Source: Kaistella sp. (GTDB taxonomy: Bacteria > Bacteroidota > Bacteroidia > Flavobacteriales > Weeksellaceae). From it: a stretch of 64,000 bases of DNA. Numbering within the stretch: the stretch's first letter is position 1; the number at the start of each line of letters is the position of its first letter. A model generated the notes under the pieces. That model was not told where the DNA came from. It saw nothing but the letters and a program-made list of their open reading frames with translations, and did no database searches. Positions 1 through 64,000 of the stretch are shown here, piece by piece. Made by a program: the position numbers and the translations under genes. The stretch lies in NCBI GenBank assembly GCA_019459085.1, contig JAIBEW010000034.1:18767-82766 (forward strand), written 5' to 3'.

Positions 1-1
1 G

Positions 2-883
2 CAAGGCCGGAATTTTGCCACCAAAATCTGGAATGCCTATCGCTTGATTCAGGGCTGGAACCGCGATGAAACCATTAAAGCCAACGATTCTGATAACCAG
101 GCCATCGAATGGTTTGGAAACCAAATGGACAAAACCGTTGGTGAAATTGCAGATCAGTTCGAGAAATTCAGGATTTCCGATGCGCTGCACCTCGTGTATA
201 AACTGATCTGGGATGATTTCTGTTCATGGTATCTGGAAGCGGTTAAACCCGGTTTTGGAGAGCCGATATCCGATGAAGTGTACCGAAAAACCATCGCTTA
301 TTTTGAGGAGTTAATGAAACTGCTTCACCCGTTCATGCCGTTTTTATCGGAAGAACTGTGGCAGAATATTTCGGAAAGAACGCCGGAAACCGCTTTGGTC
401 ATTACGCAGCAGAGAAAAGCAGGAACATTTGATAGGGATCTTGTAAAAAACTTTGAAGTTTCAAAGGAACTGATTTCTGGAGTAAGAAATTACCGTCAGA
501 GCAAAGGAATTTCTCCGCGTGAAAAGGTGGAAGTCTTTACAAATGCTGACTCCTTTAAAAATACAGCACTCGTAAAAAAGCTGGCGCATATCGAGGAAAT
601 TAATTTTTCCCAAAAAACCGACAAGCCGAGTTTTACCTTTCTGGTAGGTTCCAGCGAAATTTCAATTCCATTAAGTGAAAATCTGGATTTGGGTGAAGAA
701 AAACTCAAAACCGAAGAAGAAATTAAATATCTGAAAGGCTTTCTGATTTCGGTAGAAAAGAAACTCTTGAACGAAAAATTCATGGCGGGAGCACCGCAGC
801 AGGTGGTGGATAATGAACTGAAAAAGAAAAAAGACGCCGAAGACAAAATTGCTTTACTGGAAGAGAAAGTGAAAACCCTTTAA
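2..883 (+). CDS. valS: valine--tRNA ligase, C-terminal part (5' end lies outside the window)
   Basis: The frame is open from nt 2 (QGRNFATKIWNAYRL...). It has an anticodon-binding region (FCSWYLEAVKP, LHPFMPFLSEELWQ) and a C-terminal K/E-rich coiled coil typical of ValRS. Stop at 881-883. Confidence 0.9.
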   Translation, partial: QGRNFATKIWNAYRLIQGWNRDETIKANDSDNQAIEWFGNQMDKTVGEIADQFEKFRISDALHLVYKLIWDDFCSWYLEAVKPGFGEPISDEVYRKTIAYFEELMKLLHPFMPFLSEELWQNISERTPETALVITQQRKAGTFDRDLVKNFEVSKELISGVRNYRQSKGISPREKVEVFTNADSFKNTALVKKLAHIEEINFSQKTDKPSFTFLVGSSEISIPLSENLDLGEEKLKTEEEIKYLKGFLISVEKKLLNEKFMAGAPQQVVDNELKKKKDAEDKIALLEEKVKTL

Positions 884-897
884 TATCACATCCAAAA

Positions 898-1539
898 ATG
901 ACGCATATCGAAAATATTTCTAAGCTTTTCAGTAAAAATTTCATGGAAAGTCCGCTGCTGGAAACATTCGAAGCCGGAAAAATAAATCTTCCGACCGGAA
1001 GGCTGATTGCGTGTGATCCTTTGATCACAAACGATATGGCGGAATTTACGATTCATTTTCCGCAGGGTGAATTTCCGGTGTTGGTGCATAAAGAAAGAGA
1101 ATCCAACTGCATTGCGTACGTGGAAATTATTTTCGGTGATTCAAAAATTGCAGAGTGGAAAATGGCGACGACCGACGGCCAGCATCTGGAAGATCTGAAG
1201 GATGAAGAGATTTTTGGCTATCCTGTGGAAAGCGGAATGGGCTGTTTGATGGATTTTGAAACCCAGGAATGTCTCAATCATCTTGAAAACAGGCTGTTTC
1301 ACCGCAAGGGAGCAGATTTCATGGGGATTTACGAAGAGTTTTTTCATGAACATTTTTTTGATGAAAACGGAGCGATCGATCAATATGCATTCCTTAAACC
1401 CGATGATGAAAAACAGGGCAATATTTTTGCGTTCGAAACAGGTTATGGCGAAGGTTTTTATGCGAGTTATATCGGTTTTGATGAAGCAAATAATCCCATT
1501 AAAATCATTACTGAATTTATCGAAATCGGTATTGATTAA
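898..1539 (+). CDS. DUF4241-like hypothetical protein
   Basis: 213-aa ORF with an ATG start. The GRLIACDP motif and acidic C-terminal half resemble DUF4241, from memory only. Confidence 0.55.
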   Translation: MTHIENISKLFSKNFMESPLLETFEAGKINLPTGRLIACDPLITNDMAEFTIHFPQGEFPVLVHKERESNCIAYVEIIFGDSKIAEWKMATTDGQHLEDLKDEEIFGYPVESGMGCLMDFETQECLNHLENRLFHRKGADFMGIYEEFFHEHFFDENGAIDQYAFLKPDDEKQGNIFAFETGYGEGFYASYIGFDEANNPIKIITEFIEIGID

Positions 1540-1621
1540 AAACTGATCGGGCAATAAATATTCCGTAGATCTGCTTATTTAAAAGCCGATTCTTCAGGGG
1601 GCAGACAGCTTAAACTTATGC

Positions 1622-1658
1622 AGAGAATTTCAAATTTTTGAGATTCTCTTTTATTTTT
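1622..1658 (+). terminator. Rho-independent terminator after the DUF4241-like gene
   Basis: The stem agagaat (1622-1628) pairs with attctct (1643-1649) and can extend by 2 bp. A T-rich run (ttttatttttt) follows. Confidence 0.5.
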
Positions 1659-1661
1659 AAA

Positions 1662-1669
1662 TACATTTG
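1662..1669 (+). promoter_or_regulatory. Bacteroidota -7 box (TAcaTTTG)
   Basis: Matches TAnnTTTG and ends 15 nt upstream of the ATG at 1684. No clear -33 TTG was seen. Confidence 0.3.
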
Positions 1670-1683
1670 ATTTTTTAACACGA

Positions 1684-2526
1684 ATGAATACTTTCACCCT
1701 TCAAACGGACGATCACTTTGAAATTACCACAACCCTTTTTGAGCCAGAAATTGCTGACGGAAGAGTGCTGCTCATTAATTCCGCTACAGGCGTGAAACAG
1801 CAGATTTACTACTCTTTTGCCACTTTTATGGCAGAAAATGGCTTTACTGTTCTCACTTATGATTACCGCGGAATTGGATTGTCGAAACCCAAAAAAATGA
1901 AAGGTTTCAACGCATCCATGCGGATTTGGGGAACGCTGGATTACAAAGCCATGACCGATTACCTCCAAAAGGAATTTCCCGCTTACCGGAAATTTTGTCT
2001 CGGACATTCTGTTGGCGCGCTGATTTTGGGAATGAATGAGGACTCCGCAATTTTCGAAAAATTTATTTTTGTTGGAACTCAGGATGCTTACATCGGTCAT
2101 TTGGATTTCAAAGTAGCCGTAACCGCGGCTTTGGGCTTCGGAATTGCCCTTCCGGTGGCTTCCCATCTCTTGGGATATTTTCCGGCGCACTGGTTTGGGT
2201 TGGGCGAAACTCTGCCGAAAGGTACCGCACTGGACTGGCGGACATTAATTCTAAATAAAAAATCAACAAGCCGGCTTTTTGAAAAAACAGGAGACGACCA
2301 TTCCAAAAGTTTAACACAGGCAAGTTTTGTGATTCACGCCGAAGACGATCCATGGGTGACGGTAAAAGGCATGGAAAGCCTGATGAATACCGGTTATCCC
2401 AATTTAAAGAAGACCTACCGTGAAATAAAAGTGTCGGAATCGGAAAAAGGGGAGATAGGTCACATCAATTTTTTCAGAAGTTTTAATAGAAATCTTTGGA
2501 AAATAGTGTTGGATCAGTTAATTTAA
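1684..2526 (+). CDS. alpha/beta-fold hydrolase
   Basis: 280 aa with a GHSVGA nucleophile elbow (G-x-S-x-G) and overall alpha/beta hydrolase layout. Confidence 0.75.
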   Translation: MNTFTLQTDDHFEITTTLFEPEIADGRVLLINSATGVKQQIYYSFATFMAENGFTVLTYDYRGIGLSKPKKMKGFNASMRIWGTLDYKAMTDYLQKEFPAYRKFCLGHSVGALILGMNEDSAIFEKFIFVGTQDAYIGHLDFKVAVTAALGFGIALPVASHLLGYFPAHWFGLGETLPKGTALDWRTLILNKKSTSRLFEKTGDDHSKSLTQASFVIHAEDDPWVTVKGMESLMNTGYPNLKKTYREIKVSESEKGEIGHINFFRSFNRNLWKIVLDQLI

Positions 2527-2530
2527 TCCG

Positions 2531-3178
2531 ATGGAAAATGTATTGACCCAAACCGTTGCATTCGTAAAGCAGAAAATGGAAGGCGCCGAAGCCGGCCACG
2601 ACTGGTTTCATATTGAAAGAGTCTGGAAACTCTCAAAAAATATCGCGGCAACTGAAGACTGTGACCTTTTGGTTGTGGAACTCTCAGCGCTTCTGCACGA
2701 TATTGCCGATCCTAAATTCCACGGCGGCGACGAAACTCTGGCTTTGAAGATTTCCCGTAAATTTCTCGAAAGTCAGGGCATTTCTGAGGAAATAATCGGT
2801 CAGGTGCTTTTCATCATCCAAAATATTTCCTTTAAAAACCGCGGCGAAACAACCGGAAACCTTCCGGTGGAATTAAAAATCGTGCAGGATGCAGACCGGC
2901 TGGATGCGATAGGAGCCATCGGAATTGCGAGGACTTTTAATTTTGGGGGATTTAAGAATAACCTGATGTTTCACCCAGATATTCCGTCTAAACTCAATAT
3001 GACTAAGGAGGAATACAAAAAAAACGAAGGCACTACGATCAATCATTTTTACGAAAAACTGCTGCTGCTGAAGGATATGATGAACACCCAAAAAGGAAAG
3101 AAACTTGCTGAAAAAAGGCACCGTTTTATGCTGGAGTTCCTCGAAGAGTTTCATGCGGAATGGAATGCAGAAGTGTAG
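2531..3178 (+). CDS. HD-domain phosphohydrolase
   Basis: 215 aa. It has H..HD metal-binding motifs (HDWFHIERV, LLHDIADPKF, DADRLDAIGAIG), as in YedJ-like HD proteins. Confidence 0.8.
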   Translation: MENVLTQTVAFVKQKMEGAEAGHDWFHIERVWKLSKNIAATEDCDLLVVELSALLHDIADPKFHGGDETLALKISRKFLESQGISEEIIGQVLFIIQNISFKNRGETTGNLPVELKIVQDADRLDAIGAIGIARTFNFGGFKNNLMFHPDIPSKLNMTKEEYKKNEGTTINHFYEKLLLLKDMMNTQKGKKLAEKRHRFMLEFLEEFHAEWNAEV

Positions 3179-3236
3179 AGAACCGTTTCAGTAGTTTTGC
3201 TGCAGATTCAAAATCAAAAATCTTATCTTTGCTCTC

Positions 3237-3827
3237 ATGGGTTATATTGCTTTCGTTCTTTGTATCGCGCTTTTTTTTGCACTGGCACTCGTTTTTATCA
3301 GAAGAGGACGTTTTGTTCTGACAGCACGACTGTTGAGGTTTTTTATTGTGGTGGTGTCGGTCGCTGTTTTTACATTCTGGTTTATCCGAAGCAGCATGAC
3401 TCAGTTTCAGGAAAATGCGATGGTCATTCAGGTCATCAATAAACTGCCGCAACCCATCGATTTTTACATCATTAAAAAGAACTCAACAGGTGAAGATCTG
3501 CAGTTTACGTTAAAGCATACCGGAAAAATCCGTCCGGAACATTACCGCATAGACTATCTGAATATGAAAAACTCCGGTGAGTACTGGATTGCAGGATATT
3601 TAGGCAAAAAAAACCTCGTGTATTTCTCCCGTCATCCTGTGCCGAATAAAAACATGGATCAGATTGTTGAAGTTGAAAATTACGTGAATCAGAACCTGAA
3701 TCTTTCCAGAATTGCGGTTGATGAAATTTCAGCGTACAGGGACGAAATCACTCACACTTCCATTTGGATCTGCCTCGATTTGCTTTTGCTTTTTCTGAAC
3801 ATCGTGCTGCTCATCCGGAAAAGATAA
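3237..3827 (+). CDS. hypothetical membrane protein
   Basis: 196 aa. Two N-terminal hydrophobic helices and one C-terminal helix. No family recognised. Confidence 0.5.
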   Translation: MGYIAFVLCIALFFALALVFIRRGRFVLTARLLRFFIVVVSVAVFTFWFIRSSMTQFQENAMVIQVINKLPQPIDFYIIKKNSTGEDLQFTLKHTGKIRPEHYRIDYLNMKNSGEYWIAGYLGKKNLVYFSRHPVPNKNMDQIVEVENYVNQNLNLSRIAVDEISAYRDEITHTSIWICLDLLLLFLNIVLLIRKR

Positions 3828-3835
3828 TTCAAAAA

Positions 3836-3861
3836 AAGAACGCCAATAAGTTGACGTTCTT
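3836..3861. terminator. bidirectional hairpin terminator between convergent genes
   Basis: The stem aagaacg (3836-3842) pairs with cgttctt (3855-3861). An A7 run lies on the left, which is a T-run for the minus-strand operon. T-rich sequence lies on the right. Confidence 0.5.
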
Positions 3862-3903
3862 TCTGTATAAAAACCATTGGCTTTTGAAGTGAATCAGCCC
3901 AGG

Positions 3904-5109
3904 TTATTTTTTATCTTTCTTCTCCTTTAAAGCTTCTTTGTCTTTATCTGACGGATTCCAGACTTTAATCTCTGAATCTTTTGTGATGTTTGAACCGGGA
4001 AGGATCTGAACATTGATGCCGTCTGAAGCACCGAGTTTTACATTCCTTTTCTTGAATTTTCCGTCCGGCTGTTTAACTTCCACAAAAGCCTGGTCTTTCC
4101 CATTCACTTTTTCATACTGAATCAAAGATTCATCCAGAAGGAGTGCGTTTTTCTGTGAACTCAGAATAATTTCACCGTTCGCGGAAAATCCTGCTCTGAT
4201 GTATTCATTGGTTTTGTTATAAACGTCCCCTTCGATCGGGAATTTTATGGTTCCGTTCTCATCCTTGCCTTTAGGTGCGATCATCGTTACGCGTCCCGGA
4301 AATGATTTGTTCTGAAGTGCTCCGATCACGACATTCATATTCATGCCTTCTTTCAGTTTTCCCGCCTGCGCTTCGTCGATGGTCCCTTCAAAAATAAGGG
4401 AATTAAGGTCCGCAATCGAGCAGATGGTGGTTCCGGCGTTGAAGGAATTGGCTTCAATCACCTGACTTCCTACTTTCACAGGAACTTCAAGCACCGTTCC
4501 GTTGGCTTTTGAACGGATTTGAGTCGTGGCAAGACTTGCGAGTTCAGGAGTGGCGCCCGTTCTGGCGATCTGCAGGTTCTTTTGTGCGGTCTGAAGCTGC
4601 TGCTGCGCATTTCTGAAAACCTGCTGTGTCGACTGCAGTTGCTGCTGAGCATTGATGTATTCCTGTTTCGAGATCACGCCTTGGGTGTAGAGCCGCTGCT
4701 GCATTGCAAACTGCTGCTGCTGATTATCGATATTGATTCTTGCGTTGCTGATCTGCAGATTGGCGTTGTTGATTTCCTGCTGCGCTGCATTCACGTTCTG
4801 CACGCTCGGTACAATTCTTAAAGTCGCGACCAGTTGCCCTGCGGAAACCTGATCGCCTTCGGAAACCAGAATTTTATCGATGATTCCGGACATATTGGGT
4901 TTGATCTCAATTTCTTCGCGCGGTACAATTTTCCCGGTGGCCATCACCTTGTCATCCAGATTTTGAACCGTTGGTCTTTTGGTCAGGAAGCTTTCGCTTT
5001 CGGTGGTATTGGATTTAACCAGATACATGATTCCGGAGATCAGAGCCGCAGCAAAGAGGAGTCCCAGAAAAATATAGAGTGCTTTTTTCCAGGTGAATTT
5101 CTTTTTCAT
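3904..5109 (-). CDS. efflux transporter periplasmic adaptor subunit (HlyD/MacA family)
   Basis: 401 aa. N-terminal TM anchor, long Q-rich coiled-coil hairpin, and beta-barrel/lipoyl-like regions typical of membrane fusion proteins. It sits in an operon with FtsX permeases and an ATPase. Confidence 0.85.
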   Translation of the reverse strand: MKKKFTWKKALYIFLGLLFAAALISGIMYLVKSNTTESESFLTKRPTVQNLDDKVMATGKIVPREEIEIKPNMSGIIDKILVSEGDQVSAGQLVATLRIVPSVQNVNAAQQEINNANLQISNARINIDNQQQQFAMQQRLYTQGVISKQEYINAQQQLQSTQQVFRNAQQQLQTAQKNLQIARTGATPELASLATTQIRSKANGTVLEVPVKVGSQVIEANSFNAGTTICSIADLNSLIFEGTIDEAQAGKLKEGMNMNVVIGALQNKSFPGRVTMIAPKGKDENGTIKFPIEGDVYNKTNEYIRAGFSANGEIILSSQKNALLLDESLIQYEKVNGKDQAFVEVKQPDGKFKKRNVKLGASDGINVQILPGSNITKDSEIKVWNPSDKDKEALKEKKDKK

Positions 5110-5168
5110 ATGATTAGTTTATTTTTTACTGTTACTATTTTTTTATTTTTTTGAGATCGTTCCCAATT

Positions 5169-6437
5169 TTATTCGCTTCTAAGCGCCTCAATCGGCCGGA
5201 TTTTCACGGCTCTCTGTGCGGGAATCATCCCGATGATGAGTCCGAGAATGACCATAACCGCCATCGCGCCGAAAACTTCGCCGTAATTTACGGTAGGGTT
5301 ATAAAAAGGAAATTCGTCCTGGTTCCGCGTAAATTTATCAACAATCATCAACAGAAAAATTCCGCAGATGAAACCTAAAATTCCAGAACTTAAGGTGATC
5401 ACAACACTTTCCAGCAAAATCTGGTTCCGCACTTCGGCAGGTTTGGCGCCTAAAGCGCGTCGGATTCCGATTTCTTTCGTTCTTTCCTTCACCGTAATGA
5501 GCAGAATATTCGAAATGGCGATAACTCCTGCTAAAATAGTCAGCGTACCTACAATAATGGTCAAAAGCTGCATACCGGTCAGAAATCCTGTAAGTTTACT
5601 GAATTCTTTACCGAGATTAAAACTTCCAAAAGCATTGGTATCTTCGGGCGAAACATTGTATTTTTTCTTCAGTTCCGTTTTCACGCGTTCCTCTACAACG
5701 GCAAGATCCGCATTCGGCTTACTCACAATGGCGAAAAAACCGACTTTATCGCCATCATTGTACATTTTGGTAAATGTGGAAAGTGGGATATAGGAAGACT
5801 GGTCATTTTCCATTCCGCCACCTTTTTTCACGCGGAATACCCCGATGACATTGAAAAAGAGGCCTTTTACAGTGACAGATTTTCCGATTGGGTTTTCGTT
5901 TTTCTTCGCATCGAAGAAGTTTTTGTAAATTTCTTCACCAATCACGATGACATTTTTATTTTCGTTAATGTCGGCATCATTCAGATACCTTCCGAAGATC
6001 AGTTTTTTCTGGGAAATCTTGTTGCCGATCGGGTAATCGCCGTTCAGCGTATACGTTGCGTTTTTTCCGTTCCGAGAAAAAGATTCTCCGGGACTGCCGA
6101 AATTCCCCCGTGAATTCTGAGGAGAAATATAATCAATGTCCGGAATTTTATTCGGAAGCATGTCGAGGTCACTTAAATGCAGATTCATCTGTCTTCCTTT
6201 TGGAAAACCGTCGTACGGAATGGTCGTGTTCTGCGCCCACAGGAAGATGGAATTGGTGGCAAACCCCGAAAATATTTTGTCGAAACCGTTTTCCATGCCT
6301 TTTGCCGCTCCAAGAAGCGCTACAAACAGGAACATTCCCCAACCGACACCAATCATGGTGAGGAAAGTCCGGAGTTTATTATTCCGTAAAGAATGATAAA
6401 TCTCCTGCCATGTATCTATTTTGAAAATAATGTTCAT
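5169..6437 (-). CDS. ABC transporter permease, MacB/FtsX-like
   Basis: 422 aa. N-terminal TM, large periplasmic domain and a C-terminal FtsX 3-TM bundle (KERTKEIGIRRALGA motif). Confidence 0.85.
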   Translation of the reverse strand: MNIIFKIDTWQEIYHSLRNNKLRTFLTMIGVGWGMFLFVALLGAAKGMENGFDKIFSGFATNSIFLWAQNTTIPYDGFPKGRQMNLHLSDLDMLPNKIPDIDYISPQNSRGNFGSPGESFSRNGKNATYTLNGDYPIGNKISQKKLIFGRYLNDADINENKNVIVIGEEIYKNFFDAKKNENPIGKSVTVKGLFFNVIGVFRVKKGGGMENDQSSYIPLSTFTKMYNDGDKVGFFAIVSKPNADLAVVEERVKTELKKKYNVSPEDTNAFGSFNLGKEFSKLTGFLTGMQLLTIIVGTLTILAGVIAISNILLITVKERTKEIGIRRALGAKPAEVRNQILLESVVITLSSGILGFICGIFLLMIVDKFTRNQDEFPFYNPTVNYGEVFGAMAVMVILGLIIGMIPAQRAVKIRPIEALRSE

Positions 6438-6637
6438 TTAAGATCAATTTTTTGCATTGCAAATTGAGTGTGCTCTGCAGTGATTTTTTTAGTCAATTGT
6501 TGAACAGATGATTTCGCAGCATTAATCAGTTCGGCAATAGTATAAATGTTGATTTCAATGGTTTCCCTAATTTGTTAACCTTTTAACCGGTTAAGTGGTT
6601 CACCTTCACTGCGAAGCGAAGCAATGCACCCCATTCG

Positions 6638-7867
6638 CTATTCCGCACGCAGCGCTTCAATCGGTTTTATTTTACTTGCCCGGAACGCCGGAACAAAGCC
6701 CGCAACAACTCCTGAAATAACAAGACTAATAAACGCGGCAATAATCAGTCCCCATCCAACGGACGGATCTTTGATGAAATATTTTTCCAGACTGTCGCCA
6801 ATCAGTTCCAGAGACAAAACGCCGAGACCAACTCCGATAAATCCTGAAATTACCGTAATCACAACGCTTTCCTGCATAATAAGACCTACGATCGCGCTCG
6901 GTTTGGCACCGATGGCTTTCCGAACACCTATTTCCTGGGTTCTTTCCTTTACGATATACACCATGATATTGCTGATGCCGATGATTCCGGCAAGCAAAGT
7001 TCCCATTCCGATAAAGCCTACGATCAGCGTGATGATAAATAAAAACTGGAATGTTTCACCCATGTTTTTGGCATTGTTCCGCACCACAATCGCATTTTCG
7101 TCGTCCGGAGAAATCTTGTTCTTTACTTTGAGCTCCTTCTGAAGCTGGTCTCCGTATTTGATGGCTTCCTCAGGCGAAAGAGCGGTATTATAAGTGATGA
7201 AAATATTGCTTACCGTATCGGAGCCTTTTTTCATCTGCTGAAGCGTGGTAATGGGAACAGTGATCATCCTTTCATCCCAGTCGCCGCCGTCATCAGAAAA
7301 AACACCTACCACTTTAAACATCGTTCCGTTGATTTCCAGATCTTTGCCGACAGGGCTGCCGTTTTTGATGAGGTCACGCTGCACCATTCTGCCAATGACC
7401 GCCACATTCTGTTTGCGGTTCATGTCGAGACTGTTGAGGTAACGGCCTTCTGTAAGTTTACGGTTTTCGATGATTTTTTCCTCGGGATTGGCGCCGCTGA
7501 TCTGGTAACTTCCGCTTTCTTTGCCGTATTTCACCGTCAGATTGGCGGAATATCTCGCGGTTGAATTTTCTACTTTGTCCGGATCGGAACTGATGGCCTG
7601 CTCGTAATCATCGTTTTTGAGGACAACTCTACGGTCAGCCTGCAGTCCACCGTATGCGATGGTTGTTTTCCCGCTGAAAATAGTAATGAGATTGGTCGCA
7701 TCTCTCGCGAAGCCTTCGGTAAAAGCATTTTTAAGACCGGTCCCGATTCCGAACAGCACAATGAAAATATACAGTCCGAGTGCTACCGTAAAACCGGACA
7801 ATACCGTCCGAAGCACATTGCTCCGGATTGATTCAAAAATTTCTCTCCAACGGTCTATATCAAACAT
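6638..7867 (-). CDS. ABC transporter permease, MacB/FtsX-like (paralogue)
   Basis: 409 aa with the same architecture as the neighbour (KERTQEIGVRKAIGA motif). Confidence 0.85.
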   Translation of the reverse strand: MFDIDRWREIFESIRSNVLRTVLSGFTVALGLYIFIVLFGIGTGLKNAFTEGFARDATNLITIFSGKTTIAYGGLQADRRVVLKNDDYEQAISSDPDKVENSTARYSANLTVKYGKESGSYQISGANPEEKIIENRKLTEGRYLNSLDMNRKQNVAVIGRMVQRDLIKNGSPVGKDLEINGTMFKVVGVFSDDGGDWDERMITVPITTLQQMKKGSDTVSNIFITYNTALSPEEAIKYGDQLQKELKVKNKISPDDENAIVVRNNAKNMGETFQFLFIITLIVGFIGMGTLLAGIIGISNIMVYIVKERTQEIGVRKAIGAKPSAIVGLIMQESVVITVISGFIGVGLGVLSLELIGDSLEKYFIKDPSVGWGLIIAAFISLVISGVVAGFVPAFRASKIKPIEALRAE

Positions 7868-7906
7868 ATTATTTAAGAATCAGGATTAAATGATCTTGAA
7901 TTTTTT

Positions 7907-8599
7907 TTAAACTAAAACCCTTTGGGTAATGAATTTGTCACTCTCGATGATGCCGTCTTTCAGGATGACGTTTCTCTTCGTTTCCGCTGCCACGTCGGGT
8001 TCATGGGTCACGACGATGATGGTTTTTCCCCCGCGGTTGATTTCCTGCAGAAGTTTCATGATATCGTACGTGGTTTTTGAATCCAGCGCGCCGGTTGGCT
8101 CATCGGCAAGGATGATTTTTGGATTCGTGATTAAAGCTCTTGCGATGGCCACCCTCTGTTTCTGTCCGCCCGAAAGTTCATTCGGCAGGTGAGTGGCCCA
8201 TTCCGCAATCCCCACTTTTTCCAGATATTCCATAGCCCTTTGGTTGCGTTCTTTTCGCGGAACGTCTTGGTAGTAGAGTGGTAGGGCAACATTTTCAAGA
8301 GCGGTTTTGTATCCGATGAGGTTGAAGGACTGGAAAATAAATCCCAGAAACTTACTGCGGTATTCGGCTGATTTTACTTCCGAAAGATCTTCAATAGGAA
8401 TTCCATCCAGCTTGTAAACACCCGAATCTTTTTCGTCCAGGATCCCGATGATGTTCAGCAAAGTGGATTTTCCGGAACCGGAACTTCCCATAATCGAAAC
8501 AAATTCGCCTTCTTCAATATTCAGGTTGATGCCTTTCAGCACATGAAGCTTGCTCTTTCCGGTGTCATAGGATTTATGGAGGTTCTCAATAACTAACAT
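7907..8599 (-). CDS. ABC transporter ATP-binding protein (MacB/LolD-type)
   Basis: 230 aa. Walker A GSSGSGKST, signature LSGGQKQR, Walker B ILADEPTGALD. Confidence 0.9.
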   Translation of the reverse strand: MLVIENLHKSYDTGKSKLHVLKGINLNIEEGEFVSIMGSSGSGKSTLLNIIGILDEKDSGVYKLDGIPIEDLSEVKSAEYRSKFLGFIFQSFNLIGYKTALENVALPLYYQDVPRKERNQRAMEYLEKVGIAEWATHLPNELSGGQKQRVAIARALITNPKIILADEPTGALDSKTTYDIMKLLQEINRGGKTIIVVTHEPDVAAETKRNVILKDGIIESDKFITQRVLV

Positions 8600-9013
8600 G
8601 GGCGAATTGGTTTCATGAATAAGTATTCAAAAGAAAAAAAATGTTACAGAACTGGTGCTTTTAATTGTCCTTTGTGTGTTTAATAAAATTTTATTGGTTT
8701 TAAAGCATTTTCGAAGGAACTGTTTAATATTTTTAGGTATAAAGTACCGCTAATTGGCAAAGCCGGAATTTAAATGTGGTGGTAAAGCCGCGTCTGTGTA
8801 ATTGTGGAAAACTTTTGCGGCTTAAAGTCAGTTATTTAATATTTACACCTTTCGGAAGTGATGTGGATTTTCTACATTTGTGATTCGCGCTTCAGGAATA
8901 TTTTTAACAGTTTTGCGGACAGACAAACGGATTAAATGCCATTCAGTCAGCACGTTAAGAGTATTTCTTTTTATCAGCCAAAATCATTAACCAGAAAACA
9001 GAAAAAATAAAGG

Positions 9014-9988
9014 ATGGGAATTTTTGAAAAGAGAATCAGTTACAAGCCGTTTGAATATCCAGAGATTATGCAGTTCGTAGAGGCCATCAACAAATCATTT
9101 TGGGTGCATTCCGAAGTGGATTTTACGGCCGATGTGCAGGATTTTCAGTCGCAGCTGGAACCACACGAGAAAAATGCCATCAAAAACGCCCTTCTTGCCA
9201 TTGCCCAGATCGAGGTATCGGTAAAGACTTTTTGGGGAAATCTTTATAACCATATGCCCAAACCGGAACTCAACGGACTTGGAGCTACTTTTGCAGAATG
9301 CGAATTCAGGCATTCCGAGGCCTACTCCAGATTGCTGGAAGTGTTGGGCTATAACGATGCGTTTTCCCATGTTGTGGAAATTCCGGCCATTAAAAAAAGG
9401 ATCGATTTCCTGACCAATGTGTTGAAACATGCGAATTCTACGACTCCGAAAGAATATGTGTCGTCGTTGCTGCTTTTCAGTATTCTCATAGAAAACGTAT
9501 CTCTTTTCTCCCAGTTCGCGATTATTCTTTCGTTCACGCGCTTCAAGGGTTATATGAAAAATGTGTCGAACATCATCGCCTGGACTTCAGTTGATGAGCA
9601 GATTCACGCCAACGCCGGAATCTACTTGATCAACAAGATCCGCGAAGAACAGCCAGACCTTCTCACCGATTCTGACCTTGAAGATATTTATACTTTGGTA
9701 GACCATTCTATTTTATTGGAAGAAGAAATCATCGACTGGATTTTTGAACTGGGCGAAATCGACAATTTCACGAAAGAGGATCTTCTGAACTTTATGAAGT
9801 ACCGTGTTGATGACAGTCTGAAAAAGATCAACATGAAAACCCGCTACAACATCACGCCGGAACAGTACCGACCGATGATCTGGTTCGAGGAAGAGGTTTT
9901 TGCCAATTCCATGGATGATTTCTTCGCCAAAAGGCCGGTGGATTATACGAAACACGACAAAAGTATTACGGAAAATGATTTGTTTTAA
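9014..9988 (+). CDS. nrdB: ribonucleotide reductase beta subunit (class I, no ATP-cone)
   Basis: 324 aa with a ferritin-like R2 fold. Motifs include FWVHSEVDF, ECEFRHSEAY, VDEQIHANAG and a C-terminal acidic tail ending DLF. Confidence 0.9.
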   Translation: MGIFEKRISYKPFEYPEIMQFVEAINKSFWVHSEVDFTADVQDFQSQLEPHEKNAIKNALLAIAQIEVSVKTFWGNLYNHMPKPELNGLGATFAECEFRHSEAYSRLLEVLGYNDAFSHVVEIPAIKKRIDFLTNVLKHANSTTPKEYVSSLLLFSILIENVSLFSQFAIILSFTRFKGYMKNVSNIIAWTSVDEQIHANAGIYLINKIREEQPDLLTDSDLEDIYTLVDHSILLEEEIIDWIFELGEIDNFTKEDLLNFMKYRVDDSLKKINMKTRYNITPEQYRPMIWFEEEVFANSMDDFFAKRPVDYTKHDKSITENDLF

Positions 9989-10177
9989 GGAAGGAAGCAG
10001 TGAGTAGGAATTAGGAGACGGGAAGTAGGATTTAGGAAGTAGGAAGGTGGGCGAGCGAAGCGAGCGCCAGTGTTTTCAAGAAATTATCAATAGGAGCGGG
10101 CTTTAGTCCGTTTATTGAAAATGAATAGAGATCGGCTTTAGCCAAAACTTATTAGAGAATTTAGAATACCCAAACAA

Positions 10178-10245
10178 AAAGTTCCGCAGGAACTTTATCT
10201 GTGTAGCAGAATGGAAAGGGGTGATGAAGCGTTCCGTAGGAACGC
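10178..10245. repeat. pair of related GTTCC-GNA-GGAAC hairpins (REP-like)
   Basis: The first is aaagttcc gca ggaacttt (10178-10196). The second is gcgttcc gta ggaacgc (10229-10245). They lie 50 nt apart in the nrdB-nrdA spacer. Confidence 0.6.
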
Positions 10246-10274
10246 CATCTGAAAAAATCAATAGACCGTAAATC

Positions 10275-10613
10275 ATGATCAACATCAATGTTTCCTACAG
10301 GATAAAGCCCGAATTTGCAGAAACCAACAGAAAAAATATTGAGCTTTTTCTGGAATCTTTCCGCGAACTCGATTACACAAAGTTCAGGTATCAGGTTTTT
10401 GTGGAAGAAGACGGACTCACGTTTTACCACCATTCTGCCTATGCGAATGAGGAAATTCAGAAACAGCTTCTGGAGATGCCCCTATTTCTGGAGTTCCAGT
10501 GTCAGCGGGATGAAAACCTTGACGGTAATCCGGAAATTAAAGTCTTAAAATTCCAGGGCTCCGCCGGAAGTTTCGACAATATCTTCGGGAATTTTGACGC
10601 ACCGGAAATTTAG
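10275..10613 (+). CDS. hypothetical small protein between nrdB and nrdA
   Basis: 112-aa ORF with an ATG start and non-repetitive composition. It may be a small alpha+beta protein. No family recognised. Confidence 0.4.
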   Translation: MININVSYRIKPEFAETNRKNIELFLESFRELDYTKFRYQVFVEEDGLTFYHHSAYANEEIQKQLLEMPLFLEFQCQRDENLDGNPEIKVLKFQGSAGSFDNIFGNFDAPEI

Positions 10614-10712
10614 CGGTGTGAACAGGAACAGGAAACGAAAACCTTCTGCTCCAAAATAAAATAAAAATCAATACGCAGAAAGCATGATGCCGACTGTCAA
10701 AAGCATTACAAT

Positions 10713-12368
10713 ATGGAAGAACAATCGAAAATCTGGTGGCTGAACGAAGAGTCCGAACAAATGCTGAACCGCGGCTATTTACTGAAAGGGGAAACCGTTG
10801 ACGGCGCGATCCTCAGAATTACGTCTGCAGCCGCAAAAAGATTATACAAACCTGAGCTGCAGCCTGCTTTCGAGGAAATGATCAGGAAAGGCTGGATCAG
10901 CTTTTCGTCTCCCGTTTGGGCCAATATGGGAACCGAACGCGGTTTGCCGATTTCGTGCTTCAACGTGCATGTTCCCGATAATATCGAAGGAATCACGCAT
11001 AAACTCGGCGAAGTGATTATGCAGACCAAAATCGGTGGCGGAACTTCCGGATATTTCGGAGAGCTCAGAAACCGCGGAACTGCCGTAACGGATAACGGAA
11101 AATCTTCCGGCGCAGTGTCGTTTATGAAGCTTTACGATACCGCGATGGATGTGGTTTCGCAGGGCGGCGTCCGTCGCGGTGCTTTTGCCGCTTATCTGGA
11201 CATTGACCACGGTGATATTGAAGAATTTTTATCGATCAAGGATATTGGAAGTCCGATTCAGAACCTCTTTACCGGAATCTGTGTTCCGGATTACTGGATG
11301 CAGGACATGATTGATGGCGATATGGACAAGCGTAAAATCTGGGCACGCGTGCTGGAAAGCCGTCAGCAGAAAGGTTTGCCTTACATTTTCTTTACCGATA
11401 ATGTGAACCGGAACAAACCGCAGGTCTACAAAGACCACGGAATGATGGTGAATGCGAGTAACCTGTGTTCGGAAATCATGCTTCCTTCAAGTGCTGAGGA
11501 ATCTTTTATCTGCTGTCTTTCGTCGATGAATCTTGAGCTGTACGACGAATGGAAAGACACGAACGCCGTGAAACTGGCGATTTATTTTCTAGATGCTGTT
11601 TTATCTGAATTCATCGAGAAAACCGAAGGAAATTACTATTTAACCGGAGCCAGAAACTTTGCCCTTCGTCACCGTGCGCTTGGTTTGGGCGTTTTGGGCT
11701 ATCATTCCTATCTGCAGAAAAATATGATTCCGTTTGAAAGTTTTGAGGCAACACAGTTCAACGCGAGAGCGTTCAGACAGATTAAAGAACAGTCGTTGCA
11801 GGCATCACAGGAACTCGCCAATATTTACGGTGAGCCGGAACTATTGAAAGGCTACGGAATGCGGAACACGACCACAATGGCGATTGCTCCAACCACTTCC
11901 AGTTCAGCCATTTTGGGTCAGACTTCCCCGGGAATTGAGCCTTTTGCCTCGAATTATTACAAAGCCGGTCTGGCGAAGGGGAATTTCATGCGCAAGAACA
12001 AATACCTCGCGAAACTTTTGGAAGAAAAAGGACTCGACAATGAAGAAACGTGGAGAACCATTATGCTGAATCACGGTTCTGTGCAGCAGCTGAAGGAACT
12101 GACGGATGAAGAGAAAGCAGTTTTCAAAACCTTCAGGGAAATATCGCCAATGGAAATTATTTCGCAGGCCGCGCAAAGACAGCAGTACATCGATCAGGCA
12201 CAGTCATTGAATTTACAGATCCCGTCGACAATGCCGGTAAAAGATGTGAACTACCTCTACATCGAAGCTTGGAAAAAAGGAGTGAAAACGTTGTATTACC
12301 AAAGAAGTTCATCGGTTTCCAAAGAAATGATGGTGAATTTTGTAAGTTGTAGTTCTTGTGAAGCGTAA
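10713..12368 (+). CDS. nrdA: ribonucleotide reductase alpha subunit, short form without ATP-cone
   Basis: 551 aa. Motifs include SCFNVHVPDNIEGI, NLCSEIMLP and AIAPTTSSS, with a C-terminal CSSCEA redox tail. There is no N-terminal ATP-cone. Confidence 0.9.
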   Translation: MEEQSKIWWLNEESEQMLNRGYLLKGETVDGAILRITSAAAKRLYKPELQPAFEEMIRKGWISFSSPVWANMGTERGLPISCFNVHVPDNIEGITHKLGEVIMQTKIGGGTSGYFGELRNRGTAVTDNGKSSGAVSFMKLYDTAMDVVSQGGVRRGAFAAYLDIDHGDIEEFLSIKDIGSPIQNLFTGICVPDYWMQDMIDGDMDKRKIWARVLESRQQKGLPYIFFTDNVNRNKPQVYKDHGMMVNASNLCSEIMLPSSAEESFICCLSSMNLELYDEWKDTNAVKLAIYFLDAVLSEFIEKTEGNYYLTGARNFALRHRALGLGVLGYHSYLQKNMIPFESFEATQFNARAFRQIKEQSLQASQELANIYGEPELLKGYGMRNTTTMAIAPTTSSSAILGQTSPGIEPFASNYYKAGLAKGNFMRKNKYLAKLLEEKGLDNEETWRTIMLNHGSVQQLKELTDEEKAVFKTFREISPMEIISQAAQRQQYIDQAQSLNLQIPSTMPVKDVNYLYIEAWKKGVKTLYYQRSSSVSKEMMVNFVSCSSCEA

Positions 12369-12403
12369 TTGAGAACAAAGAACAAAGAATAAAGAATAAA
12401 GAG

Positions 12404-12690
12404 GAGCCAGGGCAAAAGTGTTCCGTAAAATGTAAAAGTAAAATGTACAGAAAGTTTCGTGGCTGCAGATAGTGCTGATTTTGGGATTTGTGCAATTTGT
12501 GTAAATATTGGTGTCCTTTGTTTGCGAGGAGGAGGTGGTCCCTGAGCGAAGTCGAAGGGAACGACAACGAAGCAATCCCCTCTCGGACTCCGATGCTTTA
12601 TTCAGACCGCAATTTTTTTGTGCAATTGGTGTAAATATTGGTGTCCTTTTGTGTTTAAGAAGGTATGAGTAAAGAACAAAGAGACAAGAC
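12404..12690 (+). repeat. composite intergenic element, copy I (modules A-B-D-C-D-A')
   Basis: Collinear with 17199-17527 and 18214-18488. Order: gagccagggcaaaag words, gtaaaatgtaaaag words, the tgtgtaaatattggtgtcctttgt module, the 90-nt C module, then aaagaacaaagaga words. Confidence 0.8.
12522..12612 (+). repeat. C module copy 1 (ttgcgaggaggaggtggtccctgagcgaagtcgaagggaac...gaagcaatccc...ttcagaccgc)
   Basis: About 94% identical by eye to 18297-18387. Flanked by 34-nt direct repeats at 12488-12520 and 12617-12650. Confidence 0.8.
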
Positions 12691-12693
12691 ATG

Positions 12694-12719
12694 ACCGCAG
12701 ATTTTTCTGCGGTTTTTTT
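12694..12719 (+). terminator. Rho-independent terminator (probable nrdA terminator)
   Basis: The stem accgcag (12694-12700) pairs with ctgcggt (12707-12713). Loop is attttt and a T7 run follows. Confidence 0.65.
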
Positions 12720-12920
12720 GTGTTTTTCCCCGTGTTCTGTGTAAATTCTCCGTGCCCTCTGTGGTTAAGAAGAGCAAGAGATGGTAAGCCATACGCAGGA
12801 GTTGATAACTAGCGTCCCAGCCTAAAGCATATAAGCCTAAAGCCAAAATGTCTGTGGTTTTTTATACCTTTTCTGTGTGCTCAGTGTGAATTCTTTTGTG
12901 TTCTCTGTGGTTAAAAGGTT

Positions 12921-13093
12921 AAAGAATCAAGAGCCAGGGCAAAGGTATCATGTAAAAGTACAGTAGGTTTTGTTGCTGCATATAGTGCTGGTTTAGATTT
13001 TGTGCAATTTGTGTAAATATTGGTGTCCTTTGTGGTTACAATAACAGGATTAAAGAGCAAAGAATAAAGAGTAAAGAACAAAGAGACAAGACA
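12921..13093 (+). repeat. composite intergenic element, copy IV (A-B-D-A', no C module)
   Basis: Collinear with 12404-12520 plus 12660-12690. It has a single D module (12998-13036) and no C insertion. Confidence 0.75.
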
Positions 13094-13097
13094 ATTA

Positions 13098-13121
13098 CCG
13101 CGGAATTTCTGCGGGTTTTTT
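13098..13121 (+). terminator. Rho-independent terminator (paralogous to 12694-12719)
   Basis: Stem ccgcgg/ctgcgg with one G.U pair, loop aattt, then a T6 run. The same aaagaacaaagagacaagaca lead-in precedes it as at 12670. Confidence 0.55.
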
Positions 13122-13123
13122 AT

Positions 13124-13131
13124 TATATTTG
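13124..13131 (+). promoter_or_regulatory. Bacteroidota -7 box (TAtaTTTG)
   Basis: Matches TAnnTTTG and ends 5 nt before the ATG at 13137. This would give a leaderless or near-leaderless mRNA. Confidence 0.3.
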
Positions 13132-13136
13132 AAGTG

Positions 13137-13739
13137 ATGAGAAACAAGGTTTTTATTTTTTCAATGTTCCTGGTTTTTACAGGAGTCTCCGCACAGAAAA
13201 AACAGATTTATGTGAATGACCAATTTGCAGAAATTCCTAAAGCTGAATTTATGCAGGGCAATAATGAAATATTCTACAATATTAATTTTGAGAAAGAAGA
13301 TACGGTGTACAACGTACGCGTTCAAAGGAAAACACAGGGGATGTTATCCGCTGAAGAAATGGCTGCGTTAAAAAGTAACCTCAACCATTCTTTGGAACGT
13401 CGTTTAGTCATCAGTTATTATCCCGGATTAGACGCATGCAACAAAAGTTCAGATAATAATCCTTATGTTATTTCAGACTTAAAATCGTACCCCAAAAAGT
13501 TCAAACAAGCAGGAGTTGATTTTCTGCTTCTTTACATCAACAGTGAAGGCCTGAAAAATAGGATGAAGAAGTTTGACTGGAAAGAAGATAAAGATCAATT
13601 TGTTCATAATATGTTCCTGAAAATTCATTATCCATGTGATTCATCCATTGTGCTTTTCCCAGACGGGCGCTTCGTCACTTTTAAGGGGGAACACAGTTGG
13701 GGAGACGTCTTTGATACCGCAGTATCTAAAAATAAATAA
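13137..13739 (+). CDS. hypothetical secreted protein
   Basis: About 200 aa with an N-terminal signal peptide (MRNKVFIFSMFLVFTGVSAQ). The ATG at 13137 is preferred over the GTG at 13134. No family recognised. Confidence 0.55.
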   Translation: MRNKVFIFSMFLVFTGVSAQKKQIYVNDQFAEIPKAEFMQGNNEIFYNINFEKEDTVYNVRVQRKTQGMLSAEEMAALKSNLNHSLERRLVISYYPGLDACNKSSDNNPYVISDLKSYPKKFKQAGVDFLLLYINSEGLKNRMKKFDWKEDKDQFVHNMFLKIHYPCDSSIVLFPDGRFVTFKGEHSWGDVFDTAVSKNK

Positions 13740-13754
13740 ACAAATCAGTACATT

Positions 13755-14639
13755 ATGAAATTCGGACAAGTAGAAGACCCTTCGCAAATTGATTTTACCC
13801 TTCCTGATGACCATCCCAAAACTGGGACAATCCTGAAGAAATCCAAAGCCAGAGACCTGGAAATCCGTATCGGCTGTGCGAAATGGAACAAAACCGACCT
13901 CAAAGGATTTTATCCGAAAGGCACGAAGGACGAACTGACCTATTACGCGACGCAGTTCAATTCCATTGAGCTGAATGCTACTTTTTACGGGATGCCTTCG
14001 CCTGACCAAGTCTTGACGTGGAAGGAAAAAACTCCGGACGATTTCAGGTTTTTCCCGAAGATTACCAACACGGTTTCGCATTTCCGCAGGCTGCTGAATA
14101 TTACCGATGTCGTGACCCAGTTTGCCACTTCGGTTCTGAATTTTGATGAAAAACTGGGGATGGTTTTCCTGCAGCTTCACGACAATTTCAAACCCAAAGA
14201 TTACGAAAGACTCGAAAAGTTTATCGAAGACTGGCCGGAAGAAGTCCCTTTGGGGGTAGAACTCCGGAACAGTGAGTGGTTTTCAGACGAGGAAGTGTTC
14301 AATACCACGATGGCACTTTTTGAAAAACACCGCATCACCAATATTATTGTCGACACCGCCGGAAGAAGGGATATGCTTCACATGAGACTCACGACACCGG
14401 TGGCGTTTGTGCGGTACGTAGGCGCCAATGCAGAAAGCGATTACACCAGACTCGACGACTGGCTCACGAGAATTGCAGAATGGAAAGCAGCAGGTCTTGA
14501 AAAACTGTATTTCTTTGTGCACCAGAATATAGAGAAAGCATCACCTTTGCTTTCGGCGTATTTTATTGAAAAAGTAAATAAAGAATTCGGAGTGGAGATT
14601 CATGTTCCGCAGATGGCGGAGCCGAAAACGTTGTTTTGA
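13755..14639 (+). CDS. DUF72 (YecE/UPF0759) family protein
   Basis: 294 aa. Characteristic motifs: IRIGCAKWNK...FYP, YYATQFNSIELNATFY, TPDDFRFFPKI. Confidence 0.8.
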   Translation: MKFGQVEDPSQIDFTLPDDHPKTGTILKKSKARDLEIRIGCAKWNKTDLKGFYPKGTKDELTYYATQFNSIELNATFYGMPSPDQVLTWKEKTPDDFRFFPKITNTVSHFRRLLNITDVVTQFATSVLNFDEKLGMVFLQLHDNFKPKDYERLEKFIEDWPEEVPLGVELRNSEWFSDEEVFNTTMALFEKHRITNIIVDTAGRRDMLHMRLTTPVAFVRYVGANAESDYTRLDDWLTRIAEWKAAGLEKLYFFVHQNIEKASPLLSAYFIEKVNKEFGVEIHVPQMAEPKTLF

Positions 14640-14784
14640 TAGAATCAAGAATCAAGAGCCAAGGCAAAAGTAAAATGTATAATTGTAGAATGCAAAATGT
14701 ACACGGGGTTTGTGCGACAGATTAAGCCGGGATACGGTGTTGTGCTTTTGGTGCAGAAATTTGTGTTCTTTGTGTTTAGGAAGG
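14640..14784 (+). repeat. composite intergenic element, partial copy (A-B-D)
   Basis: Heptads aatcaag aatcaag agccaag gcaaaag taaaatg tataatt gtagaat gcaaaat start at 14643, just after the stop. A D-like module (gtgcagaaatttgtgttctttgtgtttagg) follows. Confidence 0.7.
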
Positions 14785-15134
14785 CGGAAAGCTGGGAGAT
14801 GGAAGCCAGATGTGAGATCCTGCTGATTTAGAAAGATGAAGACTATGGTTAAGGTTAAGGAAACCATGCCTTTAGCAGGCTTTTAATATGCTTAAAGTAG
14901 GGATTAGGTATGGCTCAACCCCGGGAATGTTCTTTCTGTAAAGGGTTGAAAGGGTATTGATGAGGTAAAAATCGCTACAGAAAATAAATGTAAAATGAAC
15001 AAAGTATTCATGTTAAATGTACTGAATACGAGTACCACCAATACTAAAAAAGTCAAAGCCGCCAACTTTATGGCCAACGACTCTACCGCTTAACAACTAA
15101 CGACTGAACAACTTAACGGTTTCTATACTGCTAA

Positions 15135-15431
15135 TTACGCCAAAAACTCAATCTGTTTGTCTTTAAAGTCATTTTTCTCCACAAGTTTGTTCATGGTTTT
15201 CAGCATTTTTCTGCGGAGTTTTGCGATTTTCCGGATGTTTTTGTCGGGGCTGTAATCGAAGATGCTGTCTTCAAAGGAGAACGTGTCGCCTTCTGCAAAA
15301 CTGATGTCGTTTTTCTTTAGTTCTTTCAGAAGCATCAGATTGGTCATGGTTTCGAGCAGTTCATGTTCCAAAAAAGCCAGACTTTGTAGGGATTTCAGGA
15401 CCTCTTTCTTATATTTCTTTTTGTTTTTCAT
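15135..15431 (-). CDS. hypothetical protein (98 aa)
   Basis: Start taken at the internal ATG (MKNKKKYKK...). The 74 codons upstream in the track ORF run through low-complexity repeat words. Confidence 0.45.
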   Translation of the reverse strand: MKNKKKYKKEVLKSLQSLAFLEHELLETMTNLMLLKELKKNDISFAEGDTFSFEDSIFDYSPDKNIRKIAKLRRKMLKTMNKLVEKNDFKDKQIEFLA

Positions 15432-15472
15432 TTCTTGAATAATTGAGTCGGTAAAGATATTCAAAATTATTG

Positions 15473-15703
15473 GAAGATTGAAGAGCCATGGCAAAAGTAA
15501 AAAGAGCCAAGGCAAAAGGCAAAAGTAAACTGTACAATGTAAAAAGTAAAAAGTAAAATGTAAAAGGGGTTTAAGAGGGGAACTCTTGCAGGAGGAGGAT
15601 CTTGTGTCATTAGTGAAATAATTGGTGTGATTTGTGGTTAGCGGTAAGAGCAAAGAGCAAAGAAAAAAGTGAAAAGTACCAAATACGAAGTGCGAATTAC
15701 GAA
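15473..15703 (+). repeat. composite intergenic element, partial copy (A-B, C-remnant, D, A')
   Basis: Heptad blocks: gaagatt gaagagc catggca aaagtaa aaagagc caaggca aaaggca aaagtaa ... aatgtaa (15473-15563) and gagcaaa gagcaaa gaaaaaa gtgaaaa gtaccaa atacgaa gtgcgaa ttacgaa (15648-15703). The stretch cttgcaggaggaggatcttg occupies the C position. Confidence 0.7.
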
Positions 15704-15817
15704 AAATAGAGAAGTAGAACTAAAAAGCCAAAAGCACAAGACCAGAAAAACAAAACAACAAAATGCCCCTCAAAACAAAAAACAACATCGCCATTCTTCA
15801 CCAATGAATTTTTTACT

Positions 15818-15825
15818 TAAATTTG
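15818..15825 (+). promoter_or_regulatory. Bacteroidota -7 box (TAaaTTTG) upstream of glyA
   Basis: Matches TAnnTTTG about 105 nt upstream of the glyA ATG. No clear -33 element was seen. Confidence 0.25.
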
Positions 15826-15880
15826 AAACTCCAAATCTGATGGGGGATTTCTACAGTTTGACATCACATATTTGGCACCA

Positions 15881-15930
15881 ACATCAGACATCCAACACGA
15901 AACATCCAACACCTAACACCCAACATTTAA
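15881..15930 (+). repeat. CA-rich G-poor heptad leader abutting the glyA start
   Basis: Reads acatcag acatcca acacgaa acatcca acaccta acaccca acattta, then a-ATG. Confidence 0.75.
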
Positions 15931-17199
15931 ATGCAGGACCCGATTTTTGACCTTATTGAAAAGGAAAGACAGAGACAGACCCACGGAATTGAACTCATCG
16001 CTTCAGAGAATTTCGTTTCCGATAATGTGATGAAAGCCATGGGCAGCGTCCTCACGAATAAATATGCAGAAGGTTATCCGGGCAAAAGATATTACGGCGG
16101 CTGCGAAGTTGTGGACGAAGTTGAAAACCTCGCCATTGCTCGCGCTAAAGAGCTTTTCGGCGTGAATTATGTGAATGTACAGCCGCACTCCGGTTCCCAG
16201 GCCAACGCGGCCATTTATCTGGCCTGTCTGAAACCTGGCGATGCCATTCTTGGCTTGGATCTGTCGATGGGCGGCCACCTGACTCACGGAAGTTTCGTGA
16301 ATTTTTCAGGAATTCAGTACCAGGCAAATTTTTACGGTGTTGACCGTGAAAGTGGCCTTATCGACTATGATGCGATGCGCCAGAAAGCCCTCGAAGTAAA
16401 ACCGAAAATGATTATTGCAGGGTTTTCCGCCTATTCCAGGGATCTTGACTATCAAAAATACCGAGAAGTGGCTGATGAAGTGGGGGCTACTTTATGGGCC
16501 GATATCGCGCATCCGGCCGGTTTAATTGCCAAAGGGCTGCTTAATAATCCTTTTGAACACTGCCATGTTGTAACCACCACCACGCACAAAACCCTGCGCG
16601 GACCACGTGGCGGCATGATCATGATGGGCAAGGATTTTGAAAATCCATTTGGACATAAAACCCCTAAAGGCGAAACGAAAATGATGAGCGCGGTGCTCGA
16701 CAGTGCTGTCTTCCCGGGAATTCAGGGCGGTCCGCTAGAGCATGTGATCGGAGCGAAAGCCGTGGCGTTTGCGGAAGCCATCGATGAAAAGTTTGAAATC
16801 TACACAAAACAGGTCATTGCGAATGCTCAGGCACTTTCGAAGGCAATGGTGGACTGCGGTTTCAACATCGTGAGCGGCGGCACCGATAACCACCTGATGC
16901 TCATCGATCTGAGAAATAAAAATGTAAACGGCAAGGAAACCGAGAAAGCCCTTGTAAAAGCCGATATCACCTGTAACAAAAATATGGTGCCGTTCGACGA
17001 CAAGTCGGCCTTCACCACTTCAGGAATCCGTCTCGGAACGGCAGCCATCACCACGCGGGGTATGAAGGAAAATGACATGGAAATCATCGCCGGTCTCATC
17101 AATGATGTCGTGATGAACCTTAAAGACGACACCGTTATTTACGGAGTCCGCAAAAAAGTGAATGAACTCATGGATTCGCGGCCATTGTTTCAGTATTAG
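15931..17199 (+). CDS. glyA: serine hydroxymethyltransferase
   Basis: 422 aa. Canonical motifs: [39 protein letters not shown] (PLP lysine). Confidence 0.95.
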
Positions 17200-17527
17200 A
17201 GGCAAGAGGCAAGAGCCAAGGAAAAAGGCAAAAGTAGAAAGGATCTGTACAATGTAAAAAGTACAATGTAAAGCTGCTCCTGCGCAAAATTCAACATCGT
17301 CTTTGCGAGGAGGAGGTGGTCCCTGAGCGAAGTCGAAGGGAACGACGACGAAGCAATCCCATCTCGGAATCTGATGATTTATTCAGATTGCTGTTAATTT
17401 GTGTCCCTTGTGTAAATATTTGTGTTCTTTGTGGTTAATAGAGCAGTTGGGAATAAAGAATAAAGAGGAAAGAACAAAGAGAAAAGGCAAAAGAGCCAAG
17501 TAAAAAGTAAAAGGTAAAGAGGCTTCG
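17199..17527 (+). repeat. composite intergenic element, copy II (A-B-C-D-A'), 47 heptads in one phase
   Basis: See the findings. It starts inside the glyA TAG stop codon. Confidence 0.8.
17303..17392 (+). repeat. C module copy 2
   Basis: About 92% identical by eye to 18297-18387. Confidence 0.8.
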
Positions 17528-17643
17528 TTATAGACGTCGGGAGTTGCAGAAAGCAGCTTATCTACAAGCAATTAGATTCAGTCAATAATTTTGGCTGATT
17601 TTTTTTTAATTTTTAAAGAATCGCTGCTTTCCGGGATTCCGTT

Positions 17644-17651
17644 TAATTTTG
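17644..17651 (+). promoter_or_regulatory. Bacteroidota -7 box (TAatTTTG) abutting the heptamer array
   Basis: Matches TAnnTTTG and ends 1 nt before the CATCTAA array. A second match lies at 17586-17593. No clear -33 element was seen. Confidence 0.3.
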
Positions 17652-17713
17652 CATCTAACATCTAACATCTAACATCTAACATCTAACATCTAACATCTAA
17701 CATCTAACATCTA
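17652..17713 (+). repeat. perfect tandem heptamer (CATCTAA) x 8.9
   Basis: Eight perfect copies span 17652-17707, followed by the partial copy catcta. There is no G in the 62 nt. It ends 1 nt before the GTG start of recX. Confidence 0.95.
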
Positions 17714-17714
17714 C

Positions 17715-18191
17715 GTGGAACACAAATCCTACACTTTCCTTGAGATCAAACAGAAAATGGTGAACTACTGTGTTTATCAGGACCGCTGCCATCAGGAAGT
17801 GGAGCAGAAGATGCGGGATTATCTCGTTATTCCCGAAGCGAAAGAGGAAATCCTGCTCTATCTGATGAAGGAAAATTTCCTGAACGAAGAACGATTCACA
17901 CGCAGCTACATCCGTGGCAAATTCTACATGAAATCATGGGGAAGGAACAAAATCAAAAACCATCTCAAATTCAAAGGCATTTCTGAAAAGCTTATCAACC
18001 GGTGTTTCGATGAAATCGATGAGCAGGATTATGAGAACATCCTCAAAAAGATCTATGAAAACCATTATTCAAAGCAGAAAGGCCTGAAGGAATATCAGAA
18101 AAAATCCAAAACCATTACGTACCTGATTGGTAGGGGGTTTGAGTATGAGGAGATCAGGCGGGTGATGGAAGGTGATGAGGAGGGAATGTGA
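17715..18191 (+). CDS. recX: recombination regulator RecX
   Basis: 158 aa. The motif YCVYQDRCHQEVEQKM and the three-repeat helical layout are typical of RecX. GTG start; no ATG lies upstream in frame. Confidence 0.8.
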   Translation: MEHKSYTFLEIKQKMVNYCVYQDRCHQEVEQKMRDYLVIPEAKEEILLYLMKENFLNEERFTRSYIRGKFYMKSWGRNKIKNHLKFKGISEKLINRCFDEIDEQDYENILKKIYENHYSKQKGLKEYQKKSKTITYLIGRGFEYEEIRRVMEGDEEGM

Positions 18192-18213
18192 TCATGAGTT
18201 AATGAGTGGCGTT

Positions 18214-18488
18214 AGAGCCAAGGAAAAAGAAAAAGGATCATGTAAAATGTAAAAGTACAATGTAAAGGTGCTTCTGCGTAAAATTTGGCAGCGTCTTTGC
18301 GAGGAGGAGGTGGTCCCTGAGCGAAGTCGAAGGGAACTTCGACGAAGCAATCCCATCTCGGACTCGGATGCTTTATTCAGACCGCAATTTTTTGATGCAA
18401 TTGGTGTAAATATTCGTGTTCTTTGTGTTTAAGAGAGCAGTTGGGAATAAAGAGAAAAGAACAAAGAGAAAAGAAAGAAAAGCAAAAA
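18214..18488 (+). repeat. composite intergenic element, copy III (A-B-C-D-A')
   Basis: Collinear with 17213-17500 over its whole length. Confidence 0.8.
18297..18387 (+). repeat. C module copy 3
   Basis: ttgcgaggaggaggtggtccctgagcgaagtcgaagggaacttcgacgaagcaatcccatctcggactcggatgctttattcagaccgc. Confidence 0.8.
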
Positions 18489-18530
18489 GGGGTGTTTAAG
18501 GTAGGCTTTTTGGTGATGGTTTTTTTTACA

Positions 18531-18554
18531 CCGGTGCGATGCGCCGGTTTTTTT
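18531..18554 (+). terminator. Rho-independent terminator after recX and its composite element
   Basis: The stem ccggtgc pairs with gcgccgg (one G.U pair). Loop is gat and a T7 run follows. Confidence 0.55.
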
Positions 18555-18908
18555 GTGGCAAAAACGCTGTAGAATAGCTGTTCACATTCGGGTAATAAAG
18601 GGCTTTAAAATATGATGTTAACTTAACATAATTATTTTCTTTACACTTGATTTTTTGTATAATTTTGCTTCTGGAATTCAGCATGATTTTTGCTGGTAAA
18701 GCACAGAGGGTTAATTCATTAGGAAGATACCCCTTTATAGAATTTTCATAATTTCCCGCGTTCTGCTGTGTTTCAGTGTACCGGAAATTGATGGAGGTTT
18801 CAGTGCTTTAACGATAGCACCGGCTAATGATTTTGAATGGTTTTGAGGGAAGCGCTGAGAGGTCTCCATGCGCACCCTTAATAAGAATTGATACAAAAAA
18901 ACAAACAT

Positions 18909-21900
18909 ATGAAGACAAAACAATTTTCTTTTCTAAAACAGGCTCTTGCCTTAGTGATGGCATTCTGCTCCGTATTCATGTGGGGACAGACGGTCTGGAC
19001 CTATGATTTTGGAACAGGAACAGGAACATTTACATCAAGCACGGCTTCTACCAGTTTTTTACCGGCCCCGCAATCAAATGGAGGAACAGCTAGAGTAAGG
19101 GTCGGAACAAATCCTGGCAGCATTATTTTAGCCAATCCGGGACTGGCTTTGGGAAGTGGCAGTGAAATGCAATTTAAAACCAATTCGGGGAGTACGTCTA
19201 CTACAAAATTTTCCATTTATGATTATACTGCATCTAAAGCCGGTTATTTCAAAGCGAACGTAACCTTAAATGGCGGAACTACAGGGGTGTATAATCTCAT
19301 GATAGGAGATGGCGCTAATTTTTCAGATAACAACGCAATAGCTAACGCACAGGTATTTGCGGGACTACGCCTTACATTTGGTGCTTCCAACAGTATTTCC
19401 ACGGCAGTTTTAAGTAATGCCACATGGGTGACCACAGGCTTAACCAATGCTTCCACACTTTTTGCCCAAAGCGACACCAATATATATGCAATTGAGATTT
19501 ATTATAATAATACTACAACTCCAACTTCTTACGAAAGAAGTGGGTCCAATTCTCTGACAAATGCTACCTGGGATTTGTGGGTAAACGGAACAAAGGTAGG
19601 GACAGGTCTTGCAAAGGGCGCTTTCGGAACAAATCTAAATGTCGATTCCTTTGCTTTGAACCATCAAATTAGCGTGGCCGCAGGTACACAGGGTACGGTT
19701 TATCTGGACGATCTCGAGTATTCCAACGGTTTACCTGCTGTAGCCACCCCTACCATCTCAAGTATGCCTACCTCACTCAACGGATTCACCTACGTTCAAG
19801 GTGCTGGTCCTTCAACGGAACAAAGTTTTTCCGTGACGGGTTCCAATCTGTCGGCTTCTATTGATGTGAGTGCATCTGCAAACTGGGAGGTTTCACTGGC
19901 TGCAGCTTCAGGATACGCCAATGCGGTACAGCTTCCTGCTACAGGAGGTACCGTGTATACCCGACTGAGCGCAGGCTTAACGGAGAACCCAACCTATACC
20001 GGGAGTATAACACTGGCCAGTACCGGTGCAACCGATGTTACGGTGAACCTTTCCGGGTCGGTAACTGCTCCGCCTGTTACGCCTGTTGTGACCGGTGCAT
20101 CGCTAAACGGTACAGTGGGAACGGTATTTTCTTATCAGATACAGGCTACAGGAACGCCCGATTCCTATGCAGTATCTACCGGAACCCTGCCCGCAGGACT
20201 CTCGCTGAACACAACGACCGGTTTAATCTCCGGAACCCCTACGGCTGCAGGAAACGTGAGCGTGGACGTTACCGCTACCAATGGCGCCGGGACATCGGTG
20301 CCTGCGACGCTGGATTTCACCATTGCACAGGGTACCCAGACGGCGGCGCTGCCTGATCTTACCCCGAGTGTAGGTGCCTCGGCGATCACTTTGCCGGCCG
20401 CCACGAATGCCGGCCTCACGATTACCTATATCAGCGATAATCCTGCAGTAGCTTCCGTTTCCGGAAACACGCTTACCGTTGGAAACACCGGAACCGCAAC
20501 CGTAACCGCGAGCAATGCAGGCAACGCAGATTATACCGCATTTAACGACACCTTTACGGTGACCGTCACCAATCCGCCGGTGAGTATTCTGGAGTTTGAT
20601 TTTGCAGGGATTGCGGGAGATGAAGTTTCTTTCGGATCTTCTACAAATGCCACGGGCTTAGAGGCTTCAGTCATTACGAGAGGAGCCGGCCTTACCGCTT
20701 CCACCAATGCTGACCGCTTCAATGCCATCAACTGGGCTACTACTTCCATCGCCAATGCGGTGTCCGGTAACGATTATATGGAGTTTACCGTTACGCCAGG
20801 TTTGGGTTATCAGTTCAGCGTTTCAGCCATCACCTTTCAGATTCAGCGTTCAGGCACGGGATTAAGTGCTGTTGCTTTACGAAGCTCTGCTGACAATTAT
20901 GCCGCCGATCTTGACGGGCAGAAGACTGTAACCGATAATACCGGAACCCAGGCCTTTACATTCAACTTTATCCAGGCTGATTCTACAGGTCCAGTAATAT
21001 ATCGACTTTATGGTTATTCTGAAGCTGCAGGCGGATCGGCCGGTATCGGAGACTTCACCGGAAGCGACCTTACCATCACCGGAAATGTAACCGTGGATCC
21101 TGCAAAAACCGTATGGGCAGGTTCTCCCGGAGCATGGACGAACGGTACACCGGTGGCAGGTCTGCAAGCAATCATCGCAGCAGACTATGCTGGTACCTCT
21201 TTCGAATCCCAATCCCTAACCGTGAACACCGGCTTTACCCTTACGGTAAATACTTTCGTGAAGACGGGCGATGTGGAGAACAACGGCAACATTACGGTGG
21301 CCAATAATGCCAATTTTGTGCAGACCGGAAACTTTACCGCAGGCACGGGTTCAGCCTTTAAGGTATGGAGAGACACAAAACCGGCAAAACGGCTGGCCTA
21401 TATCGGATGGAGCAGTCCCCTCGAAAGTGCTGCCCAGACCCTGAAAGCGTTTTCGTACGGAAGACTGGCCGACGGCGTTACACCACAGTCTGCCACCGGA
21501 ACGGTCGATAATCGTTTCCTGACGTATAACAATGAAGTGTTTGTCTCTACACCGGCTACCGGAACGTTTACACCTGCAGGAAAAGGGTTTCAGATCCGGA
21601 CTCCGAATGATTTTACGACCACACCGCAGGTCTTCCACGGTTTGTTTGAAGGCAGCAAACCGAACTCCGGAACCGTGAACTATGACCATTCCGGTATTAC
21701 CGGTGACTTCGTGCTGCTGGGGAATCCGTATCCAAGTGCTATTTCGGTGCAGGAATTTCTGAATGCAAATCCGGGAACCACAGAAACTGTATACTTCTGG
21801 AACAGTGAAGCTGAAATGGATGTGAACGGCCAGTACACCGGCACGAACTATAATACCTATGCACCGGGAACAGGAGCTGTGCCCCTGAATTCGGTGAACG

Positions 21901-22682
21901 GATATATTCCGGTTGCGCAGGGCTTCTTCGTGGAGCGTGGTACTGCAGCCACTCCTATTGTGTTTACCAATGCGATGCGACAGACTACCGAAACTGGGAT
22001 ATTCAGTAAAGCCCCCGCAACGGATAAGTTCTGGCTTCAGCTGAATACAACGACCGGTGCCGCCCCTCAGATGCTTTTCGCCTTCAACAGCGCGGCGACT
22101 GCCGGTATCGATGCCGGATATGATGCCAAAATGCTCGACAGCAATACCGAATCGCTGTATACGAAAGTCGGCACCGAAAAACTCATCATTGATTCACACG
22201 GTGCTTTCCAGAATACCGACCACTTCGATGTTTTCCTGAATACCAACACTGTGCGGAACTATACCGTTTCGCTGCTGCACGGCGACGGGATCTTTGCGGG
22301 TTCTCAGGCCATTTACCTCCGCGATAAAGTCACCGGCACGTTCACGAACCTGAGTACGGGAAGCTACAGCTTCACATCGACAGGTACAGGCGAGGAAAAC
22401 CGTTTTGAAATCCTTTTCCAGCCCCAGTCGATACTGGGTACTGCGGAAACCGTAAAAGATGAGGTCATCATCTATTCTGCCGGAACCAACGTTCATGTAA
22501 AGTCAGCGGAGAAAATAAGCCGTATAGAACTCTATGACCTGAGCGGAAGGCTTTTAGCGGCATCCAAAGGAAATGCCCGTACCGAAATGACCATTGCAGT
22601 CAACTATACAGGACCTGTTTTGGTGCAGGCAGTACTGATGAACGGTAATGTAGTGAGGAAGAAGGTGATGGTGGGTGAATAA
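18909..22682 (+). CDS. large T9SS-sorted cell-surface protein with Ig-like repeats
   Basis: The ATG at 18909 yields a signal peptide (MKTKQFSFLKQALALVMAFCSVFMWGQ). An Ig-like segment is present (PAGLSLNTTTGLISGTPTAAG), along with a Big-like segment (NPAVASVSGNTLTVGNTGTATVTA). The C-terminal ~80 aa (ISRIELYDLSGRLL...VVRKKVMV) resemble a type A T9SS sorting domain. Confidence 0.8.
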   Translation: MKTKQFSFLKQALALVMAFCSVFMWGQTVWTYDFGTGTGTFTSSTASTSFLPAPQSNGGTARVRVGTNPGSIILANPGLALGSGSEMQFKTNSGSTSTTKFSIYDYTASKAGYFKANVTLNGGTTGVYNLMIGDGANFSDNNAIANAQVFAGLRLTFGASNSISTAVLSNATWVTTGLTNASTLFAQSDTNIYAIEIYYNNTTTPTSYERSGSNSLTNATWDLWVNGTKVGTGLAKGAFGTNLNVDSFALNHQISVAAGTQGTVYLDDLEYSNGLPAVATPTISSMPTSLNGFTYVQGAGPSTEQSFSVTGSNLSASIDVSASANWEVSLAAASGYANAVQLPATGGTVYTRLSAGLTENPTYTGSITLASTGATDVTVNLSGSVTAPPVTPVVTGASLNGTVGTVFSYQIQATGTPDSYAVSTGTLPAGLSLNTTTGLISGTPTAAGNVSVDVTATNGAGTSVPATLDFTIAQGTQTAALPDLTPSVGASAITLPAATNAGLTITYISDNPAVASVSGNTLTVGNTGTATVTASNAGNADYTAFNDTFTVTVTNPPVSILEFDFAGIAGDEVSFGSSTNATGLEASVITRGAGLTASTNADRFNAINWATTSIANAVSGNDYMEFTVTPGLGYQFSVSAITFQIQRSGTGLSAVALRSSADNYAADLDGQKTVTDNTGTQAFTFNFIQADSTGPVIYRLYGYSEAAGGSAGIGDFTGSDLTITGNVTVDPAKTVWAGSPGAWTNGTPVAGLQAIIAADYAGTSFESQSLTVNTGFTLTVNTFVKTGDVENNGNITVANNANFVQTGNFTAGTGSAFKVWRDTKPAKRLAYIGWSSPLESAAQTLKAFSYGRLADGVTPQSATGTVDNRFLTYNNEVFVSTPATGTFTPAGKGFQIRTPNDFTTTPQVFHGLFEGSKPNSGTVNYDHSGITGDFVLLGNPYPSAISVQEFLNANPGTTETVYFWNSEAEMDVNGQYTGTNYNTYAPGTGAVPLNSVNGYIPVAQGFFVERGTAATPIVFTNAMRQTTETGIFSKAPATDKFWLQLNTTTGAAPQMLFAFNSAATAGIDAGYDAKMLDSNTESLYTKVGTEKLIIDSHGAFQNTDHFDVFLNTNTVRNYTVSLLHGDGIFAGSQAIYLRDKVTGTFTNLSTGSYSFTSTGTGEENRFEILFQPQSILGTAETVKDEVIIYSAGTNVHVKSAEKISRIELYDLSGRLLAASKGNARTEMTIAVNYTGPVLVQAVLMNGNVVRKKVMVGE

Positions 22683-22758
22683 GAGCCAGGAACCAAGAAT
22701 CAAGAGCCAAGGAAAAAGTAAAATGAGCCTGATAAAAAGGCGAAAGGGAAGGATGAAG

Positions 22759-22953
22759 GATGAGTGATGAAGTGGGGAAAAGTACGAAGTGGGAAGTGCG
22801 AATGACGAAAATGGAACCATGGAGGATGAGTGATGGAGTCGGGATGCGGAATGCCGGTTATGAGTGATGGGGGAAAAGTGCGAAGTGCGAAGTGCGAATG
22901 ACGAAATGGAAAGGATGAAGTCGGGATGCGGGATGCCAGTTATGAGTGATGAA
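22759..22953 (+). repeat. purine-rich imperfect tandem repeat, period about 100 nt ([X Y][X' Y'])
   Basis: X at 22759-22824 matches X' at 22859-22913 (gtgcgaa/tgacgaa words). Y at 22825-22869 matches Y' at 22914-22953 (gtcgggatgcgg(a/g)atgcc(g/a)gttatgagtgatg). Confidence 0.75.
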
Positions 22954-23010
22954 GCATGAGTTAGGAGGCTGGAACAGGATTTTAGAAGCGATAGTTGAAA
23001 GATTTTCAGA

Positions 23011-23137
23011 TTAAAAATTAATAATCCAAAATCCAAAATTAAAAATCCATTTCCTAACATCTAACCTCAAACCTCTAATCCCCAACACCCAGCATCCAGC
23101 ATCCAAACATTATCTAACAACAAAAACAAACAACATC
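23011..23137 (+). other. G-depleted CA/T-rich heptad leader abutting the start codon
   Basis: Only 2 G in 127 nt (at 23092 and 23099). Heptads include tccaaaa tccaaaa ttaaaaa tccattt cctaaca tctaacc tcaaacc tctaatc cccaaca cccagca tccagca tccaaac. Confidence 0.85.
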
Positions 23138-23398
23138 ATGAAAAAATTATATACAGCAGTTTTAGTAGCAGGATTTTCCGCTTTCGGATGGGCACAGGAG
23201 GAAATTGTGAATCCCTTTAAAAAAACCGAAGAACAGTATTATGCCTTTGAAGTAGCCCGTAACCCTGGAGCAGGCGGCGATCTTGGCGGCGATGACGCTC
23301 CGGCGGCGCCAATTGACAGCCCGGTGCCGTATCTGGTGGTGACGGGACTCATCCTCGCGGCATGGTATGGTAGAAGGAAGGTGGGAATGACGAAGTGA
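23138..23398 (+). CDS. small secreted protein with a PEP-CTERM-like (PID motif) C-terminal sorting signal
   Basis: 86 aa. Signal peptide MKKLYTAVLVAGFSAFGWAQ, Gly/Asp/Ala-rich linker, then APID-SPVPYLVVTGLILAAWYG-RRK (motif, TM helix, basic cluster). Confidence 0.6.
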   Translation: MKKLYTAVLVAGFSAFGWAQEEIVNPFKKTEEQYYAFEVARNPGAGGDLGGDDAPAAPIDSPVPYLVVTGLILAAWYGRRKVGMTK

Positions 23399-23480
23399 GA
23401 GGTGGGAATTACGAAGTACGAATGACGAAGTGGGAATGAGAAGCGCTGGAAGCTGGATGCTTGAGACTGAATACTGACCG

Positions 23481-24108
23481 CTGACCGCCGAACGCGAAAT
23501 GTTCCCAATCCAACTTCAGCACCGTCATTGCGAGGCGGAGATGGTCCCTGAGCGAAGTCGAAGGGAACGACAACGAAGCAATCCCGTCTTAAACCCCATT
23601 TATGCCCCTCGTGTCCCCCTTTGTGCCCTTTGTGGTTAAGAGAAGACAGAAATAAGAGCAAAGATCCCAAAAACGGGGTCCGGAATGAGGAAATGTAATA
23701 ATAAGTTAATATGGTCCCGCAAAATGGAGGTGGAAGCCAAACGCTGAATGCCGGGTCCGGAGCTTTCTTCGAATCCCATTTGTGTCCCTGGTGCCTCCCT
23801 TTGTGCCCTTTGTGGTTGGAAAGCAGGATGCTGGAAGCCGAAAGCTAAACGCTGACCGCCAACCGCCAAATGTTCCCAATCCCTCTTCACCACCGTCATC
23901 GCCAGGCGGAGGAAGGACAACGAAGCAATCCCGTCTTGAACTCCATTTATGTCCCTGGTGCCTCCCTTTGTGACTTTGTGGTTAAGGGAAAACAGAATAA
24001 AGAAAAAAGAGCAAAGATCCCAAAAACGGGGTCCGGAATGAGGAAATATAATAATTAGTTAATATGATCCTCGAAAAATGGAGGTGGATGCTGAACGCTG
24101 ACCGCCGA
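23481..24108 (+). repeat. tandem duplication of a ~260-275-nt unit, period 371 nt
   Basis: Unit 1 is 23481-23755 and unit 2 is 23852-24108. Both run ctgaccgcc...aaatgttcccaatcc...C-like core...gcaatcccgtctt...tttgtg(c/a)c(c)tttgtggttaag...aagatcccaaaaacggggtccggaatgaggaaat...ggaggtgga. A third D-like fragment lies at 23771-23817. Confidence 0.8.
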
Positions 24109-24234
24109 AAGCTAACCGCCTAAACAACTACACAACTCAACCTCTTAACAACTCAGCCTTCCACGACTGAACGACTCAACAACTGAACGACACCACGACT
24201 CAACAACTCACCACCCCCACAAAATTTCTTTCCA

Positions 24235-24266
24235 TTGCCTCCAAATCACTTTTTTCCTTATATTTG
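24235..24266 (+). promoter_or_regulatory. candidate Bacteroidota promoter for wza/wzc locus 1 (TTG-N21-TAtaTTTG)
   Basis: A -33-like aTTG lies at 24234-24237 and a -7 box TATATTTG at 24259-24266. The spacer is 21 nt. The box ends 20 nt upstream of the ATG at 24286. Confidence 0.45.
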
Positions 24267-24285
24267 CCACAATTAGCTTTTACGA

Positions 24286-25086
24286 ATGAAAAAATTCACT
24301 AGCCTTCTGGGGCTTCTCTTTATTCTGGCAGCAATGCTTTCATGCAAGCCTAAGCAGAATATGGTGTATATGGAAACCGACCGTGCCGTGGCCAATGAAC
24401 AGGTACAGCAGGCGGTGTTTGAAGGTTCGCGTCTTCAGTCGGGGGACCTTCTTGACATCAAGGTAACCGCATTTGACGAATATGCCGTGCGCCCTTTCAA
24501 TCTCCACTCCATGAACCAGGTGAGTAGTCCGGATGAAGTGGCCAGCAGTCAGGCAGCCCAGGCTGCGCCTCAAGGCTATATCATTGACAATGATGGCTAT
24601 CTATATTTCCCGGTACTCGGGAAACTCTATGTAAAGGGTATGACGATGGCGCAACTCCGCGAAGATCTGGAGAAACGCCTTTTAACCTATCTTTCTGACC
24701 CTATGGTCTCGATCCGTCAGCTGAATTTTAATGTGACCGTTCTAGGTGAAGTGAAAAAACCCGGCCAGTATACAAGTGCTTCCGATAAAGTAACCGTACT
24801 GCAGGCCCTCGGGATGGCAGGCGACATGACCGACTTTGGAGACCGGACTCGCGTGAAACTCGTTCGGAACGAAGACGGAGCGACGCATACCTATCTGATT
24901 GATTTTACCGATGCCAATATCACCTCCTCCCCTTACTATTATATGCAGCAGAACGATGTGCTGTATGTGGAGCCGGATGAGATCAAGAAAAAATCGGCAA
25001 ATGTGGACCCGAACCGTAACCTGGCCTTCCAGATCGGCGGTATCGTGTTAGGTCTGGCTTCGGTAATTATTACGCTATTAAGATAA
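24286..25086 (+). CDS. wza: polysaccharide export outer-membrane lipoprotein (Wza family), copy 1
   Basis: 266 aa. Lipobox AAMLSC, a Poly_export-like segment (GDLLDIKV...IDNDGYLYFPVLGKLYVKGMT) and an SLBB-like segment (VTVLGEVKKPGQY). Confidence 0.85.
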   Translation: MKKFTSLLGLLFILAAMLSCKPKQNMVYMETDRAVANEQVQQAVFEGSRLQSGDLLDIKVTAFDEYAVRPFNLHSMNQVSSPDEVASSQAAQAAPQGYIIDNDGYLYFPVLGKLYVKGMTMAQLREDLEKRLLTYLSDPMVSIRQLNFNVTVLGEVKKPGQYTSASDKVTVLQALGMAGDMTDFGDRTRVKLVRNEDGATHTYLIDFTDANITSSPYYYMQQNDVLYVEPDEIKKKSANVDPNRNLAFQIGGIVLGLASVIITLLR

Positions 25087-25090
25087 ACGC

Positions 25091-27433
25091 ATGGAACTGA
25101 CAGATAAAATTTCGGAACAGAAGGACAGTGGGGAAATCAAAAGACAGATCCAGCGCTATTTGCGCTGGTGGCCTCTTTTTATGGCCAGTGCATTGTTGGG
25201 TTTAAGCGTAGCATGGATCTATCTGCGGTATGCTACGCCTCAGTATATGAGCAAGGCATCTCTTTATGTAAAAAGTTCTGCAGGCAAGCAGGGCGGCATG
25301 GTGGGTCTGGAGGATTTTCAGAACATGGCACTGCCGGGATTGATGTCCAATGAGGTCGACAATGAGATCTCTGTTGTGAAATCAAAGCCGCTGCTTTATA
25401 ATGTGGTAAAAAGCCTCGGCCTCGAGATAAAGGCCATTAATGAAGGCAATGTAAAAGAAGCCGAACTCTATGAAACAAGCCCGTTCAGAGGCAAAATCCT
25501 GAATCTGAAATCACCCCGTAATTTTGGATCGCATACGTACACGATTACACCGGTAGGCACGCAGGGCTTTAAACTCAAAGATGCGAAGAAAGAGATATCC
25601 GGAACTTACGGCCTGCCGGTTATGACGGAGTTCGGCAGTTTTACGCTGACGCGTACTCCGGACATCCAATTTAACGCCCCCCTCACACTTATCGTAACCA
25701 ATCCGAAGGTCGTCGCAGACCGTATCGAAGCGTCGATAAGTGTCGTGATTCCGCAGAAGAAATCGAGCATAATGGAACTAAGTCGGGTCGGCACGAACCC
25801 GCTGCGCTCTGAAGATATCCTGAATGAACTCATGAAGCAGTACAATGCCGATGCGATCAAGGATAAGAATGCTGAAGCGATGACGACTGCGGCGTTTATC
25901 GATGACCGGCTTGATTTAATCACGCGCGAACTAGGTGGCATTGAATCACAGAAAGAAAATTTCAAGCAGGCAAACAAGATTGCGGATCTTGAAGCGCAGG
26001 CACAACTCAGCCTCCAGAATGCGAGCGAGAACACGAAGAAACTGATGGAGGTCGGCACACAGCTTGAAATGGTGGATTCCGTTTTGAGAATCGCGAATTC
26101 CTCCGCAAACGACCAGCTTCTGCCGACTAATGTCGGCATGCCCTCCGGTCTGGACGGCGTCATTAATGAATATAACCAGCTCGTGCTGACGCGTAACCGG
26201 ACCCTAAGACAGGCCACGCCTTCGAATCCTGCCGTGCAGCAGTTCAATAAAGATATTGCCTCGATGCGCAACCTGATTCGGGACAATTTAAGAAAGTCCA
26301 GAACCAGCCTGCAGATCTCAATGGGTCAGGTGCAGGAACAGATCTCGAAGTCCGGCGCGGATATCAGCAAATTCCCGCAGCAGGAGAGGGTCTTCCGTGG
26401 CATTGAAAGACAGCAGAACCTTAAGGAGGCTTTATTCTTGTACCTCCTTCAGAAAAGAGAGGAGACGTCAATTGCCCTTTCGGTAAACACTCCAAAAGCG
26501 AAGATCGTCAACCCAGCCTATACCTTAGGAGAGCCCGTGGCTCCACAAAGAAATAAAATCTATCTCACCGGTATTTTAATAGGTTTGATTTTACCAGGAT
26601 TGTTCCTTTACACCCGTTTTGCACTGGATACCTATGTGCACAGCCGCCGCCAGATCCGCCAGGCGCTGCCGGAAGTACCGGTGGTGGGCGAAATCCCGAA
26701 TGCAGGCGAAGTGGATGGCGACTTGGTGAAGACGAATGATTTCTCTTCATTTGCCGAGTCTTTCAGGATTATGCTCACGAATATGAAGTTTGTTCTGAAG
26801 AAGCCAGCAGAGGGAATGGCACCGGTCATCCTCGTCTCGTCTTCGGTTAAAGGGGAAGGAAAAACAACGGTGAGTGTAAATACAGCGTTGACCCTTGCGC
26901 AGAACCGGAAAGTCCTGCTCATCGGGGCCGATATCAGGAACCCGCAGTTCAAGCGCTTTATGCAGCTTCCGAATGACGGGCTTTCCGATTTTCTCGCTTC
27001 TACTGATGCTGCTGCGAATTCCTATATTGTACCTTCGGGTCTGAGTCAGAACCTCGACGTGATCCCAAGCGGAAGCATCGCGCCGAACCCGACGGAACTC
27101 CTTGCGAATCCAAAATTCGGAACCATCCTTGAAGACCTGAAGCCACATTACGACTATATTGTGATTGACTCGGCACCAATGCTGATGGTAAGTGACACGT
27201 TTAACCTGCTCGGATATATGGATCTTTTGCTCTATGTGATGCGGGCGGAGCATACCGATAAAGACATGCTTGAATTTGCAGACCAGATGATGAAGGAAAA
27301 CGCAAAAGGAAAATTTGCAATTGTCCTTAATGATGTAAAGAATCTGCATTTAAGCTACGGCAATAAATACGGTTACGGCTACTATACCGAAGGCCCGAAA
27401 AAGAAAAAATGGTATGCCTTCCTAAAACCTTAA
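25091..27433 (+). CDS. wzc: polysaccharide co-polymerase / tyrosine autokinase (Wzc family), copy 1
   Basis: 780 aa. Wzz-like N-terminal region with a coiled coil, Walker [12 protein letters not shown], Walker B-like IVIDSAP, and a C-terminal Tyr cluster [10 protein letters not shown]. Confidence 0.9.
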   Translation: MELTDKISEQKDSGEIKRQIQRYLRWWPLFMASALLGLSVAWIYLRYATPQYMSKASLYVKSSAGKQGGMVGLEDFQNMALPGLMSNEVDNEISVVKSKPLLYNVVKSLGLEIKAINEGNVKEAELYETSPFRGKILNLKSPRNFGSHTYTITPVGTQGFKLKDAKKEISGTYGLPVMTEFGSFTLTRTPDIQFNAPLTLIVTNPKVVADRIEASISVVIPQKKSSIMELSRVGTNPLRSEDILNELMKQYNADAIKDKNAEAMTTAAFIDDRLDLITRELGGIESQKENFKQANKIADLEAQAQLSLQNASENTKKLMEVGTQLEMVDSVLRIANSSANDQLLPTNVGMPSGLDGVINEYNQLVLTRNRTLRQATPSNPAVQQFNKDIASMRNLIRDNLRKSRTSLQISMGQVQEQISKSGADISKFPQQERVFRGIERQQNLKEALFLYLLQKREETSIALSVNTPKAKIVNPAYTLGEPVAPQRNKIYLTGILIGLILPGLFLYTRFALDTYVHSRRQIRQALPEVPVVGEIPNAGEVDGDLVKTNDFSSFAESFRIMLTNMKFVLKKPAEGMAPVILVSSSVKGEGKTTVSVNTALTLAQNRKVLLIGADIRNPQFKRFMQLPNDGLSDFLASTDAAANSYIVPSGLSQNLDVIPSGSIAPNPTELLANPKFGTILEDLKPHYDYIVIDSAPMLMVSDTFNLLGYMDLLLYVMRAEHTDKDMLEFADQMMKENAKGKFAIVLNDVKNLHLSYGNKYGYGYYTEGPKKKKWYAFLKP

Positions 27434-27455
27434 AAAGCTTTAAACCTCACTAACC

Positions 27456-28745
27456 ATGAAGCATCAAATTGCCATTATCGGCTTAGGATATGTCGGATTG
27501 CCTTTAGCCAGGCTTCTGGCTGAACAATATCCTGTTGTAGGATTCGATATCCACCGGAAAAGGGTGGATGAACTGAATGCGGGTCAGGATCTGACCCTCG
27601 AAGTCTCCAATACGCTACTCCAGTCCGTTATTTGTAAAGAGCACCCGTTTGTGAATAAAGTGGAGCACGGGCTATACTGTACAACGAATGCTGATGATCT
27701 CGCCGAAGCCAATACTTATATTGTAACGGTTCCTACTCCGGTTGATAAAAATAACCGACCAGATCTGACGCCTTTGTACAAAGCATCGGAAACCGTAGGA
27801 AAAGTTCTGAAAAAAGGAGATATCGTCATTTATGAATCGACGGTTTACCCTGGCGTCACCGAAGAGGAATGTGTCCCGGTTCTTGAAAAGGTATCCGGAT
27901 TAAAGTTTAATGAAGATTTCTTCTGCGGGTATTCTCCGGAACGGATCAACCCGGGTGATAAGGAAAAAACGGTCGAGAAGATCCTTAAAGTAACCTCCGG
28001 TTCCACTCCTGAAATCGGTAGAGTGGTGGATGACCTATACAAGTCTGTTATAACCGCAGGTACCCACCTGGCGCCCACTATTAAAGTAGCTGAGGCTTCC
28101 AAAGTGATTGAAAATGCCCAGCGGGACATCAATATTGCCTTCGTTAATGAACTGGCCAAAATTTTCTCCCTTATGGGAATCGATACACAGGAAGTGCTGA
28201 AAGCAGCCGGTACCAAATGGAATTTCCTGCCTTTTAAGCCGGGTTTGGTAGGCGGACACTGCATTGGTGTTGATCCATTTTATCTAGCGCAAAAGGCTCA
28301 GGAAATCGGGTATTATTCCGAACTGATCCTGGCTGCAAGACGTCTGAATGATTCAATGGGAGCTTTTGTGGCCTCACAGGTCGTAAAATTAATGATTAAA
28401 AAAGGGATTCTGATTAAGGGGGCCAAAGTGCTCAATCTGGGGATTACGTTCAAAGAGAACTGTCCCGATATCCGGAACACCAAAGTAATTGATGTGATTC
28501 AAAGTTTGGCAGATTATGGAGTGGAGGTGATCACTTATGATCCATGGGCTGATCCTGATGAAGTATTCCATGAATATGGATTAAGGGTGATCTCCGAATT
28601 GGCCCTTACTCAAAAATACGATGCGATTATTCTTACAGTGGCCCACAATGAGTTTTTAAAACTAAATCTGAACGATTATATTTCAGATGTCGGGGTTATT
28701 TATGATGTTAAGGGCATACTCAGTTCTGCTGATGGAAAACTCTGA
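27456..28745 (+). CDS. UDP-N-acetyl-hexosamine 6-dehydrogenase (TviB/WbpO/WbpA-like nucleotide-sugar dehydrogenase)
   Basis: 429 aa. Rossmann motif IAIIGLGYVGLPLA and catalytic region GLVGGHCIGVDP. The sugar specificity cannot be set from sequence by eye. Confidence 0.8.
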   Translation: MKHQIAIIGLGYVGLPLARLLAEQYPVVGFDIHRKRVDELNAGQDLTLEVSNTLLQSVICKEHPFVNKVEHGLYCTTNADDLAEANTYIVTVPTPVDKNNRPDLTPLYKASETVGKVLKKGDIVIYESTVYPGVTEEECVPVLEKVSGLKFNEDFFCGYSPERINPGDKEKTVEKILKVTSGSTPEIGRVVDDLYKSVITAGTHLAPTIKVAEASKVIENAQRDINIAFVNELAKIFSLMGIDTQEVLKAAGTKWNFLPFKPGLVGGHCIGVDPFYLAQKAQEIGYYSELILAARRLNDSMGAFVASQVVKLMIKKGILIKGAKVLNLGITFKENCPDIRNTKVIDVIQSLADYGVEVITYDPWADPDEVFHEYGLRVISELALTQKYDAIILTVAHNEFLKLNLNDYISDVGVIYDVKGILSSADGKL

Positions 28746-28869
28746 TTATAAATGGGGAGTATTCACCTTGAGTTAATTTTTTTTTTAGACTTAAAAACCA
28801 GATATTCTTAAAGAACATATTTGCGATCAAGTAAAAGCGGAAGTTCATAATCAATTCAAAAAAACACAC

Positions 28870-29958
28870 ATGATACCCATTATAAAACCTTTTATCCCCC
28901 CTAAAGAAAAATTGATGCCTCGTTTAGAAGAGATTATCTATAGCGGATATATTGCTGAAGGAGAAACTGTAGTAGAATTTGAAAAAAAATTGAGTGATTT
29001 GCTGGGTAATCCCTATTGCCTCACTGTAAATTCAGGTACTGCTGCTTTACATATTGCGTTAAACCTTATCGGGGTCAAAGACGGTGACGAGGTCATAAGC
29101 ACCGCTTTAACTGCTGAGCCAACAAACACTACCATATTGTTAACCGGTGCTAAAGTTGTATTTGCGGATGTAGAGGTTGAAACTGGTTTAATATCGCCTG
29201 ACTCTATTGAACAAAACATAAACCCAAACACCAAAGCCATAATGGTGGTGCACTATGCCGGCATGGTCTGCGATATGGACAGAATTAATGCCATCTCAGA
29301 AAAGTACGGTATTCCGGTTATAGAAGATGCTGCACATGCCTTTTTAAGTACATATAACGGACAATACATTGGTAATAACTCTGCATATACATGCTTTTCT
29401 TTTCAGGCCATAAAGCACCTGACGACTATTGACGGTGGGCTTTTATGCCTCAAAAATGAAGAAGAATTCACCAGAGCGCGAAAAATGAGGTGGTTCGGTC
29501 TCGATAAAAAGGTTTCACGATTAGACAGTGATATTACCGAGGCAGGATACAAATACCACATGAACAATGTGAATGCCACGGTAGGTCTTGTACAGCTGGA
29601 ATTCCTGAAAGAAAATGTATTAAAATATATTGAAAACGGGGAATATTTTGACCAAGAATTACAGAACATTGATGGTCTTACCTTGTTGCCCTACTATCCA
29701 AATACAAAACCAAGCTATTGGCTATATACAATGAAGGTTGAAAGAAGAGCTGCTTTTATCGCGATGATGACTGCTAAGGGTATGGGAGCCTCACCATTAC
29801 ATTTGCGCAATGACAAACACAGCGTTTTTAATGCGCCAATGGGTGTCACGCCTAATCTGGATTTGTTCTATGAGGAGTTTGTCCATATTCCGTGCGGTTG
29901 GTGGCTAACAGAGGAAGATAGAAAATTTATTGTGGATACTATAAAACAAGGATGGTGA
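28870..29958 (+). CDS. DegT/DnrJ/EryC1/StrS-family sugar aminotransferase
   Basis: 362 aa. Motifs NSGTAALHIAL, IEDAAHAF and CFSFQAIKHLTTIDGG (Schiff-base Lys present). Confidence 0.85.
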   Translation: MIPIIKPFIPPKEKLMPRLEEIIYSGYIAEGETVVEFEKKLSDLLGNPYCLTVNSGTAALHIALNLIGVKDGDEVISTALTAEPTNTTILLTGAKVVFADVEVETGLISPDSIEQNINPNTKAIMVVHYAGMVCDMDRINAISEKYGIPVIEDAAHAFLSTYNGQYIGNNSAYTCFSFQAIKHLTTIDGGLLCLKNEEEFTRARKMRWFGLDKKVSRLDSDITEAGYKYHMNNVNATVGLVQLEFLKENVLKYIENGEYFDQELQNIDGLTLLPYYPNTKPSYWLYTMKVERRAAFIAMMTAKGMGASPLHLRNDKHSVFNAPMGVTPNLDLFYEEFVHIPCGWWLTEEDRKFIVDTIKQGW

Positions 29959-31028
29959 TGATTCCTTTATATAAACCTTTTATGCCCGAGATACCGCTTG
30001 TAAACGAAATCATGCATAGTGGTCAGCTGGCTTATGGCAAATACGGAAGAGAATTTGAAAGTGAACTCAGAAGTTATTTTGGTGTGAAGAGTCTGCTGGC
30101 TACAAATACCTTCAATATGGCGATTCTTCTTACCATGACAACTCTGGGTTTAAAACCAGGTGATAGTGCAATTGTGTCGCCAATGGCTTGCCTGGCATCT
30201 ACTCAACCCCTCTTATCTCTTGGCATCAAAATTATATGGGCAGATGTTGACCCGCAGCTGGGAACACTGGACCCGGAAAGTGTCAGAAGATTAGTAAAGC
30301 ATAATCCTAAAGTGATTATTCACAATCACTTTTGCGGCTATCCCGGCCATATTGACGAGATTAATTCTATTGGAAAAGAATTTGGAATTCCGGTAGTAGA
30401 TGATGGAATTGAAGCGTTCGGAAGTGAATACAAAGGGAACAGAATAGGGAATGTGGGGACCGATGTAACTATCTTTTCTTTCAACCCGGTACGTTTCCCA
30501 AATACCCTTGATGGAGGAGCAGTGGTCTTTAAGGATGAAGAGTTGTATAAAAAGAGTATATTGGTAAGAGATGCGGGTATTGACCGCTCCCGTTTCAGAG
30601 ATGACCTGGGCGAAATAAGTCCTCAATGTGATATTGAAATAGTGGGTCACAGTGCTACTCCCATGGAGTTGAACAGTTACATTGGTGTGCAGCAAATGAA
30701 GCAAGCCGGCAGGATCCTGCAATCACAGCGCATTAATGCTCAATCCTGGGATGCTAGACTTAAAGCGGAGGGAAACGTAAGTATTGTTAAGCTTTCCGAA
30801 ACCCTGCCTAACTACTGGGTGTATGGTGTTTTAGCAAAAGACAAAAGGAAAACAATAATTGATTTCAGAGAAAAAGGGTTTTATGCATCCGGGGTACATA
30901 TCAACAATAATATATACAGTGTTTTTGGCGATAAAACTGAACTAAACGGCGTAAATGATTTTTATAATAGCTTTGTTGCGTTACCTTGTGGTTGGTGGAT
31001 GGAAAAAGAGGAAATCCTATGGAAATAA
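29958..31028 (+). CDS. DegT-family paralogue lacking the Schiff-base lysine (Arg at the equivalent position)
   Basis: MIPLYKPFMP parallels MIPIIKPFIP of the upstream gene. The ATG at 29958 overlaps the upstream TGA. The motif IFSFNPVRFPNTLDGG has an Arg codon (cgt, 30492-30494) where family members have Lys. The GTAAL and DAAHA motifs are also degenerate (TNTFNMAILL, DDGIEAF). Confidence 0.7.
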   Translation: MIPLYKPFMPEIPLVNEIMHSGQLAYGKYGREFESELRSYFGVKSLLATNTFNMAILLTMTTLGLKPGDSAIVSPMACLASTQPLLSLGIKIIWADVDPQLGTLDPESVRRLVKHNPKVIIHNHFCGYPGHIDEINSIGKEFGIPVVDDGIEAFGSEYKGNRIGNVGTDVTIFSFNPVRFPNTLDGGAVVFKDEELYKKSILVRDAGIDRSRFRDDLGEISPQCDIEIVGHSATPMELNSYIGVQQMKQAGRILQSQRINAQSWDARLKAEGNVSIVKLSETLPNYWVYGVLAKDKRKTIIDFREKGFYASGVHINNNIYSVFGDKTELNGVNDFYNSFVALPCGWWMEKEEILWK

Positions 31029-31516
31029 AATTCATCCCGCATGCAAAATGTTCTGATAATTTATTGTATAAAATAAGTGCATTAAAAAAACAGCACTGGA
31101 ATTATCCTGTGCAGGAACACCTGAGATGGTTTAAAGCAAACCTCAGCGCTGATGACGTCCATGTCTGTGTTTTTATAGATGGGTCCTTAATCGCCTATAC
31201 CACGGTCTTAAATATTGAATATAAAATACAGAACGTAGCTGCAACAGCTCTTGGAATCGGAAGCGTATGTGTAGACAAAGAATATCTGAATCAGAAATAT
31301 GGATTTTTTGTCGTTCAGGCGGCTACAATTTATATATTACGCCAGAATATACTTGGGTTCCTATTGTGCAAGGATGATTTAGTGCCTTTTTATGAAAAAA
31401 ATAATTGGGCTAGGTATGCGGGAGATGTTACAATCGCTGGCTTTAACAAGTATTGTAACCTATTAACAACCCAACCCATTAGTGCTGAAAAAATTACATT
31501 AAATAAACCTTTTTAA
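31019..31516 (+). CDS. small GNAT-like acyltransferase (tentative)
   Basis: 165 aa from the ATG at 31019, which overlaps the upstream stop. The segment IAYTTVL...LGIGSVCVDKEYLNQKYGFFVV is reminiscent of GNAT beta4/alpha3. Weak call. Confidence 0.4.
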   Translation: MEIKFIPHAKCSDNLLYKISALKKQHWNYPVQEHLRWFKANLSADDVHVCVFIDGSLIAYTTVLNIEYKIQNVAATALGIGSVCVDKEYLNQKYGFFVVQAATIYILRQNILGFLLCKDDLVPFYEKNNWARYAGDVTIAGFNKYCNLLTTQPISAEKITLNKPF

Positions 31517-33003
31517 TGAACGGAACTTCCGCTCCCGGATATAAGGGAATCTTTAAATCAACATTTTTATTCAGTTTCGTGCAGGTAATTAATATACTTG
31601 TTAAAATTGTCCTGAATAAGATTGTTGCCGTACTGTTGGGTGCGGAAGGGGTGGGAATTATTGGGATTTACAATTCTACTGTAGTCCTTTTGCGGACAGG
31701 GGCAGATCTGGGTTTTTCGCAAAGTGCAGTGCGCGATATCTCCGAAGCCAATAACAGTAATGACCTGGTTGGATTCTCACGAAAAGTCATTATTGTTAAC
31801 CGGGTGATATTATTTACAAGCGTATTGGGAATTGTGCTAACGATTGGTCTTTCGCCATGGTTAAGCCAATGGACACTCGGCGACAATAGTTATACGGTAG
31901 CATATATTTGGCTGGCAATTGTGGTGGGACTTAATATTCTGACTGAAGGGCAGCTTGCTATCCTGAAGGGAATGCGACAGCTGCGGGCTCTGGCAAAGGC
32001 CAGTATTATTGGGTCGGTCGTTGGTCTTGTGTCGGGTGCACCTATGTATTATTTTTTCGGGATGAACGGGATTGTTCCTTCTTTAATCATCACCGCACTA
32101 TCTGCTCTGTTTTTTTCAAACTACTTTGTAAAAAAGGTAAAATACGATAAAGTTGATATTACAATAACCCAAACAATTAAAGAAGCATCTCCGATGATTA
32201 AGATGGGGATTGCCTTCATGGTTGTCGCTTTTTCAAGTAATCTTTTTAGCCTTATTATTTCAGCATACCTGCGATCAAATGCAGGATTGGAAACTGTAGG
32301 CTATTATCAGGCAGGACTCACAATAATAGGCAGTTATTTTGGGATAGTAATTGCTTCTATGATGACCGACTACTACCCTCGAATATCTGCAGTAAATTCT
32401 GACAACGTCAAATTAAAGCAAGAAGTAAACACACAATCGGAAGTTGGCTTAACGTTATTAGCACCCATTCTTGTGTTCTTTATTTTTTTGTCGCCCTATT
32501 TAATAAAATTGCTATACTCTGGAGATTTTATAAAATCAATCCTATATACTGATTATGCTATTTTTGGATCGATCATTATTGTATGTTCCAATAGTTTAGA
32601 TATGATTCTTTTGGCCAAACAGAAAGCAGGACTTTTCATTACGACCAGCATAGTACAGCGAGTAATTGTAATTTTTATTTACATTTTATTATTTAATAAA
32701 TATGGATTGGTAGGATTAGGAATATCTTATTTTATAATGAGCCTTATTCACCTTCTGTTTATGTCTGTTATAATGGGTAAATTGTATAATATCACACTAA
32801 ATATTCGAGTTATTATGCATCTGATTATTGTTTTGGGATGGGGAATTCTGTCTTTAGTTATACGGAACATGGACAATACGATTTTCATATTTATATTAAA
32901 GATAATGATTTCTATAGGAGCCCTTTCCTATTCATATATCTATTTACAGAAAATAATGGGAATTAATTTAGGTAACATTGTATCGAAATTCATCAAGAAG
33001 TGA
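31516..33003 (+). CDS. wzx: oligosaccharide flippase (Wzx / MOP superfamily), locus 1
   Basis: 495 aa, polytopic (about 12-14 TM). The N-terminal FKSTFLFSFVQVINILVKIVLNKIVAVLLG is typical of polysaccharide biosynthesis flippases. TAATG overlap with the upstream gene. Confidence 0.75.
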   Translation: MNGTSAPGYKGIFKSTFLFSFVQVINILVKIVLNKIVAVLLGAEGVGIIGIYNSTVVLLRTGADLGFSQSAVRDISEANNSNDLVGFSRKVIIVNRVILFTSVLGIVLTIGLSPWLSQWTLGDNSYTVAYIWLAIVVGLNILTEGQLAILKGMRQLRALAKASIIGSVVGLVSGAPMYYFFGMNGIVPSLIITALSALFFSNYFVKKVKYDKVDITITQTIKEASPMIKMGIAFMVVAFSSNLFSLIISAYLRSNAGLETVGYYQAGLTIIGSYFGIVIASMMTDYYPRISAVNSDNVKLKQEVNTQSEVGLTLLAPILVFFIFLSPYLIKLLYSGDFIKSILYTDYAIFGSIIIVCSNSLDMILLAKQKAGLFITTSIVQRVIVIFIYILLFNKYGLVGLGISYFIMSLIHLLFMSVIMGKLYNITLNIRVIMHLIIVLGWGILSLVIRNMDNTIFIFILKIMISIGALSYSYIYLQKIMGINLGNIVSKFIKK

Positions 33004-33059
33004 AGTCAGTAAGTGTTTCACGTTTTGATAACAAATTTTATAGAGTAATTTGAAAGTTT

Positions 33060-34241
33060 ATGGCATATTTAGTTAGTATAATTGTTCCCACGAAAGACCG
33101 TTACGAATACCTTAAACCCCTCATAAGTCTGGTTAAAGGATTTGACAGTGATGAAATAGAATTGGTAATACAGGACAATACCCACGACAATATAGAAATA
33201 CTGGACTTTATTGAGCATCTCAATTATCAACACCTCAAATATTTTCATACACCTGATCAAATATCAGTAGCAAAAAATGCAGATCTGGCAATTTTAAATT
33301 CTACCGCGCCTTATGTCTGCTTTATAGGAGATGACGACGGTGTTAGCGGACATATTATTTCTGCCGTAAAATGGATGGAGCGGAATGAGGTTGATGTTCT
33401 GAAATCTACAATGATGTCTTATAAATGGCCGTCCTTCAATTTCTCTAAAATTGCCGATTTTTCTGCTGTTTTAATGATGGGTGTTTACGATAAAAGTGTA
33501 CAGAAATTAGATCCCCTGAATGAACTCAGAAAAAGCTTAGGTAAAGGAGGAGGTGGTGTCGCTTTTCTGCCTAAAGTGTACCATGGCATAGCGAAACGCA
33601 GTACCCTGGATAAAGTGTATCGGGTAGGAGGTACTTTTTTCCCCGGTGCCTCGCCCGATATTGCAAATGCTGTAGCTATGTGTTTTGTTGTTGAAAATTT
33701 TGTTTATCTGGATTTTCCGATTGTTATTCCGGGTAATTCGAACAGAACCGGGGGAGATGCCCAAAAATATAAAGGACAGTGCGCGCCAATTTCTGAAATT
33801 TCCTTTTTACCGAAAGACACCGAAAAAAACTGGGAGAACTTTATACCCAAGGTTTGGGCCGCTGAAACAATCATGCCTGAAAGTGCCTGCAAATCATTAA
33901 AATACATGGGTAAGGAAGATCTGATCAAAGAATACTTTGGCAGAGAATGGATGCTGGCTTATTTTGTGCTTGGCCATCCGGAACTGAAGCAAATGGCATT
34001 AGAAAAATCAACAAATAAGATTAAACTCAATTATCTTATATTTCAGTTGCTGATCATTAAATATTTCAGGGCAATTTATAATAAATTTGCTTATAAAATG
34101 TTTTCCATGGTTTATTATACCGGCGGTCATACCGGGGGTATATTCAATATCAGAAATTATTACAGCGTATCTAAAAATTTACAGACTATACACGACGCAA
34201 ATAATTTGATAATGAAAAAAGAAAAAGAGTTGCAGGTGTAG
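33060..34241 (+). CDS. glycosyltransferase family 2
   Basis: 393 aa. N-terminal VSIIVPTKDRYEYL and a DxD-like FIGDDDG motif. Confidence 0.75.
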   Translation: MAYLVSIIVPTKDRYEYLKPLISLVKGFDSDEIELVIQDNTHDNIEILDFIEHLNYQHLKYFHTPDQISVAKNADLAILNSTAPYVCFIGDDDGVSGHIISAVKWMERNEVDVLKSTMMSYKWPSFNFSKIADFSAVLMMGVYDKSVQKLDPLNELRKSLGKGGGGVAFLPKVYHGIAKRSTLDKVYRVGGTFFPGASPDIANAVAMCFVVENFVYLDFPIVIPGNSNRTGGDAQKYKGQCAPISEISFLPKDTEKNWENFIPKVWAAETIMPESACKSLKYMGKEDLIKEYFGREWMLAYFVLGHPELKQMALEKSTNKIKLNYLIFQLLIIKYFRAIYNKFAYKMFSMVYYTGGHTGGIFNIRNYYSVSKNLQTIHDANNLIMKKEKELQV

Positions 34242-34306
34242 TGTATTGCCGAAAGTAATAATTTTAATCCTCCTAATTTTTGTATTTTTGTTTATATTCA
34301 CGCATT

Positions 34307-34711
34307 ATGGAATCTCCCCAAATCATTAACCTCCCCAAAATCCTGGATAAAAGGGGAAACCTGTCTTTTTTCGAGTACCCTAAACAGCTTCCGTTTGAAA
34401 TCGCAAGAACGTACTGGATTTATGATGTTCCGGGCGGAGAAACCCGTGGCAGCCATGCCTTTATGAACCAGCAGGAATTTATAGTAGCATTGTCGGGCAG
34501 TTTTGATGTTGTGCTTCACGACGGCGAGAAAGAAATGCGTTTTTCTCTGAACCGGTCGTATTACGGATTATTTATCCCCAATAAGTACTGGAGGCGAATG
34601 GAGAATTTTTCTACGAATTCTCTCGCACTGATAGTTTCGGACAGAGCCTTTGATGAGAATGATTATATTCGGGATTTCAACCAATTTAAAACAATCAGAG
34701 ATGAAAGATAA
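34307..34711 (+). CDS. WxcM/FdtA-like cupin (sugar 3,4-ketoisomerase family), copy 1, HAF variant
   Basis: 134 aa from the ATG at 34307. Motifs LDKRGNLSFFE and WIYDVPGGETRGSHAF. The second His of the HxH pair is Phe. Confidence 0.7.
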   Translation: MESPQIINLPKILDKRGNLSFFEYPKQLPFEIARTYWIYDVPGGETRGSHAFMNQQEFIVALSGSFDVVLHDGEKEMRFSLNRSYYGLFIPNKYWRRMENFSTNSLALIVSDRAFDENDYIRDFNQFKTIRDER

Positions 34712-35117
34712 ACGTACTGTTTTTGACTGCTCGGTCATCGATTTGGGAAAAATTTCACACGAAGAAGGAAATCTTACTGTTGTGGAAAATTCAGATTTTC
34801 CTTTTAAAGTACGGCGCGTGTTTTATCTCTACGACATTGCGGGAGGCGAGAGCCGCGGTGCACATGCCCACAAAGAATGCCACCAATTTCTTATTGCTGC
34901 ATCGGGCAGTTTTGAAGTTTCGCTCGACGACGGTAAATTTAAAAGGCAGGTTTTTTTGAACCGTCCTGATTTGGGCCTTCACATTCCGCCAGGGGTGTGG
35001 GCTTCTGAAGTGAATTTTTCCTCTGGTGCGATTTGTTTGGTCCTTGCCTCGCATGCATACAGTGAAGGGGATTACTTAAGAAATTTTGATGAATTTTTAA
35101 ATTTTAGAGATGAATAA
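34701..35117 (+). CDS. WxcM/FdtA-like cupin (sugar 3,4-ketoisomerase family), copy 2, HAH intact
   Basis: 138 aa from the ATG at 34701, overlapping the upstream gene by 11 nt. Motifs EEGNLTVVE and YLYDIAGGESRGAHAHK. Confidence 0.75.
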   Translation: MKDKRTVFDCSVIDLGKISHEEGNLTVVENSDFPFKVRRVFYLYDIAGGESRGAHAHKECHQFLIAASGSFEVSLDDGKFKRQVFLNRPDLGLHIPPGVWASEVNFSSGAICLVLASHAYSEGDYLRNFDEFLNFRDE

Positions 35118-35526
35118 TTATTTAGGAAAAACTGCCCATTTCAGCAAAACTTTAAGTGAAACTGATTTATACTTGTATGCAGGAATTACAGGTGATTTGA
35201 ATCCCGTGCATGTTGATGAAGAATATGCCAAAAAAACAAAGTTTAAAAAACGGATTGCGCATGGACTTTTAACTGCCTCGTACATTTGTATGCCTTTAGG
35301 GATGTACTTACCGGGGCCGGGAACTATACAGATTTCCCAGTTTCTGGATTTTGTAAGACCTGTTTATATTGGAGACACCATCAGTGTTCATCTGGAAGTG
35401 ACCGAAATTTTGGAAAAAGGAAGGTTAAAAATTAGAACGCTGTTAAAAAATCAAAATGAAGAAATCGTAATTGATGGATATGCCATAGTAATTCCCCCTA
35501 GAAAAACTGACCATGAAATTCAATAA
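35110..35526 (+). CDS. MaoC-like (R)-specific enoyl-CoA hydratase / hotdog-fold dehydratase
   Basis: 138 aa. Motif FSKTLSETDLYLYAGITGDLNPVHVDEEYAKKTKFKKRIAHGLL (hydratase 2 motif). Confidence 0.8.
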   Translation: MNNYLGKTAHFSKTLSETDLYLYAGITGDLNPVHVDEEYAKKTKFKKRIAHGLLTASYICMPLGMYLPGPGTIQISQFLDFVRPVYIGDTISVHLEVTEILEKGRLKIRTLLKNQNEEIVIDGYAIVIPPRKTDHEIQ

Positions 35527-36286
35527 CCGCAATGTCTATATTGACAAAAGTGTAGTATTAGGAAAGAATGTGAAAATCGGTGATAATACGGTGATCTATC
35601 CCAATGTGGTTATCGGTGATAATACCGTTATTTCCAATGATTGTGTGATTGGAGAACCTCCTTCTTCTTATTACAGAGATTTTGATCATTTTGTAAATCC
35701 TAAAACCCTTATCGGTGCAAACAGTCTAATAAGAAGTCACTGCATTATTTACGCAGGCTCGGTATTCGGTGATGGTCTCATGACCGGACACCGGGCAACG
35801 GTACGTGAAAAATCTAAATTCGGAAAGAACTGTCTCATCAGTACTTTGGTTGATGTACAGGGAAATTGCGAAGTAGGGGATTACAGTAGGTTGTACAGCA
35901 ACGTCCATATCGGCGAACTTACCAAATTGGGGAATTATGTATTCATTTTCCCCTATACCGTATTCACCAATGATCCACAACCCCCTTCCAATTCACTTGT
36001 AGGCGCAGAAGTGGGGGATTTCAGTATTGTTACCGTCCACTGCAGTGTCTTACCCGGAGTTAAAATAGGAAGTAATTGTTTGATTGGAGCAAATTCAGTA
36101 GTTTCCAGGGATATTGATGATTTCAGTTTTGCAGTTGGATCACCTGCAAAAACAAACGTTGACATCCGGGAAATCTCCTCTAAGGATAATTTGGATGAGA
36201 AATATTATCCCTGGCCGGATAATTTTGGAAGAGGTATGCCCTGGGAAGAAATGGGATTTGAAAAGTGGAAATCAGAAAATGTATAA
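35513..36286 (+). CDS. left-handed beta-helix (hexapeptide-repeat) acyltransferase
   Basis: 257 aa. Repeated [LIV]G-x4 hexapeptides ([27 protein letters not shown]...). Confidence 0.8.
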
Positions 36287-36288
36287 AA

Positions 36289-37389
36289 ATGATTAAATTT
36301 CTAGACCTGCAGGAGATCAACATTTCTCATCAAGCAGAAATTGAGGAAAGATTACTGCGAACTTTCAGAAGTGGTTGGTATTTATTAGGGAACGAAGTAA
36401 GGACGTTCGAAAAGAACCTTGCAACATATACAGGTGCGAAATATGCAATTGGCGTAGCCAACGGTTTGGATGCTTTAAGACTTATATTAAGGGCATATCT
36501 TGAACTGGGAATAATGCAGAAAGGAGATGAAATCATTGTACCTGCGAATACCTATATAGCGTCTGTACTGGCTATTTCCGATAACGGTCTTGTTCCCGTG
36601 TTTGTAGAACCCAGCCTTGAGAACTACAATATTGATATCTCGAAAATTGAAGAAAAGGTAACCTCCCGCACAAGAGGGATTATGATTGTTCACCTTTATG
36701 GCAGAGCAGTTTTTTCAGAGGATTTAGCTGCAATAGCAACAAAGCTTGGCCTGAAGCTCATCGAAGACAACGCTCAGGCAATAGGTGCGGAATGGAACGG
36801 TATAAAGACCGGCAATCTTGGTGATGCTTCCGGTTTCAGTTTTTATCCGGGGAAGAATCTTGGAGCTTTAGGAGACGCCGGGGCAATAACGACCAATGAT
36901 GAGGAACTGGCTACCACAATACGGACACTGGCCAATTACGGATCTAAGGAGAAGTATGTTAATATGTATCAGGGTCTCAATTCAAGATTAGATGAAATTC
37001 AGGCTGCTGTTTTAGACGTAAAACTGCAATATATCGATACTGATAATCAAAGAAGAAGAGTAATCGCAAAACGCTATATTGATGAAATTAAAAATCCGGA
37101 TATCATTCTTCCGCACGGTCCCGATGATGAAACCGAACATGTGTGGCATCTCTTTGTAATACGGTGTGAAAGACGTACTCTACTTCAGAACCATCTGACT
37201 GAAAATGGAATACAGACCTTGATACATTATCCGATACCGCCACATCAGCAACAGGCATATCAGCAATTTAATCATCTCTCGCTTCCAATAACCGAACTGA
37301 TTCATGATCAAGTGCTGAGTTTACCAATCAGTCCTGTGCTGACCGATAGCGAGGTTGAGCTCGTCATTGACGGCTGCAACACTTTTTGA
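36289..37389 (+). CDS. DegT-family sugar aminotransferase (FdtB/QdtB/WecE-like)
   Basis: 366 aa from the ATG at 36289. Motifs [22 protein letters not shown] and [17 protein letters not shown] (Lys present). Confidence 0.85.
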
Positions 37390-37560
37390 ACTGAGGTTTT
37401 GCACGAAGAATGGTTAGAGAGATTTTAATTTTAAAAATGATGCTTCGGTTATATAAAAAATACAGAGAAAGAATTTATACGACCTTTTTTAAGCCGGGAC
37501 TGGCCCAATAAATAACCATTTGTCTGTGTCGGCTAATTAACAACACTATTAAACTTTTAT

Positions 37561-38544
37561 ATGATTAAGCATTCAGTACTTGTCGTAACTTATAATCAGG
37601 AAGATTTTATTCAGGAAACCATTTCCTCCCTTTTAAATCAATCGGAAATGCCCTATGAGATCATTATTCTGGATGACTGTTCAACTGACAGGAACTGGGA
37701 TATAATTCTGCAAAATCAGAAAAAGCATCCGGATTTAATTAAAGCGGTAAGAAATGAGGTCAACCTAGGCTTATTTCCGAATGTGAAAAAAATAAGAGAC
37801 TTATATACAGGCAATGTGGTGTCATTCTGTGCTGGAGACGATTTGCTGGAACCGGACACTATACGGGATATCAATAAAAAAATTATTCAAGAGGATCTGG
37901 ACGGGGAAAAGGACCGGTTTATCATCGTCACCAATTCAGTGCATTTATATCCCGATGGTACGAGAACAATATGGAATAATTACATTGAGCGGAATGTTGC
38001 CCCAATCAAGACACGGCTGCGATATGGGTTAAGTTATAGAGCGGTGGGTCTCAGTAGAGCGCTTTTAAAATCTACAATAACAGATCAGGAATATGCAGAA
38101 CAAAATCCTGAAGTGGGATATACGGCTGATTTTTTGAAAGGATTTGATGAAATACTTAAAGCCGACCGAATGTTTTTCATTAACACAAATGGTGGTGTAT
38201 ACCGGTTGAATGTAGGAGTTACCTCCGCCAAGACCGATAAAAAATGGCGCGAACATCAGGCTGCTTACAAAGCAATCAGGGAAATTTATAAAAATAAATT
38301 TGATGCAAAGGACCAGCTCTTCATTGACTTTATTATCGCCGGTGACCAATATAAAATAGAGCCTACTGTTGGAAATTGGATTAAAGCCACCTACTACTTT
38401 ATTATGAATACCGGGAACTTCAGTTACAACAATCCTATGGTCAGGAATCTTCATTATCTCATGCCTTATAAGGTAGTAGAATGGCTTAAGTTCAATGTTT
38501 ACCCTGTATTTCTGAAATGGAGAAATGCTGTGAGTAGTAAATAA
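37561..38544 (+). CDS. glycosyltransferase family 2
   Basis: 327 aa. N-terminal SVLVVTYNQEDFIQETISSLLNQ, plus ILDDCSTD and CAGDD motifs. Confidence 0.75.
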   Translation: MIKHSVLVVTYNQEDFIQETISSLLNQSEMPYEIIILDDCSTDRNWDIILQNQKKHPDLIKAVRNEVNLGLFPNVKKIRDLYTGNVVSFCAGDDLLEPDTIRDINKKIIQEDLDGEKDRFIIVTNSVHLYPDGTRTIWNNYIERNVAPIKTRLRYGLSYRAVGLSRALLKSTITDQEYAEQNPEVGYTADFLKGFDEILKADRMFFINTNGGVYRLNVGVTSAKTDKKWREHQAAYKAIREIYKNKFDAKDQLFIDFIIAGDQYKIEPTVGNWIKATYYFIMNTGNFSYNNPMVRNLHYLMPYKVVEWLKFNVYPVFLKWRNAVSSK

Positions 38545-38594
38545 GTAGGGTTACAATAGTAATATAAGAATAGATATTAATTTAAGAAAGTATA

Positions 38595-39944
38595 GTGGGT
38601 GTTATTGTATCAGTAATCGTATTTGTTATCATAGCTGCAGCATTTTTGAAGCAGAAGCACTCTGTATTAATTATTCTATGTATACTTTCGATATTTGCAG
38701 ATAATTTCCGGTTTGATTTCGGGCCCAGTTTATTGATTGCTAATGTCATTGGTTTTCTGGTCATGCCTTTGGTCCTGAGGGACAAATATTTATTGAATCC
38801 AATTCAGAGAATTTACAACCCTTTATGGATTGAATTTTTTTATTTGGTCCTGCTGGGATATATTTTTGGATTCCTTTTTCCTTGGGACTCCCTTAATTCC
38901 GACTACCGCCTCTGGAGTCAGCGGGCGGGTGGGCGAACCCTGGTAACCCTCTTAAGATTGGTAAATGAATTCTTTTTGTCATATTATATTATTTGGTGTT
39001 TTATTAAGAAGAAAATAGATTTAAAGTTTGTTATTTATACCATAGCCTATATTTCCTCGCTGAGTTTTATTATTGGTTTAATTGACTATTTTTCAGGCTA
39101 CTGGTTTAAGTCCAATTTTTTATTCTTTAGTCCCTCACTCGCAAATAGGTTTCTAGGTCTCAATGGAGAACCTAAAATGTTCGGAAGGAATTCAGCATTA
39201 GCATATGCCATGCTTTTACTATATTACCTGACCCAGCAAAAGGACAGAAAATTGATCTACTTTATCATCATAAACGCAGTGGGGGTTATCATAAGTCTTT
39301 CCGCTTCTGCACTCATTTTATTTATGATGTTAAATCTCGTTATTTTATTCAAAAAGGTAAAACTCGGGTACTTCATCTTTTTGGCTTTATTGTTCTCGCT
39401 GACTTTCACGGTTCTTCAGAATAATCCTTTTTTTGAGGAATCTACAAAGGGAAAGATTGATAAGGCATTATTTGGTATCGAAAATAAAGTCATTCCGGAT
39501 GAACCGCAGTTTTTTTCGCGATTCGATATATTTGACCGGCTAGGTCTCGTGTATTTGTATGAAAACCCACAATATATCATATTTGGGACCGGACCTAATT
39601 TAATCAGCATCCCCTCCAGCAAATATGTAGACAGCCTTCCTGAATACAGTTCGTATGCTGAGCAAGGCGGGATTGACAGTGTTCCTAATGTCATGTTCAA
39701 TAATGTACTGGCGCGCAGCGGAGTAGTAGGTCTGATATTATTTCTCTTTTTTTTCATCAGATTATACCGCTTCGCAAAAATCGACAGATCAGGATTTTCC
39801 CAGGTTGTAGTACTCATTTCGTTATTTTTTAATATGGTGTATTTCAGTATCGTTTTTCTTTTCTTGACCGGAATTGTTGTCGGCTATATATTTTCAAAAA
39901 GATTCGAAAATACGAAGTTTGTAACCTCCAATATAAGTAGTTAA
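38595..39944 (+). CDS. wzy: O-antigen/capsule repeat-unit polymerase (Wzy / O-antigen ligase-like membrane protein)
   Basis: 449 aa, polytopic (more than 10 TM), with a large loop near residues 270-350. GTG start. Sits in a Wzx/Wzy locus. Confidence 0.55.
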   Translation: MGVIVSVIVFVIIAAAFLKQKHSVLIILCILSIFADNFRFDFGPSLLIANVIGFLVMPLVLRDKYLLNPIQRIYNPLWIEFFYLVLLGYIFGFLFPWDSLNSDYRLWSQRAGGRTLVTLLRLVNEFFLSYYIIWCFIKKKIDLKFVIYTIAYISSLSFIIGLIDYFSGYWFKSNFLFFSPSLANRFLGLNGEPKMFGRNSALAYAMLLLYYLTQQKDRKLIYFIIINAVGVIISLSASALILFMMLNLVILFKKVKLGYFIFLALLFSLTFTVLQNNPFFEESTKGKIDKALFGIENKVIPDEPQFFSRFDIFDRLGLVYLYENPQYIIFGTGPNLISIPSSKYVDSLPEYSSYAEQGGIDSVPNVMFNNVLARSGVVGLILFLFFFIRLYRFAKIDRSGFSQVVVLISLFFNMVYFSIVFLFLTGIVVGYIFSKRFENTKFVTSNISS

Positions 39945-39948
39945 CCAC

Positions 39949-41073
39949 GTGAATATTTTTTTTCCCATAGGCGCATTTTACCCTTCACAGATTGGCGGAC
40001 CGTGCAATACAGTTTACTGGCACACCTCTGCGCTGAAGTTGAAGGGGATGACACCACAAGTTGTTACTACTTCCTTAGGGATTCACAGCAACCATGTAAG
40101 TTTCGAGAAGATGCAGGAGTTGGAATGCGGTAATGTTTTCTACGGTAAAAGTCCTGCTATTTCAGCGGCCGTCATTAAGAGAATGCGTGAAGGCATTCAA
40201 AGTGCGGATCTTATTCATCTGAACAGCCTTTTCAATACACTTTCAATTTTCAGTTTCTTTTATTCGAAAATTTTGTACCCCAAGAAAAAAGTGATATGGT
40301 CAGTAAGGGGAGAACTTAACGGTACTGCCTTGGGCTTCAGTTCATGGAAAAAGAAAATACTTCTGTTTTTTTATCGAAAATTATCCCACCAAGTCCTTTT
40401 CCACAGTACATCTGACAAGGAGACAAGAGAAATTATAACCCACTTTCCGGCATCAAAAGTGGTCCAGTTGCCCAATTTTATTCAGCCCCATGAAAAACTT
40501 GAAGTAGATCATGAAAAAATATTTCTGTATGTCGGAAGAATACACCCTATTAAAGCGCTGGACAAGCTCATCGAAGGTTTTGCAGCCAGCGCAGAGTTTA
40601 AGTTGTCAGATTTTAAACTCGTTTTGGTTGGCAAGCATGAAGAAAGACACCAGTATTATGATGCAGAACTTAAGAAAAAAATAAAGGAACTGAATCTTGT
40701 GGACAAAGTAGAATGGAGGGGTCACTTGAAGGGACTCGATAAAGAAAGAGCCTATGCCAGTGCGTATGCACTGTGGCTGGTTTCCGAGACGGAAAATTTC
40801 GGTAATGTGGTGGTGGAATCTCTGAACCAGGGAACTCCGGTCATCGCTGCCAAAGGAACTCCGTGGTCTGTTTTGGAAGACTATCAGTGCGGGTGGCATA
40901 TTGATAATGATCCGAAAACAATAGCAGAATATGTGGACCTCATGATTAATATAGATAAAAATAAGTATGCGGCCATGCGTACGAATGCGCAAAAACTCGT
41001 AAAAGAAGAATTCGATGTAAACCATCATATAGATCAATGGATTAAAATTTATAAAAATGAAAATACAGAATAA
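39949..41073 (+). CDS. glycosyltransferase family 4 (GT-B)
   Basis: 374 aa with a GTG start. E-x7-E motif ETENFGNVVVESL. Confidence 0.75.
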   Translation: MNIFFPIGAFYPSQIGGPCNTVYWHTSALKLKGMTPQVVTTSLGIHSNHVSFEKMQELECGNVFYGKSPAISAAVIKRMREGIQSADLIHLNSLFNTLSIFSFFYSKILYPKKKVIWSVRGELNGTALGFSSWKKKILLFFYRKLSHQVLFHSTSDKETREIITHFPASKVVQLPNFIQPHEKLEVDHEKIFLYVGRIHPIKALDKLIEGFAASAEFKLSDFKLVLVGKHEERHQYYDAELKKKIKELNLVDKVEWRGHLKGLDKERAYASAYALWLVSETENFGNVVVESLNQGTPVIAAKGTPWSVLEDYQCGWHIDNDPKTIAEYVDLMINIDKNKYAAMRTNAQKLVKEEFDVNHHIDQWIKIYKNENTE

Positions 41074-42091
41074 AACACTACTGATTACCGGCGGCACAGG
41101 CTCTTTCGGCAGCGCCGTACTCAACCGTTTTTTACATACCGATCATTTCAAGGAAATCCGGATTTTTTCCCGTGATGAAAAAAAGCAGGATGATATGCGA
41201 ATCCTTTATAAAAACGACAAGATCAAGTATTATATTGGAGATGTACGCGATTATTCAAGTGTAGAACCGGCAACAAGGGGAGTTGATTATGTCTTTCATG
41301 CTGCGGCACTTAAACAGGTGCCATCGTGCGAATTCTTCCCGATGCAGGCCGTAAAGACGAATGTGGAAGGTACCCAAAATGTGATCCGTGCTGCTGCCTT
41401 TAATAAGGTACAGAAGGTTATCTGCCTGAGTACCGATAAAGCAGCGTATCCGATCAATGCGATGGGAATCTCCAAAGCGATGATGGAAAAAGTGGCGGTG
41501 GCGGAATCGCGCAGCCTTACTGAAACAGTGGTGTGTCTTACGAGATATGGCAACGTGATGGCCTCAAGAGGTTCTGTAATCCCCCTATTCCTGAACCAGA
41601 TCCGGAAAGGGGAGAAGATTACGATCACCGACCCGAATATGTCCAGGTTTTTTATGTCTTTGGAAGATGCGGTGGATTTGGTTTTATTTGCTTTTGAAAA
41701 CGCGAATCCGGGTGACCTGTTCGTGAACAAAGCTCCGGCAGGTACGATCGGGGATCTTGCGAAAGCGCTGATGGATCTTGCAGGGAAAGAAGTTCCGGTA
41801 AAGATCATCGGCACGCGTCATGGTGAAAAACTCTATGAAACCCTCTGCACACGCGAAGAAATGCTTCATGCAGAAGACATGGGCGATTTCTACCGGATTC
41901 CGGCCGATAACCGCGACCTGAACTATGCCAAATATTTCTCAGAGGGTGAAAGAGACATTTCCAAGATTGAGGATTACCATTCCCACAACACCGAACAGCA
42001 GGGCGTGGAAGGTTTGAAGAAACTGGTTTCTACTTTGCCGCTGATCCGGAAGGAGATTTTTGGAGAGGACGTTTTGCAGTATCCGTATTAA
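41057..42091 (+). CDS. fnlA: UDP-GlcNAc 4,6-dehydratase/5-epimerase (FnlA/CapE/WbjB-like)
   Basis: 344 aa. Motifs KTLLITGGTGSFG, FHAAALKQVP, LSTDKAAYPINAMGISKAMMEK. Its length and the CapF-like and 2-epimerase neighbours fit the L-FucNAc pathway. Confidence 0.8.
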   Translation: MKIQNKTLLITGGTGSFGSAVLNRFLHTDHFKEIRIFSRDEKKQDDMRILYKNDKIKYYIGDVRDYSSVEPATRGVDYVFHAAALKQVPSCEFFPMQAVKTNVEGTQNVIRAAAFNKVQKVICLSTDKAAYPINAMGISKAMMEKVAVAESRSLTETVVCLTRYGNVMASRGSVIPLFLNQIRKGEKITITDPNMSRFFMSLEDAVDLVLFAFENANPGDLFVNKAPAGTIGDLAKALMDLAGKEVPVKIIGTRHGEKLYETLCTREEMLHAEDMGDFYRIPADNRDLNYAKYFSEGERDISKIEDYHSHNTEQQGVEGLKKLVSTLPLIRKEIFGEDVLQYPY

Positions 42092-42159
42092 AAAGCTTTC
42101 ATCTTTCAGCCATTGGCGATTAGCTGAGGGAGAGTTACCGACGGGTGATTCCAGGATAC

Positions 42160-42391
42160 AAAAAAGCAACAAATGGGAACAGAATACTGGTGGTCACTTT
42201 TATGCTCGACTGAAATAGGTCGTGCGTGAGCTAACCGCCGAAAGCTGAACACCAACTGAAGAATACAGACAGGTGATAGCCGGAAATGGTAAACGGAAAA
42301 AAAGCAGTTGCGAACCGAATACTGCTGATCAGTTTGATAATAGACTGAAACAAGGCGTACGCCAGCTGAAGGCTGACTGCCGAAAACTGAA
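42160..42391 (+). repeat. diverged ~90-nt direct repeat inside the fnlA-fnlB spacer
   Basis: 42160-42250 resembles 42297-42391 at about 65-70% identity by eye. Both start aaaaaagca...gaatactg and end ccgaaa(g/a)ctgaac. Heptads ctgaagg ctgactg ccgaaaa ctgaacg ctcaaag ctagaaa run into the fnlB ATG. Confidence 0.6.
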
Positions 42392-42408
42392 CGCTCAAAG
42401 CTAGAAAA

Positions 42409-43527
42409 ATGAAAAAAATAGGAATCACCGGCCAGAACGGTTTTGTCGGAGGTCATTTATACAACACATTGGGCCTGAGTCCGGAAGAATTTGAAAGAAT
42501 AGATTTTCAGAAAAAATTTTTTGAAGATGCTGAAAGACTGGATGCTTTTGTAGCAAAGTGTGATGTCATCGTACATTTAGCTGCAATGAACCGGCATGAA
42601 TGCGAGCAGTTTATTTACGAAACCAACGTAGGCCTGGTTCAAAAACTCGTTGAATCACTGAAGAGAACTGGTTCTACTGCCCACGTTTTATTTTCATCTT
42701 CTTCTCAGGAAGAAAGGGACAATCTGTACGGAAGATCAAAGAAAGAAGGCAGACAGCTCCTGGCAGACTGGGCGAAAAGCAGTGGCGGAAACTTTACGGG
42801 ATTAATTATTCCGAATGTTTTTGGGCCTTTCGGGCTGACGAATTATAACTCTTTCATTGCTACTTTCTGTCACAAACTCACCCATGGCGAAACGCCGGTT
42901 ATCGACAACGATGGTGAGGTGAAACTGATTTATGTGGGAGAGCTCGTGCAGAAAATGATAGATCAGATCAGTTCAGGAGCAACAAACGATGAATACACGG
43001 TACCTTTTACCACCTCCATAAAAGTTTCTGAAGTTTTAAATAAACTCGATAATTTTAAGACCCTTTATTTTGAAGCTGGGGAAATTCCTGAACTGAAAAC
43101 GGCGTTTGATTACCAGTTGTTCAACACCTACCGTTCTTATATCGATCACAAAACACATTATCCGGTAAAGTTCACGCAGCACACTGATCCCAGAGGCACT
43201 TTTGTGGAGATTATCCGTCTCGGTATAGGTGGTCAAAGTTCCTTTTCCACTTCGGTTCCGGGTATCACAAGAGGGAACCACTTCCATACCCGAAAAATCG
43301 AAAGGTTTGCAGTCATTAAAGGAAAAGCCCTTATTCAATTAAGAAAAATAGATACCGAAGAAGTCCTCGACTTTTACCTTGACGGCAATGAACCCGCTTA
43401 TGTCGATATGCCGATTTGGTACACCCACAATATCAAGAATATCGGCGACGAGGAACTATACACCATTTTCTGGATCAACGAGCCGTATAATGCGGAAGAT
43501 GCGGATACGTATTTTGTAGAGGTCTGA
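42409..43527 (+). CDS. fnlB: CapF/FnlB/WbjC-like reductase (N-terminal SDR plus C-terminal cupin)
   Basis: 372 aa. An N-terminal Rossmann motif (IGITGQNGFVGGHL) and a C-terminal cupin (GITRGNHFHTRKIERFAVIKG) match the two-domain CapF architecture. Confidence 0.75.
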   Translation: MKKIGITGQNGFVGGHLYNTLGLSPEEFERIDFQKKFFEDAERLDAFVAKCDVIVHLAAMNRHECEQFIYETNVGLVQKLVESLKRTGSTAHVLFSSSSQEERDNLYGRSKKEGRQLLADWAKSSGGNFTGLIIPNVFGPFGLTNYNSFIATFCHKLTHGETPVIDNDGEVKLIYVGELVQKMIDQISSGATNDEYTVPFTTSIKVSEVLNKLDNFKTLYFEAGEIPELKTAFDYQLFNTYRSYIDHKTHYPVKFTQHTDPRGTFVEIIRLGIGGQSSFSTSVPGITRGNHFHTRKIERFAVIKGKALIQLRKIDTEEVLDFYLDGNEPAYVDMPIWYTHNIKNIGDEELYTIFWINEPYNAEDADTYFVEV

Positions 43528-43572
43528 AGGAGTAATCAGCTGTCGGCAATCAGTCTGTAGCAACTGGACTTA

Positions 43573-43609
43573 AGCGATCGCCAATTTCTGAGAGCCGAGA
43601 GCGATCGCT
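43573..43609. repeat. hairpin built from two GCGATCGC palindromes
   Basis: agcgatcgc (43573-43581) pairs with gcgatcgct (43601-43609). The loop is 19 nt and no T-run follows. Confidence 0.6.
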
Positions 43610-43662
43610 AAGAACCGCCCACTGACTGCCGAAAGCCAACCGCTGAAAGCTAAAAAAGATAT

Positions 43663-44013
43663 ATGAAAGATTTTAGACAATTGCTCGTTTGGGAAAAATC
43701 ACATACACTGGCAAAGGAAGTTTACCGGATCACCACTTCATTTCCCAAAGAGGAAGTTTTTGGATTGACTTCACAAATTAGAAGGGCGTCAGTGTCCATA
43801 CCTACGAATATCGCGTAAGGATGCGGAAGAGGCAGTGACGCAGATTTTAAAAGATTTGTACAAATCTCCTTCGGTTCTGCCAGTGAAGTAGAATATTTAA
43901 TATTTTTGTCCTTCGAACTTAAATATATGCAGGAGCAAGAATTCGCAACCCTAACCGGACAGGTTACTGAAATAAAAAAGATGTTAGCAAGCCTTATCAA
44001 TAAACTAAAATAA
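43663..44013 (+). pseudogene. four-helix-bundle protein gene (23S rRNA intervening-sequence protein family) with an in-frame TAA
   Basis: My translation is MKDFRQLLVWEKSHTLAKEVYRITTSFPKEEVFGLTSQIRRASVSIPTNIA*GCGRGSDADFKRFVQISFGSASEVEYLIFLSFELKYM...KLK. The TAA at 43816-43818 replaces the Glu of the conserved NIAEG motif. It is missing from the ORF track because both halves are under 60 aa. Confidence 0.75.
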
Positions 44014-44021
44014 ACGATTCA

Positions 44022-44070
44022 CTGAAAGCTGACCGCCGAAAGCTGACCGCTGAAAGCTCATAAATAAAAA
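44022..44070 (+). repeat. heptad word array abutting the fnlC start
   Basis: Reads ctgaaag ctgaccg ccgaaag ctgaccg ctgaaag ctcataa ataaaaa, then cca-ATG. Similar arrays lie at 43622-43656 and 42366-42407. Confidence 0.8.
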
Positions 44071-44073
44071 CCA

Positions 44074-45252
44074 ATGACACAACACACTCCTCCAAACACA
44101 ACAGTGACTAAAATGCCCCGCCTCAAAGTTATGACCGTAGTCGGCACCCGCCCCGAGATCATCCGACTTTCCCGCGTATTAATGGCCCTGGACCGGTCCG
44201 AAGCCATCGAACATATCATTGTGCATACGGGTCAGAACTACGATTACGAACTGAACCAGATCTTTTTTGATGATTTAGGATTGAGGAAACCCGATTTCTT
44301 CCTTGAAGCTGCGGGTAAGACGGCAACCGAAACCATCGGCAACATCCTGATCAAAATCGATCCTTTGCTGGAGGAGGTTAAACCGGATGCATTCCTGGTT
44401 TTGGGTGATACCAACTCCTGCCTGTGTGCAATTCCTGCTAAAAAAAGGCAGATTCCGATCTTTCATATGGAAGCCGGAAACCGGTGTTTTGACCAAAGGG
44501 TGCCTGAGGAAACCAATCGGAAGATAGTAGACCATACGGCAGATGTTAATCTGACGTACAGCGATATCGCAAGAGAATATTTATTAAGGGAAGGCCTTCC
44601 TGCAGACCGGATCATTAAGACCGGATCCCCGATGTTTGAAGTGCTGCACCACTATTTACCGGAGATCGAAGCATCCGGTGTACTCACGAAACTGAACCTT
44701 GAAGAAGGGAAGTACTTTGTGGTCAGTTCTCACCGCGAAGAAAACATCAATTCGGAGAAAAACTTCAAAGGCCTGATGGATTCGCTGAATGCCATTGCAG
44801 AGCAATACCAGTATCCCGTAATCGTTTCGACACACCCGCGGACGCAGAATATGATCGACAAGATGCAATTTGAAATGCACGCACTGATCCAGTTCCTGAA
44901 ACCACTCGGTTTCCATGACTATAATGCGCTGCAGAAAAGAGCTTTTGCGGTACTTTCCGATTCAGGAACGATTTCAGAGGAATCCTCAATTCTGAATTTC
45001 CGCGCACTGAATATCCGTCAGGCCCACGAAAGACCTGAAGCGATGGAGGAAGCGAGTGTGATGATGGTGGGCCTTTCTCCGGAAAGAATTTTGCAGGGAC
45101 TCACACAGGTCCTGCAGCAAAAGATTGGCACTGAAAGGAATTTCCGTCCAATAGCAGACTATTCCATGCCGAATGTGTCGGAAAAAGTGGTGAGAATTAT
45201 CATTTCTTATACCGATTATGTAAACCGTGTCGTGTGGTCGAAAGAAATTTAG
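44074..45252 (+). CDS. fnlC: UDP-N-acetylglucosamine 2-epimerase, non-hydrolysing (FnlC/CapG/WbjD-like)
   Basis: 392 aa. Motifs KVMTVVGTRPEIIRLS, GDTNS and SDSGTISEE. The start could instead be the ATG at 44113 (MPRLKVMTV...). Confidence 0.85.
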   Translation: MTQHTPPNTTVTKMPRLKVMTVVGTRPEIIRLSRVLMALDRSEAIEHIIVHTGQNYDYELNQIFFDDLGLRKPDFFLEAAGKTATETIGNILIKIDPLLEEVKPDAFLVLGDTNSCLCAIPAKKRQIPIFHMEAGNRCFDQRVPEETNRKIVDHTADVNLTYSDIAREYLLREGLPADRIIKTGSPMFEVLHHYLPEIEASGVLTKLNLEEGKYFVVSSHREENINSEKNFKGLMDSLNAIAEQYQYPVIVSTHPRTQNMIDKMQFEMHALIQFLKPLGFHDYNALQKRAFAVLSDSGTISEESSILNFRALNIRQAHERPEAMEEASVMMVGLSPERILQGLTQVLQQKIGTERNFRPIADYSMPNVSEKVVRIIISYTDYVNRVVWSKEI

Positions 45253-45259
45253 AGACGAG

Positions 45260-46462
45260 ATGAATATCATTTTTCTGACATTAGCGGAAATCGACTCTGT
45301 TGAGGACCGTGGTATTTATCAGGATCTCCTGCGAAAATTCCGGGATGAGGGCCATGATATGACCATCGTTACCCCTGTGCAGCGGAGAAGGAACATTGCG
45401 ACCAACCTTGTAAAAAAAGAAGGTGTCTCGATCCTGCAGGTGAAAACCCTTAACATCCAGAAAACCAATATCTTTGAAAAGGGCATCGGCACCATGGCGA
45501 TAGAATACCAGTATCTTGCCGCTCTCAAAGAATTCTTGTTCAATACCACTTTTGATCTTGTCCTCTATTCAACCCCACCAATCACGCTGGTGAAAGTTAT
45601 TGATTATATCAAGAGACGGGACAGTGCATTATCTTATCTCCTTTTGAAAGACATCTTCCCGCAGAATGCGGTGGATATGAAGATGATCAAAGAAAACGGT
45701 TTTATCCACCGCCAGTTCCTCAAAAAAGAAAAAAAACTATACGAAATTTCGGATGGTATCGGATGTATGTCGCCGGCAAATGCAGATTTTATACGCCGCC
45801 ATCATCCCGAAGTCGATCCTGATAAAGTCGAAGTCAATCCCAACTCTGTAGAACCGCGATACTCGGCTTTTGCAGAAACCCAAAAAGAGGAAATCAGGCG
45901 GAAATACCAGCTTCCGCTGGATAAAAAGATCTTGGTCTATGGCGGAAATCTCGGAAAACCGCAGGGTCTTGACTTTTTGCTGGAAACCATTGCAGCAGTA
46001 AAAAATGAAAAGGCATTTTTCGTAATTGTGGGTGACGGTACAGAATATACCCGGATTTTGGATTGGTTTACCCTACATAAACCCTCCAATGCAAAGTTAT
46101 TCGGCAAGTTGCCGAAAGAGGATTATGATGTCTTGCTCTCGTCTTGTGATATCGGTTTGATTTTTCTGGATAAAAATTTCCTGATCCCGAATTTTCCGTC
46201 CCGTTTGCTTTCATATCTGGAAATAGGGATCCCGATCATTTCAGCAACCGATCCCAATACGGATATTGGAGATATTATTGAAAAAAATGGCTGCGGATAC
46301 AAGTTGCTTGCAGGAGATTTGACCACCATGCAAGTCACGGTTGACAAGTTGGTTAACGAAGATTTATCGGCGTATAAGGAACGATGTAGAATGCTGTTGG
46401 AAAACGAATACCATGTTAACAGATCCTATAAAATTATTATGAACAGAATGCCTCATGTATAA
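45260..46462 (+). CDS. glycosyltransferase family 4 (WbuB-like, possible L-FucNAc transferase)
   Basis: 400 aa from the ATG at 45260 (MNIIFLTLAEIDSVEDRGIYQDLL). Its position directly after the fnlABC-like genes matches the usual wbuB placement. Confidence 0.65.
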   Translation: MNIIFLTLAEIDSVEDRGIYQDLLRKFRDEGHDMTIVTPVQRRRNIATNLVKKEGVSILQVKTLNIQKTNIFEKGIGTMAIEYQYLAALKEFLFNTTFDLVLYSTPPITLVKVIDYIKRRDSALSYLLLKDIFPQNAVDMKMIKENGFIHRQFLKKEKKLYEISDGIGCMSPANADFIRRHHPEVDPDKVEVNPNSVEPRYSAFAETQKEEIRRKYQLPLDKKILVYGGNLGKPQGLDFLLETIAAVKNEKAFFVIVGDGTEYTRILDWFTLHKPSNAKLFGKLPKEDYDVLLSSCDIGLIFLDKNFLIPNFPSRLLSYLEIGIPIISATDPNTDIGDIIEKNGCGYKLLAGDLTTMQVTVDKLVNEDLSAYKERCRMLLENEYHVNRSYKIIMNRMPHV

Positions 46463-47105
46463 AAACTTTTTTAAACGCCTTTTCGACTTCACCGCTGCCC
46501 TGATCGGCCTGCTTATATTAAGTCCGGTCTTTGTTCTCGTGACGGCCGCGCTGTATTTGGCGCACGAGGGAAAACCCTTTTTCATTCAGCGCCGTCCCGG
46601 TAAAAATGAGAAGCTGTTCAGCATCATTAAATTCAAGACAATGACCGACAAAATGGGTGAGGATGGAAATCTGCTTCCGGATGCTGCACGCCTGACAAAA
46701 ATCGGCAGCTTTGTAAGAAAAACATCACTTGATGAAATTCCACAACTGATCAATGTACTGAAAGGTGATATGTCCTTTATAGGACCACGGCCTTTACTGC
46801 CGGAATACCTGCCGCTATATTCCCAGAAACATAAGAAAAGACATCTGGTAAGACCCGGGATTACCGGTCTCGCACAGGTAAAAGGGAGAAATACCATGAA
46901 GTTTTCTGATCGGTTTGATAATGACGTGTACTATGTTGAGCATCTTACCCTCTTACTTGATATTGAAATTATATTCCTAACTTTAAAATCTGTGCTTTTT
47001 AAATCAGATACGATCATTTTAGGCCAAACGGTGGATGAAGTCGACGATTTGGGGATCAGTAAAAATCTTTCCGGTAACCATTTTAAAAATAAAATACAGC
47101 CATGA
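46455..47105 (+). CDS. undecaprenyl-phosphate sugar-1-phosphate transferase (small PglC/WcfS-type priming transferase)
   Basis: 216 aa. One N-terminal TM, then KRLFDF, PFFIQRRPG, FKFKTM, DEIPQLINVLKGDMSFIGPRP (bacterial sugar transferase motifs). Confidence 0.85.
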   Translation: MYKNFFKRLFDFTAALIGLLILSPVFVLVTAALYLAHEGKPFFIQRRPGKNEKLFSIIKFKTMTDKMGEDGNLLPDAARLTKIGSFVRKTSLDEIPQLINVLKGDMSFIGPRPLLPEYLPLYSQKHKKRHLVRPGITGLAQVKGRNTMKFSDRFDNDVYYVEHLTLLLDIEIIFLTLKSVLFKSDTIILGQTVDEVDDLGISKNLSGNHFKNKIQP

Positions 47106-47665
47106 ATATTAAAGGTAAAAAGGTAACACTCCGTGCAATAGAAAAAGAAGATCTTGAGCTCCTTCAGTATTGGTCCAATGACCCCGAAATCAATTATATG
47201 CTGGGCGGCTGGCATTTTCCATCCAGTAAGCAGGATCAGGAGAAATGGTTTCAGGGATTATCAGTAAACGGTAATCACCAAAGATTTGCGATTGATACCG
47301 ACGAGTTGGGGCTCATTGGGATGGCCAATCTGGTAGAAATCAACTGGAAGGACCGCAACGCCTTCCACGGAATGTTATTGGGTGACAGCAATATCCGGGG
47401 TAAAGGCTATGGTGTAGATACTGTAATGGCGATAAACCGGTATGCCTTTGAGGAATTAGGGCTGATGAGAATGGATACTACTATTATTGCCAATAATGCA
47501 CCTTCAATTGGCGTTTACACAAAGAAATGCGGCTGGATAATAGAGGGAATAAAAAAAAATCACTATTTTCGGAAAAATCAATGGATAGATCAGTTGATTA
47601 TCGGAATTACAAGAGATGATTATTTTAGTTTAATCGATGAGAACAAGTACTGGGATCATGATTAG
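47102..47665 (+). CDS. GNAT N-acetyltransferase (RimJ/RimL / PseH-like)
   Basis: 187 aa. Motifs VTLRAIEKEDLELLQYWSNDPEI and IRGKGYGVDTVMAINRYAFEELGLMRM. Confidence 0.7.
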   Translation: MNIKGKKVTLRAIEKEDLELLQYWSNDPEINYMLGGWHFPSSKQDQEKWFQGLSVNGNHQRFAIDTDELGLIGMANLVEINWKDRNAFHGMLLGDSNIRGKGYGVDTVMAINRYAFEELGLMRMDTTIIANNAPSIGVYTKKCGWIIEGIKKNHYFRKNQWIDQLIIGITRDDYFSLIDENKYWDHD

Positions 47666-48683
47666 GGAATTTGGTTCAGACTTTCATTACGTTAATGAAG
47701 CAGCATTCCGAACTGTTACCAGCGAATACCGGTTCTGGGAGGGAGCAGATTTGTTCTTTTCAGGACGTGCAGCTTTAAGAGCAATCCTGCTGAATGGCAT
47801 CAGGGAATTCCATTGGAAAAAACTGTATGTTCCGAGTTATTACTGTCATGAAGTTTACCATTTTATTAAGGATTTGCCGATCGTACTTGAATTCTACCGA
47901 GTAAGCCCATTTTTAAATAATCTGCCCGATGGCATCGATGACCGGAAAGAGAATGCAATACTCTTGGTCAGCTACTTTGGTAGCGCTGCTGCGAATGCTG
48001 CTCATCTTAAGAATATTATAAAAATTGAAGATATTACTCATGATCTGGAGACGCTTCATACCAGTACTGCCGATTATGTTTTTGGCTCTCTCCGGAAAGA
48101 ACTTCCTGTGCCGGTAGGAGGTTTTGTGAAATCTTCAGTAAATATTCCTGCGCTGCAATGGACCCTTGCGGCAGAGACGGCAGCTGCTGTGAAACTGAGC
48201 GGAATGGTTTTGAAAAGGCAATATCTAACAGGTGATTTTGACAACAAAGCAGTTTTTCGGGATTTACTTATTAAAGGGGAAAACAGTTTTGAAAATTTGG
48301 ATACCCACGGTGCACTGCCTGTTCTGGTAAAAGATTATCTCCTCAGTCTTCATGTAGAGAACATTCTAAAAGCCAAACGTATCAATTATCGCTCTATCAG
48401 AGCACATCTTTTACCGGTAGCGGAATTTTCGGTTGTGGATATTGAAAATCATAAGGGATTTGGTTTGGTTATGGTATTTCAGGAAGAGGATGTAAGAAAC
48501 AGTTTCCGGCACTATTTGATTCAACATTCCATCTATCCTGCTGTTTTATGGCCCGGTCAATTGAACCCGGAAGACAAGATGGTAGAAAATACGATCCTTG
48601 TGATTCATACCGATTTCAGATATTCGGAAGGAGATATGCAATATATCAGTGAGTTGATAAACAATTTTGATGCAAATGCTTGA
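47658..48683 (+). CDS. divergent DegT-like / PLP-fold protein (function unknown)
   Basis: 341 aa from the ATG at 47658 (ATGATTAG overlap with the upstream gene). Loose matches to DegT landmarks: SGRAALRAILL, YVPSYYCHEV, IEDITHD, FGSLRKELPVPVGG. Confidence 0.4.
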   Translation: MIREFGSDFHYVNEAAFRTVTSEYRFWEGADLFFSGRAALRAILLNGIREFHWKKLYVPSYYCHEVYHFIKDLPIVLEFYRVSPFLNNLPDGIDDRKENAILLVSYFGSAAANAAHLKNIIKIEDITHDLETLHTSTADYVFGSLRKELPVPVGGFVKSSVNIPALQWTLAAETAAAVKLSGMVLKRQYLTGDFDNKAVFRDLLIKGENSFENLDTHGALPVLVKDYLLSLHVENILKAKRINYRSIRAHLLPVAEFSVVDIENHKGFGLVMVFQEEDVRNSFRHYLIQHSIYPAVLWPGQLNPEDKMVENTILVIHTDFRYSEGDMQYISELINNFDANA

Positions 48684-49689
48684 CTTTGAAGTTATTGAGA
48701 ATGATCCGGAAAGTTGGGATGCTATTGTGAAAAGTTCATTACAGTATGATTTTCACCATACTGCCTATTTTCATAAGATCGATAATCCCCACAGTTCCCG
48801 TTTGCTCTATTTCGGCAGCGGCAAAAGTTTTATTGCCTTACCCGTAGTCATCCGCCCCATAGAAGGAAGTTCTTTTTTTGATATCACTTCAGTCTACGGC
48901 TACGCCGGGCCGATATACCGTTTTGAAAACGATGCAAAAAAAGAAGAGTTAATTTCCTTTTTCCGCAAAATATTTCAGGACTTCTGTGCATCCCATCATA
49001 TTGTGTCTGTATTCAGCCGCCTTCATCCACTCATCAGTCAGCTGGAGATCCTGGAGGGGCTTGGGGAGATTGCGGATTTAAACCAAACCGTGACAATTGA
49101 TTTAACTATCCAGCCGGAATTGCAGCGTTCTGCCTACCGAAAATCGCTTAAATCGGAACTTAACCAGTTGCGCAGAAAGGATTACCTGGTAACAAAAGCC
49201 ACCTCCCGCGAAGAAACGGATGCTTTTATCACAATCTATTATGAAACAATGGACCGGGTACAGGCAGCGCCGGAATATTACTTTTCGCGGGAATATTTTT
49301 ATGAGTTTCTCAACAATCCATCTTTTGAGGCAAGCCTGCTCATTGCCAAAGACGGGGACCTGGTGATTGCAGGTGCTGTTTTCACCCATACTGAAAGCAT
49401 CATGCAGTATCATTTGGCAGGCACAGCCGGTGATTACAGCCGGGATACCCCAATGAAACTTATTTTGGATGAAGCCAGACTCCTGGGTAACAGTTCTAAG
49501 GCCGAGAGTCTTCATTTGGGCGGTGGAGTAGGTGGGAGCAGTGAGGATTCACTTTTCAAATTTAAATCCGCATTCTCTAAAGATTTTAAACAGTTTTCGG
49601 TGTGGAGGTATGTGGTAAACGAAGATGTATATGCGGTATTATCTGAAGGAAAGGCAAAGACCAACTTTTTTCCTCTTTACCGGTCCTGA
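48670..49689 (+). CDS. FemAB-like / GNAT-fold acyl(aminoacyl)transferase
   Basis: About 339 aa. The layout resembles FemAB-family proteins found in EPS loci (YDFHHTAYFHKI, SVYGYAGPIY, YRKSLKSELNQLRRKDYLV, MQYHLAGT). Assigned from memory only. Confidence 0.5.
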   Translation: MQMLDFEVIENDPESWDAIVKSSLQYDFHHTAYFHKIDNPHSSRLLYFGSGKSFIALPVVIRPIEGSSFFDITSVYGYAGPIYRFENDAKKEELISFFRKIFQDFCASHHIVSVFSRLHPLISQLEILEGLGEIADLNQTVTIDLTIQPELQRSAYRKSLKSELNQLRRKDYLVTKATSREETDAFITIYYETMDRVQAAPEYYFSREYFYEFLNNPSFEASLLIAKDGDLVIAGAVFTHTESIMQYHLAGTAGDYSRDTPMKLILDEARLLGNSSKAESLHLGGGVGGSSEDSLFKFKSAFSKDFKQFSVWRYVVNEDVYAVLSEGKAKTNFFPLYRS

Positions 49690-49788
49690 TTGGTGCAACC
49701 AAACTATAAGTCCAAAAAATTGAGGTACCAGCGGTACATAAGGCTTCCTCATTTATTTATTAAGAATATTCTTCCCTAAATTTCAACA

Positions 49789-50493
49789 ATGAACCATTTG
49801 TATATACTCAGTTTCTGGTCCAACCTTTTCATGGGTGCCGAAGATGCCGTTTTTCTTTTTGAAGTGCTGGTGCGTACTGTTATCATGTTTTTCATTATCA
49901 TTACCGGCCTGCGTTTTCTGGGGAAAAGAGGGGTCAAGCAGCTTTCGATCTTTGAACTCGTCGTGATCATCGGTTTGGGTTCCGCCGCCGGGGATCCCAT
50001 GTTTTACAAAGACGTCGGCATCCTTTCTTCCCTGCTGGTTTTCATCATTGTTATTGGCTTATATGCCCTGATCACCTATCTGTTGGGGAAATCCAAAAAG
50101 TTTGAAAATTTACTCGAAGGAAAATCAGTGTCCCTCATCGAACAGGGCATTTTTGCTGTAGATAATTTTAAAAAGGAAAATCTGGGAAGTGATGAATTTT
50201 TCTCAGAATTAAGATTAAAGGGCGTCTCCCACCTGGGTCAGATCGAAACCGCTATTCAGGAACCGTCGGGCGACATCTCTGTGTTTTTTTATACGGATGA
50301 AGAAACAAAGCATGGCCTTCCGATTATGCCCGATTCTTTAGATCAACCACTGGAGCATATTCATACGACAGATTTTTACGCTTGTGTGTTCTGCGGGTTC
50401 ACCGAAGAAAAAATACCCGGCCCCGCCGGATCCTGCTCCAACTGTGGCCACAAACACTGGGTAAAGGCGAGTAATAAGGTGAGGATTAAGTAG
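49789..50493 (+). CDS. DUF421 (YetF-like) membrane protein with a C-terminal CxxC-x13-CxxC zinc ribbon
   Basis: 234 aa. The N-terminal TM region has GLRFLGKRGVKQLSIFELVVIIGLGSAAGDP (DUF421 hallmark). The tail CVFCGFTEEKIPGPAGSCSNCGHKHW begins at 50383. Confidence 0.65.
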   Translation: MNHLYILSFWSNLFMGAEDAVFLFEVLVRTVIMFFIIITGLRFLGKRGVKQLSIFELVVIIGLGSAAGDPMFYKDVGILSSLLVFIIVIGLYALITYLLGKSKKFENLLEGKSVSLIEQGIFAVDNFKKENLGSDEFFSELRLKGVSHLGQIETAIQEPSGDISVFFYTDEETKHGLPIMPDSLDQPLEHIHTTDFYACVFCGFTEEKIPGPAGSCSNCGHKHWVKASNKVRIK

Positions 50494-50500
50494 GAGGGTT

Positions 50501-50556
50501 AAGAATCAAGAATCAAGAATCAAGAATCAAGAGCCGAGAGTCAAGAATCAAGAACG
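50501..50556 (+). repeat. tandem heptamer AAGAATC (4 perfect and 4 degenerate copies)
   Basis: Reads aagaatc x4 (50501-50528), then aagagcc gagagtc aagaatc aagaacg. It begins 8 nt after the DUF421 stop. Confidence 0.9.
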
Positions 50557-50570
50557 GTCAACTGAAGGCT

Positions 50571-50691
50571 AAGGTTAGGGAGGGATGCGCTGTGCTGGAT
50601 GCAGGAGGAGCAAAGAGCAAAGAGTCAGTACTAGGTCAAGGTTTAGGAGGGATGCGCAGTGCTGGATGCATAAGGAGCAAAGAACCAAGAC
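50571..50691 (+). repeat. 54-nt direct repeat, period 67
   Basis: 50571-50624 (aaggttagggagggatgcgctgtgctggatgcaggaggagcaaagagcaaagag) matches 50638-50691 (aaggtttaggagggatgcgcagtgctggatgcataaggagcaaagaaccaagac). Confidence 0.8.
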
Positions 50692-50833
50692 TTTGCTGGC
50701 TTATCTTCACCTTACCACCTTACCACATCGCTTTTGCCTAGCTTCCCACACGCCACATTACCACATTAGCAAATTATCTCATTACCCCATTTCCAACTTC
50801 GTAATTCGCATTTCGTCCTTCGTCCTTCGAACT

Positions 50834-51280
50834 TCATTTCACCGTCCCGTTTTGCTTTTCCAGTTCGGCCCTGAAGATCCTTTTTCTAAGGTCGCTCGAC
50901 GAAAACCGATGCGATCTTTTATTGTAAAAAATGGCAATTCCATTTTCTTCGCAGTACTGTTTACCGGTGAAATTCTTATCGCGGTAATCTTCCCCGATAA
51001 TGCGGATATCGATGATAAAAGATTTCAGGATGTCCTCGAGGTCTTCTTCAGCGTAGTAGCGAACGATTTCGTCCACTGCTGCCACAGCCTTCAGCTGAAT
51101 GTACCGCTCAATAATGGTCTGCGTCGGTTTGTTTTTATCCGGCCGGTCGTGCGACGGATCAATCTGCAGACCCACAATCAGATAATCACAGACGGTCTTG
51201 GCTTCTTCCAGCATTTTAATGTGTCCAGCGTGAAGCAGATCGAAGGATGAAAAAGTAATTCCGACAGTTTCTTTTTTCAT
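50834..51280 (-). CDS. cytidylyltransferase-family protein (TagD-like glycerol-3-phosphate cytidylyltransferase)
   Basis: 148 aa from the internal ATG (MKKETVGITFSSFDLLHAGH...). It has the HxGH motif FDLLHAGH and a C-terminal RSHRFSSSDLR resembling the RTxGISTT motif. Confidence 0.7.
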   Translation of the reverse strand: MKKETVGITFSSFDLLHAGHIKMLEEAKTVCDYLIVGLQIDPSHDRPDKNKPTQTIIERYIQLKAVAAVDEIVRYYAEEDLEDILKSFIIDIRIIGEDYRDKNFTGKQYCEENGIAIFYNKRSHRFSSSDLRKRIFRAELEKQNGTVK

Positions 51281-51876
51281 ATATTGTTTATCGAGTTCAA
51301 TAGGAGCAAATATATCATAAATTGTTGTACCCGACAATGAGTCACTATGTAGTAGATAGGAATAGGGCTTGTACCAGTTTTCCTCCAAGATCCTGCACGA
51401 AATGCGGTCGGTAACATTGGGTGAAAGAAAGCAATAAAGTGAAGATTAACTTAGAAGCTTAAGAATCAAGAGGTATCTTTTGATAAGGTAGCTGAGCGAA
51501 GTCGAAGAGCGCATGTTAAAATTTGCCATTTATTCAAAAAAAAGCAAAAAAAACAGCGGATTTTCTTATTTTTGTCAGATAGAGTGCTAAAAGGGATGTT
51601 GGTGTAGGAATTGTCTTTGGCACGGGCTTGGAAGTACAGTTGGAGTAGGGTGTTTGATATGCATACCATATGAGTTTGCTGCCGGATATCCGCATATTTT
51701 TTTTAACTTTCAAAAAATAGGGAAGCCGAAAGAAAGCGGAGAGTTCTTTACCAACGCTGCACATGAGTGGATGCCACTACGTTTTGAAGGTGCTGAACGA
51801 CCGATTTGAATCTCACTGCTTATGCAGATGCAGATACAGAAACAATAAAATTAAATATCAGTTATAAAAAAGGACA

Positions 51877-53016
51877 ATGAATTCTAAAATATGGCTCTCT
51901 TCCCCGCATATGGGCGGAAATGAACTGAAATACATCCATGAGGCTTTTGAAAAGAACTGGGTTGCGCCGCTGGGCCCGAATGTAAACGGCTTTGAGGCGG
52001 ATCTTGAAGGTTTTCTGGGGAATGACAGCCATGTTACGGCCCTGAGTTCGGGGACTGCCGCCCTGCACCTTGCGCTGATAAGTCTGCGGGTACAGGCGGA
52101 TGATGTAGTGTTCTGCCAAAGCATGACGTTTTCGGCTTCTGCAAATCCCATTGCCTACGTGTGCGCCAAACCGGTATTTATTGACAGCGAACCCGATACG
52201 TGGAATATGTGTCCGGAGTCGCTGAGAGAAGGCCTGACTGCAAGTGCAGCGGCGGGAAAACTGCCGAAAGCGGTGATCGTGGTGCATCTGTACGGAATGC
52301 CCGCAAAAATGGATGAAATCACAGCGATTTGCAACGAATTTGAAGTTCCCCTGATCGAAGATGCTGCAGAAGCCCTCGGCAGTACCTATAAAGGCCGCAA
52401 TTGCGGCACCTTCGGAGAAATGTCCATCCTGAGTTTCAACGGCAACAAGATCATTACGACCTCTGGGGGTGGTGCTCTGGTCTCGAAGAACAGAGGATAT
52501 AAGGACAAGGCGCTCTTTCTGTCGACCCAGGCGCGAGATGAAGCTCCGCATTACCAGCATTCTGAAATAGGCTATAACTACCGCCTCAGCAATGTATGTG
52601 CAGGAATCGGCCGCGGCCAGATGGAAGTGCTGAATGAGCGGGTAGCGGCCAGACGCAAGAACCATGATTTTTATGTGGATTTATTCAAAGATCTGGACGG
52701 GGTGGACGTATTTACCGAACCCAATACGGACTATTTTTCGAATCACTGGCTGTCAGCCATTACCGTAGATCCTGCGAAGGCAGGTTTTACGCGCGAAGAC
52801 CTGAGAATGAAACTGCTGGCAGACAATATTGAATCAAGGCCGCTCTGGAAGCCGATGCATCTGCAGCCTGTATTTAAAGGAGCCGGGTACTATGGCAACG
52901 GGGTCTCGGAAAACCTCTTTGAAAACGGCCTCTGCATGCCGTCGGGCTCGAACCTTGAACCCGTGCACTTTCAGCGGATCGGTACTGTGGTGAACCGGAT
53001 GATGAGCATGAGCTGA
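51877..53016 (+). CDS. DegT-family aminotransferase (PglE/EpsN/WbpE-like)
   Basis: 379 aa. Motifs LSSPHMGGNELKYIHEAFEKNWVAPLGPNV, SSGTAALHLAL, IEDAAEALG and SFNGNKIITTSGGG (Lys present). Confidence 0.85.
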   Translation: MNSKIWLSSPHMGGNELKYIHEAFEKNWVAPLGPNVNGFEADLEGFLGNDSHVTALSSGTAALHLALISLRVQADDVVFCQSMTFSASANPIAYVCAKPVFIDSEPDTWNMCPESLREGLTASAAAGKLPKAVIVVHLYGMPAKMDEITAICNEFEVPLIEDAAEALGSTYKGRNCGTFGEMSILSFNGNKIITTSGGGALVSKNRGYKDKALFLSTQARDEAPHYQHSEIGYNYRLSNVCAGIGRGQMEVLNERVAARRKNHDFYVDLFKDLDGVDVFTEPNTDYFSNHWLSAITVDPAKAGFTREDLRMKLLADNIESRPLWKPMHLQPVFKGAGYYGNGVSENLFENGLCMPSGSNLEPVHFQRIGTVVNRMMSMS

Positions 53017-53107
53017 AACGCCGGCCCGGAATTTATTTGAAACGTTGAATTTATTTGAAATACATGAACAACAGCTCTACTGCTTTTAACATGACCGATC
53101 AGAAACT

Positions 53108-55036
53108 ATGAAACTTAAAAGCCTTCAGAACAGGATTTACGGCGGCGACAATATCGTAAATCTGTCGGATGTACGCTACCTGCCCCGGTGGATTATTCTG
53201 CTCATTGATACCACACTGCTGCTTCTGGCCGTGCACCTTTCCTATTTCATCCTCGTCAAGTTGAATGTTGATCCATACAGCGTGCTGCCTCAGGCGCAGA
53301 AGTATGCCATTATTGTGGCAGTGAACATTGTGTTTATGTTTCTGTTCAAGACCTATGCGGGAATCATCCGGCATTCGTCGTTTATTGACCTCTCCAAGCT
53401 TCTGCTCGCGAGTTTCTGTACCCTGCTCACTTTAGGGTTCATTAACCTTGCCGTTACTGCGTTAGGAGGCTATTATATATTCCGTATTCCGGTCCTCATC
53501 ATCTATTTCACCGTATCGTTTATGATGCTGTTTGTGTTCAGACTGATGGTCAAGGAATTCTTTCAGCTGCTGAGAGAGTTCAGAAGGAGCAGTCTGAAGA
53601 AAAGGATTCTGGTGCTCGGCATTGACGAACAGGCGATTGCGATTGCGAGAGCAATTCTCGATACTCCGAATCTCCCGTTTCAGATTGTGGGTTTTCTCAC
53701 GCAGCGCAACGACTCACGCAGCGCAAAGCTTCTTGGTAAGCCTATTTTTGGCAGAGACCGCATCGAGCATTCAAATAAAAAAGACCTGGCTTTGGACGGG
53801 GTCCTCATCATCAAGGAAATGATGACGAAAGAAGAGATGAATGCGTGGGTGAACCTTTTTCTGGAAAAAGACCTGCAGGTGTTTAAGGCACCTTCGGTGC
53901 AGAAACTGCGCGACAGCGACCTGGGATCCAGCATCCGGACGCTGCAGATCGAAGACCTGCTGAACCGGAAACCGATTAAAATCGAAAATGAAGAAGTGAT
54001 CGTTCGCCACGCCGGCAAAAACATCCTGATTACGGGCGGTGCAGGATCCATCGGCAGCGAGATCGTACGACAGGTGGCCCTGTTTGAACCCGCCCTCATC
54101 GTGGTGCTGGATCAGGCCGAAACGCCGCTTCACGACATGGAGCTGGAAATGCGGGATAAATTTCCGCAGATCCATTTTAAATTTGTGCTGGCCGATATTT
54201 CAAACCGCCACCGTGTTGAACCGCTTTTTGACCGCTACCGCTTTTCGTTTGTGTATCATGCCGCCGCATACAAACATGTGCCGCTTATAGAGGCGAATCC
54301 GCATGAGGCGATCCTCGTGAATGTACTCGGAACCAAGATTGTGGCCTCCCTTTCGAGCAAATATGAGGTAAACCGTTTTGTAATGGTTTCTACAGACAAA
54401 GCCGTGAAGCCTACAAATGTAATGGGCGCATCGAAAAGAGCCGCAGAACTCTATGTTCAGGCCCTGCAGAATGTGGAAGGAAACAGGACCAAATTCATTA
54501 CCACCCGTTTCGGCAATGTGCTCGGATCAAACGGATCGGTGATTCCCCACTTTAAAAGACAGATTGAGAGCGGCGGTCCGCTGACCATTACGCATCCCGA
54601 TATCGTGCGGTATTTCATGACGATTCCCGAAGCCTGTGAACTTGTGCTGCAGGCCGGAACCATGGGTAAAGGAGGAGAAATATTCGTATTCGATATGGGA
54701 GAACCGGTGAAGATTCTGGATCTTGCCCGCCGCATGATCAAACTTTCGGGATTTGAACCCGATACCGACATCAAGATCATTTATACGGGACTGAGACCCG
54801 GGGAAAAGCTCTACGAGGAACTCTTGAGCGACGATGCCACCACAATGCCGACCCACCACGAGAAAATTATGGTATCCAGGGATACCAATATGGAATATCC
54901 GGACATTGAAAGGTATACGAACCTCATTATTAAATGTGCCCTGAGAAGGGAGAAAGTGGAAGTGGTGCAGCTGCTGAAAAAGATCGTTCCGGAATATAAA
55001 AGCAACAATTCGATTTATGAAGTATTGGACAAGTAA
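53108..55036 (+). CDS. membrane-bound UDP-GlcNAc 4,6-dehydratase (PglF/CapD/WbpM family)
   Basis: 642 aa. Four N-terminal TM helices, then an SDR domain (ILITGGAGSIGSE, YHAAAYKHVP, VSTDKAVKPTNVMGASKRAAE). Confidence 0.9.
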   Translation: MKLKSLQNRIYGGDNIVNLSDVRYLPRWIILLIDTTLLLLAVHLSYFILVKLNVDPYSVLPQAQKYAIIVAVNIVFMFLFKTYAGIIRHSSFIDLSKLLLASFCTLLTLGFINLAVTALGGYYIFRIPVLIIYFTVSFMMLFVFRLMVKEFFQLLREFRRSSLKKRILVLGIDEQAIAIARAILDTPNLPFQIVGFLTQRNDSRSAKLLGKPIFGRDRIEHSNKKDLALDGVLIIKEMMTKEEMNAWVNLFLEKDLQVFKAPSVQKLRDSDLGSSIRTLQIEDLLNRKPIKIENEEVIVRHAGKNILITGGAGSIGSEIVRQVALFEPALIVVLDQAETPLHDMELEMRDKFPQIHFKFVLADISNRHRVEPLFDRYRFSFVYHAAAYKHVPLIEANPHEAILVNVLGTKIVASLSSKYEVNRFVMVSTDKAVKPTNVMGASKRAAELYVQALQNVEGNRTKFITTRFGNVLGSNGSVIPHFKRQIESGGPLTITHPDIVRYFMTIPEACELVLQAGTMGKGGEIFVFDMGEPVKILDLARRMIKLSGFEPDTDIKIIYTGLRPGEKLYEELLSDDATTMPTHHEKIMVSRDTNMEYPDIERYTNLIIKCALRREKVEVVQLLKKIVPEYKSNNSIYEVLDK

Positions 55037-55070
55037 TTTAGAATTGTATATTTGTAAAAATTCTATTTTG

Positions 55071-55874
55071 ATGTCCCGAATGAACAGAACGATATTTCCC
55101 ATTTTTGCTTTTTTATTTGTGTTGGTTACCTCGTGCAAAACCCGGGATAAGACCAGTGAAATCAACTACATGCAGAATGTGGAGCAGCTGGCGGAAGAAA
55201 CGGCACAGAGAACCGCAGTCTCCACGATACAGAAAGGTGATATTCTCCAGGCATTCGTCACGGCGAAGGATATGGAAGTGGTACGCCCTTTTAACCAGAG
55301 TTACTATTCCCAATCCGGCGTTACTCCAACAGGGAGCTCGTCTCCGTCGGTTGAAAAGCAGTACCTGGTAAGTTCAGAAGGCACAATCGATTTTCCGGTA
55401 CTCGGAGTCCTGCAAACGGAGGGCAAGACTGTAGAAGCTCTTAAAGCCGAACTTATCCAACGCATTTCCGCTTACGTAAAATCACCAAACGTTTCCCTCA
55501 AACTTGTTAATTTCAAAGTTACGGTGCTCGGAGAGGTTGCAAGACCGGGCCAGTACACGATTCCTGAGGGGCAGACCACTTTGCTGAACGCTATTGGTTT
55601 GGCCGGTGACCTGACCATGTACGGTAAAAGAGATGATATCCTGGTGGTGCGGAATGAAAACGGAAATCTTACCAGGCAGCGCATTAACCTGATGAATGCT
55701 GAGTTCATCAATTCTCCTTATTTTCAGCTGAAGCAGGGCGACGTGATCTACGTATCCGCCAATCCCACGAAAGACAAAATCTCCCGTCTTGATCCCAACA
55801 CGGGTACCTATATTGCGATAGCCGGTACCATCATTGGCCTGGCCGGTATTTTTATCACCGTATTTAAAAATTAA
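55071..55874 (+). CDS. wza: polysaccharide export outer-membrane lipoprotein (Wza family), copy 2
   Basis: 267 aa from the ATG at 55071. Lipobox LVTSC. Same domain order as copy 1 (GDILQAFV..., [13 protein letters not shown]). Confidence 0.85.
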
Positions 55875-55893
55875 CTTCCATTATCTATCAACC

Positions 55894-58251
55894 ATGAGTC
55901 AAGTATCAAATGCAGCAGTGGAAGCTTCGGAGGACTATAACATCAATGAACTGGTAAAACCTTATCTCAGGAAATGGTGGTGGTTTGCCCTCACGGTAAT
56001 TGCTTTCGTTTCGCTGGCTGCTTTTTACCTAAAAACAGCAACGCCGGTTTACAGCATTAAATCTACCGTTCTCATTAAGGATACCAAGAAAACACCTTCG
56101 TCTGACATGGGAATGCTTTCAGAACTGGGCGGATTTGGCTCCATGGGGACGAACAGCATTGAAAATGAAATGGAAGTGCTGAAATCGAAAAAACTCATGC
56201 ACGATGTGGTAACCGACTTAGGCTTACAGACCGCTCTTATGAGTGAAGACGGCCTGAGAACCATTGAACTGTACGGGAAATCTGCCCCAGTGCTGATCCA
56301 ATTGATTCTTGAAAAGCCATATGATGAGCCTGTTGAGAATCCATTACGTTTAAAGATTTCGGGCGACCGCCTGGAAATTTCATCCGAAGAACTGCCCGGG
56401 ACCATTGTCACTACTTACCGGAAAACCATCAGTCTGCCCTACGCCAATATCATGATTCTGAAGAATCCTGATTATGTTCCCTCTGAAAAAGTAGAGCCGG
56501 GTACACTGGAAATTTCTTATACGCCCACTGATGCGGCGGTAAATGCCTACCAGAAAATGACGACGGTGAAACTGGTAAATGAGGATGCGACCGTTTTGGA
56601 ACTTTCAGTTAATTATGCCAATACCGAAAAGGGAAAAAAAATCATCAATAAACTGGTACAGGCTTATAACAATGATGCCATTGGGGATAAAAACGCAGAA
56701 TCGAAGAAAACCAAAGATTTCATTGATGATCGAATCGGGATTATCGCGAATGAGCTCGGTGAAGTGGAGGACCGGAAAGAACAGTTTAAAGTCGCTAATA
56801 AAATTACCGATATCCCGGCCGAGGCTTCCCTAACTCTGGGGAGCGCTGCTTCGGCACGGCAGAAAATATTGGAAACCGACACGCAACTCCAGCTCACAGG
56901 TGACCTGATCACCTATATGTCCCGGTTGGGAAGCAACCAGACTTTACCATCAAGTGTAGGGCTGAGCAATCCTACGGCTTCGGCCAATATCAATGCCTAT
57001 AACCAGCTGATTCTGGAGCGGAACCGGCTGCTGGAAAATGCGACTCCCGACAATCCGGTAGTATCGGACCTTAGCAAACAGATTTCGGTGCTGCGTTCTT
57101 CGGTGTTGGACGCCCTTGTTAAAACCCAGGTGGCCCTGCAAACTTCGAGAAACCAGATTGCCGGAGAGCAGAATGTACTGAGTTCCAAAATTACGAAGAT
57201 CCCGGCGCAGGAAAAAATGTTTCGCAGCATCGAAAGACAGCAGCAGACCAAAGAAAATCTTTATCTGCTTCTACTCGAAAAAAGGGAGGAAGCGGCTATT
57301 TCACTCGCCATTACGGCTCCAAAAGCCAGAATCATTGATACCGCTTACCCTTCGGAAAGACCGGTGTCTCCAAAAAAGATGATTACGGTGGGCGTTTCCC
57401 TGCTGTTCGGAATGTTACTGCCCTTCACCTTTATTTATCTGCGTGAGCTGTTCAATAATAAGATCCGATCCAAACATGATCTGGAAAAACTGTCGCATGC
57501 CCCGATTCTCGGCGAACTGCCCAGCGTGGAAAGAGGAAAAAGCGAACTGGTGGAAATCAACGATCTTTCTCCAATGGCAGAAGCCTTCCGAATCATCATC
57601 ACCAATATGAATTTCATGCTGCCGAAGAAGGATACAGGAAAGGTTGTTTTTGTTTCATCTTCGGTAAAGGGTGAAGGAAAAACCTTTGTGTCAGTGAATC
57701 TTGCGCTTACCCTTGCCACAATTAAGAATAAAGTGCTGATCATTGGATCAGACATCAGGAATCCCCAGCTTCAACGGTATAATACGGCCAGAAAAGGTCT
57801 GGCTGGATTAACAGAGTACCTGCATGATGAGCAGATTACAACACCGGATATCATTCATGTTTCGAGTTTCAATCCGAACTGTGACGTGATTTATTCGGGC
57901 AGCATTCCCCCAAATCCAACGGAACTTTTAGCCGGCCACAGATATGAACAGCTTATCGCTGACGTTAAAGACCATTACGACTATATTATTGTGGATACGG
58001 CACCTCTGATGCTGGTAACGGATACTTTCCTTTTTGCAGAGTTGGCTGATGCCACTTTATATGTAACCCGATCCGGTTATACTGAAAATACGCTGATTGA
58101 TTTCGCCAACAAGCAGATTGACGCCAAAAAAATTAAGAACGTTGCTTTTGTACTGAATGATGTGGACCGGGACCATTTCGGTTACGGCAACAAATACGGT
58201 TATGGGTACCAAGCGGAGGAAAAAAAATGGTGGCAAAAATTCGGCAGATAA
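55894..58251 (+). CDS. wzc: polysaccharide co-polymerase / tyrosine autokinase (Wzc family), copy 2
   Basis: 785 aa from the ATG at 55894. Walker [12 protein letters not shown], Walker B-like IIVDTAP, and Tyr cluster YGNKYGYGY. Confidence 0.9.
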
Positions 58252-58280
58252 CTTGAGCCAAATCAAATAAACGGTAAATC

Positions 58281-59711
58281 TTGAAATCTGAAACATTAAT
58301 TTCGGGCCTGAAATGGAGTTTCCTGGAGCGCGCTGCTGTTATTGTACTCCAGATCGCTTTGGAAATTGTTATGGCCCGCCTGCTGGTGCCTACCGATTAT
58401 GGGATCCTGGGTATGATTGCCGTTGTTATTGCATTTGCCAACGTGTTTGTTGACGGAGGCTTCAGCAATGCGCTGATCCATTTCCAGGACCGCAGGGAAT
58501 CTGATTATTCAGCAGTATTTTTCCTGAGTCTCGGCATCGGCCTGGGTGCGTATGGCTTCCTGTTTTTGGCTGCACCCGCTATCAGCTCTTTTTACGGTAA
58601 GGATCTTACCTTTATGCTGAGGATCATCGGCATATGCATTCTCTTCAATGCATTTGGTGTTATTTACCGGGCGAAAATGATCATTCAGATGAATTTTAAA
58701 AAGCAGACGGTATATTCTGCTGTTTCGATGTTGGTATCGGGTATGGCGGGAATTATTCTGGCATACATGGGCTACGGCGTATGGGCGCTTATCACCCAAA
58801 TGCTGGTGTATACCTTTTTTTATAATTTTTTTCTTTTTCTCCATCACCGCACGGTCCCGCATTGGAATATTGAAAAAGCAGCTCTGAAAAGGATTTTAGG
58901 TTTCGGAAGTAATATTTTCGTCTCTTCGGTCATTCACGGCATATATTTTAATGCCTACCCGGTACTCCTTGGAAAAGTATATCCTTCTAAGATTGTAGGG
59001 CTCTATACCAAGGCCAATCAACTTTCTATTTATCCGGCCGGTATATTTTCTGCGGTTTTGCAGCGGGTTTTTTTTCCTTTTCTATCGGCCATCCAGAGCG
59101 ATAGGGCCGCAGTGTATCAGCATCATCTTCGGTTTGTGAAATTTTATGCGCTCGTTTTTTTTCCGCTTGCAGCTCTGGTGATATTTTTTGCGGAGCCCCT
59201 AACGATTTGGCTGCTCTCTGAATCCTGGATTGAGATTGTTCTGCCGCTGCAGATCTTGATGCTGGCTAGTGCATTTTTCCCTGTCATCATTCTGAATATG
59301 AATATATTTCAGGTAGTCGGGAAAAGCGGACTGTTTTTACGTACAGAAATACTTACCAAAATCATTGGGATTGTTATCCTGTTTTTAACCTATCAATATG
59401 GCTTCATCATGGTGTGTTACGGAATTTTGCTGCAGATTTATTTACAGTTTGCCCTTACTTCAATCATTACATCCCATCTTCTGAAACAGAACCTTTGGGC
59501 TCAGTTGGCAGTGGTGATGAAAATTCTCATGCTGAACGGCCTGCTGTTCGCCGCATTGGTTTACCTGCAGGCCGCAACAGGTTTTGGATCCCTCTGGACT
59601 GCACCTGCAGGTGTTCTTCTCTTTATCATCCCTTATCTTGTAATAATTCGCTATTTTTACCGCGAAGATTTTGCCCATATGCTTCATTTTCTCCAAAACA
59701 GAATGCGATGA
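58281..59711 (+). CDS. wzx: oligosaccharide flippase (Wzx / MOP superfamily), locus 2
   Basis: 476 aa, polytopic. The N-terminal GLKWSFLERAAVIVLQIALEIVMARLL is typical of Wzx. A TTG start is implied because TM1 lies upstream of the first ATG. Confidence 0.7.
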   Translation: MKSETLISGLKWSFLERAAVIVLQIALEIVMARLLVPTDYGILGMIAVVIAFANVFVDGGFSNALIHFQDRRESDYSAVFFLSLGIGLGAYGFLFLAAPAISSFYGKDLTFMLRIIGICILFNAFGVIYRAKMIIQMNFKKQTVYSAVSMLVSGMAGIILAYMGYGVWALITQMLVYTFFYNFFLFLHHRTVPHWNIEKAALKRILGFGSNIFVSSVIHGIYFNAYPVLLGKVYPSKIVGLYTKANQLSIYPAGIFSAVLQRVFFPFLSAIQSDRAAVYQHHLRFVKFYALVFFPLAALVIFFAEPLTIWLLSESWIEIVLPLQILMLASAFFPVIILNMNIFQVVGKSGLFLRTEILTKIIGIVILFLTYQYGFIMVCYGILLQIYLQFALTSIITSHLLKQNLWAQLAVVMKILMLNGLLFAALVYLQAATGFGSLWTAPAGVLLFIIPYLVIIRYFYREDFAHMLHFLQNRMR

Positions 59712-60364
59712 TGCTACTCAGAATTGTAACGGCTTTTTTACGGTCATGGTATCATGATTACTGCTTGTACCGGCAGCAGGTGAGGTGGCGGCAGCTGAAC
59801 AGTCATAACCATACCGTGATTGAAAATAATTTTTCATTTGAAGGCATCGAAGTGGGAAATCATACGTACGGCCCACTCAGGGTATACCGATGGGGGTCGC
59901 CCGGCGAAGGGCTGAAAATAGGAAATTTCTGTTCGGTTGCTCAGGGAGTTAAGTTCATTTTGGGTGGGAACCATGATCTGAGTACGGTTTCCACCTATCC
60001 GTTTGCACACTATTTCGGTGGTGTACACGTTGTAGCCACCACCAAAGGCCCGGTCGTGGTGCAGGATGATGTTTGGATCGGTACCGACGCCACTATACTG
60101 TCTGGCATTACCATTGGCCGAGGTGCTGTAATAGCCGCCGGAAGTATTGTAACCAAAGATGTTGCGCCATATGCTATAGTGGGCGGTAATCCCGCGAAGA
60201 AGATAAAAATGCGGTTCTCGCCTGAAATTTCAGGCATCATCAGTCAGATCGATTATCAGCATCTGGATGGCGCTTCAGTGGAGACGCATCTTGAAATTCT
60301 ATGCGAAAAACTGGAGGATGGTGATATTTCCCGCGCAGTGAAAATCTGTAATACATTAAAATAA
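59708..60364 (+). CDS. hexapeptide-repeat O-acetyltransferase (CatB/Vat-like)
   Basis: 218 aa from the ATG at 59708 (ATGA overlap with the wzx stop). Motifs VGNHTYGP and VWIGTDATILSGITIGRGAVIAAGSIVTKDVAPYAIVGGNPA. Confidence 0.8.
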   Translation: MMLLRIVTAFLRSWYHDYCLYRQQVRWRQLNSHNHTVIENNFSFEGIEVGNHTYGPLRVYRWGSPGEGLKIGNFCSVAQGVKFILGGNHDLSTVSTYPFAHYFGGVHVVATTKGPVVVQDDVWIGTDATILSGITIGRGAVIAAGSIVTKDVAPYAIVGGNPAKKIKMRFSPEISGIISQIDYQHLDGASVETHLEILCEKLEDGDISRAVKICNTLK

Positions 60365-60376
60365 GCGGTGCACACC

Positions 60377-61471
60377 ATGGGATTAATAACGGTTATACTG
60401 ATTTTGCATTTATTTTTTGGACTGCTTATTGAAAATATTAGAAGCCGGTCTCTACCACTATTGCTCGGAATTCTTGTTTTTGCTCTTGCCGTAATATTCA
60501 CCGCTGGTATTACTTATAATGTAGACTGGTGGATGTATTATTATCTGTTTAAATACGAAAATGGGAGCACTGACTTTATGTTCCCGGTGCTCACAAAACT
60601 TTTTAAACTCCTGGAACTTCCTTATGCGGATCTGTATGTTTTTCATATCATTGGATCCTTACTTCTATTCTCTCTGCTGATTACGAGGTTTACCAGAAAC
60701 TATTTTTATGTTTTCCTCATCTATTTCCTGCTCGACTATGTTCACTTTAACAACCAGATCAGGTATTATTTTGGTTTTCCGGTATTAATGCTTGGAATGT
60801 ACCTGCTGCTGCACAAAAGGAAATATCTCTTTTCGGTTTCGTTTATTATACTGGGACTGCTGTTCCATAAGGGACTTTTCATGCTGCTCCTGTTCATTCC
60901 GGCCTACTTTTTTATTTCTACCGAGAAATACATCAAAACCATGTTACTTTTATCGGCGGTGCTTGCTGTTCTAATAATGGTCGTGGTGCAGTTCGGCATA
61001 GGCTTATCGCTGGAGCATTTCGACAACTATCTTGGTAGTGAGTATGAGGGTTCGCTGGTGGGCGGTGCATTCAATGCCTTGCCTTACCTTATTTATTTTA
61101 CTTTCATGCTAATCGAACACAGGAGAATCACGCGGAAATATCCTGATCTTTTGAAGGATAAGAATAATGAACTGTTGATGAAACTTTCGTTTTTTCCGTT
61201 GTTCTTTTTAGCGGCATCATTTTTTCTGCAGATTTTAGGACACCGCTATATCATGCCGTTTTCGATTTTTTGGTGTATTTATTATCTGAATATGATCCGC
61301 GGCTTACCACAGAAGGTCCGGTTTCCGAAAATGCTGCTTTTCAGCGCAGTACATTTTGCAGCCCTTTTCAGCATCTATTTTCTGCCGGATTACTTTCTGG
61401 CGAAAAATCATTTTATGAAACAGCTTGAAATGACGGTAGAGTCTATTCCGTATCTTAAAGACCTCTTATAA
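60377..61471 (+). CDS. EpsG-like membrane protein (putative polymerase), locus 2
   Basis: About 364 aa, polytopic and aromatic-rich, resembling EpsG/Wzy-type polymerases. A GTG at 60368 is an alternative start. Confidence 0.5.
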   Translation: MGLITVILILHLFFGLLIENIRSRSLPLLLGILVFALAVIFTAGITYNVDWWMYYYLFKYENGSTDFMFPVLTKLFKLLELPYADLYVFHIIGSLLLFSLLITRFTRNYFYVFLIYFLLDYVHFNNQIRYYFGFPVLMLGMYLLLHKRKYLFSVSFIILGLLFHKGLFMLLLFIPAYFFISTEKYIKTMLLLSAVLAVLIMVVVQFGIGLSLEHFDNYLGSEYEGSLVGGAFNALPYLIYFTFMLIEHRRITRKYPDLLKDKNNELLMKLSFFPLFFLAASFFLQILGHRYIMPFSIFWCIYYLNMIRGLPQKVRFPKMLLFSAVHFAALFSIYFLPDYFLAKNHFMKQLEMTVESIPYLKDLL

Positions 61472-61474
61472 GTT

Positions 61475-62356
61475 ATGAAAAAGCTATCCGTTATCATCGT
61501 TACCTACCATTCTCAGAAAGATATTCTGAACTGTCTGGATTCTTTATTTGCGACTGCCGATATTCCCAGAGCAGAAATAGAAATTATTATTGTGGATAAT
61601 GGCAGCCAGATTTCCTTTGAAGAAACAAGAGAACTGGTGACCCGGAAATACGGTGATGAAATCATCCTGATCCATAACCCGAAAAACGGAGGGTACGGCC
61701 AGGGTAACAATATCGGAATTGAAAGAAGCACTGCGGAAATCAACTGTATTGTAAACCCGGATGTTCTTTTTACGGTGCCGGTAATGGGAAAAGCGATAGA
61801 GGTTTTTAAAAATGACTCTTCTGTAGCGATGGTGGGAGGCAAACAGCACGGCGGACCCCATATTTCTTTCTGGATAAGGCCGGAATATGATTTCTTTCTT
61901 TTAACTGCGCCTCTTACCAAAGTTCTTAATCTGCTGGACATATATCTGCAAAAGTTTTTTTTTCTTTCAGGAACTTTCTTATTTATTGATAAAAATAAGT
62001 TTGATGAAATTGGCAGGTTCGACGAAGATATATTTATGTATGGCGAAGAAGCTGATATTACCAGACGTTTCGTTACAAAAAATTACCAGACCGTTTACCG
62101 GAGCGATTTCGCCTACCGTCATCTGATCGATGACCGTACAGCATCTAATGAAACAGACCTAAAGCGAATGCTGGTTTCGTATAAAATTTACTTTGCCAAA
62201 CATCATTTAAGTTACGGGGCTTATCTTAAACGCCGAATAATTTCTTTATATGTACTCATGATCATTGGTAAGGTTTTTGGAATGCAGAACCTGTACGCAA
62301 AAAATAAATCCTATCTTGATATTTTTAAAAAAAGTGCGGAACCGCGTGGAATGTGA
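61475..62356 (+). CDS. glycosyltransferase family 2
   Basis: 293 aa. Motifs LSVIIVTYHSQKDILNCLDSL, IVDNGS and a later YGEEAD. Confidence 0.8.
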   Translation: MKKLSVIIVTYHSQKDILNCLDSLFATADIPRAEIEIIIVDNGSQISFEETRELVTRKYGDEIILIHNPKNGGYGQGNNIGIERSTAEINCIVNPDVLFTVPVMGKAIEVFKNDSSVAMVGGKQHGGPHISFWIRPEYDFFLLTAPLTKVLNLLDIYLQKFFFLSGTFLFIDKNKFDEIGRFDEDIFMYGEEADITRRFVTKNYQTVYRSDFAYRHLIDDRTASNETDLKRMLVSYKIYFAKHHLSYGAYLKRRIISLYVLMIIGKVFGMQNLYAKNKSYLDIFKKSAEPRGM

Positions 62357-62357
62357 T

Positions 62358-63545
62358 ATGATAAAACAATTTCTTACATCTTTTGCAGTGACTTTAATGA
62401 TGCTGATGCCTCTCCCCAGTGCGGATGCACAGGAAATACCGGTGATGGCTTTTCACGGAGTACAGAAGGAGTATACGAGTGAAGCAAATTTTAAAATGCT
62501 AAGAGCGGCAGGTTTTAATATTAATTTCACCGTTTATTTAACCAATGATGAAGCCGCAAAAGCACTGGACTGTGCCCAGTTGGCGGGGGTTAAAATTTTA
62601 CTGTTTAGTGCTGAAATGGTGAGATTCCCAAAAGAAACCGTGCTGCGCTTCAGAAATCATCCTGCGCTGTACGGTTACTACGTTGGCGATGAGCCCAGCA
62701 CGATTCAGTTCAATCACCTTGCAGCCACGATAAAAGAAATAAGAAAGTACGACACCGTGCACCCTTCCTATATCAATCTGTTCCCCAATTATGCCGATAA
62801 TGAGCAGCTTAAAGCATTGTCGTATATTGATTATCTGCATAAGTTCATTAATACCGTTCCGGTGGATTTTATCTCCTTCGACCATTACCCATTAAGGAAT
62901 AATACCATTCATAAGGATTGGTATGCAAATATTGAAATGATTAAAAATGTTTCATTGATCTCTAAAAAAAATTTTTGGGGATTTGCCAATGCCACCGTTT
63001 TTGGACCGTATAAAACCCCTACACTTGCCGGCCTGAAACTCCAGATGTACAGCAATTTACTGTATGGCGCAAAAGGCCTGCAGTATTTTACTTACTGGAC
63101 GCTGGATGACGAATACTGGAGGAAAAATAAATTTGGACACGCCATTGTTGATGCGCAGGGTTTGCCCACGCCCACTTACGCTTTGGTGAAAAAAGTAAAT
63201 TTGCAGATCAGAAAATATGCTCACGTGTTTAATGAAAGCAAGGTTACAGCAGTATTCCACACCGACAAAACGAGTCCTCGTTTAACGGCCAAACTCCCAG
63301 CAATACCCCAAAATTTTAAGTATTTTTCTGCAACCGGGCCGGCTTTGGTGTCTTATTTTACAACAAGGGGCAAAAATTATGCGGCAGTGCTCAACAAAGA
63401 TATCTTTCGCCCCATGGTACTGTCTGCAGTTCCCGGAGCAGATTTAAAAATACTCGACCCCGACGCCGTGGAAAAACTGCTGCTGAAGAACAAAAGATAT
63501 TCCATCAATATCCTACCGGGGGATATGGCCATTTTTTGTCTGTAA
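62358..63545 (+). CDS. secreted TIM-barrel-like putative glycoside hydrolase
   Basis: 395 aa from the ATG at 62358. Signal peptide (MIKQFLTSFAVTLMMLMPLPSADAQ). The alternating beta/alpha pattern, with YGYYVGDEPS where GH-A clan enzymes carry the acid/base NEP motif, suggests a GH42/GH5-like fold. Tentative. Confidence 0.4.
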   Translation: MIKQFLTSFAVTLMMLMPLPSADAQEIPVMAFHGVQKEYTSEANFKMLRAAGFNINFTVYLTNDEAAKALDCAQLAGVKILLFSAEMVRFPKETVLRFRNHPALYGYYVGDEPSTIQFNHLAATIKEIRKYDTVHPSYINLFPNYADNEQLKALSYIDYLHKFINTVPVDFISFDHYPLRNNTIHKDWYANIEMIKNVSLISKKNFWGFANATVFGPYKTPTLAGLKLQMYSNLLYGAKGLQYFTYWTLDDEYWRKNKFGHAIVDAQGLPTPTYALVKKVNLQIRKYAHVFNESKVTAVFHTDKTSPRLTAKLPAIPQNFKYFSATGPALVSYFTTRGKNYAAVLNKDIFRPMVLSAVPGADLKILDPDAVEKLLLKNKRYSINILPGDMAIFCL

Positions 63546-63582
63546 TATTGCAGATGCGTTTGGTAGCCCGCGTAAAAATTTC

Positions 63583-64000
63583 ATGTACATGATTAAAAAA
63601 GCAATTGTCATTTCTGGTGTTAACCTCTCCGAAGGAGGTCCGTTAACCATTATTTCATCGGTTCTTGAGTTTCTGGATCAGAGTGAGTATGTGCAGAACT
63701 ATGACATTTTTGCACTTGTACACTCAAAAAAACTGTTCAAAGATCTGAAGCATATTCAGTTTCTGGAGTATCCTGAAGTGAAGGGTTCCTGGCTCAAACG
63801 GGTATTTTTTGAATATTCTGAATGTCTTGAAATTTCTAAAAAATTAAATGCTTACTTCTGGTTTAGCCTGCATGATGCATCTCCAAATATTGTTTCGTGT
63901 CATCGTGCGGTGTACTGTCACAATGCCTCTCCATTCTATAAACAGCGTTGGGTTAAATTTTTTAAATCGCCACTCCGTTTCCTCTACACCAAATATTATA
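63583..64000 (+). CDS. glycosyltransferase (GT-B, GT4-like), N-terminal part; 3' end outside the window
   Basis: The frame is open from the ATG at 63583 (or 63589) to the window end. My translation is MYMIKKAIVISGVNLSEGGPLTIISSVLEFL...AVYCHNASPFYK. It is not in the ORF track because no stop falls in the window. Confidence 0.5.
   Translation, partial: MYMIKKAIVISGVNLSEGGPLTIISSVLEFLDQSEYVQNYDIFALVHSKKLFKDLKHIQFLEYPEVKGSWLKRVFFEYSECLEISKKLNAYFWFSLHDASPNIVSCHRAVYCHNASPFYKQRWVKFFKSPLRFLYTKYY

Follow-up and report, generated by a model that had tools for sequence, protein, structure and literature searches.

A recurrent intergenic block in Kaistella sp. is probably a BIME-like mosaic of heptamer arrays and two dispersed repeat families

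Analysis of a 64,000-nt stretch of a Kaistella sp. genome (contig JAIBEW010000034.1; hereinafter the window) indicated that an intergenic block recurring in it with the module order A-B-(C)-D-A′, as seen in a MAFFT alignment of its copies, is probably a BIME-like mosaic of three unrelated classes of repetitive DNA that was subsequently copied blockwise. We favor the interpretation that these are selfish or neutral repeats, which are tolerated, copied as blocks, and passively transcribed in 3′ UTRs. An earlier note on this DNA had offered three readings, namely a 3′-UTR RNA element, an sRNA source, and a lineage-specific REP/BIME-like mosaic, of which only the last fits the evidence. Its qualifier 'lineage-specific' applies to the composite, which, within the set of sequences examined, turned up in this genome alone, but not to the constituent C and D families, which span many phyla and many metagenomes, respectively.

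The repeats occur far above chance: a C-core 26-mer (GGTCCCTGAGCGAAGTCGAAGGGAAC) is present four times and a D 24-mer six times, all on the + strand, versus zero expected for each. A repeat search recovered the previously reported full copies as a 229-nt family at 12476, 17257, and 18251, along with a D family of eight members and families corresponding to A and A′. The six co-oriented copies of the earlier account were correct in module order and strand but too few, as the window contains eight mosaics, 12 D modules, and five C modules (Table 1), the C of copy VI being the fourth complete one; copy VII is matched by a covariance model at E=7.5e-4. Copy I, earlier taken to be a collinear A-B-C-D-A′, has the layout A-B-X-D-C-D-A′, with D flanking C on both sides. 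Of the copies thought to lack C or to retain a remnant, Ib, IV, and V do lack it, and IV and V show no convincing remnant. The repeat search found no terminal inverted repeats, and the ORFs running through the copies match no Pfam family, both as previously proposed.

Table 1. Mosaic copies, solo modules, and associated hairpins in the window.
Feature	Position	Strand	Components and context
Miniature of the same theme	9992–10066	+	After nrdB stop; AGGAAGT heptamer array (lag-7 autocorrelation 0.55), then simple hairpin GGCG-AGCGAAGCGAG-CGCC of the GAGCGAAG-loop class
Copy I	12369–12692	+	After nrdA stop at 12368; A/B heptamers 12369–12450; X 12451–12485; D 12486–12527; C 12528–12611; inner hairpin 12537–12562; second D 12616–12660; A′ 12661–12692
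Terminator-like hairpin and T-run closing copy I	12693–12720	+	Hairpin 12693–12714
Solo D	12728–12770	+	CCGTG/CTGTG variant; end GTGGTTAAG
Solo D (D4 family)	12873–12916	+	
Copy Ib	12917–13094	+	A-B-X-D-A′; D 12998–13041; terminator-like hairpin 13098–13114
Copy IV	14640–14784	+	Directly after DUF72 stop; A-B; D 14738–14781
Copy V	15473–15703	+	Long phase-continuous heptamer tract (lag-7 0.53); D 15600–15643; A′
Copy II	17199–17527	+	After glyA stop; A/B 17199–17275; C 17298–17391; CGTC tag 17298–17301; inner hairpin 17318–17343; D 17397–17440; A′ 17441–17527
Terminator-like hairpin after copy II	17578–17598		
Copy III	18214–18488	+	Past recX stop; A/B 18214–18268; C 18292–18386; inner hairpin 18312–18337; D 18391–18434; A′ 18434–18488
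Terminator-like hairpin after copy III	18530–18548		
A-B-only copy	22682–22730	+	AGAGCCAGGAACCAAGAATCAAGAGCCAAGGAAAAAGTAAAATG; directly after stop of 1264-aa He_PIG gene
Further heptamer arrays	up to 23135		Downstream of A-B-only copy
Copy VI	23440–23680	+	Outside earlier-reported range; heptamers; C 23523–23590; CGTC tag 23523–23526; inner hairpin 23543–23568; D 23598–23641; A′-like tail
Solo D	23778–23818	+	
Copy VII	23810–24030	+	C 23887–23935 (CGTCATCGCCAGGCGGAGGAAGGACAACGAAGCAATCCCG, 23893–23932); D 23944–23987; A′-like tail

Pfam confirms the naming of the adjacent genes as RNR large chain, DUF72, and RecX, and SHMT (glyA) was likewise confirmed. Five mosaics start no more than 36 nt from a stop codon of the same orientation, and the four such placements already described hold: the heptamers begin 2 nt and the GAGCCAGGG word 36 nt after the nrdA stop, the DUF72 copy lies at 1 nt, the glyA copy overlaps the stop, and the recX copy lies at 23 nt. 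Copies I, Ib, II, and III are each followed by a terminator-like hairpin. The proposed 3′-UTR location is borne out for most copies, which have a stop codon on one side and a terminator-like hairpin on the other and are therefore very probably transcribed, but not for copy V, which is in the divergent region upstream of glyA.

The modules A, B, and A′ consist of phase-continuous tandem 7-nt units, with a lag-7 autocorrelation of 0.53–0.62 (0.59 for A/B of copy I) versus ~0.25 in coding DNA; C has no lag-7 signal, and D peaks at lag 9. In most of the window's long intergenic gaps, TRF detects arrays with a period of 7. Similar heptamer repeats are known in Cyanobacteria, Beggiatoaceae, and Bacteroidetes, including Elizabethkingia (MacGregor, 2015; PMC4679880). 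Like the STRR heptanucleotide repeats of heterocystous cyanobacteria and the TAACTGA-type repeats of Beggiatoaceae, Cyanobacteria, and Bacteroidetes (PMC4679880), they are strictly intergenic tandem 7-nt units, with many different units mixed per region and indels between relatives in 7-nt steps, and they often abut start codons. Unlike those repeats, the arrays have a consistent polarity (purine-rich after stops and G-free before starts), display a fixed order AAGAGCC-AAGGCAA-AAGTAAA-ATGTA that behaves as a dispersed repeat, and frame the hairpin and D modules. Such arrays would expand, contract, and drift via replication slippage.

Module C (CGTC-wTTGCGAGG ... CGAAGCAAT-CCC) is a CGTC-tagged hairpin that, by its sequence features, resembles the dRS3/NTS/SRM repeats of Neisseria. 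Like the NTS/Ssn-related motifs (SRM) and CGTC-tagged REPs (Chenal et al., 2025, PMC11893778; Di Nocera et al., 2013, PMC3733652), it has an unpaired CGTC tag, a stem starting with A/T-T (AT here), and an AATCC tail (cf. NTS, CGTCATTCCCGCGMAVGCGGGAATCYRG). It differs from NTS/SRM in its much longer loop with a nested hairpin and in its stem of 4–5 bp, as opposed to 8–9 bp; moreover, the published degenerate SRM motif has no match anywhere in the window, and the predicted C hairpins are weak. The nested hairpin (CCCTGAGCGAAGTCGAAGGG), with the form CCCT-GAGCGAAGTCGA-AGGG, belongs to the same broad class and is a separable unit, since the C module of copy VII lacks it. Its 23-mer has exact matches at >120 genomic sites across many phyla. 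At seven of 120 such loci a GIY-YIG gene (~95 aa, PF01541) lies no farther than ~650 nt from the hairpin used in the search. Six of these seven have a hairpin of this class 10–26 nt upstream of the ATG, and at least three of them have additional hairpins within the 3′ end of the gene. The best PDB matches of these proteins are UPF0213 proteins, with Ssn (cd10448) or UPF0213 as the candidate clades. Judged by arrangement, such bracketing of small single-domain GIY-YIG genes by inner-type hairpins resembles that described for the Ssn ssDNA nucleases and their repeats (SRM-ssnA-SRM); unlike in that system, no GIY-YIG gene is present in the available sequence of this lineage.

Module D comprises four YTTTGTG boxes (GTG boxes) spaced 9/12/9 nt, ends in GGTTAA, and has GTGGTTAA at its outer end. 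The pattern was recovered at >120 metagenome loci versus ~1 chance match expected from the estimated collection size and pattern specificity, and its unspecified positions carry 0.72 bit. Nearly half of the arms (91/187) occur in inverted pairs, and at nine of 120 loci a GxxExxY gene (TIGR04256/PF13366) adjoins them, in most of these nine in the order TTAACCACAAAG..-gene-..CTTTGTGGTTAA. When GxxExxY genes were picked by protein similarity alone, a reverse arm was present just before the ATG in all three and a forward arm just after the stop in two; we found this link in no paper. In the window, D is a solo arm of an inverted repeat that encloses GxxExxY (PD-(D/E)XK) genes in other Bacteroidota. 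As in REPIN-RAYT systems, D forms inverted doublets and flanks a small gene of a nuclease superfamily, and many of its copies have no gene. However, the associated gene is a PD-(D/E)XK GxxExxY gene rather than an HUH tyrosine transposase, the arms are four direct YTTTGTG boxes rather than a simple palindrome, and the window has only solo arms in one orientation. Neither the window nor 141 kb from relatives contains a GIY-YIG or GxxExxY gene; hence, any involvement of such nucleases in this genome, present-day activity included, is putative.

The composite shares with the BIMEs of Enterobacteria (REP-based) and the Neisseria mosaics (dRS3/NTS interleaved with other repeats) an extragenic, multi-copy organization in which several kinds of short repeat follow one another in a recurring order, a typical site between stop codon and terminator or between operon genes, and hairpin units that in other systems are associated with a small nuclease or transposase gene dedicated to them. 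It differs in that there are no alternating-orientation REP pairs, all units pointing one way, in that most of its length is heptamer microsatellite, and in its weak hairpins, with no RAYT seen.

Orthologous sites are hypervariable: the glyA-recX spacer measures 62, 110, 137, 337, 408, 515 (window), and ~1508 nt across the window and its relatives. Relatives lack the block at the orthologous sites; after glyA, strain 3519-10 retains the words AGAGCCAAG/AGTAAAA and a comparable terminator-like hairpin, with no C-D-A′. Within the window, copies II and III share 83% identity across 298 nt and copies VI and VII share 75%, while the three D copies at 23.6–24.0 kb are mutual best matches.

The window has almost all of its genes on the + strand and a positive GC skew throughout, so the strand shared by the copies is not enough on its own to tell transcription, replication, and common descent apart. 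All 12 D and five C copies are co-oriented with the genes; the post-stop word order AAGAGCC-AAGGCAA-AAGTAAA-ATGTA is common to the window and strain 3519-10, including after a minus-strand gene; and heptamer polarity tracks the sense strand, minus-strand genes of relatives included. Orientation and word order thus exceed what pure debris predicts and leave room for RNA-level constraint or function. Along with the stop-to-terminator position of copies I, Ib, II, and III and a mild sense bias of metagenomic solo D arms (27 co/co vs 13 anti/anti), they favor a functional RNA, in which the block or its C-D core would serve as a cis stabilizer, processing site, or 3′-derived sRNA source, with orientation and position selected at the RNA level. 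We consider this unlikely. The copies have no Rfam match at the gathering threshold or at E≤10, and the folding energies of C, D+A′, and the whole copy are no better than those of shuffles (z −1.1 to +1.0). None of 17 predicted pairs shows compensatory change; with four near-identical copies, such structure tests have little power. Further, copy V is in a divergent promoter region, D follows a + gene in antisense orientation in the closest relative (L126) and is found both ways round in 3519-10, the orthologous 3′ UTRs of relatives lack the block, and C and D are members of DNA repeat families with links to nuclease genes.

It is also improbable that the block is a functional array at the DNA level, with oriented C hairpins and D GTG boxes as protein-binding or cleavage sites flanking nrdA, glyA, recX, and the capsule locus. 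By analogy, it would act as in Neisseria, where NTS repeats and SsnA influence how genes and their surroundings undergo transformation and recombination. The resemblance of C to NTS/SRM, which are directional ssDNA cleavage sites clustering around genes, the spacing of the GTG boxes by about one helical turn, and the D-like modules that the window and 3519-10 each have upstream of glyA and of a wza-type export gene speak for such an array. Against it are the lack of a cognate nuclease gene in the available sequence, the unmatched SRM search motif, copy number and position that differ wholly between close relatives, and the similarity of nearest-neighbor copies, which points to local duplication rather than selected placement. 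A single non-autonomous MITE-like element of ~270–330 nt transposing as a unit is highly improbable and largely refuted: although collinear copies occur at several loci (II, III, and I being 83–87% identical over 174–298 nt), there are no terminal inverted repeats or target-site duplications, the modules are independent (solo D, A-B by itself, C both with its inner hairpin and lacking it, and, in copy I, a C flanked by two D modules), and inter-copy homology fades inside the heptamer arrays with no sharp ends.

Under the preferred mosaic interpretation, the pieces would collect between stop codon and terminator, where insertions would spare the coding sequence, the terminator, and the next promoter, and would be tolerated rather than functional. 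The assembled block would then reach nearby intergenic gaps, most likely through exchange between the similar heptamer arrays that flank it, by recombination or gene conversion, and would be transcribed passively as 3′ UTR. Two pieces of this mosaic, C and D, are members of widespread repeat families that flank small nuclease genes elsewhere.

The modules that the earlier note had named in this stretch, namely the heptamer arrays A, B and A', the CGTC-tagged hairpin C and the GTG-box module D, were all recovered at their places, and solely on the + strand, when positions 12000-19000 were read directly and with a repeat finder, and the order A-B-(C)-D-A' is common to eight aligned sequences. 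The central 26 nt of C occur four times and a 24-mer of D six times, against zero expected for either. The copies that had been listed all stand, but the list itself was incomplete: we found further copies at 22682-24030 and additional solo D modules (see table), and in copy I the C module is flanked by D on either side. Pfam bears out the gene names RNR large chain, DUF72 and RecX, and SHMT (glyA) was also confirmed. ORFs running through the copies matched zero Pfam families, in keeping with the claimed lack of coding capacity, and terminator-like hairpins do lie downstream of copies I, Ib, II and III. With five C hairpins and 12 D modules in 12 kb of intergenic DNA, recurring in a set order with the other modules, the block has the makeup of REP/BIME-type DNA. 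We accordingly retain the reading as a REP/BIME-like mosaic, on the recurring order of several repeat types in intergenic DNA; the description that fits best is a BIME-like mosaic in which heptamer microsatellites are combined with a nested hairpin of NTS/SRM-like type and with solo arms of an inverted repeat associated with GxxExxY genes. Pairs of REPs in alternating orientation are absent, all units being on the + strand with no relevant inverted repeats in the window, and no RAYT (IS200/IS605-type) gene was noticed there; since the window's genes are nearly all on + and its GC skew is positive throughout, the uniform orientation of the copies cannot by itself tell its cause.

Features of the mosaic, gene-associated loci and glyA-recX spacers (window positions unless another locus is named)
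Feature	Sequence	Position or locus	Strand	Length (nt)
Copy VI, fourth full C	Window	23523-23590	+	
Copy VII, C without inner hairpin	Window	23810-24030	+	
Additional solo D modules (three)	Window	12728, 12873, 23778	+	
A-B-only copy directly after a stop codon	Window	22682	+	
CGTC tags, then wTTGC...GCAAT-CCC	Window	17298, 18292, 23523, 23893	+	
Polarised heptamer arrays	Window	17652-17713, 15878-15926, 23010-23130, 24093-24210, 50501-50835		
Polarised heptamer array	L125 (a relative's glyA neighbourhood)	11400-11560		
Inner-hairpin loci with a GIY-YIG gene		L025, L047, L055, L083, L095, L097, L103		
D loci with a GxxExxY gene		L134, L139, L182, L189, L201, L206, L223, L231, L235; also L251-L254		
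glyA-recX spacer	C. suipulveris	L123		62
glyA-recX spacer	Relative	L127		110
glyA-recX spacer	MAG bin4 (gene order immediately upstream of glyA as in the window)	L126		137
glyA-recX spacer	Relative	L125		337
glyA-recX spacer	Relative	L129		408
glyA-recX spacer	Window			515
glyA-recX spacer	Strain 3519-10	L124		1508

Tandem Repeats Finder recovered period-7 arrays throughout A, B and A', and most of the window's other long intergenic gaps have them as well. The lag-7 autocorrelation of these modules is 0.53-0.62, versus ~0.25 in coding DNA; the periodicity is absent from C, and the autocorrelation of D peaks at lag 9, so that D as a degenerate heptamer array was rejected (periodicity 9, not 7). 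A and B form a single phase-continuous tract of drifting units (AAGAGCC, AAGGCAA, AAGTAAA and AATGTAA/AATGTAC), and A, B and A' are heptamer microsatellites. They match the cyanobacterial STRR repeats and those covered by MacGregor's survey of heptamer repeats (PMC4679880), sharing with the STRR-like class the tandem 7-nt units, the intergenic site and the occurrence of several unit types per region. The same survey reports 'larger assemblages of heptamer repeats' in Elizabethkingia, with between-strain indels in 7-nt steps, and cites a proposal that slippage favours 7-nt units (PMC4679880). At orthologous sites in relatives the heptamers differ from those of the window.

The word order AAGAGCC-AAGGCAA-AAGTAAA-ATGTA follows several stop codons both in the window and in strain 3519-10, where it also recurs, on the minus strand, after yicC, a gene of that strand. 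The arrays are moreover polarised on the sense strand, purine-rich just after stops and G-free and C/A-rich just before starts, at minus-strand genes of relatives too; for example, nine perfect CATCTAA units abut the GTG start of recX. This shared word order and sense-strand polarity exceed simple slippage. Elsewhere in the window, the nrdB stop is followed by AGGAAGT heptamers and then a simple hairpin, GGCG-AGCGAAGCGAG-CGCC (10040-10066), with two palindromes, GTTCCGCAGGAAC and GCGTTCCGTAGGAACGC, further on at 10170-10250. In L125, a gene for the four-helix-bundle 23S_rRNA_IVP protein lies between two mutually reverse-complementary heptamer arrays (GGATGTT... and ...AACATCC; 7270-7760), of a heptamer family that also borders a 'Moduliflexus' hairpin element (L041) and appears in the window as CATCCAA/CATCTAA.

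In copies II, III, VI and VII, module C starts with CGTC, continues with wTTGCGAGG and ends with CGAAGCAAT-CCC, while copy I has TGTC instead, out of register. An unpaired 5' CGTC tag, a hairpin and an AATC-type 3' tail orient C in the manner of NTS/SRM-type repeats. Copy VII is a plain C, and II, III and VI carry a second hairpin, GGTCCCTGAGCGAAGTCGAAGGGAAC, within the C loop. A scan of one genome per species recovered the 23-mer of this inner hairpin at no fewer than 120 loci, the matches listed coming from Acidobacteriota, Cyanobacteria, 'Moduliflexus', Bacteroidota, Proteobacteria, Gemmatimonadota, Spirochaetes and one CPR bacterium; in these, a variable stem surrounds the loop GAGCGAAGTCGA in either orientation, often within larger palindromes. 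At seven of the 120 matches listed, a single-domain GIY-YIG gene of ~95 aa lies within ~650 nt of the searched hairpin (six recognized by sequence pattern, that of L047 by eye). In 6/7 of these loci a hairpin of the GAGCGAAGTCGAA-loop class stands 10-26 nt upstream of the ATG, and in at least three the ORF continues at its 3' end through additional hairpins, giving protein tails such as ...GFDSAQP...RSLSEVEGN. The ~95-aa protein matches the GIY-YIG family of Pfam, and the solved structures most similar to it are those of UPF0213 proteins.

This architecture of hairpin-flanked GIY-YIG genes is as reported for SsnA, a 94-aa GIY-YIG ssDNA nuclease that cuts beside the Neisseria NTS repeat CGTCATTCCCGCGMAVGCGGGAATCYRG and has homologues in many phyla, with 'Ssn-related motifs' on their flanks (PMC11893778). 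NTS in turn is the equivalent of the REPs with a CGTC tag that Di Nocera et al. described, which also occur in Bacteroidetes and for which no transposase was found (PMC3733652). Since the GIY-YIG/hairpin layout matches that of SsnA and NTS is a CGTC-tagged REP, we read C, by analogy, as a probable member of the broad CGTC-tagged/NTS/SRM class, the GIY-YIG genes being of either the Ssn clade (cd10448) or UPF0213, albeit a member that the published SRM motif leaves unmatched: HGTCWYN(0-2)YYVSBRHN(0-5)WNVSBRGN(0-2)RNCYNB had zero matches on both window strands (shuffle mean 0.36). The published motif thus misses the GAGCGAAGTCGAA-loop hairpins of the window, and by eye the hairpins flanking the GIY-YIG genes do not fit it either. 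No single-domain GIY-YIG gene was found in 205 kb (the window plus 141 kb of relatives). The inner hairpin is only weakly co-oriented with its upstream gene (50 vs 31 among the 120 matches listed, on crude gene calls), which a DNA-level repeat fits better than an RNA signal. L125 additionally carries canonical TGTC-tagged hairpins (TGTCATTCCGAACGAAGTGAGGAATCTCC) in inverted pairs around a GC-rich palindrome (5330-5500 and 8620-8760), close to the Acidobacteriota type found beside the pan-bacterial inner hairpin. Two further candidates were set aside: a 3' hairpin within C (copy II: AATCTGA...TCAGATT), which on reading is not conserved in copies I and III, and a mechanistic tie between the heptamer arrays and the inner hairpin. 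Among short periods, period 7 dominates in the loci of that hairpin and is enriched 8-fold near it; because other periods are enriched 4-6-fold too, this is mostly an intergenic effect.

Module D consists of four GTG (YTTTGTG) boxes at 9/12/9-nt spacing and ends in GTGGTTAA, and the window copies fit the pattern of a wider family. Scanning metagenomes with GTG-N6-GTG-N9-GTGYYCTYYGTGGTTAA, we recovered at least 120 loci against ~1 chance match expected (from the estimated collection size and pattern specificity); the 125 distinct matches listed agree on the consensus CTTTGTGtcCTTTGTGaAAacCTTTGTGTCCTTTGTGGTTAAA, their unspecified positions carrying 0.72 bit each. Among the matches listed, 91 of 187 arms stand in inverted pairs, their outer ends either facing (GGTTAA..TTAACC) or TIR-like. 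When ORFs up to 1.5 kb from the arms were clustered, one recurrent family emerged, GxxExxY (TIGR04256; PF13366, PDDEXK_3), present at nine of the 120 D loci listed and always directly beside an arm; in most of the nine the gene lies between a reverse and a forward arm (TTAACCACAAAG...gene...CTTTGTGGTTAA). In the reverse direction, three GxxExxY genes picked by protein similarity alone (from an Aequorivita MAG, a Flavobacteriia bacterium and a sediment MAG) had the reverse arm immediately before the ATG in every case and the forward arm just after the stop in two. The family is large, with at least 8000 candidates scored in a protein search, all at E<=1e-10, and no relatives were found in viral contigs. 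The literature searched describes the family as 'unknown', our literature search returned no paper linking GxxExxY to a repeat, and a search by sequence string returned nothing relevant.

The D modules of the window are solo arms belonging to a widespread inverted repeat, one that elsewhere surrounds GxxExxY genes, and the association looks like an undescribed nuclease-repeat partnership. All 12 window arms are solo and on the + strand, neither paired in inverted orientation nor enclosing a gene, and neither the window nor the relatives' loci contain a GxxExxY gene; D-like units in strain 3519-10 and MAG bin4 occur in both orientations relative to neighbouring genes. Heptamer arrays, C/inner-type hairpins and D arms occur together near D at one of the 111 metagenome loci listed, a termite-gut metagenome contig (L140, 250-420), where a D arm stands next to heptamer arrays and a GAAC-TTCGACTACGCTCA-GTTC hairpin, as in the window. 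In other metagenome loci D units form head-to-tail tandems of three to four copies, with periods of 21 nt (L164), 54 nt (L222) and 59-60 nt (L230). Alternative identities for D fared poorly: D plus A' as a diverged hairpin was rejected, folding no better than shuffles, and as a promoter D misfits, by eye, the Bacteroidota -33/-7 spacing, a sigma-70 scan having shown no excess over shuffles.

We compared the glyA neighbourhoods of seven relatives, taking spacers as differences of gene coordinates. The window SHMT is at most 90% identical to proteins from Chryseobacterium suipulveris, 'Flavobacteriaceae bacterium 3519-10', C. koreense and several MAGs, which places the window in an unsampled species of the Chryseobacterium/Kaistella group of Weeksellaceae; the exact protein was found on a single Logan contig, 2.9 kb long. 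The spacer between glyA and recX is hypervariable, and its long versions are filled by heptamer arrays of quite different sequence (e.g., TTACTCA and CACCCAT units in L125). Immediately behind the glyA stop, strain 3519-10 retains the words AGAGCCAAG/AGTAAAA; it also has a similar terminator-like hairpin, and its spacer has no C-D-A'. The 1.5 kb length of this spacer arises because the recX 5' end is present ~4 times before the intact gene, alternating with two near-identical ~350-nt intergenic blocks and one variant (L124, 11440-12800). The earlier note had proposed a covariance model as a check; ours, built from four C copies, found no match in the relatives' loci searched. In the window it recovered its four training copies and copy VII, all on +, and elsewhere it gave a truncated match in L001, which encodes the window's exact glyA protein and is probably from the same organism.

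Copies of the block resemble one another: II and III, located behind neighbouring genes, share 83% identity over 298 nt, I and III 87% over 180 nt, and VI and VII, 370 nt apart, 75%; the three D copies at 23.6-24.0 kb are mutual best matches, as are those at 12.4-13.0 kb. Inter-copy similarity fades within the heptamer arrays, and repeat search and alignment found no terminal inverted repeats, in agreement with the earlier note, and no target duplications of the kind that mark a MITE. From this combination we infer that the similar arrays at the two ends of the block probably serve its copying, through recombination or gene conversion between them. Transposition as a unit is disfavoured by the same lack of inverted termini and target duplications.

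The alternative that the block is a 3'-UTR RNA element or sRNA source, as the earlier note had also suggested, agrees with its position by stop codons and terminators and emerges as the weaker one, because the RNA tests were null and the block is absent from orthologous sites. Rfam 15 gave no gathering-level match in the whole window and only chance-level matches at E<=10 over 12300-18700. Single-strand folds of C, D+A' and a whole copy were no stabler than dinucleotide shuffles (z -1.1 to +1.0), and compensatory changes were found at 0/17 pairs in a consensus fold of four similar C copies (covariation term +0.56, unfavourable), the power of these structure tests being low since the copies are few and similar. 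Under the preferred BIME-like reading, the mosaic sits in the gap between stop and terminator and would be transcribed passively. We keep a minority probability for an RNA-level or DNA-level function, because the strict sense orientation, the stop-proximity and the conserved A-word order are unaccounted for. A bolder joint reading, to which we give somewhat less than even weight, is that GxxExxY-D would be a third 'small nuclease plus cognate repeat' system alongside RAYT-REP and Ssn-SRM, its repeats having given rise, throughout Bacteroidota, to very many solo arms and to doublets that lack the gene; here such arms would have fused with Ssn-type hairpins and heptamers, and the strict sense orientation and stop-proximity would reflect a real constraint or function in 3' UTRs.

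These findings matter for annotation, where the mosaic would otherwise pass for an RNA element specific to this lineage. The arms may also provide a lead on GxxExxY function, with YTTTGTG...GGTTAA as a candidate target of recognition or cutting. Translation in Bacteroidota proceeds without Shine-Dalgarno pairing, and the sense-strand polarity of the heptamers suggests composition constraints on untranslated regions in such non-Shine-Dalgarno bacteria. More generally, the intergenic regions of Weeksellaceae are put together from repeat classes common to several phyla, and it is because they are built from such repeats that these regions show extreme length variation and that genome assemblies break in them.

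Follow-up and report, generated by a model that had tools for sequence, protein, structure and literature searches.

Heptanucleotide arrays and dispersed modules form a mosaic in the glyA-recX spacer of a Kaistella sp.

Introduction

Heptanucleotide repeats were reported by Mrazek, Guo and Shah in 2007 to be the most abundant class of long simple sequence repeats (LSSRs) in most prokaryotic genomes, and a slippage origin was proposed for them in the same work (summaries in PMC4679880, PMC4692102). The arrays described here in a 64-kb stretch of Kaistella sp. DNA (the window) share with that class a 7-nt tandem unit, strong over-representation, an intergenic location, variability of both length and sequence between close relatives and an attribution to polymerase slippage; unlike that class, they are mostly short and degenerate, fall into many word families and are interleaved with dispersed modules that are not simple sequence repeats (PMC4679880, PMC4692102). 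That bacterial intergenic DNA is over-rich in 7-base repeats has been described before, and the arrays in the spacer downstream of glyA are an instance of it. An earlier note on this DNA had held that no standard feature class explains them, a view that we do not share, since tandem repeats of a 7-nt unit are an established kind of LSSR.

Within the same family, MacGregor (2015) described intergenic "larger assemblages of heptamer repeats" in Elizabethkingia anophelis (PMC4679880). The study covers E. anophelis NUHP1, which belongs to the Weeksellaceae like the genome studied here, Gramella forsetii and Aequorivita sublithincola, and its nearly identical intergenic regions with such assemblages, contigs of relatives ending in repeats and forward arrays near start codons are alike here (PMC4679880). 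It centres on TAACTGA and describes neither composite modules nor a bias towards G-free leaders (PMC4679880). In the window, TAACTGA occurs seven times singly and never in tandem.

The STRR heptanucleotides of heterocystous cyanobacteria (words CCCCAGT, TTGGTCA and CAACAGT) are likewise 7-nt tandem families scattered in the non-coding DNA of one lineage, but belong to another phylum than Kaistella (Bacteroidota), and none of these three words occurs in tandem in the window. In Haemophilus influenzae, phase-variable 7-bp repeats lie upstream of hmw1A and hmw2A (PMC8262952, PMC12721329). There, too, an uninterrupted heptanucleotide repeat of variable copy number separates promoter from start codon; (CATCTAA)9 at recX, whose candidate promoter is a consensus match, and (AAYTATC)3-13 in Chryseobacterium may be compared with it. 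At hmw1A the repeats tune expression. The word there is a different one, and the genes are surface adhesins rather than the housekeeping genes of a free-living or environmental lineage.

Pneumococcal BOX and enterobacterial BIME/REP elements are also modular and dispersed in intergenic DNA, with variable internal tandem modules and stem-loops, and often span from a stop codon to a terminator. The architecture of such a mosaic intergenic repeat is found here, whereas homology to a described family is not: Rfam gave no match, and in this locus the modules are specific to the clade and the unit repeated in tandem measures 7 nt instead of 45 nt. A CRISPR array was ruled out, the units being 7 nt and contiguous rather than repeats of 25-50 nt with unique spacers, and of the terminal inverted repeats and target-site duplication expected of a MITE, no inverted repeat was found to bound 17199-17527.

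Results

Autocorrelation of the intergenic DNA against shuffled controls, as the earlier note had suggested, reveals a period-7 peak on the scale of the whole window. Compared with 200 dinucleotide shuffles, intergenic identity at lag 7 gave z = 14.2, with further excesses at lags 14, 21 and 28 (z = 9.8, 9.3 and 6.4, respectively); the coding DNA showed period 3 only. TRF returned 85 rows in the window, 33 with period 7, 13 with period 14 and 5 with period 21, and the 33 compare with about 0.8 per local shuffle. Such an excess over composition-based chance is what characterises LSSRs. Counted by lag, the window holds 24 arrays at lag 7 versus 0-7 at lags 4-13. Since 22 of the 24 lie outside ORF-based gene calls and the other two inside an ORF judged spurious, all of them are probably non-coding.

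To assess individual intervals, lag-7 identity was compared with dinucleotide shuffles, 500 for the segments of the glyA spacer and 1000 for 11 other intervals in which the earlier note had seen the same periodicity. All 11 were significant, with lag-7 identities of 0.57-0.95 that were reached by 0-1 of 1000 shuffles, and the spacers of the first 9 kb, said to lack the periodicity, indeed gave z values of -0.5 to 0.6.

The glyA gene (15931-17199, + strand; stop TAG at 17197-17199) is a 422-aa ORF for serine hydroxymethyltransferase, whose product exactly matches MBW8362800.1 from a Kaistella sp. metagenome-assembled genome (MAG) and is 83-91% identical to Weeksellaceae glyA. It is preceded by a degenerate C/A-rich heptad array of the CCAACAT type (15878-15926, + strand; TRF periods 7, 14 and 21), which ends 4 nt before the ATG and is its probable 5' leader. 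Lag-7 identity in this array is 0.67, unmatched in 1000 shuffles, and its RNA minimum free energy is -1.5 kcal/mol over 68 nt. Farther upstream, TAAATTTG at 15818-15825 matches TAnnTTTG, the Bacteroidetes -7 promoter consensus.

Heptad array 1 (17198-17275, + strand; TRF rows 17198-17220, 17218-17243 and 17246-17270) begins within the glyA stop codon and reads GAGGCAA twice, GAGCCAA, GGAAAAA, GGCAAAA and GTAGAAA, followed by GTACAAT/GTAAAAA words 1 nt out of step. Its lag-7 identity over 17199-17275 is 0.61 (z = 5.6), a value that none of 500 dinucleotide shuffles attained. Heptad array 2 (17451-17520, + strand; TRF rows 17451-17518) consists of GAATAAA twice, GAGGAAA, GAACAAA, GAGAAAA, GGCAAAA, GAGCCAA, GTAAAAA, GTAAAAG and GTAAAGA, with a lag-7 identity of 0.70 (z = 4.8; 0/500 shuffles as high). 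The 175 nt between them (17276-17450, + strand) belong to a dispersed repeat that is not heptameric and has blastn copies elsewhere; this copy is made up of the hairpin-rich module C (~17298-17394, + strand; core GGTCCCTGAGCGAAGTCGAAGGGAAC) and module D (17395-17450, + strand; core TGTTCTTTGTGGTTA). Here lag-7 identity is at chance, 0.28 (z = 0.7; equalled by 120 of 500 shuffles), and adjacent heptads share 0-3 of 7 positions, with the exception of one pair sharing 4 and one sharing 5. The head-to-tail 7-nt unit of an LSSR is found at 17198-17275, 17451-17520 and 17652-17713, and not at 17276-17450.

The earlier note had parsed 17199-17527, taken as the whole spacer, into 47 consecutive heptamers in one phase. 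Its coordinates and heptad strings are as written, and the length does divide (329 nt = 47 x 7), but the words actually listed number 46, and the parse is uninformative in that any 329-nt string can be cut so. The heptameric description is accurate for 17199-17275 and 17451-17520 and fails for the centre, which makes up 53% of the interval. Nor is a single phase kept: the words of the second block (B) read G-initially (GTACAAT, from 17247), which sets them off by 1 nt from the first (A).

Downstream of array 2, a pattern scan picked out a terminator-like hairpin with a T9 run (17578-17607, + strand). It is the probable terminator of glyA, which would put the composite within a 3' UTR of ~380 nt; comparable hairpins follow other composites at 12693, 13098 and 18530. 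A candidate -7 promoter box, TAATTTTG (17644-17651, + strand), found as a pattern match to TAnnTTTG, lies directly 5' of a perfect (CATCTAA)x8.9 array (17652-17713, + strand; TRF 100% matches, score 124). This array is G-free, with an RNA minimum free energy of -1.2 kcal/mol (79 nt folded), and only 1 nt separates its end from the GTG of recX (17715-18191, + strand; Pfam RecX_HTH1, RecX_HTH2 and RecX_HTH3), of which it is probably the entire 5' leader. The context of this GTG is also found in a related locus, L001. Overall, the scans for terminators and sigma-70 promoters showed no enrichment over shuffles, and TAnnTTTG was not enriched in the window either (66 found, 56 expected); because the motif scans are not enriched, we only infer the promoter and terminator assignments. 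As a side observation, the CATCTAA array is the cleanest in the spacer and was absent from the earlier note.

The composite of heptads, module C, module D and heptads recurs after recX (18213-18490, + strand), where it is followed by a terminator-like hairpin at 18530-18548. The two composites are collinear, with 85% column identity of the second to 17199-17530, although their first heptad blocks differ in length by 8 nt (7+1), which is not a multiple of 7. The flanking heptad blocks were not all formed in place: the composite at 17213-17495 is paralogous to 18216-18490, and its block order is repeated in at least five other spacers, being shared at 12.4, 12.9, 14.6, 15.5, 18.2 and 22.7-24 kb. 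Blocks homologous to array 1 start at 14641, 15474, 18214 and 22694, and those homologous to array 2 at 12373, 13048, 15494, 18445 and 23988. Copies of the centre were found by blastn at 18292-18449 (87% over 158 nt), 12521-12606 (94% over 86 nt) and 23523-23585 (94% over 63 nt), and the core of module D has 7 matches in the window versus 0.01 expected.

Two more composites, at 12372-12715 and ~12876-13125 (+ strand), each end in a terminator-like hairpin. Heptads followed by a module D copy occupy 14641-14778 (+ strand), starting 2 nt past a stop codon, and heptads flank a module D-like segment at 15473-15703 (+ strand; TRF and lag-7 shuffle test). The 1.6-kb spacer at 22681-24210 (+ strand; lag-7 z = 12.6) contains many heptad arrays, at least three copies of module D and one of module C, together with a small ORF (23138-23398) and an 8-mer array. 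Other arrays stand after genes: (AAGAATC)x7.7 (50501-50554, + strand) begins 8 nt past the stop of the + strand gene 49789-50493, and a heptad array that is purine-rich on the - strand (CGAAGGA type; 50796-50835) lies directly past the stop of the - strand gene 50834-51388, which has a Pfam CTP_transf_like match; the + strand ORF overlapping that gene has none.

Additionally, we looked for signs of a structured or known RNA. A consensus fold of the module C/D copies contained 37 pairs with one compensatory change among only three near-identical copies, too few to be informative, and single-sequence folds were no better than shuffles (z ~ -1.2). Rfam gave no family at the gathering threshold in the whole window, or at E<=1 in 12300-24400, and a tRNA/tmRNA scan found none. 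A viral scan for the module C hairpin returned only a 21-mer in unrelated high-GC contexts, with no hint of phage origin.

Arrays adjoining start codons have a distinct composition. The G fraction of leader arrays is 0.03 versus a background of 0.118, 20 of their 27 distinct words have no G at all, and their RNA minimum free energy is near zero. Being almost G-free, these arrays are expected to be unstructured as RNA. The near absence of G at this position is possibly new.

We then turned to relatives. Across 88 related Weeksellaceae loci, lag 7 had the most intergenic arrays (127), followed by lag 14 with 102, compared with 6-49 at other lags. Among indels of at least 4 nt between related species, events resembling tandem duplications made up 7 of the 21 indels of 7 nt, 4 of the 11 of 14 nt and 1 of the 5 of 21 nt, versus 3 of the 123 at the other lengths from 4 to 13 nt. 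The comparison of relatives for 7-nt indels, also suggested by the earlier note, yielded indels of 7, 14, 21 and 42 nt inside such arrays, in related species of the Chryseobacterium group. In Chryseobacterium, (AAYTATC)n in an orthologous leader between a TAnnTTTG box and ATG ranges from 3 to 13 copies across species. This unit-wise change in length was observed between related species. A search for conspecific genomes found none: an exact-protein look-up retrieved one contig identical to the window only, a metagenome scan with a recX pattern retrieved only relatives 72-80% identical, and the members of the 90% cluster were 91% identical.

Discussion

The glyA-recX spacer is a mosaic, and we consider it likely that in it 7-nt arrays made by slippage and now decaying are combined with copied dispersed modules in long untranslated regions. 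It reads, in order, heptad array (17198-17275), dispersed repeat (17276-17450), heptad array (17451-17520), terminator-like hairpin, candidate -7 box and (CATCTAA)9. The arrays, as LSSRs, would gain and lose 7-nt units by slipped-strand mispairing at replication, and point mutation would then erode them. Entire composites (heptads, module, heptads) have in addition been copied from spacer to spacer, so that some heptad blocks were inherited within a larger repeat instead of being formed in place. The lineage would tolerate such largely neutral DNA in its long untranslated regions, both 5' and 3', with position filtering composition, such that the arrays persisting beside start codons are almost free of G. 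Expansion at the heptamer scale followed by decay, as put forward in the earlier note, fits both flanking arrays and the other arrays, but not the glyA spacer as a single array.

Less probable, though worth keeping in view, is mobility of the composite as a unit. Heptads, C, D and heptads would together make up a non-autonomous element, of the MITE, BOX or REP type, whose insertions target the DNA behind stop codons, and the heptads would then belong to the element and not to local slippage. The several collinear copies would fit this, as would their starts at or near stop codons, the module C flanked by two D-like segments at 12486-12658 and the breakage of a short-read contig inside the repeat. 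Module D, moreover, is confined to this clade, being present in the window and in L001, the latter with copies in either orientation. However, no terminal inverted repeats bound the composite at 17199-17527, and inspection of spacers by ORF and Pfam gave no transposase in the window. Boundaries also vary among copies, modules are found apart as well, and many arrays (CATCTAA, AAGAATC) are unattached to modules C and D. Such an element and the slippage-and-copying mosaic are compatible, not mutually exclusive.

A reading that we regard as rather unlikely gives the arrays a function, in RNA or in expression. Leaders such as (CATCTAA)9 might be "rheostats" set by copy number, or might offer an unstructured landing pad where translation starts in the absence of Shine-Dalgarno pairing, as it does in Weeksellaceae, and the purine-rich arrays past stop codons might give proteins that bind single-stranded RNA a platform in 3' UTRs. 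In favour of function, leader arrays are unstructured and G-free far beyond background, and the order of -7 box, array and start codon, seen here at 17644-17713, recurs across several genera, where two genes show it and the copy number varies. GAGCCAA-type arrays begin 0-18 nt past stop codons in loci of three genera (Kaistella, Halpernia and Cruoricaptor), the array at 50796-50835 is oriented like its - strand gene, and hmw1A offers a precedent for expression tuned by 7-bp repeats. Binding of heptamer repeats by CSP, S1 and Csr has also been proposed (PMC4679880).

Other observations speak against function. At the recX-leader position close relatives differ in word, CATCTAA here versus a AATCATCA-type 8-mer array in L001, and of 80 species just 3 have arrays flanking glyA on the 3' side and just 1 on the 5' side. 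Composite modules are found in both orientations in L001, and passive filtering, not function, could account for the G-free bias. In a separate comparison of A/T skew with the orientation of flanking genes in relatives, minus-strand cases were too few ("--" cases 5 vs 4; "afterstop -" cases unflipped) to tell replication-strand from transcription-strand effects; single flipped examples are 50796-50835 in the window and 5460-5806 in L001.

A more specific version is unlikelier still. On this version, the G-free heptanucleotide arrays of Weeksellaceae exactly between -7 box and start codon would be under selection as 5' leaders of variable length with a role in tuning expression. The ordered purine-rich word families that begin at stop codons would form a matching class in 3' UTRs, to which a protein specific for single-stranded RNA would bind, its footprint being 7 nt. 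The (CATCTAA)9 before recX and the (AAYTATC)3-13 of Chryseobacterium are examples to which this idea could apply.

Returning to the mosaic of slippage and copying, word families recur in fixed order from 0-18 nt past stop codons in several genera, a degree of order beyond what slippage and decay alone would lead one to expect, and the near absence of G in leader arrays likewise points beyond it. Together these leave room for function or for targeted insertion.

It is very improbable that the spacer is a single ancient heptamer array of 329 nt and 47 units in phase, with a centre merely more decayed. Such an array would have two heptameric flanks, as observed, whose G-initial phase agrees between block A and array 2 (252 nt = 36 x 7), and TTTGTG words are loosely repeated in module D. 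Yet an agreement of phase is expected by chance 1 time in 7, block B is 1 nt out of phase with block A, and the centre has no lag-7 excess. Because that centre is 87-94% identical to copies elsewhere with different bounds, it is a young dispersed element and not an old decayed array. Least credible of all is an assembly artefact, which the MAG source and the difficulty of assembling repeats might suggest, for a Logan contig from run SRR15276277 (which may share the same reads) agrees with the window at 100% identity along 2898 nt, a stretch that takes in the arrays at 14641-15926 and 17199-17327, and similar arrays occur in isolate genomes of related genera.

As described, the import of the locus is small: it adds one more lineage to those in which 7-nt tandem repeats are known to be in excess. 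Two features may deserve follow-up, namely the G-poor arrays beside start codons with their 27 word families, and the recurring arrangement in which an array, of 3-13 copies depending on the species, stands between -7 box and start codon, which could serve as a simple test system for how leader length and composition relate to translation in Bacteroidota. In practical terms, the mosaics break short-read assemblies, inflate spacers to 0.5-1.6 kb and create spurious ORFs without a family match, at 12309-12692, 15669-15950, 23239-23670 and 50585-51250.

Period 7 in intergenic DNA

We compared the autocorrelation of the window's intergenic DNA with that of shuffled controls and obtained a z of 14.2 at lag 7 and further harmonic peaks at lags 14, 21 and 28; the coding DNA of the window showed period 3 only. 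The 85 TRF rows included 33 of period 7, 13 of period 14 and 5 of period 21, and local shuffles gave about 0.8 period-7 rows each against these 33. A lag-match segment finder returned 24 arrays at lag 7 versus 0-7 at lags 4-13, 22 of them intergenic and the remaining two inside one ORF that is probably spurious. All 11 further intervals that the earlier note had listed as heptameric passed the shuffle test, and the spacers of the first 9 kb lacked the signal, as it had said. Period-8 arrays form a minority class beside the heptamers, located at 24123-24210 (AACAACTC, 11 copies), 50753-50795 (CCACATTA, 5.4 copies) and 5118-5152 (TTTATTTT, 4.4 copies, lying after a minus-strand gene and A-rich when read on that gene's sense strand).

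The spacer downstream of glyA

The source organism is a metagenome-assembled Kaistella sp. (Weeksellaceae, Bacteroidota), whose glyA product (15931-17199) is exactly MBW8362800.1 and shares 91% amino-acid identity with the closest genomes; recX (17715-18191) encodes RecX domains. Between the two genes lie 515 nt of spacer, of which the first 329 nt (17199-17527) had been read as 47 heptamers in one phase. Slicing by 7 reproduced the words; every 329-nt string can be cut so, and the parse itself carries no evidence. High identity between neighbours was confined to heptads 1-11 and 37-46, and within heptads 12-36 neighbours shared 0-3 of 7 positions (one 4, one 5), which is chance level. Tested against 500 dinucleotide-preserving shuffles, lag-7 identity was 0.61 at 17199-17275 (z 5.6) and 0.70 at 17451-17520 (z 4.8), each reached by 0/500 shuffles, and 0.28 at the central 17276-17450 (z 0.7), reached by 120/500. 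Block by block, 45% of the interval is therefore heptameric and 53% is not. Nor is the phase single: the G-initial phase shifts by 1 base from A to B, the two parts of the first heptad block, and the agreement of A with the second block, A', is a coincidence of 1-in-7 chance.

Period 7 thus holds in both flanks but not in the centre, where lag-7 identity is at chance. The earlier observation is confirmed in part and its interpretation supported in part: expansion followed by decay fits, but 'one array' and 'no known class' do not. Tandem repeats of heptanucleotides had been described before as a class. Slipped-strand mispairing was proposed for heptanucleotide repeat excess by Mrazek et al. 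2007, as cited in PMC4679880 and PMC4692102, and intergenic 'assemblages of heptamer repeats' are described in Elizabethkingia anophelis (also Weeksellaceae), Gramella and Aequorivita (PMC4679880). None of the named heptamers STRR1-3, TAACTGA, ATCTTTC, GGGAATC and GGGGATT is tandem in the window.

A dispersed repeat within larger composites

A blastn search of the window with 17270-17455 found copies of the spacer centre at 18292-18449 (87% identity, 158 nt), 12521-12606 (94%, 86 nt) and 23523-23585 (94%, 63 nt). The centre consists of the hairpin-rich module C (core GGTCCCTGAGCGAAGTCGAAGGGAAC) and module D, whose core TGYNCTYTGTGKTTA occurs seven times in the window versus 0.01 expected, always on the + strand. 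In L001, the closest related locus, module orientation is variable, with four copies of D in both orientations; D was found in none of 86 other related loci, and orientation statistics in relatives are weak. No Rfam family matched the central repeat, and no inverted repeats were found bounding the composite.

The heptad blocks are parts of a larger repeated unit. The spacer after recX (18206-18500) is collinear with 17199-17530 at 85% column identity, the first heptad block differing by 8 nt in length, and A/B-, D- and A'-like blocks recur in the same order at ~12.4, 12.9, 14.6, 15.5, 18.2 and 22.7-24.0 kb. Terminator-like hairpins with T-runs after composites, at 12693, 13098, 17578 and 18530, suggest that composites lie within 3' UTRs of 325-380 nt, a placement that we only infer, because a terminator scan was not enriched over shuffles. 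With its clade-specific modules, the mosaic is comparable to BOX/BIME elements in its architecture alone.

At 12486-12658 the layout is D, C, D: module C is bracketed by two copies of ~36 nt of D. The C copies at 17.3 and 18.3 kb have what looks like diverged D on their left side, and insertion accompanied by duplication may account for the arrangement. The 21-nt hairpin of module C, CCCTGAGCGAAGTCGAAGGGA, is exact in eight IMG/VR viral contigs (L090-L097; 45-68% GC, unrelated flanks) and seems to be a short palindrome of wide occurrence; the related locus L003 has a similar CCTGAGCGA...CGAAGG hairpin near 7955-7995. An 18-nt imperfect inverted repeat (GGAGTTGCAGAAAGCAGC / GCTGCTTTCCGGGATTCC, 78% complementary) at 17540-17640 surrounds the terminator-like hairpin at 17578-17598.

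Array turnover in relatives

The 88 related Weeksellaceae loci, 1.04 Mb in all, contained 127 intergenic arrays at lag 7 and 102 at lag 14, against 6-49 at other lags. Their density is very uneven: 47/88 loci hold at least one, and L001 has 20 per 13 kb. The glyA 3' spacer of L001 opens with the window's TAG-AGGCAAGAG words, followed by AGATATC words. In L089, from a related metagenomic species, (GGGTGCT)4(GGATGTT)5 lies directly 3' of the glyA stop (1337-1260, - strand), positioned as in the window with unrelated words. An array immediately downstream of glyA occurs in only 3/80 species, so those found here are young.

We found no conspecific genome, and indels and copy numbers were compared among loci of other species. 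In related-locus pairs of at least 85% nucleotide identity, and among indels of at least 4 nt, 7/21 indels of 7 nt, 4/11 of 14 nt and 1/5 of 21 nt were tandem-duplication-like, as were only 3/123 of other lengths within 4-13 nt.

The best array of the glyA-recX spacer, absent from the earlier note, is (CATCTAA)x8.9 at 17652-17713 (100% matches, G-free), between TAATTTTG (17644-17651), a candidate -7 promoter box matching TAnnTTTG, and the recX GTG start. The C. aquaticum recX leader has the same layout, TAATTTTG then (AACTATC)3, one unit different from its sister taxon. One orthologous Chryseobacterium leader, with a perfect TAnnTTTG box on one side of the array and ATG on the other, carries 3, 3, 4, 4, 4, 6, 8, 9 and 13 copies of (AAYTATC). 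Orthologous leaders with this layout and 3-13 copies lie in L043, L044, L045, L050, L052, L057, L061, L063 and L069 (~4530-4956) and in L022 (7365-7385); they illustrate cleanly how copy number shifts by whole units from species to species. The indels at 7, 14 and 21 nt and these leader copy numbers support whole-unit change, which would proceed in 7-nt steps through slipped-strand mispairing.

Composition by position

We counted 47 arrays, with 27 distinct words among them, in the 60 nt preceding start codons; their G fraction was 0.03 vs 0.118 across all such leaders; C exceeded G in 42/44 cases, 20/27 words lacked G altogether, and folding minimum free energies were near zero. Arrays 3' of stop codons showed no comparable bias overall; those in the window are purine-rich on the sense strand, including 50796-50835 after a minus-strand gene. 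GAGCCAA-type arrays begin 0-18 nt past stop codons in several genera. These positional regularities exceed what simple slippage and decay predict and would be compatible with selection on UTR properties.

Other ORFs and spacers

At 43663-43818, within a + strand gene cluster, lies a truncated 23S rRNA-intervening-sequence-protein (four-helix bundle, PF05635) gene fragment. On its flanks is a distinct 14-nt word family, GAAAGCTGACCGCC, also present in other spacers (associated sites: 42232-42407, 43622-43656, 44022-44070, 23445-23495 and 23823-23869). An unannotated-looking 86-aa ORF (23138-23398) within a 1.6-kb spacer has no Pfam match; judged by eye, its product carries an apparent signal peptide and, C-terminally, a hydrophobic segment with RRK after it. 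The ORF is preceded by C/A-rich arrays, and GAAGTRC-type arrays come after it. Upstream of glyA, the 1.3-kb spacer contains a 98-aa ORF at 15135-15431 (-) that likewise lacks a Pfam match, and a listed 172-aa ORF is probably this one over-extended into heptad arrays. The ORF at 50585-51250 (+) was rejected as spurious, the real gene being the cytidylyltransferase-like 50834-51388 (-). The spacer 50494-50833 is convergent, and a hairpin near 50676-50701 marks where the arrays of the two genes come together.

Follow-up and report, generated by a model that had tools for sequence, protein, structure and literature searches.

A 455-nt spacer of decaying heptanucleotide repeats with a purine-rich beginning and a nearly G-free end at a two-gene junction of Kaistella sp.

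The window analysed in this study, a 64-kb stretch of DNA (64,000 nucleotides), comes from a Kaistella MAG (Weeksellaceae) and contains, at positions 22683-23137, a 455-nt gap between two genes that is made of decaying 7-nt tandem repeats. The gene upstream (18888..22682, plus strand, stop codon TAA at 22680-22682) encodes a 1264-aa surface protein with a He_PIG Ig domain and a T9SS C-terminal sorting domain (Pfam, NCBIfam), the C-terminal 534 aa of which are 67-69% identical to the product of the gene found ahead of the small gene in relatives. The gene downstream (23138..23398, plus strand) encodes an 86-aa protein in which a signal peptide is followed by a Gly-rich linker and, at the C terminus, by an APID..P-TM-RRK tail; this protein is 100% identical to a Kaistella sp. 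MAG protein and has 12 full-length relatives of 77-89 aa (alignment A3). The start codon that an earlier note on this DNA had placed at the end of the spacer is therefore real, as its reading frame belongs to a conserved small-protein family. An overlapping minus-strand ORF (22554..23060, 168 aa) was considered as a gene and treated as spurious, because it has no NCBIfam match, passes through the pyrimidine-rich complement of the repeat arrays and overlaps the end of the large gene.

In four relatives the large and the small gene are separated by 3, 6, 6 and 18 nt, which makes the 455-nt spacer a derived insertion at an operon junction, and the sequence "atc ATG" is common to the relative with the 3-nt gap and to the target junction, where "atc" constitutes the last three nucleotides of the spacer. 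As judged from these sequence comparisons, the spacer is a derived, probably lineage-specific insertion at a conserved two-gene junction. In the closest genome (L001) both genes are absent from the interval between recX and wza (comparison of glyA loci), so that no direct ortholog of the spacer exists there; a metagenome search with the 86-aa protein found no relatives, a metagenome scan with recX found no contig of the same species, and looking up contigs by the exact sequence of the protein found in this window returned nothing on record. Derivation from a MITE or transposon was also considered and rejected, since no inverted-repeat pair was found inside the spacer, the junction (TAA|gagcc ... 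caac|atc ATG) carries no duplication and no plasmid similarity was found.

The base composition of the spacer changes abruptly, as the earlier note had described and base counts bear out. Purines make up 74.4% of the block at 22683-22975 (G 38%, A 36%, C 10%), a share which is at or near the purine maximum of the 64 kb and about 4.5 sd over the mean, while the tract at 23011-23137 contains 2 G in 127 nt (C 30%, G 1.6%), is the only 127-nt window with six or fewer G across the 64 kb, constitutes its most G-depleted stretch and includes its longest G-free run (82 nt).

The periodicity analysis proposed in the earlier note was carried out and revealed a strong period of 7: self-identity at lag 7 is 0.54 for 22683-22975, 0.62 for 23011-23137 and 0.57 for 22878-23108, as against 0.21-0.41 (about 0.3) at lags that are not multiples of seven, and the corresponding z values against shuffles are 8.9, 6.3 and 10.4. 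TRF reported period-7 rows at 22681-22711, 22748-22772, 22780-22802, 22876-22898, 22922-22936, 23023-23049 and 23054-23078, with perfect runs in the spacer that are short (at most 3.3 copies). The 33 successive heptads listed earlier for 22878-23108 read exactly as given, but the statement that all of them resemble their neighbours in one register was too strong, as at least 4 of 7 bases are shared by only 21 of the 32 neighbouring pairs, with similarity breaking down at 22899-22919 and over 22962-23003. The second of these gaps coincides with the change in composition, and a common register of the purine-rich and the G-free blocks is therefore not demonstrable, the chance of the two agreeing being 1 in 7. 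Nor do the heptads run into the start codon: periodicity ends at about 23108, leaving 29 nt ahead of the ATG that are A/C-rich and non-heptadic.

Several modules can be distinguished along the plus strand. Module 1 (22683..22750) begins at the stop codon and is a copy of a dispersed post-stop repeat with the words AAGAATC, AAGAGCC, AAGGMAAAAG and TAAAATG (sequence-model match 22681-22750, E 3.7e-10), eight copies of which could be aligned at about 58% mean column identity (alignment A2); its motif AAGAGCCAAGGMAAAAG has 11 matches, every one of them on the plus strand, versus 0.03 expected. Near-identical dispersed copies of the MITE type were ruled out, given that module 1 alone is dispersed and that its copies have diverged to this extent. 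Module 2 is a higher-order unit of about 96 nt made of purine-rich heptads (GATGAGT, AAGTGCG, AATGACG, GGGATGC), and it is present as copy A (22759..22872; lag-7 blocks, families D1 and D3) and as a tandem copy B (22855..22961), which holds (AAGTGCG)3.3 with 100% matches (TRF 22876-22898) and differs from copy A by a 14-nt, i.e., two-heptad, indel and by another indel of 4 nt (alignment A1). A third copy of the same word set lies at 23376..23470, where it overlaps the 3' end and the stop codon of the 86-aa gene (alignment A1, family D1). The change in composition falls in a non-periodic linker (22962..23003), with matches of 0-3/7 between neighbouring heptads except for one 5/7 pair at 22990, and this linker includes TTG 22995, the last start-type codon ahead of the real ATG. 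Module 3 (23004..23108) consists of G-free, C/A-rich heptad arrays with the words TTAAAAA/TCCAAAA, TCTAACC and CCAGCAT; its CCAGCAT part matches arrays of other species (L073, L086, L088, L091/L092, L096), and the reverse complement of this part is present at 23815-23834.

The spacer is thus a mosaic of degenerate heptanucleotide simple-sequence-repeat arrays, members of a repeat class that is genome-wide. As regards membership of the LSSR/STRR type, head-to-tail 7-nt units are present (TRF; lag-7 identity 0.54-0.62), their repeat strength exceeds chance for the composition (z 6.3-10.4 versus shuffles), whole-unit changes of length are seen (14 nt in the target; 28-29 nt between L115 and L116, two assemblies of one relative species), and the arrays occur at many loci with enrichment in non-coding DNA: 15 segments lie at or in spacers of the 64-kb window, and period-7 segments make up about 22% of its non-coding bases.

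According to the earlier note the same layout recurs before glyA and wza and partly before recX. All three genes are indeed preceded by G-poor, C-rich sequence, with G/C counts in the 100 nt upstream of the start of 12/29 for glyA, 8/26 for recX and 6/34 for wza, but the tract before wza does not have period 7 and the layout before recX is complete rather than partial. Before glyA, a G-poor array of the CCAACAT type (15876..15930, plus strand) lies between a conserved -7 box TAAATTTG (15818-15825) and the ATG, with a distance from box to ATG of 105 nt in the target genome versus 43 nt in L008 and L002. Before recX, a perfect (CATCTAA)8.9 array (17652..17713, plus strand) fills the space between the -7 box TAATTTTG (17644-17651) and the GTG start (17715). 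The G-poor tract before wza (24112..24218, plus strand) has a period of 8/24 and lies upstream of a -7 box TATATTTG (24259-24266), and because this box stands between the tract and the ATG the tract must be upstream of the promoter. The recurrence of purine-rich words after stop codons was confirmed for the window, where G exceeds C within 100 nt after 8/8 stop codons, and a ninth such case is found on the minus strand in a convergent spacer (50494..50833). Purine-rich heptads come after both of the genes that meet there, each time in the sense orientation of the gene concerned: (AAGAATC)n on the plus strand and ACGAAGG/GCGAATT words on the minus strand. Pfam matches identify the true gene on the right as 50834..51388 (minus strand). 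In other spacers of the window an intrinsic hairpin with a T run is visible by eye, e.g., at about 12694-12720 and 18528-18560.

Within the spacer itself, a search for the Bacteroidetes -7 box TAnnTTTG allowing up to one mismatch found none on the plus strand of 22683-23137, the lone TAnnTTTG match being on the minus strand (23034-23041). A promoter inside the spacer was therefore discarded as a candidate, a sigma-70 scan having also given none, and no intrinsic terminator (GC-rich hairpin and T run) was found in 22683-23137. As neither signal is recognisable, the spacer is probably included in a bicistronic mRNA as the region between the two cistrons. The earlier suggestion of a G-free leader holds insofar as a structure-free tract precedes a real start, but without a promoter box of its own the tract is probably intercistronic and not the 5' UTR of a separate promoter.

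The RNA of this tract is exceptional in the window. Its predicted MFE over 23011-23160 is -0.7 kcal/mol, versus -32.0 +/- 7.9 for 300 random 150-nt windows. In lack of structure and in G depletion alike, the tract marks the extreme of the 64 kb. No ATG, GTG or TTG occurs in the 143 nt ahead of the real ATG, while the purine block contains 21 ATG and 10 GTG. The translation initiation region (23109..23137, plus strand) is A/C-rich and non-periodic, with A at -3, -6, -12 and -13, low pairing and no nearby AUG, which are the sequence features of a Bacteroidia initiation region lacking a Shine-Dalgarno sequence; in F. johnsoniae, A at these four positions is a positive determinant of initiation and AUG is depleted near start codons (PMC6847099).

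This composition could also be read in terms of transcription termination. C-rich, G-poor, unstructured RNA is an accepted hallmark of rut sites, which call for about 80 nt or more of it in untranslated form, and the 127-nt tract, with its 30% C, 1.6% G and MFE of about 0, has such a composition, lies within a 455-nt untranslated stretch without intrinsic terminator and is located upstream of wza/wzc. It might therefore act as a rut-like attenuator or insulator which loads Rho on read-through and tunes transcription into the small gene and the polysaccharide-export genes, with the C-poor purine block resisting Rho. We consider this improbable, as the tract adjoins a start codon of optimal context at which translation would couple fast, similar arrays occupy the short 5' UTRs of the housekeeping genes glyA and recX, where termination would be costly, and many start-proximal units are A/T-rich rather than C-rich.

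A non-B structure of the DNA or RNA is scarcely credible, be it a G-quadruplex or i-motif, H-DNA formed by the purine tract, or a long hairpin in which the G-rich half pairs with the C-rich one. Its appeal lies in a polarity that is the same as in G4-forming GGGNATC repeats (PMC4692102) and in the resemblance of reverse complements from the right block to units of the left block (TGCTGGG versus TGCGGGA). However, the spacer contains no (G3+N1-7)x3 G3+ motif, i.e., no four G3 tracts with loops of up to 7 nt, and just two C3+ runs, which largely refutes the non-B reading in silico. Long-range pairing of the two halves was likewise rejected, since the complete spacer has no folding advantage over dinucleotide shuffles (z +1.30), 91 of 100 of which are at least as good. 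Rfam 15 gave 0 matches at the gathering score for the 64-kb window and 0 even at E<=1 for 22500-23500.

The occurrence of such arrays in Weeksellaceae was surveyed in a set comprising the 64-kb window and 80 loci, for which gene calls were crude (longest ATG ORFs) and which are phylogenetically non-independent. Periodic windows in this set were predominantly non-coding (922 versus 95 coding). Period-7 arrays are sporadic in the family and use units other than those of the target, reaching densities of 37-84 bp/kb in a few genomes versus 0-10 in most Chryseobacterium. In spacers with start-proximal arrays, G is lower than C on the sense strand in 45/52 (p 7e-8, to be read with the non-independence of the loci in mind) and in 43/49 when the target window is left out, and a stricter detector gave 34 G-poor versus 8 other arrays for period 7, 14 versus 1 for period 6 and no strand bias for period 8 (13 versus 12). 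After related arrays are collapsed by unit, the bias falls to 17 versus 7 (p 0.06). When distinct units are counted, 14 carry a start-type codon (ATG, GTG, TTG) exclusively in antisense, as against 3 that carry one exclusively in sense (p 0.013). Selection of units for stop codons in all three frames was examined as well and dismissed, with 5 stop-containing units being sense-only and 9 antisense-only. The rule of purine-rich words after stop codons, valid in this genome, does not extend to the relatives (32 versus 29 spacers; 11 versus 8 units).

Where a -7 box can be recognised, arrays lie mostly between the box and the ATG (glyA, recX and a Chryseobacterium oxidoreductase gene). Orthologous recX spacers carry differing units (CATCTAA, TTCATCA, AACCTY, CTAACTC, AACTATC) with periods of 6 and 7, all of them G-poor on the sense strand, and in orthologous leaders of Chryseobacterium spp. 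the distance from -7 box to ATG is filled with perfect arrays, the unit of which differs from species to species and is present in about 4-17 copies. In Kaistella yonginensis (L008), however, G-poor words are located upstream of the -7 box of glyA, and there, as with wza, a leader function is inapplicable.

Such perfect leader arrays of variable copy number, in Chryseobacterium spp. and before recX in the target genome, as well as 28-nt indels between strains of one species, are what would be expected of a contingency locus, i.e., one that is phase- or rheostat-variable, in which copy number sets leader length and hence expression of the small gene. On sequence the perfect arrays would qualify as phase-variable simple sequence repeats, but those of the target spacer are degenerate, with at most 3.3 perfect copies, so that slippage rates should be low, and a change by a heptamer in a non-coding leader switches no reading frame. 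For the target spacer this explanation is very unlikely.

A periodic binding array is another improbable explanation: the units of 6-7 nt would be putative sites for a single-strand binder (a cold-shock-domain protein, bS1 or an RRM protein) that regulates translation or stability of the adjacent gene. An ATC..AA or CATC core is seen in start-proximal units of many species (AACATCT, AACATCC, AACTATC, AATCATC, AACCATC), and MacGregor 2015 proposed binding of S1, Csp or Csr to TAACTGA repeats beside start codons and described CspB as binding heptamers, one protein per unit (PMC4679880). The units are nevertheless very diverse, the target tract switches words every 2-4 units, and a G-free, A-rich alphabet by itself makes words look alike.

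The account we favour, with a probability of roughly 0.55, is that heptad arrays made by slippage were inserted and expanded in this lineage and that selection for a leader free of structure and of AUG acted on them as a filter in Bacteroidia, which do without Shine-Dalgarno sequences. Arrays would lengthen and shorten by 7 nt or multiples thereof, either through slipped-strand mispairing or through unequal recombination, and would then be eroded by point mutation, a decay that would produce the observed walk of related words; larger blocks are likewise duplicated, as with the ~96-nt unit that is present twice, and are copied from one spacer to another, as with module 1 and the CCAGCAT words. 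Part of this origin by slippage or recombination, decay and duplication is shown and part we infer. As to polarity, we infer that it is selection on the transcribed spacer RNA that would set the orientation of the words. Bacteroidia ribosomes disregard Shine-Dalgarno sequences and depend on an unstructured, A-rich, AUG-depleted initiation region, and only G-poor words would persist beside the start codon because a G-free leader contains no AUG, GUG or UUG, no SD-like GGAGG, and is unable to fold. Such a leader may let ribosomes load internally and start at the first AUG, replacing the translational coupling lost relative to the 3-nt gap of a relative. The purine-rich, C-poor words after stop codons are a habit of this genome. 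To our knowledge Xanthomonas and Nostoc use Shine-Dalgarno sequences, and since repeats of the same polarity occur in them, the lack of these sequences is not the whole story.

A neutral origin is a rival reading of the same facts, which on balance we think unlikely. The arrays would then be functionless filler, selfish or accidental products of slippage, whose polarity stems from transcription- or replication-linked mutational asymmetry or from copying of pre-oriented modules among co-directional spacers. Their sporadic spread across genomes, a fast turnover of units with strains differing by indels, the degeneracy of the target arrays, the decrease of the G-poor bias after de-duplication and the existence of G-poor tracts upstream of promoters are all consistent with this, and since a single strand carries nearly all genes of the window between 9 and 50 kb, copying alone could yield co-orientation. 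Against it, polarity in the convergent spacer tracks each gene's own strand, the units at the recX position are independent and of two periods yet uniformly G-poor in sense, start codons are avoided even when distinct units are counted (3 versus 14), and the target tract is the extreme of the 64 kb in both G depletion and lack of structure.

Going beyond selection for an unstructured leader, G-free arrays of 6-7 nt in Weeksellaceae, and perhaps in other Bacteroidia without Shine-Dalgarno sequences, could serve as evolvable ribosome landing pads, i.e., as positively selected 5' leaders or intercistronic pads, free of structure and start codons, which support SD-independent internal initiation and whose slippage-prone length acts as a heritable rheostat of expression. 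We put this forward tentatively and think it doubtful; if true, it would mean that a gene stays expressed despite hundreds of bases being inserted into a once-coupled operon junction.

Intergenic heptamer repeats (STRR, LSSR, GGGNATC, TAACTGA) have been catalogued for years without agreement on their function. The present locus is a clean natural experiment, set in a phylum where ribosomes take no account of Shine-Dalgarno sequences, with a pair of genes 3-18 nt apart elsewhere and 455 nt of repeats here, and the differing G-poor units in orthologous recX leaders and the perfect variable arrays in culturable Chryseobacterium add weight to it. Together with its relatives it offers a tractable system for asking whether SD-independent initiation or Rho action depends on how the repeats are oriented and how long they are; should neither do so, the arrays are well-documented polar, fast-evolving junk. 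For annotation it is useful to know that such arrays create spurious ORFs, e.g., 22554..23060 (minus strand) and 50585..51250 (plus strand), and that assemblies may break there.

Among known repeat systems, BIME/REP-type mosaic elements consist of recurring modules in fixed orientation to transcription after stop codons. The target spacer is similarly assembled from oriented recurring modules after a stop codon but is without a palindromic REP core, and its modules are heptad-periodic. Cyanobacterial STRR are heptamer repeats. LSSR have units of 5-11 nt with heptanucleotides being the commonest (Mrazek, Guo & Shah 2007, as summarised in PMC4679880). LSSR and STRR share with the target short head-to-tail units, mainly of 7 nt, a non-coding location, a phylogenetically sporadic distribution and an ascription to polymerase slippage, whereas the target arrays are mostly degenerate many-unit mosaics instead of long perfect runs, with ~96-nt higher-order units and a dispersed post-stop module mixed in.

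The polarity of the target is that of the GGGNATC and GGGGA(C/T)T repeats of Xanthomonas and Nostoc, whose G-rich strand coincides with the coding strand in the 50 bp after stops and with the non-coding strand in the 50 bp before starts (Rehm et al. 2015, PMC4692102), and the distribution of G on the sense strand is the same. Those repeats, too, can overlap with a stop codon, are situated for the most part between co-directional ORFs and have no link to mobile elements, but they follow a single consensus, occur preferentially as four units and have been shown to form G-quadruplexes (PMC4692102). The target, in contrast, has no G4 motif, its units are heterogeneous, and its start-proximal block is A/C-rich and not a plain complement of the post-stop block.

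TAACTGA does not occur in the target spacer. Elizabethkingia anophelis is placed in Weeksellaceae, the same family as the target organism. Larger heptamer-repeat assemblages are known from E. anophelis, Gramella and Aequorivita, and direct TAACTGA repeats from Beggiatoaceae, cyanobacteria and some Bacteroidetes (MacGregor 2015, PMC4679880). Like the target arrays, TAACTGA repeats are heptamers a few nucleotides upstream of starts, in fixed forward orientation and without canonical ribosome-binding sites, and relatives are without them at the same junctions; that study, however, follows one unit and proposes horizontal spread and a specific regulator (PMC4679880), while the target contains dozens of units. 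With the SD-less regions of Bacteroidia (Baez et al. 2019, PMC6847099) the target shares A at -3, -6, -12 and -13, low structure and the lack of AUG near the start, but these features span about -20 to +20 there, whereas in the target the exclusion of G, of start codons and of structure extends over about 130-140 nt, and its initiation tract, unlike the known regions, is built from tandem repeats. Polar heptamer arrays have already been published, from Xanthomonas and Nostoc and, in start-proximal position, from Beggiatoaceae, and the Kaistella spacer is a clear new example of that class.

The target spacer (22683-23137, 455 nt, + strand) extends from the TAA stop codon (22680-22682) of the 1264-aa ORF to the ATG (23138) of the 86-aa ORF. 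The heptads quoted for it in the earlier note match the sequence exactly, the count of 2 G in 127 nt at 23011-23137 was reproduced, and the block described as G/A-rich (22683-22975) is 74% purine and 10% C; its purine content is about 4.5 sd over the mean and equals or comes close to the highest in the window. The G-free tract (23011-23137) is the sole stretch in the 64 kb with no more than 6 G per 127 nt, and within it lies the longest G-free run of the window (82 nt). Self-identity in the spacer is 0.54-0.62 at lag 7, compared with 0.21-0.41 at non-multiple lags, and falls off only slowly at lags 14 and 21; the periodicity check proposed earlier gave z values against shuffles of 8.9 (purine block), 6.3 (G-free block) and 10.4 (22878-23108). 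The claim that 33 heptads of the latter series each resemble their neighbours in one register stands only in part: many pairs are alike, but just 21 of the 32 neighbouring pairs share at least 4 of 7 bases, and the similarity breaks down at 22899-22919 and all through 22962-23003. Since this second gap coincides with the composition flip, a common register across the flip is not demonstrable.

The spacer is a five-part mosaic. Its first part (22683-22750, + strand) represents a dispersed module (consensus ...AAGAATCAAGAGCCAAGGCAAAAGTAAAATGTA...; alignment A2, model matches), copies of which begin at or just past the stop codons of nrdA, a DUF72 gene, glyA, recX and the 1264-aa gene and are found inside long spacers too. 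The module core AAGAGCCAAGGMAAAAG occurs 11 times in the window, on the + strand every time (0.03 expected), and exact copies are present in three further genomes (L001, L002 and Cruoricaptor L010). In the second part (22759-22961, + strand) a ~96-nt higher-order unit, built from purine-rich heptads, is repeated twice in tandem; the two copies differ by a 14-nt indel (two heptads) plus another 4-nt indel, and a third overlaps the 86-aa gene at its 3' end. There follow a part without periodicity (22962-23003), the G-free heptads (23004-23108, + strand), whose CCAGCAT words recur in other species' arrays and, inverted, at 23815-23834, and, the heptadic part having stopped near 23108, an A/C-rich initiation region (23109-23137, + strand) with A at -3, -6, -12 and -13.

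A second dispersed intergenic element was also observed, with an exact 26-nt core GGTCCCTGAGCGAAGTCGAAGGGAAC in four copies (12537-12562, 17318-17343, 18312-18337 and 23543-23568), all on the + strand (0 expected), and a related copy near 23880-23930. The core sits in roughly 130-nt copies (TTTGCGAGGAGG...CGAAGCAATCCC...), and a similar GTCCTTGCGAGGAGGCGG... element lies behind the arrays of two loci of relatives, L115 and L116. The long spacer from the 86-aa gene to wza (23450-24077) contains a tandem duplication of ~350-370 nt (repeat families D4-D7, 81-89% identity). Spurious ORF calls can stem from repeat arrays in which stop codons are few, and ORFs 22554-23060 (- strand, 168 aa) and 50585-51250 (+ strand, 221 aa), both within arrays and with 0 family matches, were rejected as such, the latter overlapping the genuine minus-strand cytidylyltransferase gene 50834..51388.

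Searches of the spacer for other kinds of element were negative. No Rfam family matches it in a search of the window, its RNA is no more stably folded than that of shuffles (z +1.30) and it contains no G4 motif; neither an intrinsic terminator nor a sigma-70-like promoter was found within it, and the Bacteroidetes -7 box (TAnnTTTG) is absent from its + strand with one mismatch allowed. Neither terminal inverted repeats nor a target duplication are present, and a plasmid similarity search gave 0 matches.

The ATG at 23138, taken as the start codon in the earlier note, is real because the small-protein family is conserved: an exhaustive HMMER search yielded 12 full-length relatives (77-89 aa, 38-62% identity) sharing a signal peptide, a PGxGG linker and a C-terminal APIDDYxP motif ahead of a membrane helix and RKK tail, an ending that resembles an exosortase-type C-terminal sorting signal. 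The family (P0002-P0015, L115-L121) has no Pfam or NCBIfam model and is unannotated; the 86-aa protein has a 100% identical counterpart, recorded as hypothetical, in a Kaistella sp. MAG, and the best identity of the window's glyA to other Weeksellaceae is 91%. The 1264-aa product is a surface protein that has an Ig-like domain and, at its C-terminus, a T9SS signal. In every relative with a readable contig the small gene is downstream of a large surface-protein gene (1308-1410 aa, counted only where full length is on record), in L115-L121 always 3-18 nt behind it and often adjoining glyA or wza; the gap is 3 nt in L115-L117, 6 nt in L118 and L119 and 18 nt in L120 and L121. The C-terminal 534 residues of the 1264-aa protein have 67-69% identity to the upstream gene's product in L115-L117; the junction of those loci is TAA atc ATG, as against TAA gagcc...caac atc ATG in the window. 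By parsimony the short junction is the ancestral state, and ~452 nt were thus inserted or expanded in the window's lineage, between two genes that are closely coupled elsewhere.

Fifteen period-7 segments were found in the window, all at or in spacers once ORF 50585..51250 is counted as spurious, taking up ~22% of its non-coding bases; period-7 density is 36.8 bp/kb and that of other lags no more than 4.3. Among 80 glyA loci of relatives, a minority have a high density (80 bp/kb in L001, 84 in Epilithonimonas bovis; also L002, L021, L073, L080, L071, L007 and L003), most Chryseobacterium are near zero, and period 8 is dominant over 7 in one genome, Chryseobacterium sp. MP_3.2 (L018, 85 bp/kb). 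Heptad words differ between genomes in orthologous spacers, and two assemblies of one relative species show 28-29-nt indels within G-rich and C-rich heptad arrays. In these assemblies (L115, at 2813-2960, and L116) G-rich heptads (GGGGAGN) come after the operon's intrinsic terminator and C-rich ones (CCGCCAA/CAGCCAA) after those, a flip inside a single spacer as in the target, and each block has such indels.

Directly before recX the unit is (CATCTAA)9 in the window (perfect (CATCTAA)8.9), (TTCATCA)3 in L114, (AACTATC)3 in L022, CTAACTC-type words in L100 and (AACCTY)n hexamers in several relatives (e.g. L084, L086, L088, L094, L095 and L018), each G-poor on the sense strand and reaching the start codon. 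At 17644-17717 the window's array begins right after a TAATTTTG -7 box, stops at the recX GTG start, forms the second-longest G-free run (63 nt) and is a candidate for copy-number variation. G-free (AACCTC/AACCTT)n arrays run to the TTG start of recX in the six hexamer loci named and in L082 and L083 (80 nt before recX). At glyA the -7 box TAAATTTGAA is conserved, and the box-to-ATG distance is 105 nt in the window versus 43 nt in K. yonginensis and L002, a CCAACAT array being part of the difference. In many Chryseobacterium species the conserved -7 box of an oxidoreductase gene is followed directly by a perfect heptamer array (ACTATCA, ATTATCA, ATCATCA, ACAATCA or AATAAGC; ~4-17 copies by species) up to the ATG; these arrays are therefore located in the 5' UTR, and they show classic concerted evolution with copy-number change. 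Such FAD-type oxidoreductase arrays, ~100 nt ahead of the MENKNFDVIIIGGSYSGLSA gene, are present in L045, L052, L050, L061, L063, L043, L069, L057, L040, L053 and L075, the interval from the conserved TAACTTTG box to the ATG being entirely perfect array, with a conserved palindrome-like ttattgcaac...attgcgttaat just upstream.

Among spacers of the window and the 80 loci that carry an array within 100 nt upstream of a start, 45 of 52 show G<C in the array on the sense strand (p 7e-8; 43 of 49 without the window). A stricter detector applied to 122 loci gave 34 versus 8 for period 7 and 14 versus 1 for period 6, with strand bias absent from period-8 arrays; collapsed by distinct unit, the bias is 17 versus 7 (p 0.06). 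Start-type codons (ATG, GTG, TTG) are sense-only in 3 units and antisense-only in 14 (p 0.013), and upstream DNA without repeats is only mildly G-poor. The purine-rich words said to recur past stop codons were recovered in the window (G > C in 8 of 8 tabulated cases) and, reading by eye, also in a convergent spacer at a minus-strand gene; this rule was not seen among relatives.

The arrays thus change by whole heptads, turn over fast and are polar near start codons. Transcription of the spacer along with the operon is probable, and selection at the RNA level may sieve which words persist beside the start codon. For RNA 23011-23160 the MFE is -0.7 kcal/mol (random windows -32.0 +/- 7.9), and no AUG, GUG or UUG occurs in the 143 nt ahead of the true AUG, compared with 21 AUG and 10 GUG in the purine block. 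The latter span 22723-22956 (<300 nt), mostly in GATGA/AATGA words and, by our own estimate, at roughly three times the composition expectation; they are potential decoy start sites, if transcribed in an organism lacking Shine-Dalgarno (SD) sequences. Initiation in Flavobacterium johnsoniae needs low structure and A at -3, -6, -12 and -13, and AUG depletion near start codons makes up for missing SD pairing (PMC6847099), demands that the G-free leader would meet together. The target feature may plausibly be linked to SD-independent initiation. G-poor words also lie upstream of the promoter box at wza and at glyA of K. yonginensis (L008), and the same polarity is found in Xanthomonas and Nostoc, so that a more general cause may contribute: leaders may avoid G-rich structure, or effects related to Rho or an asymmetry in mutation may be involved.

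According to Mrazek et al. 2007 (as cited in PMC4679880), no other unit length is as common as the heptanucleotide among long simple-sequence repeats of prokaryotes, and slippage is given as the origin. MacGregor 2015 (PMC4679880) described heptamer arrays that lie shortly before start codons in one fixed orientation, with assemblages of such repeats in Elizabethkingia anophelis, Gramella and Aequorivita and the same junctions without them in relatives. For Xanthomonas and Nostoc, Rehm 2015 (PMC4692102) reported the strand polarity around stops and starts that the target spacer shares. Given this like placement and polarity, the target feature, real and statistically solid, is ordinary in kind and belongs to the known class of heptamer simple-sequence repeats. 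To these earlier descriptions are added the extent of the repeats in Kaistella and other Weeksellaceae, their insertion into an operon junction, the avoidance of start codons by the arrays and a near-absolute exclusion of G.
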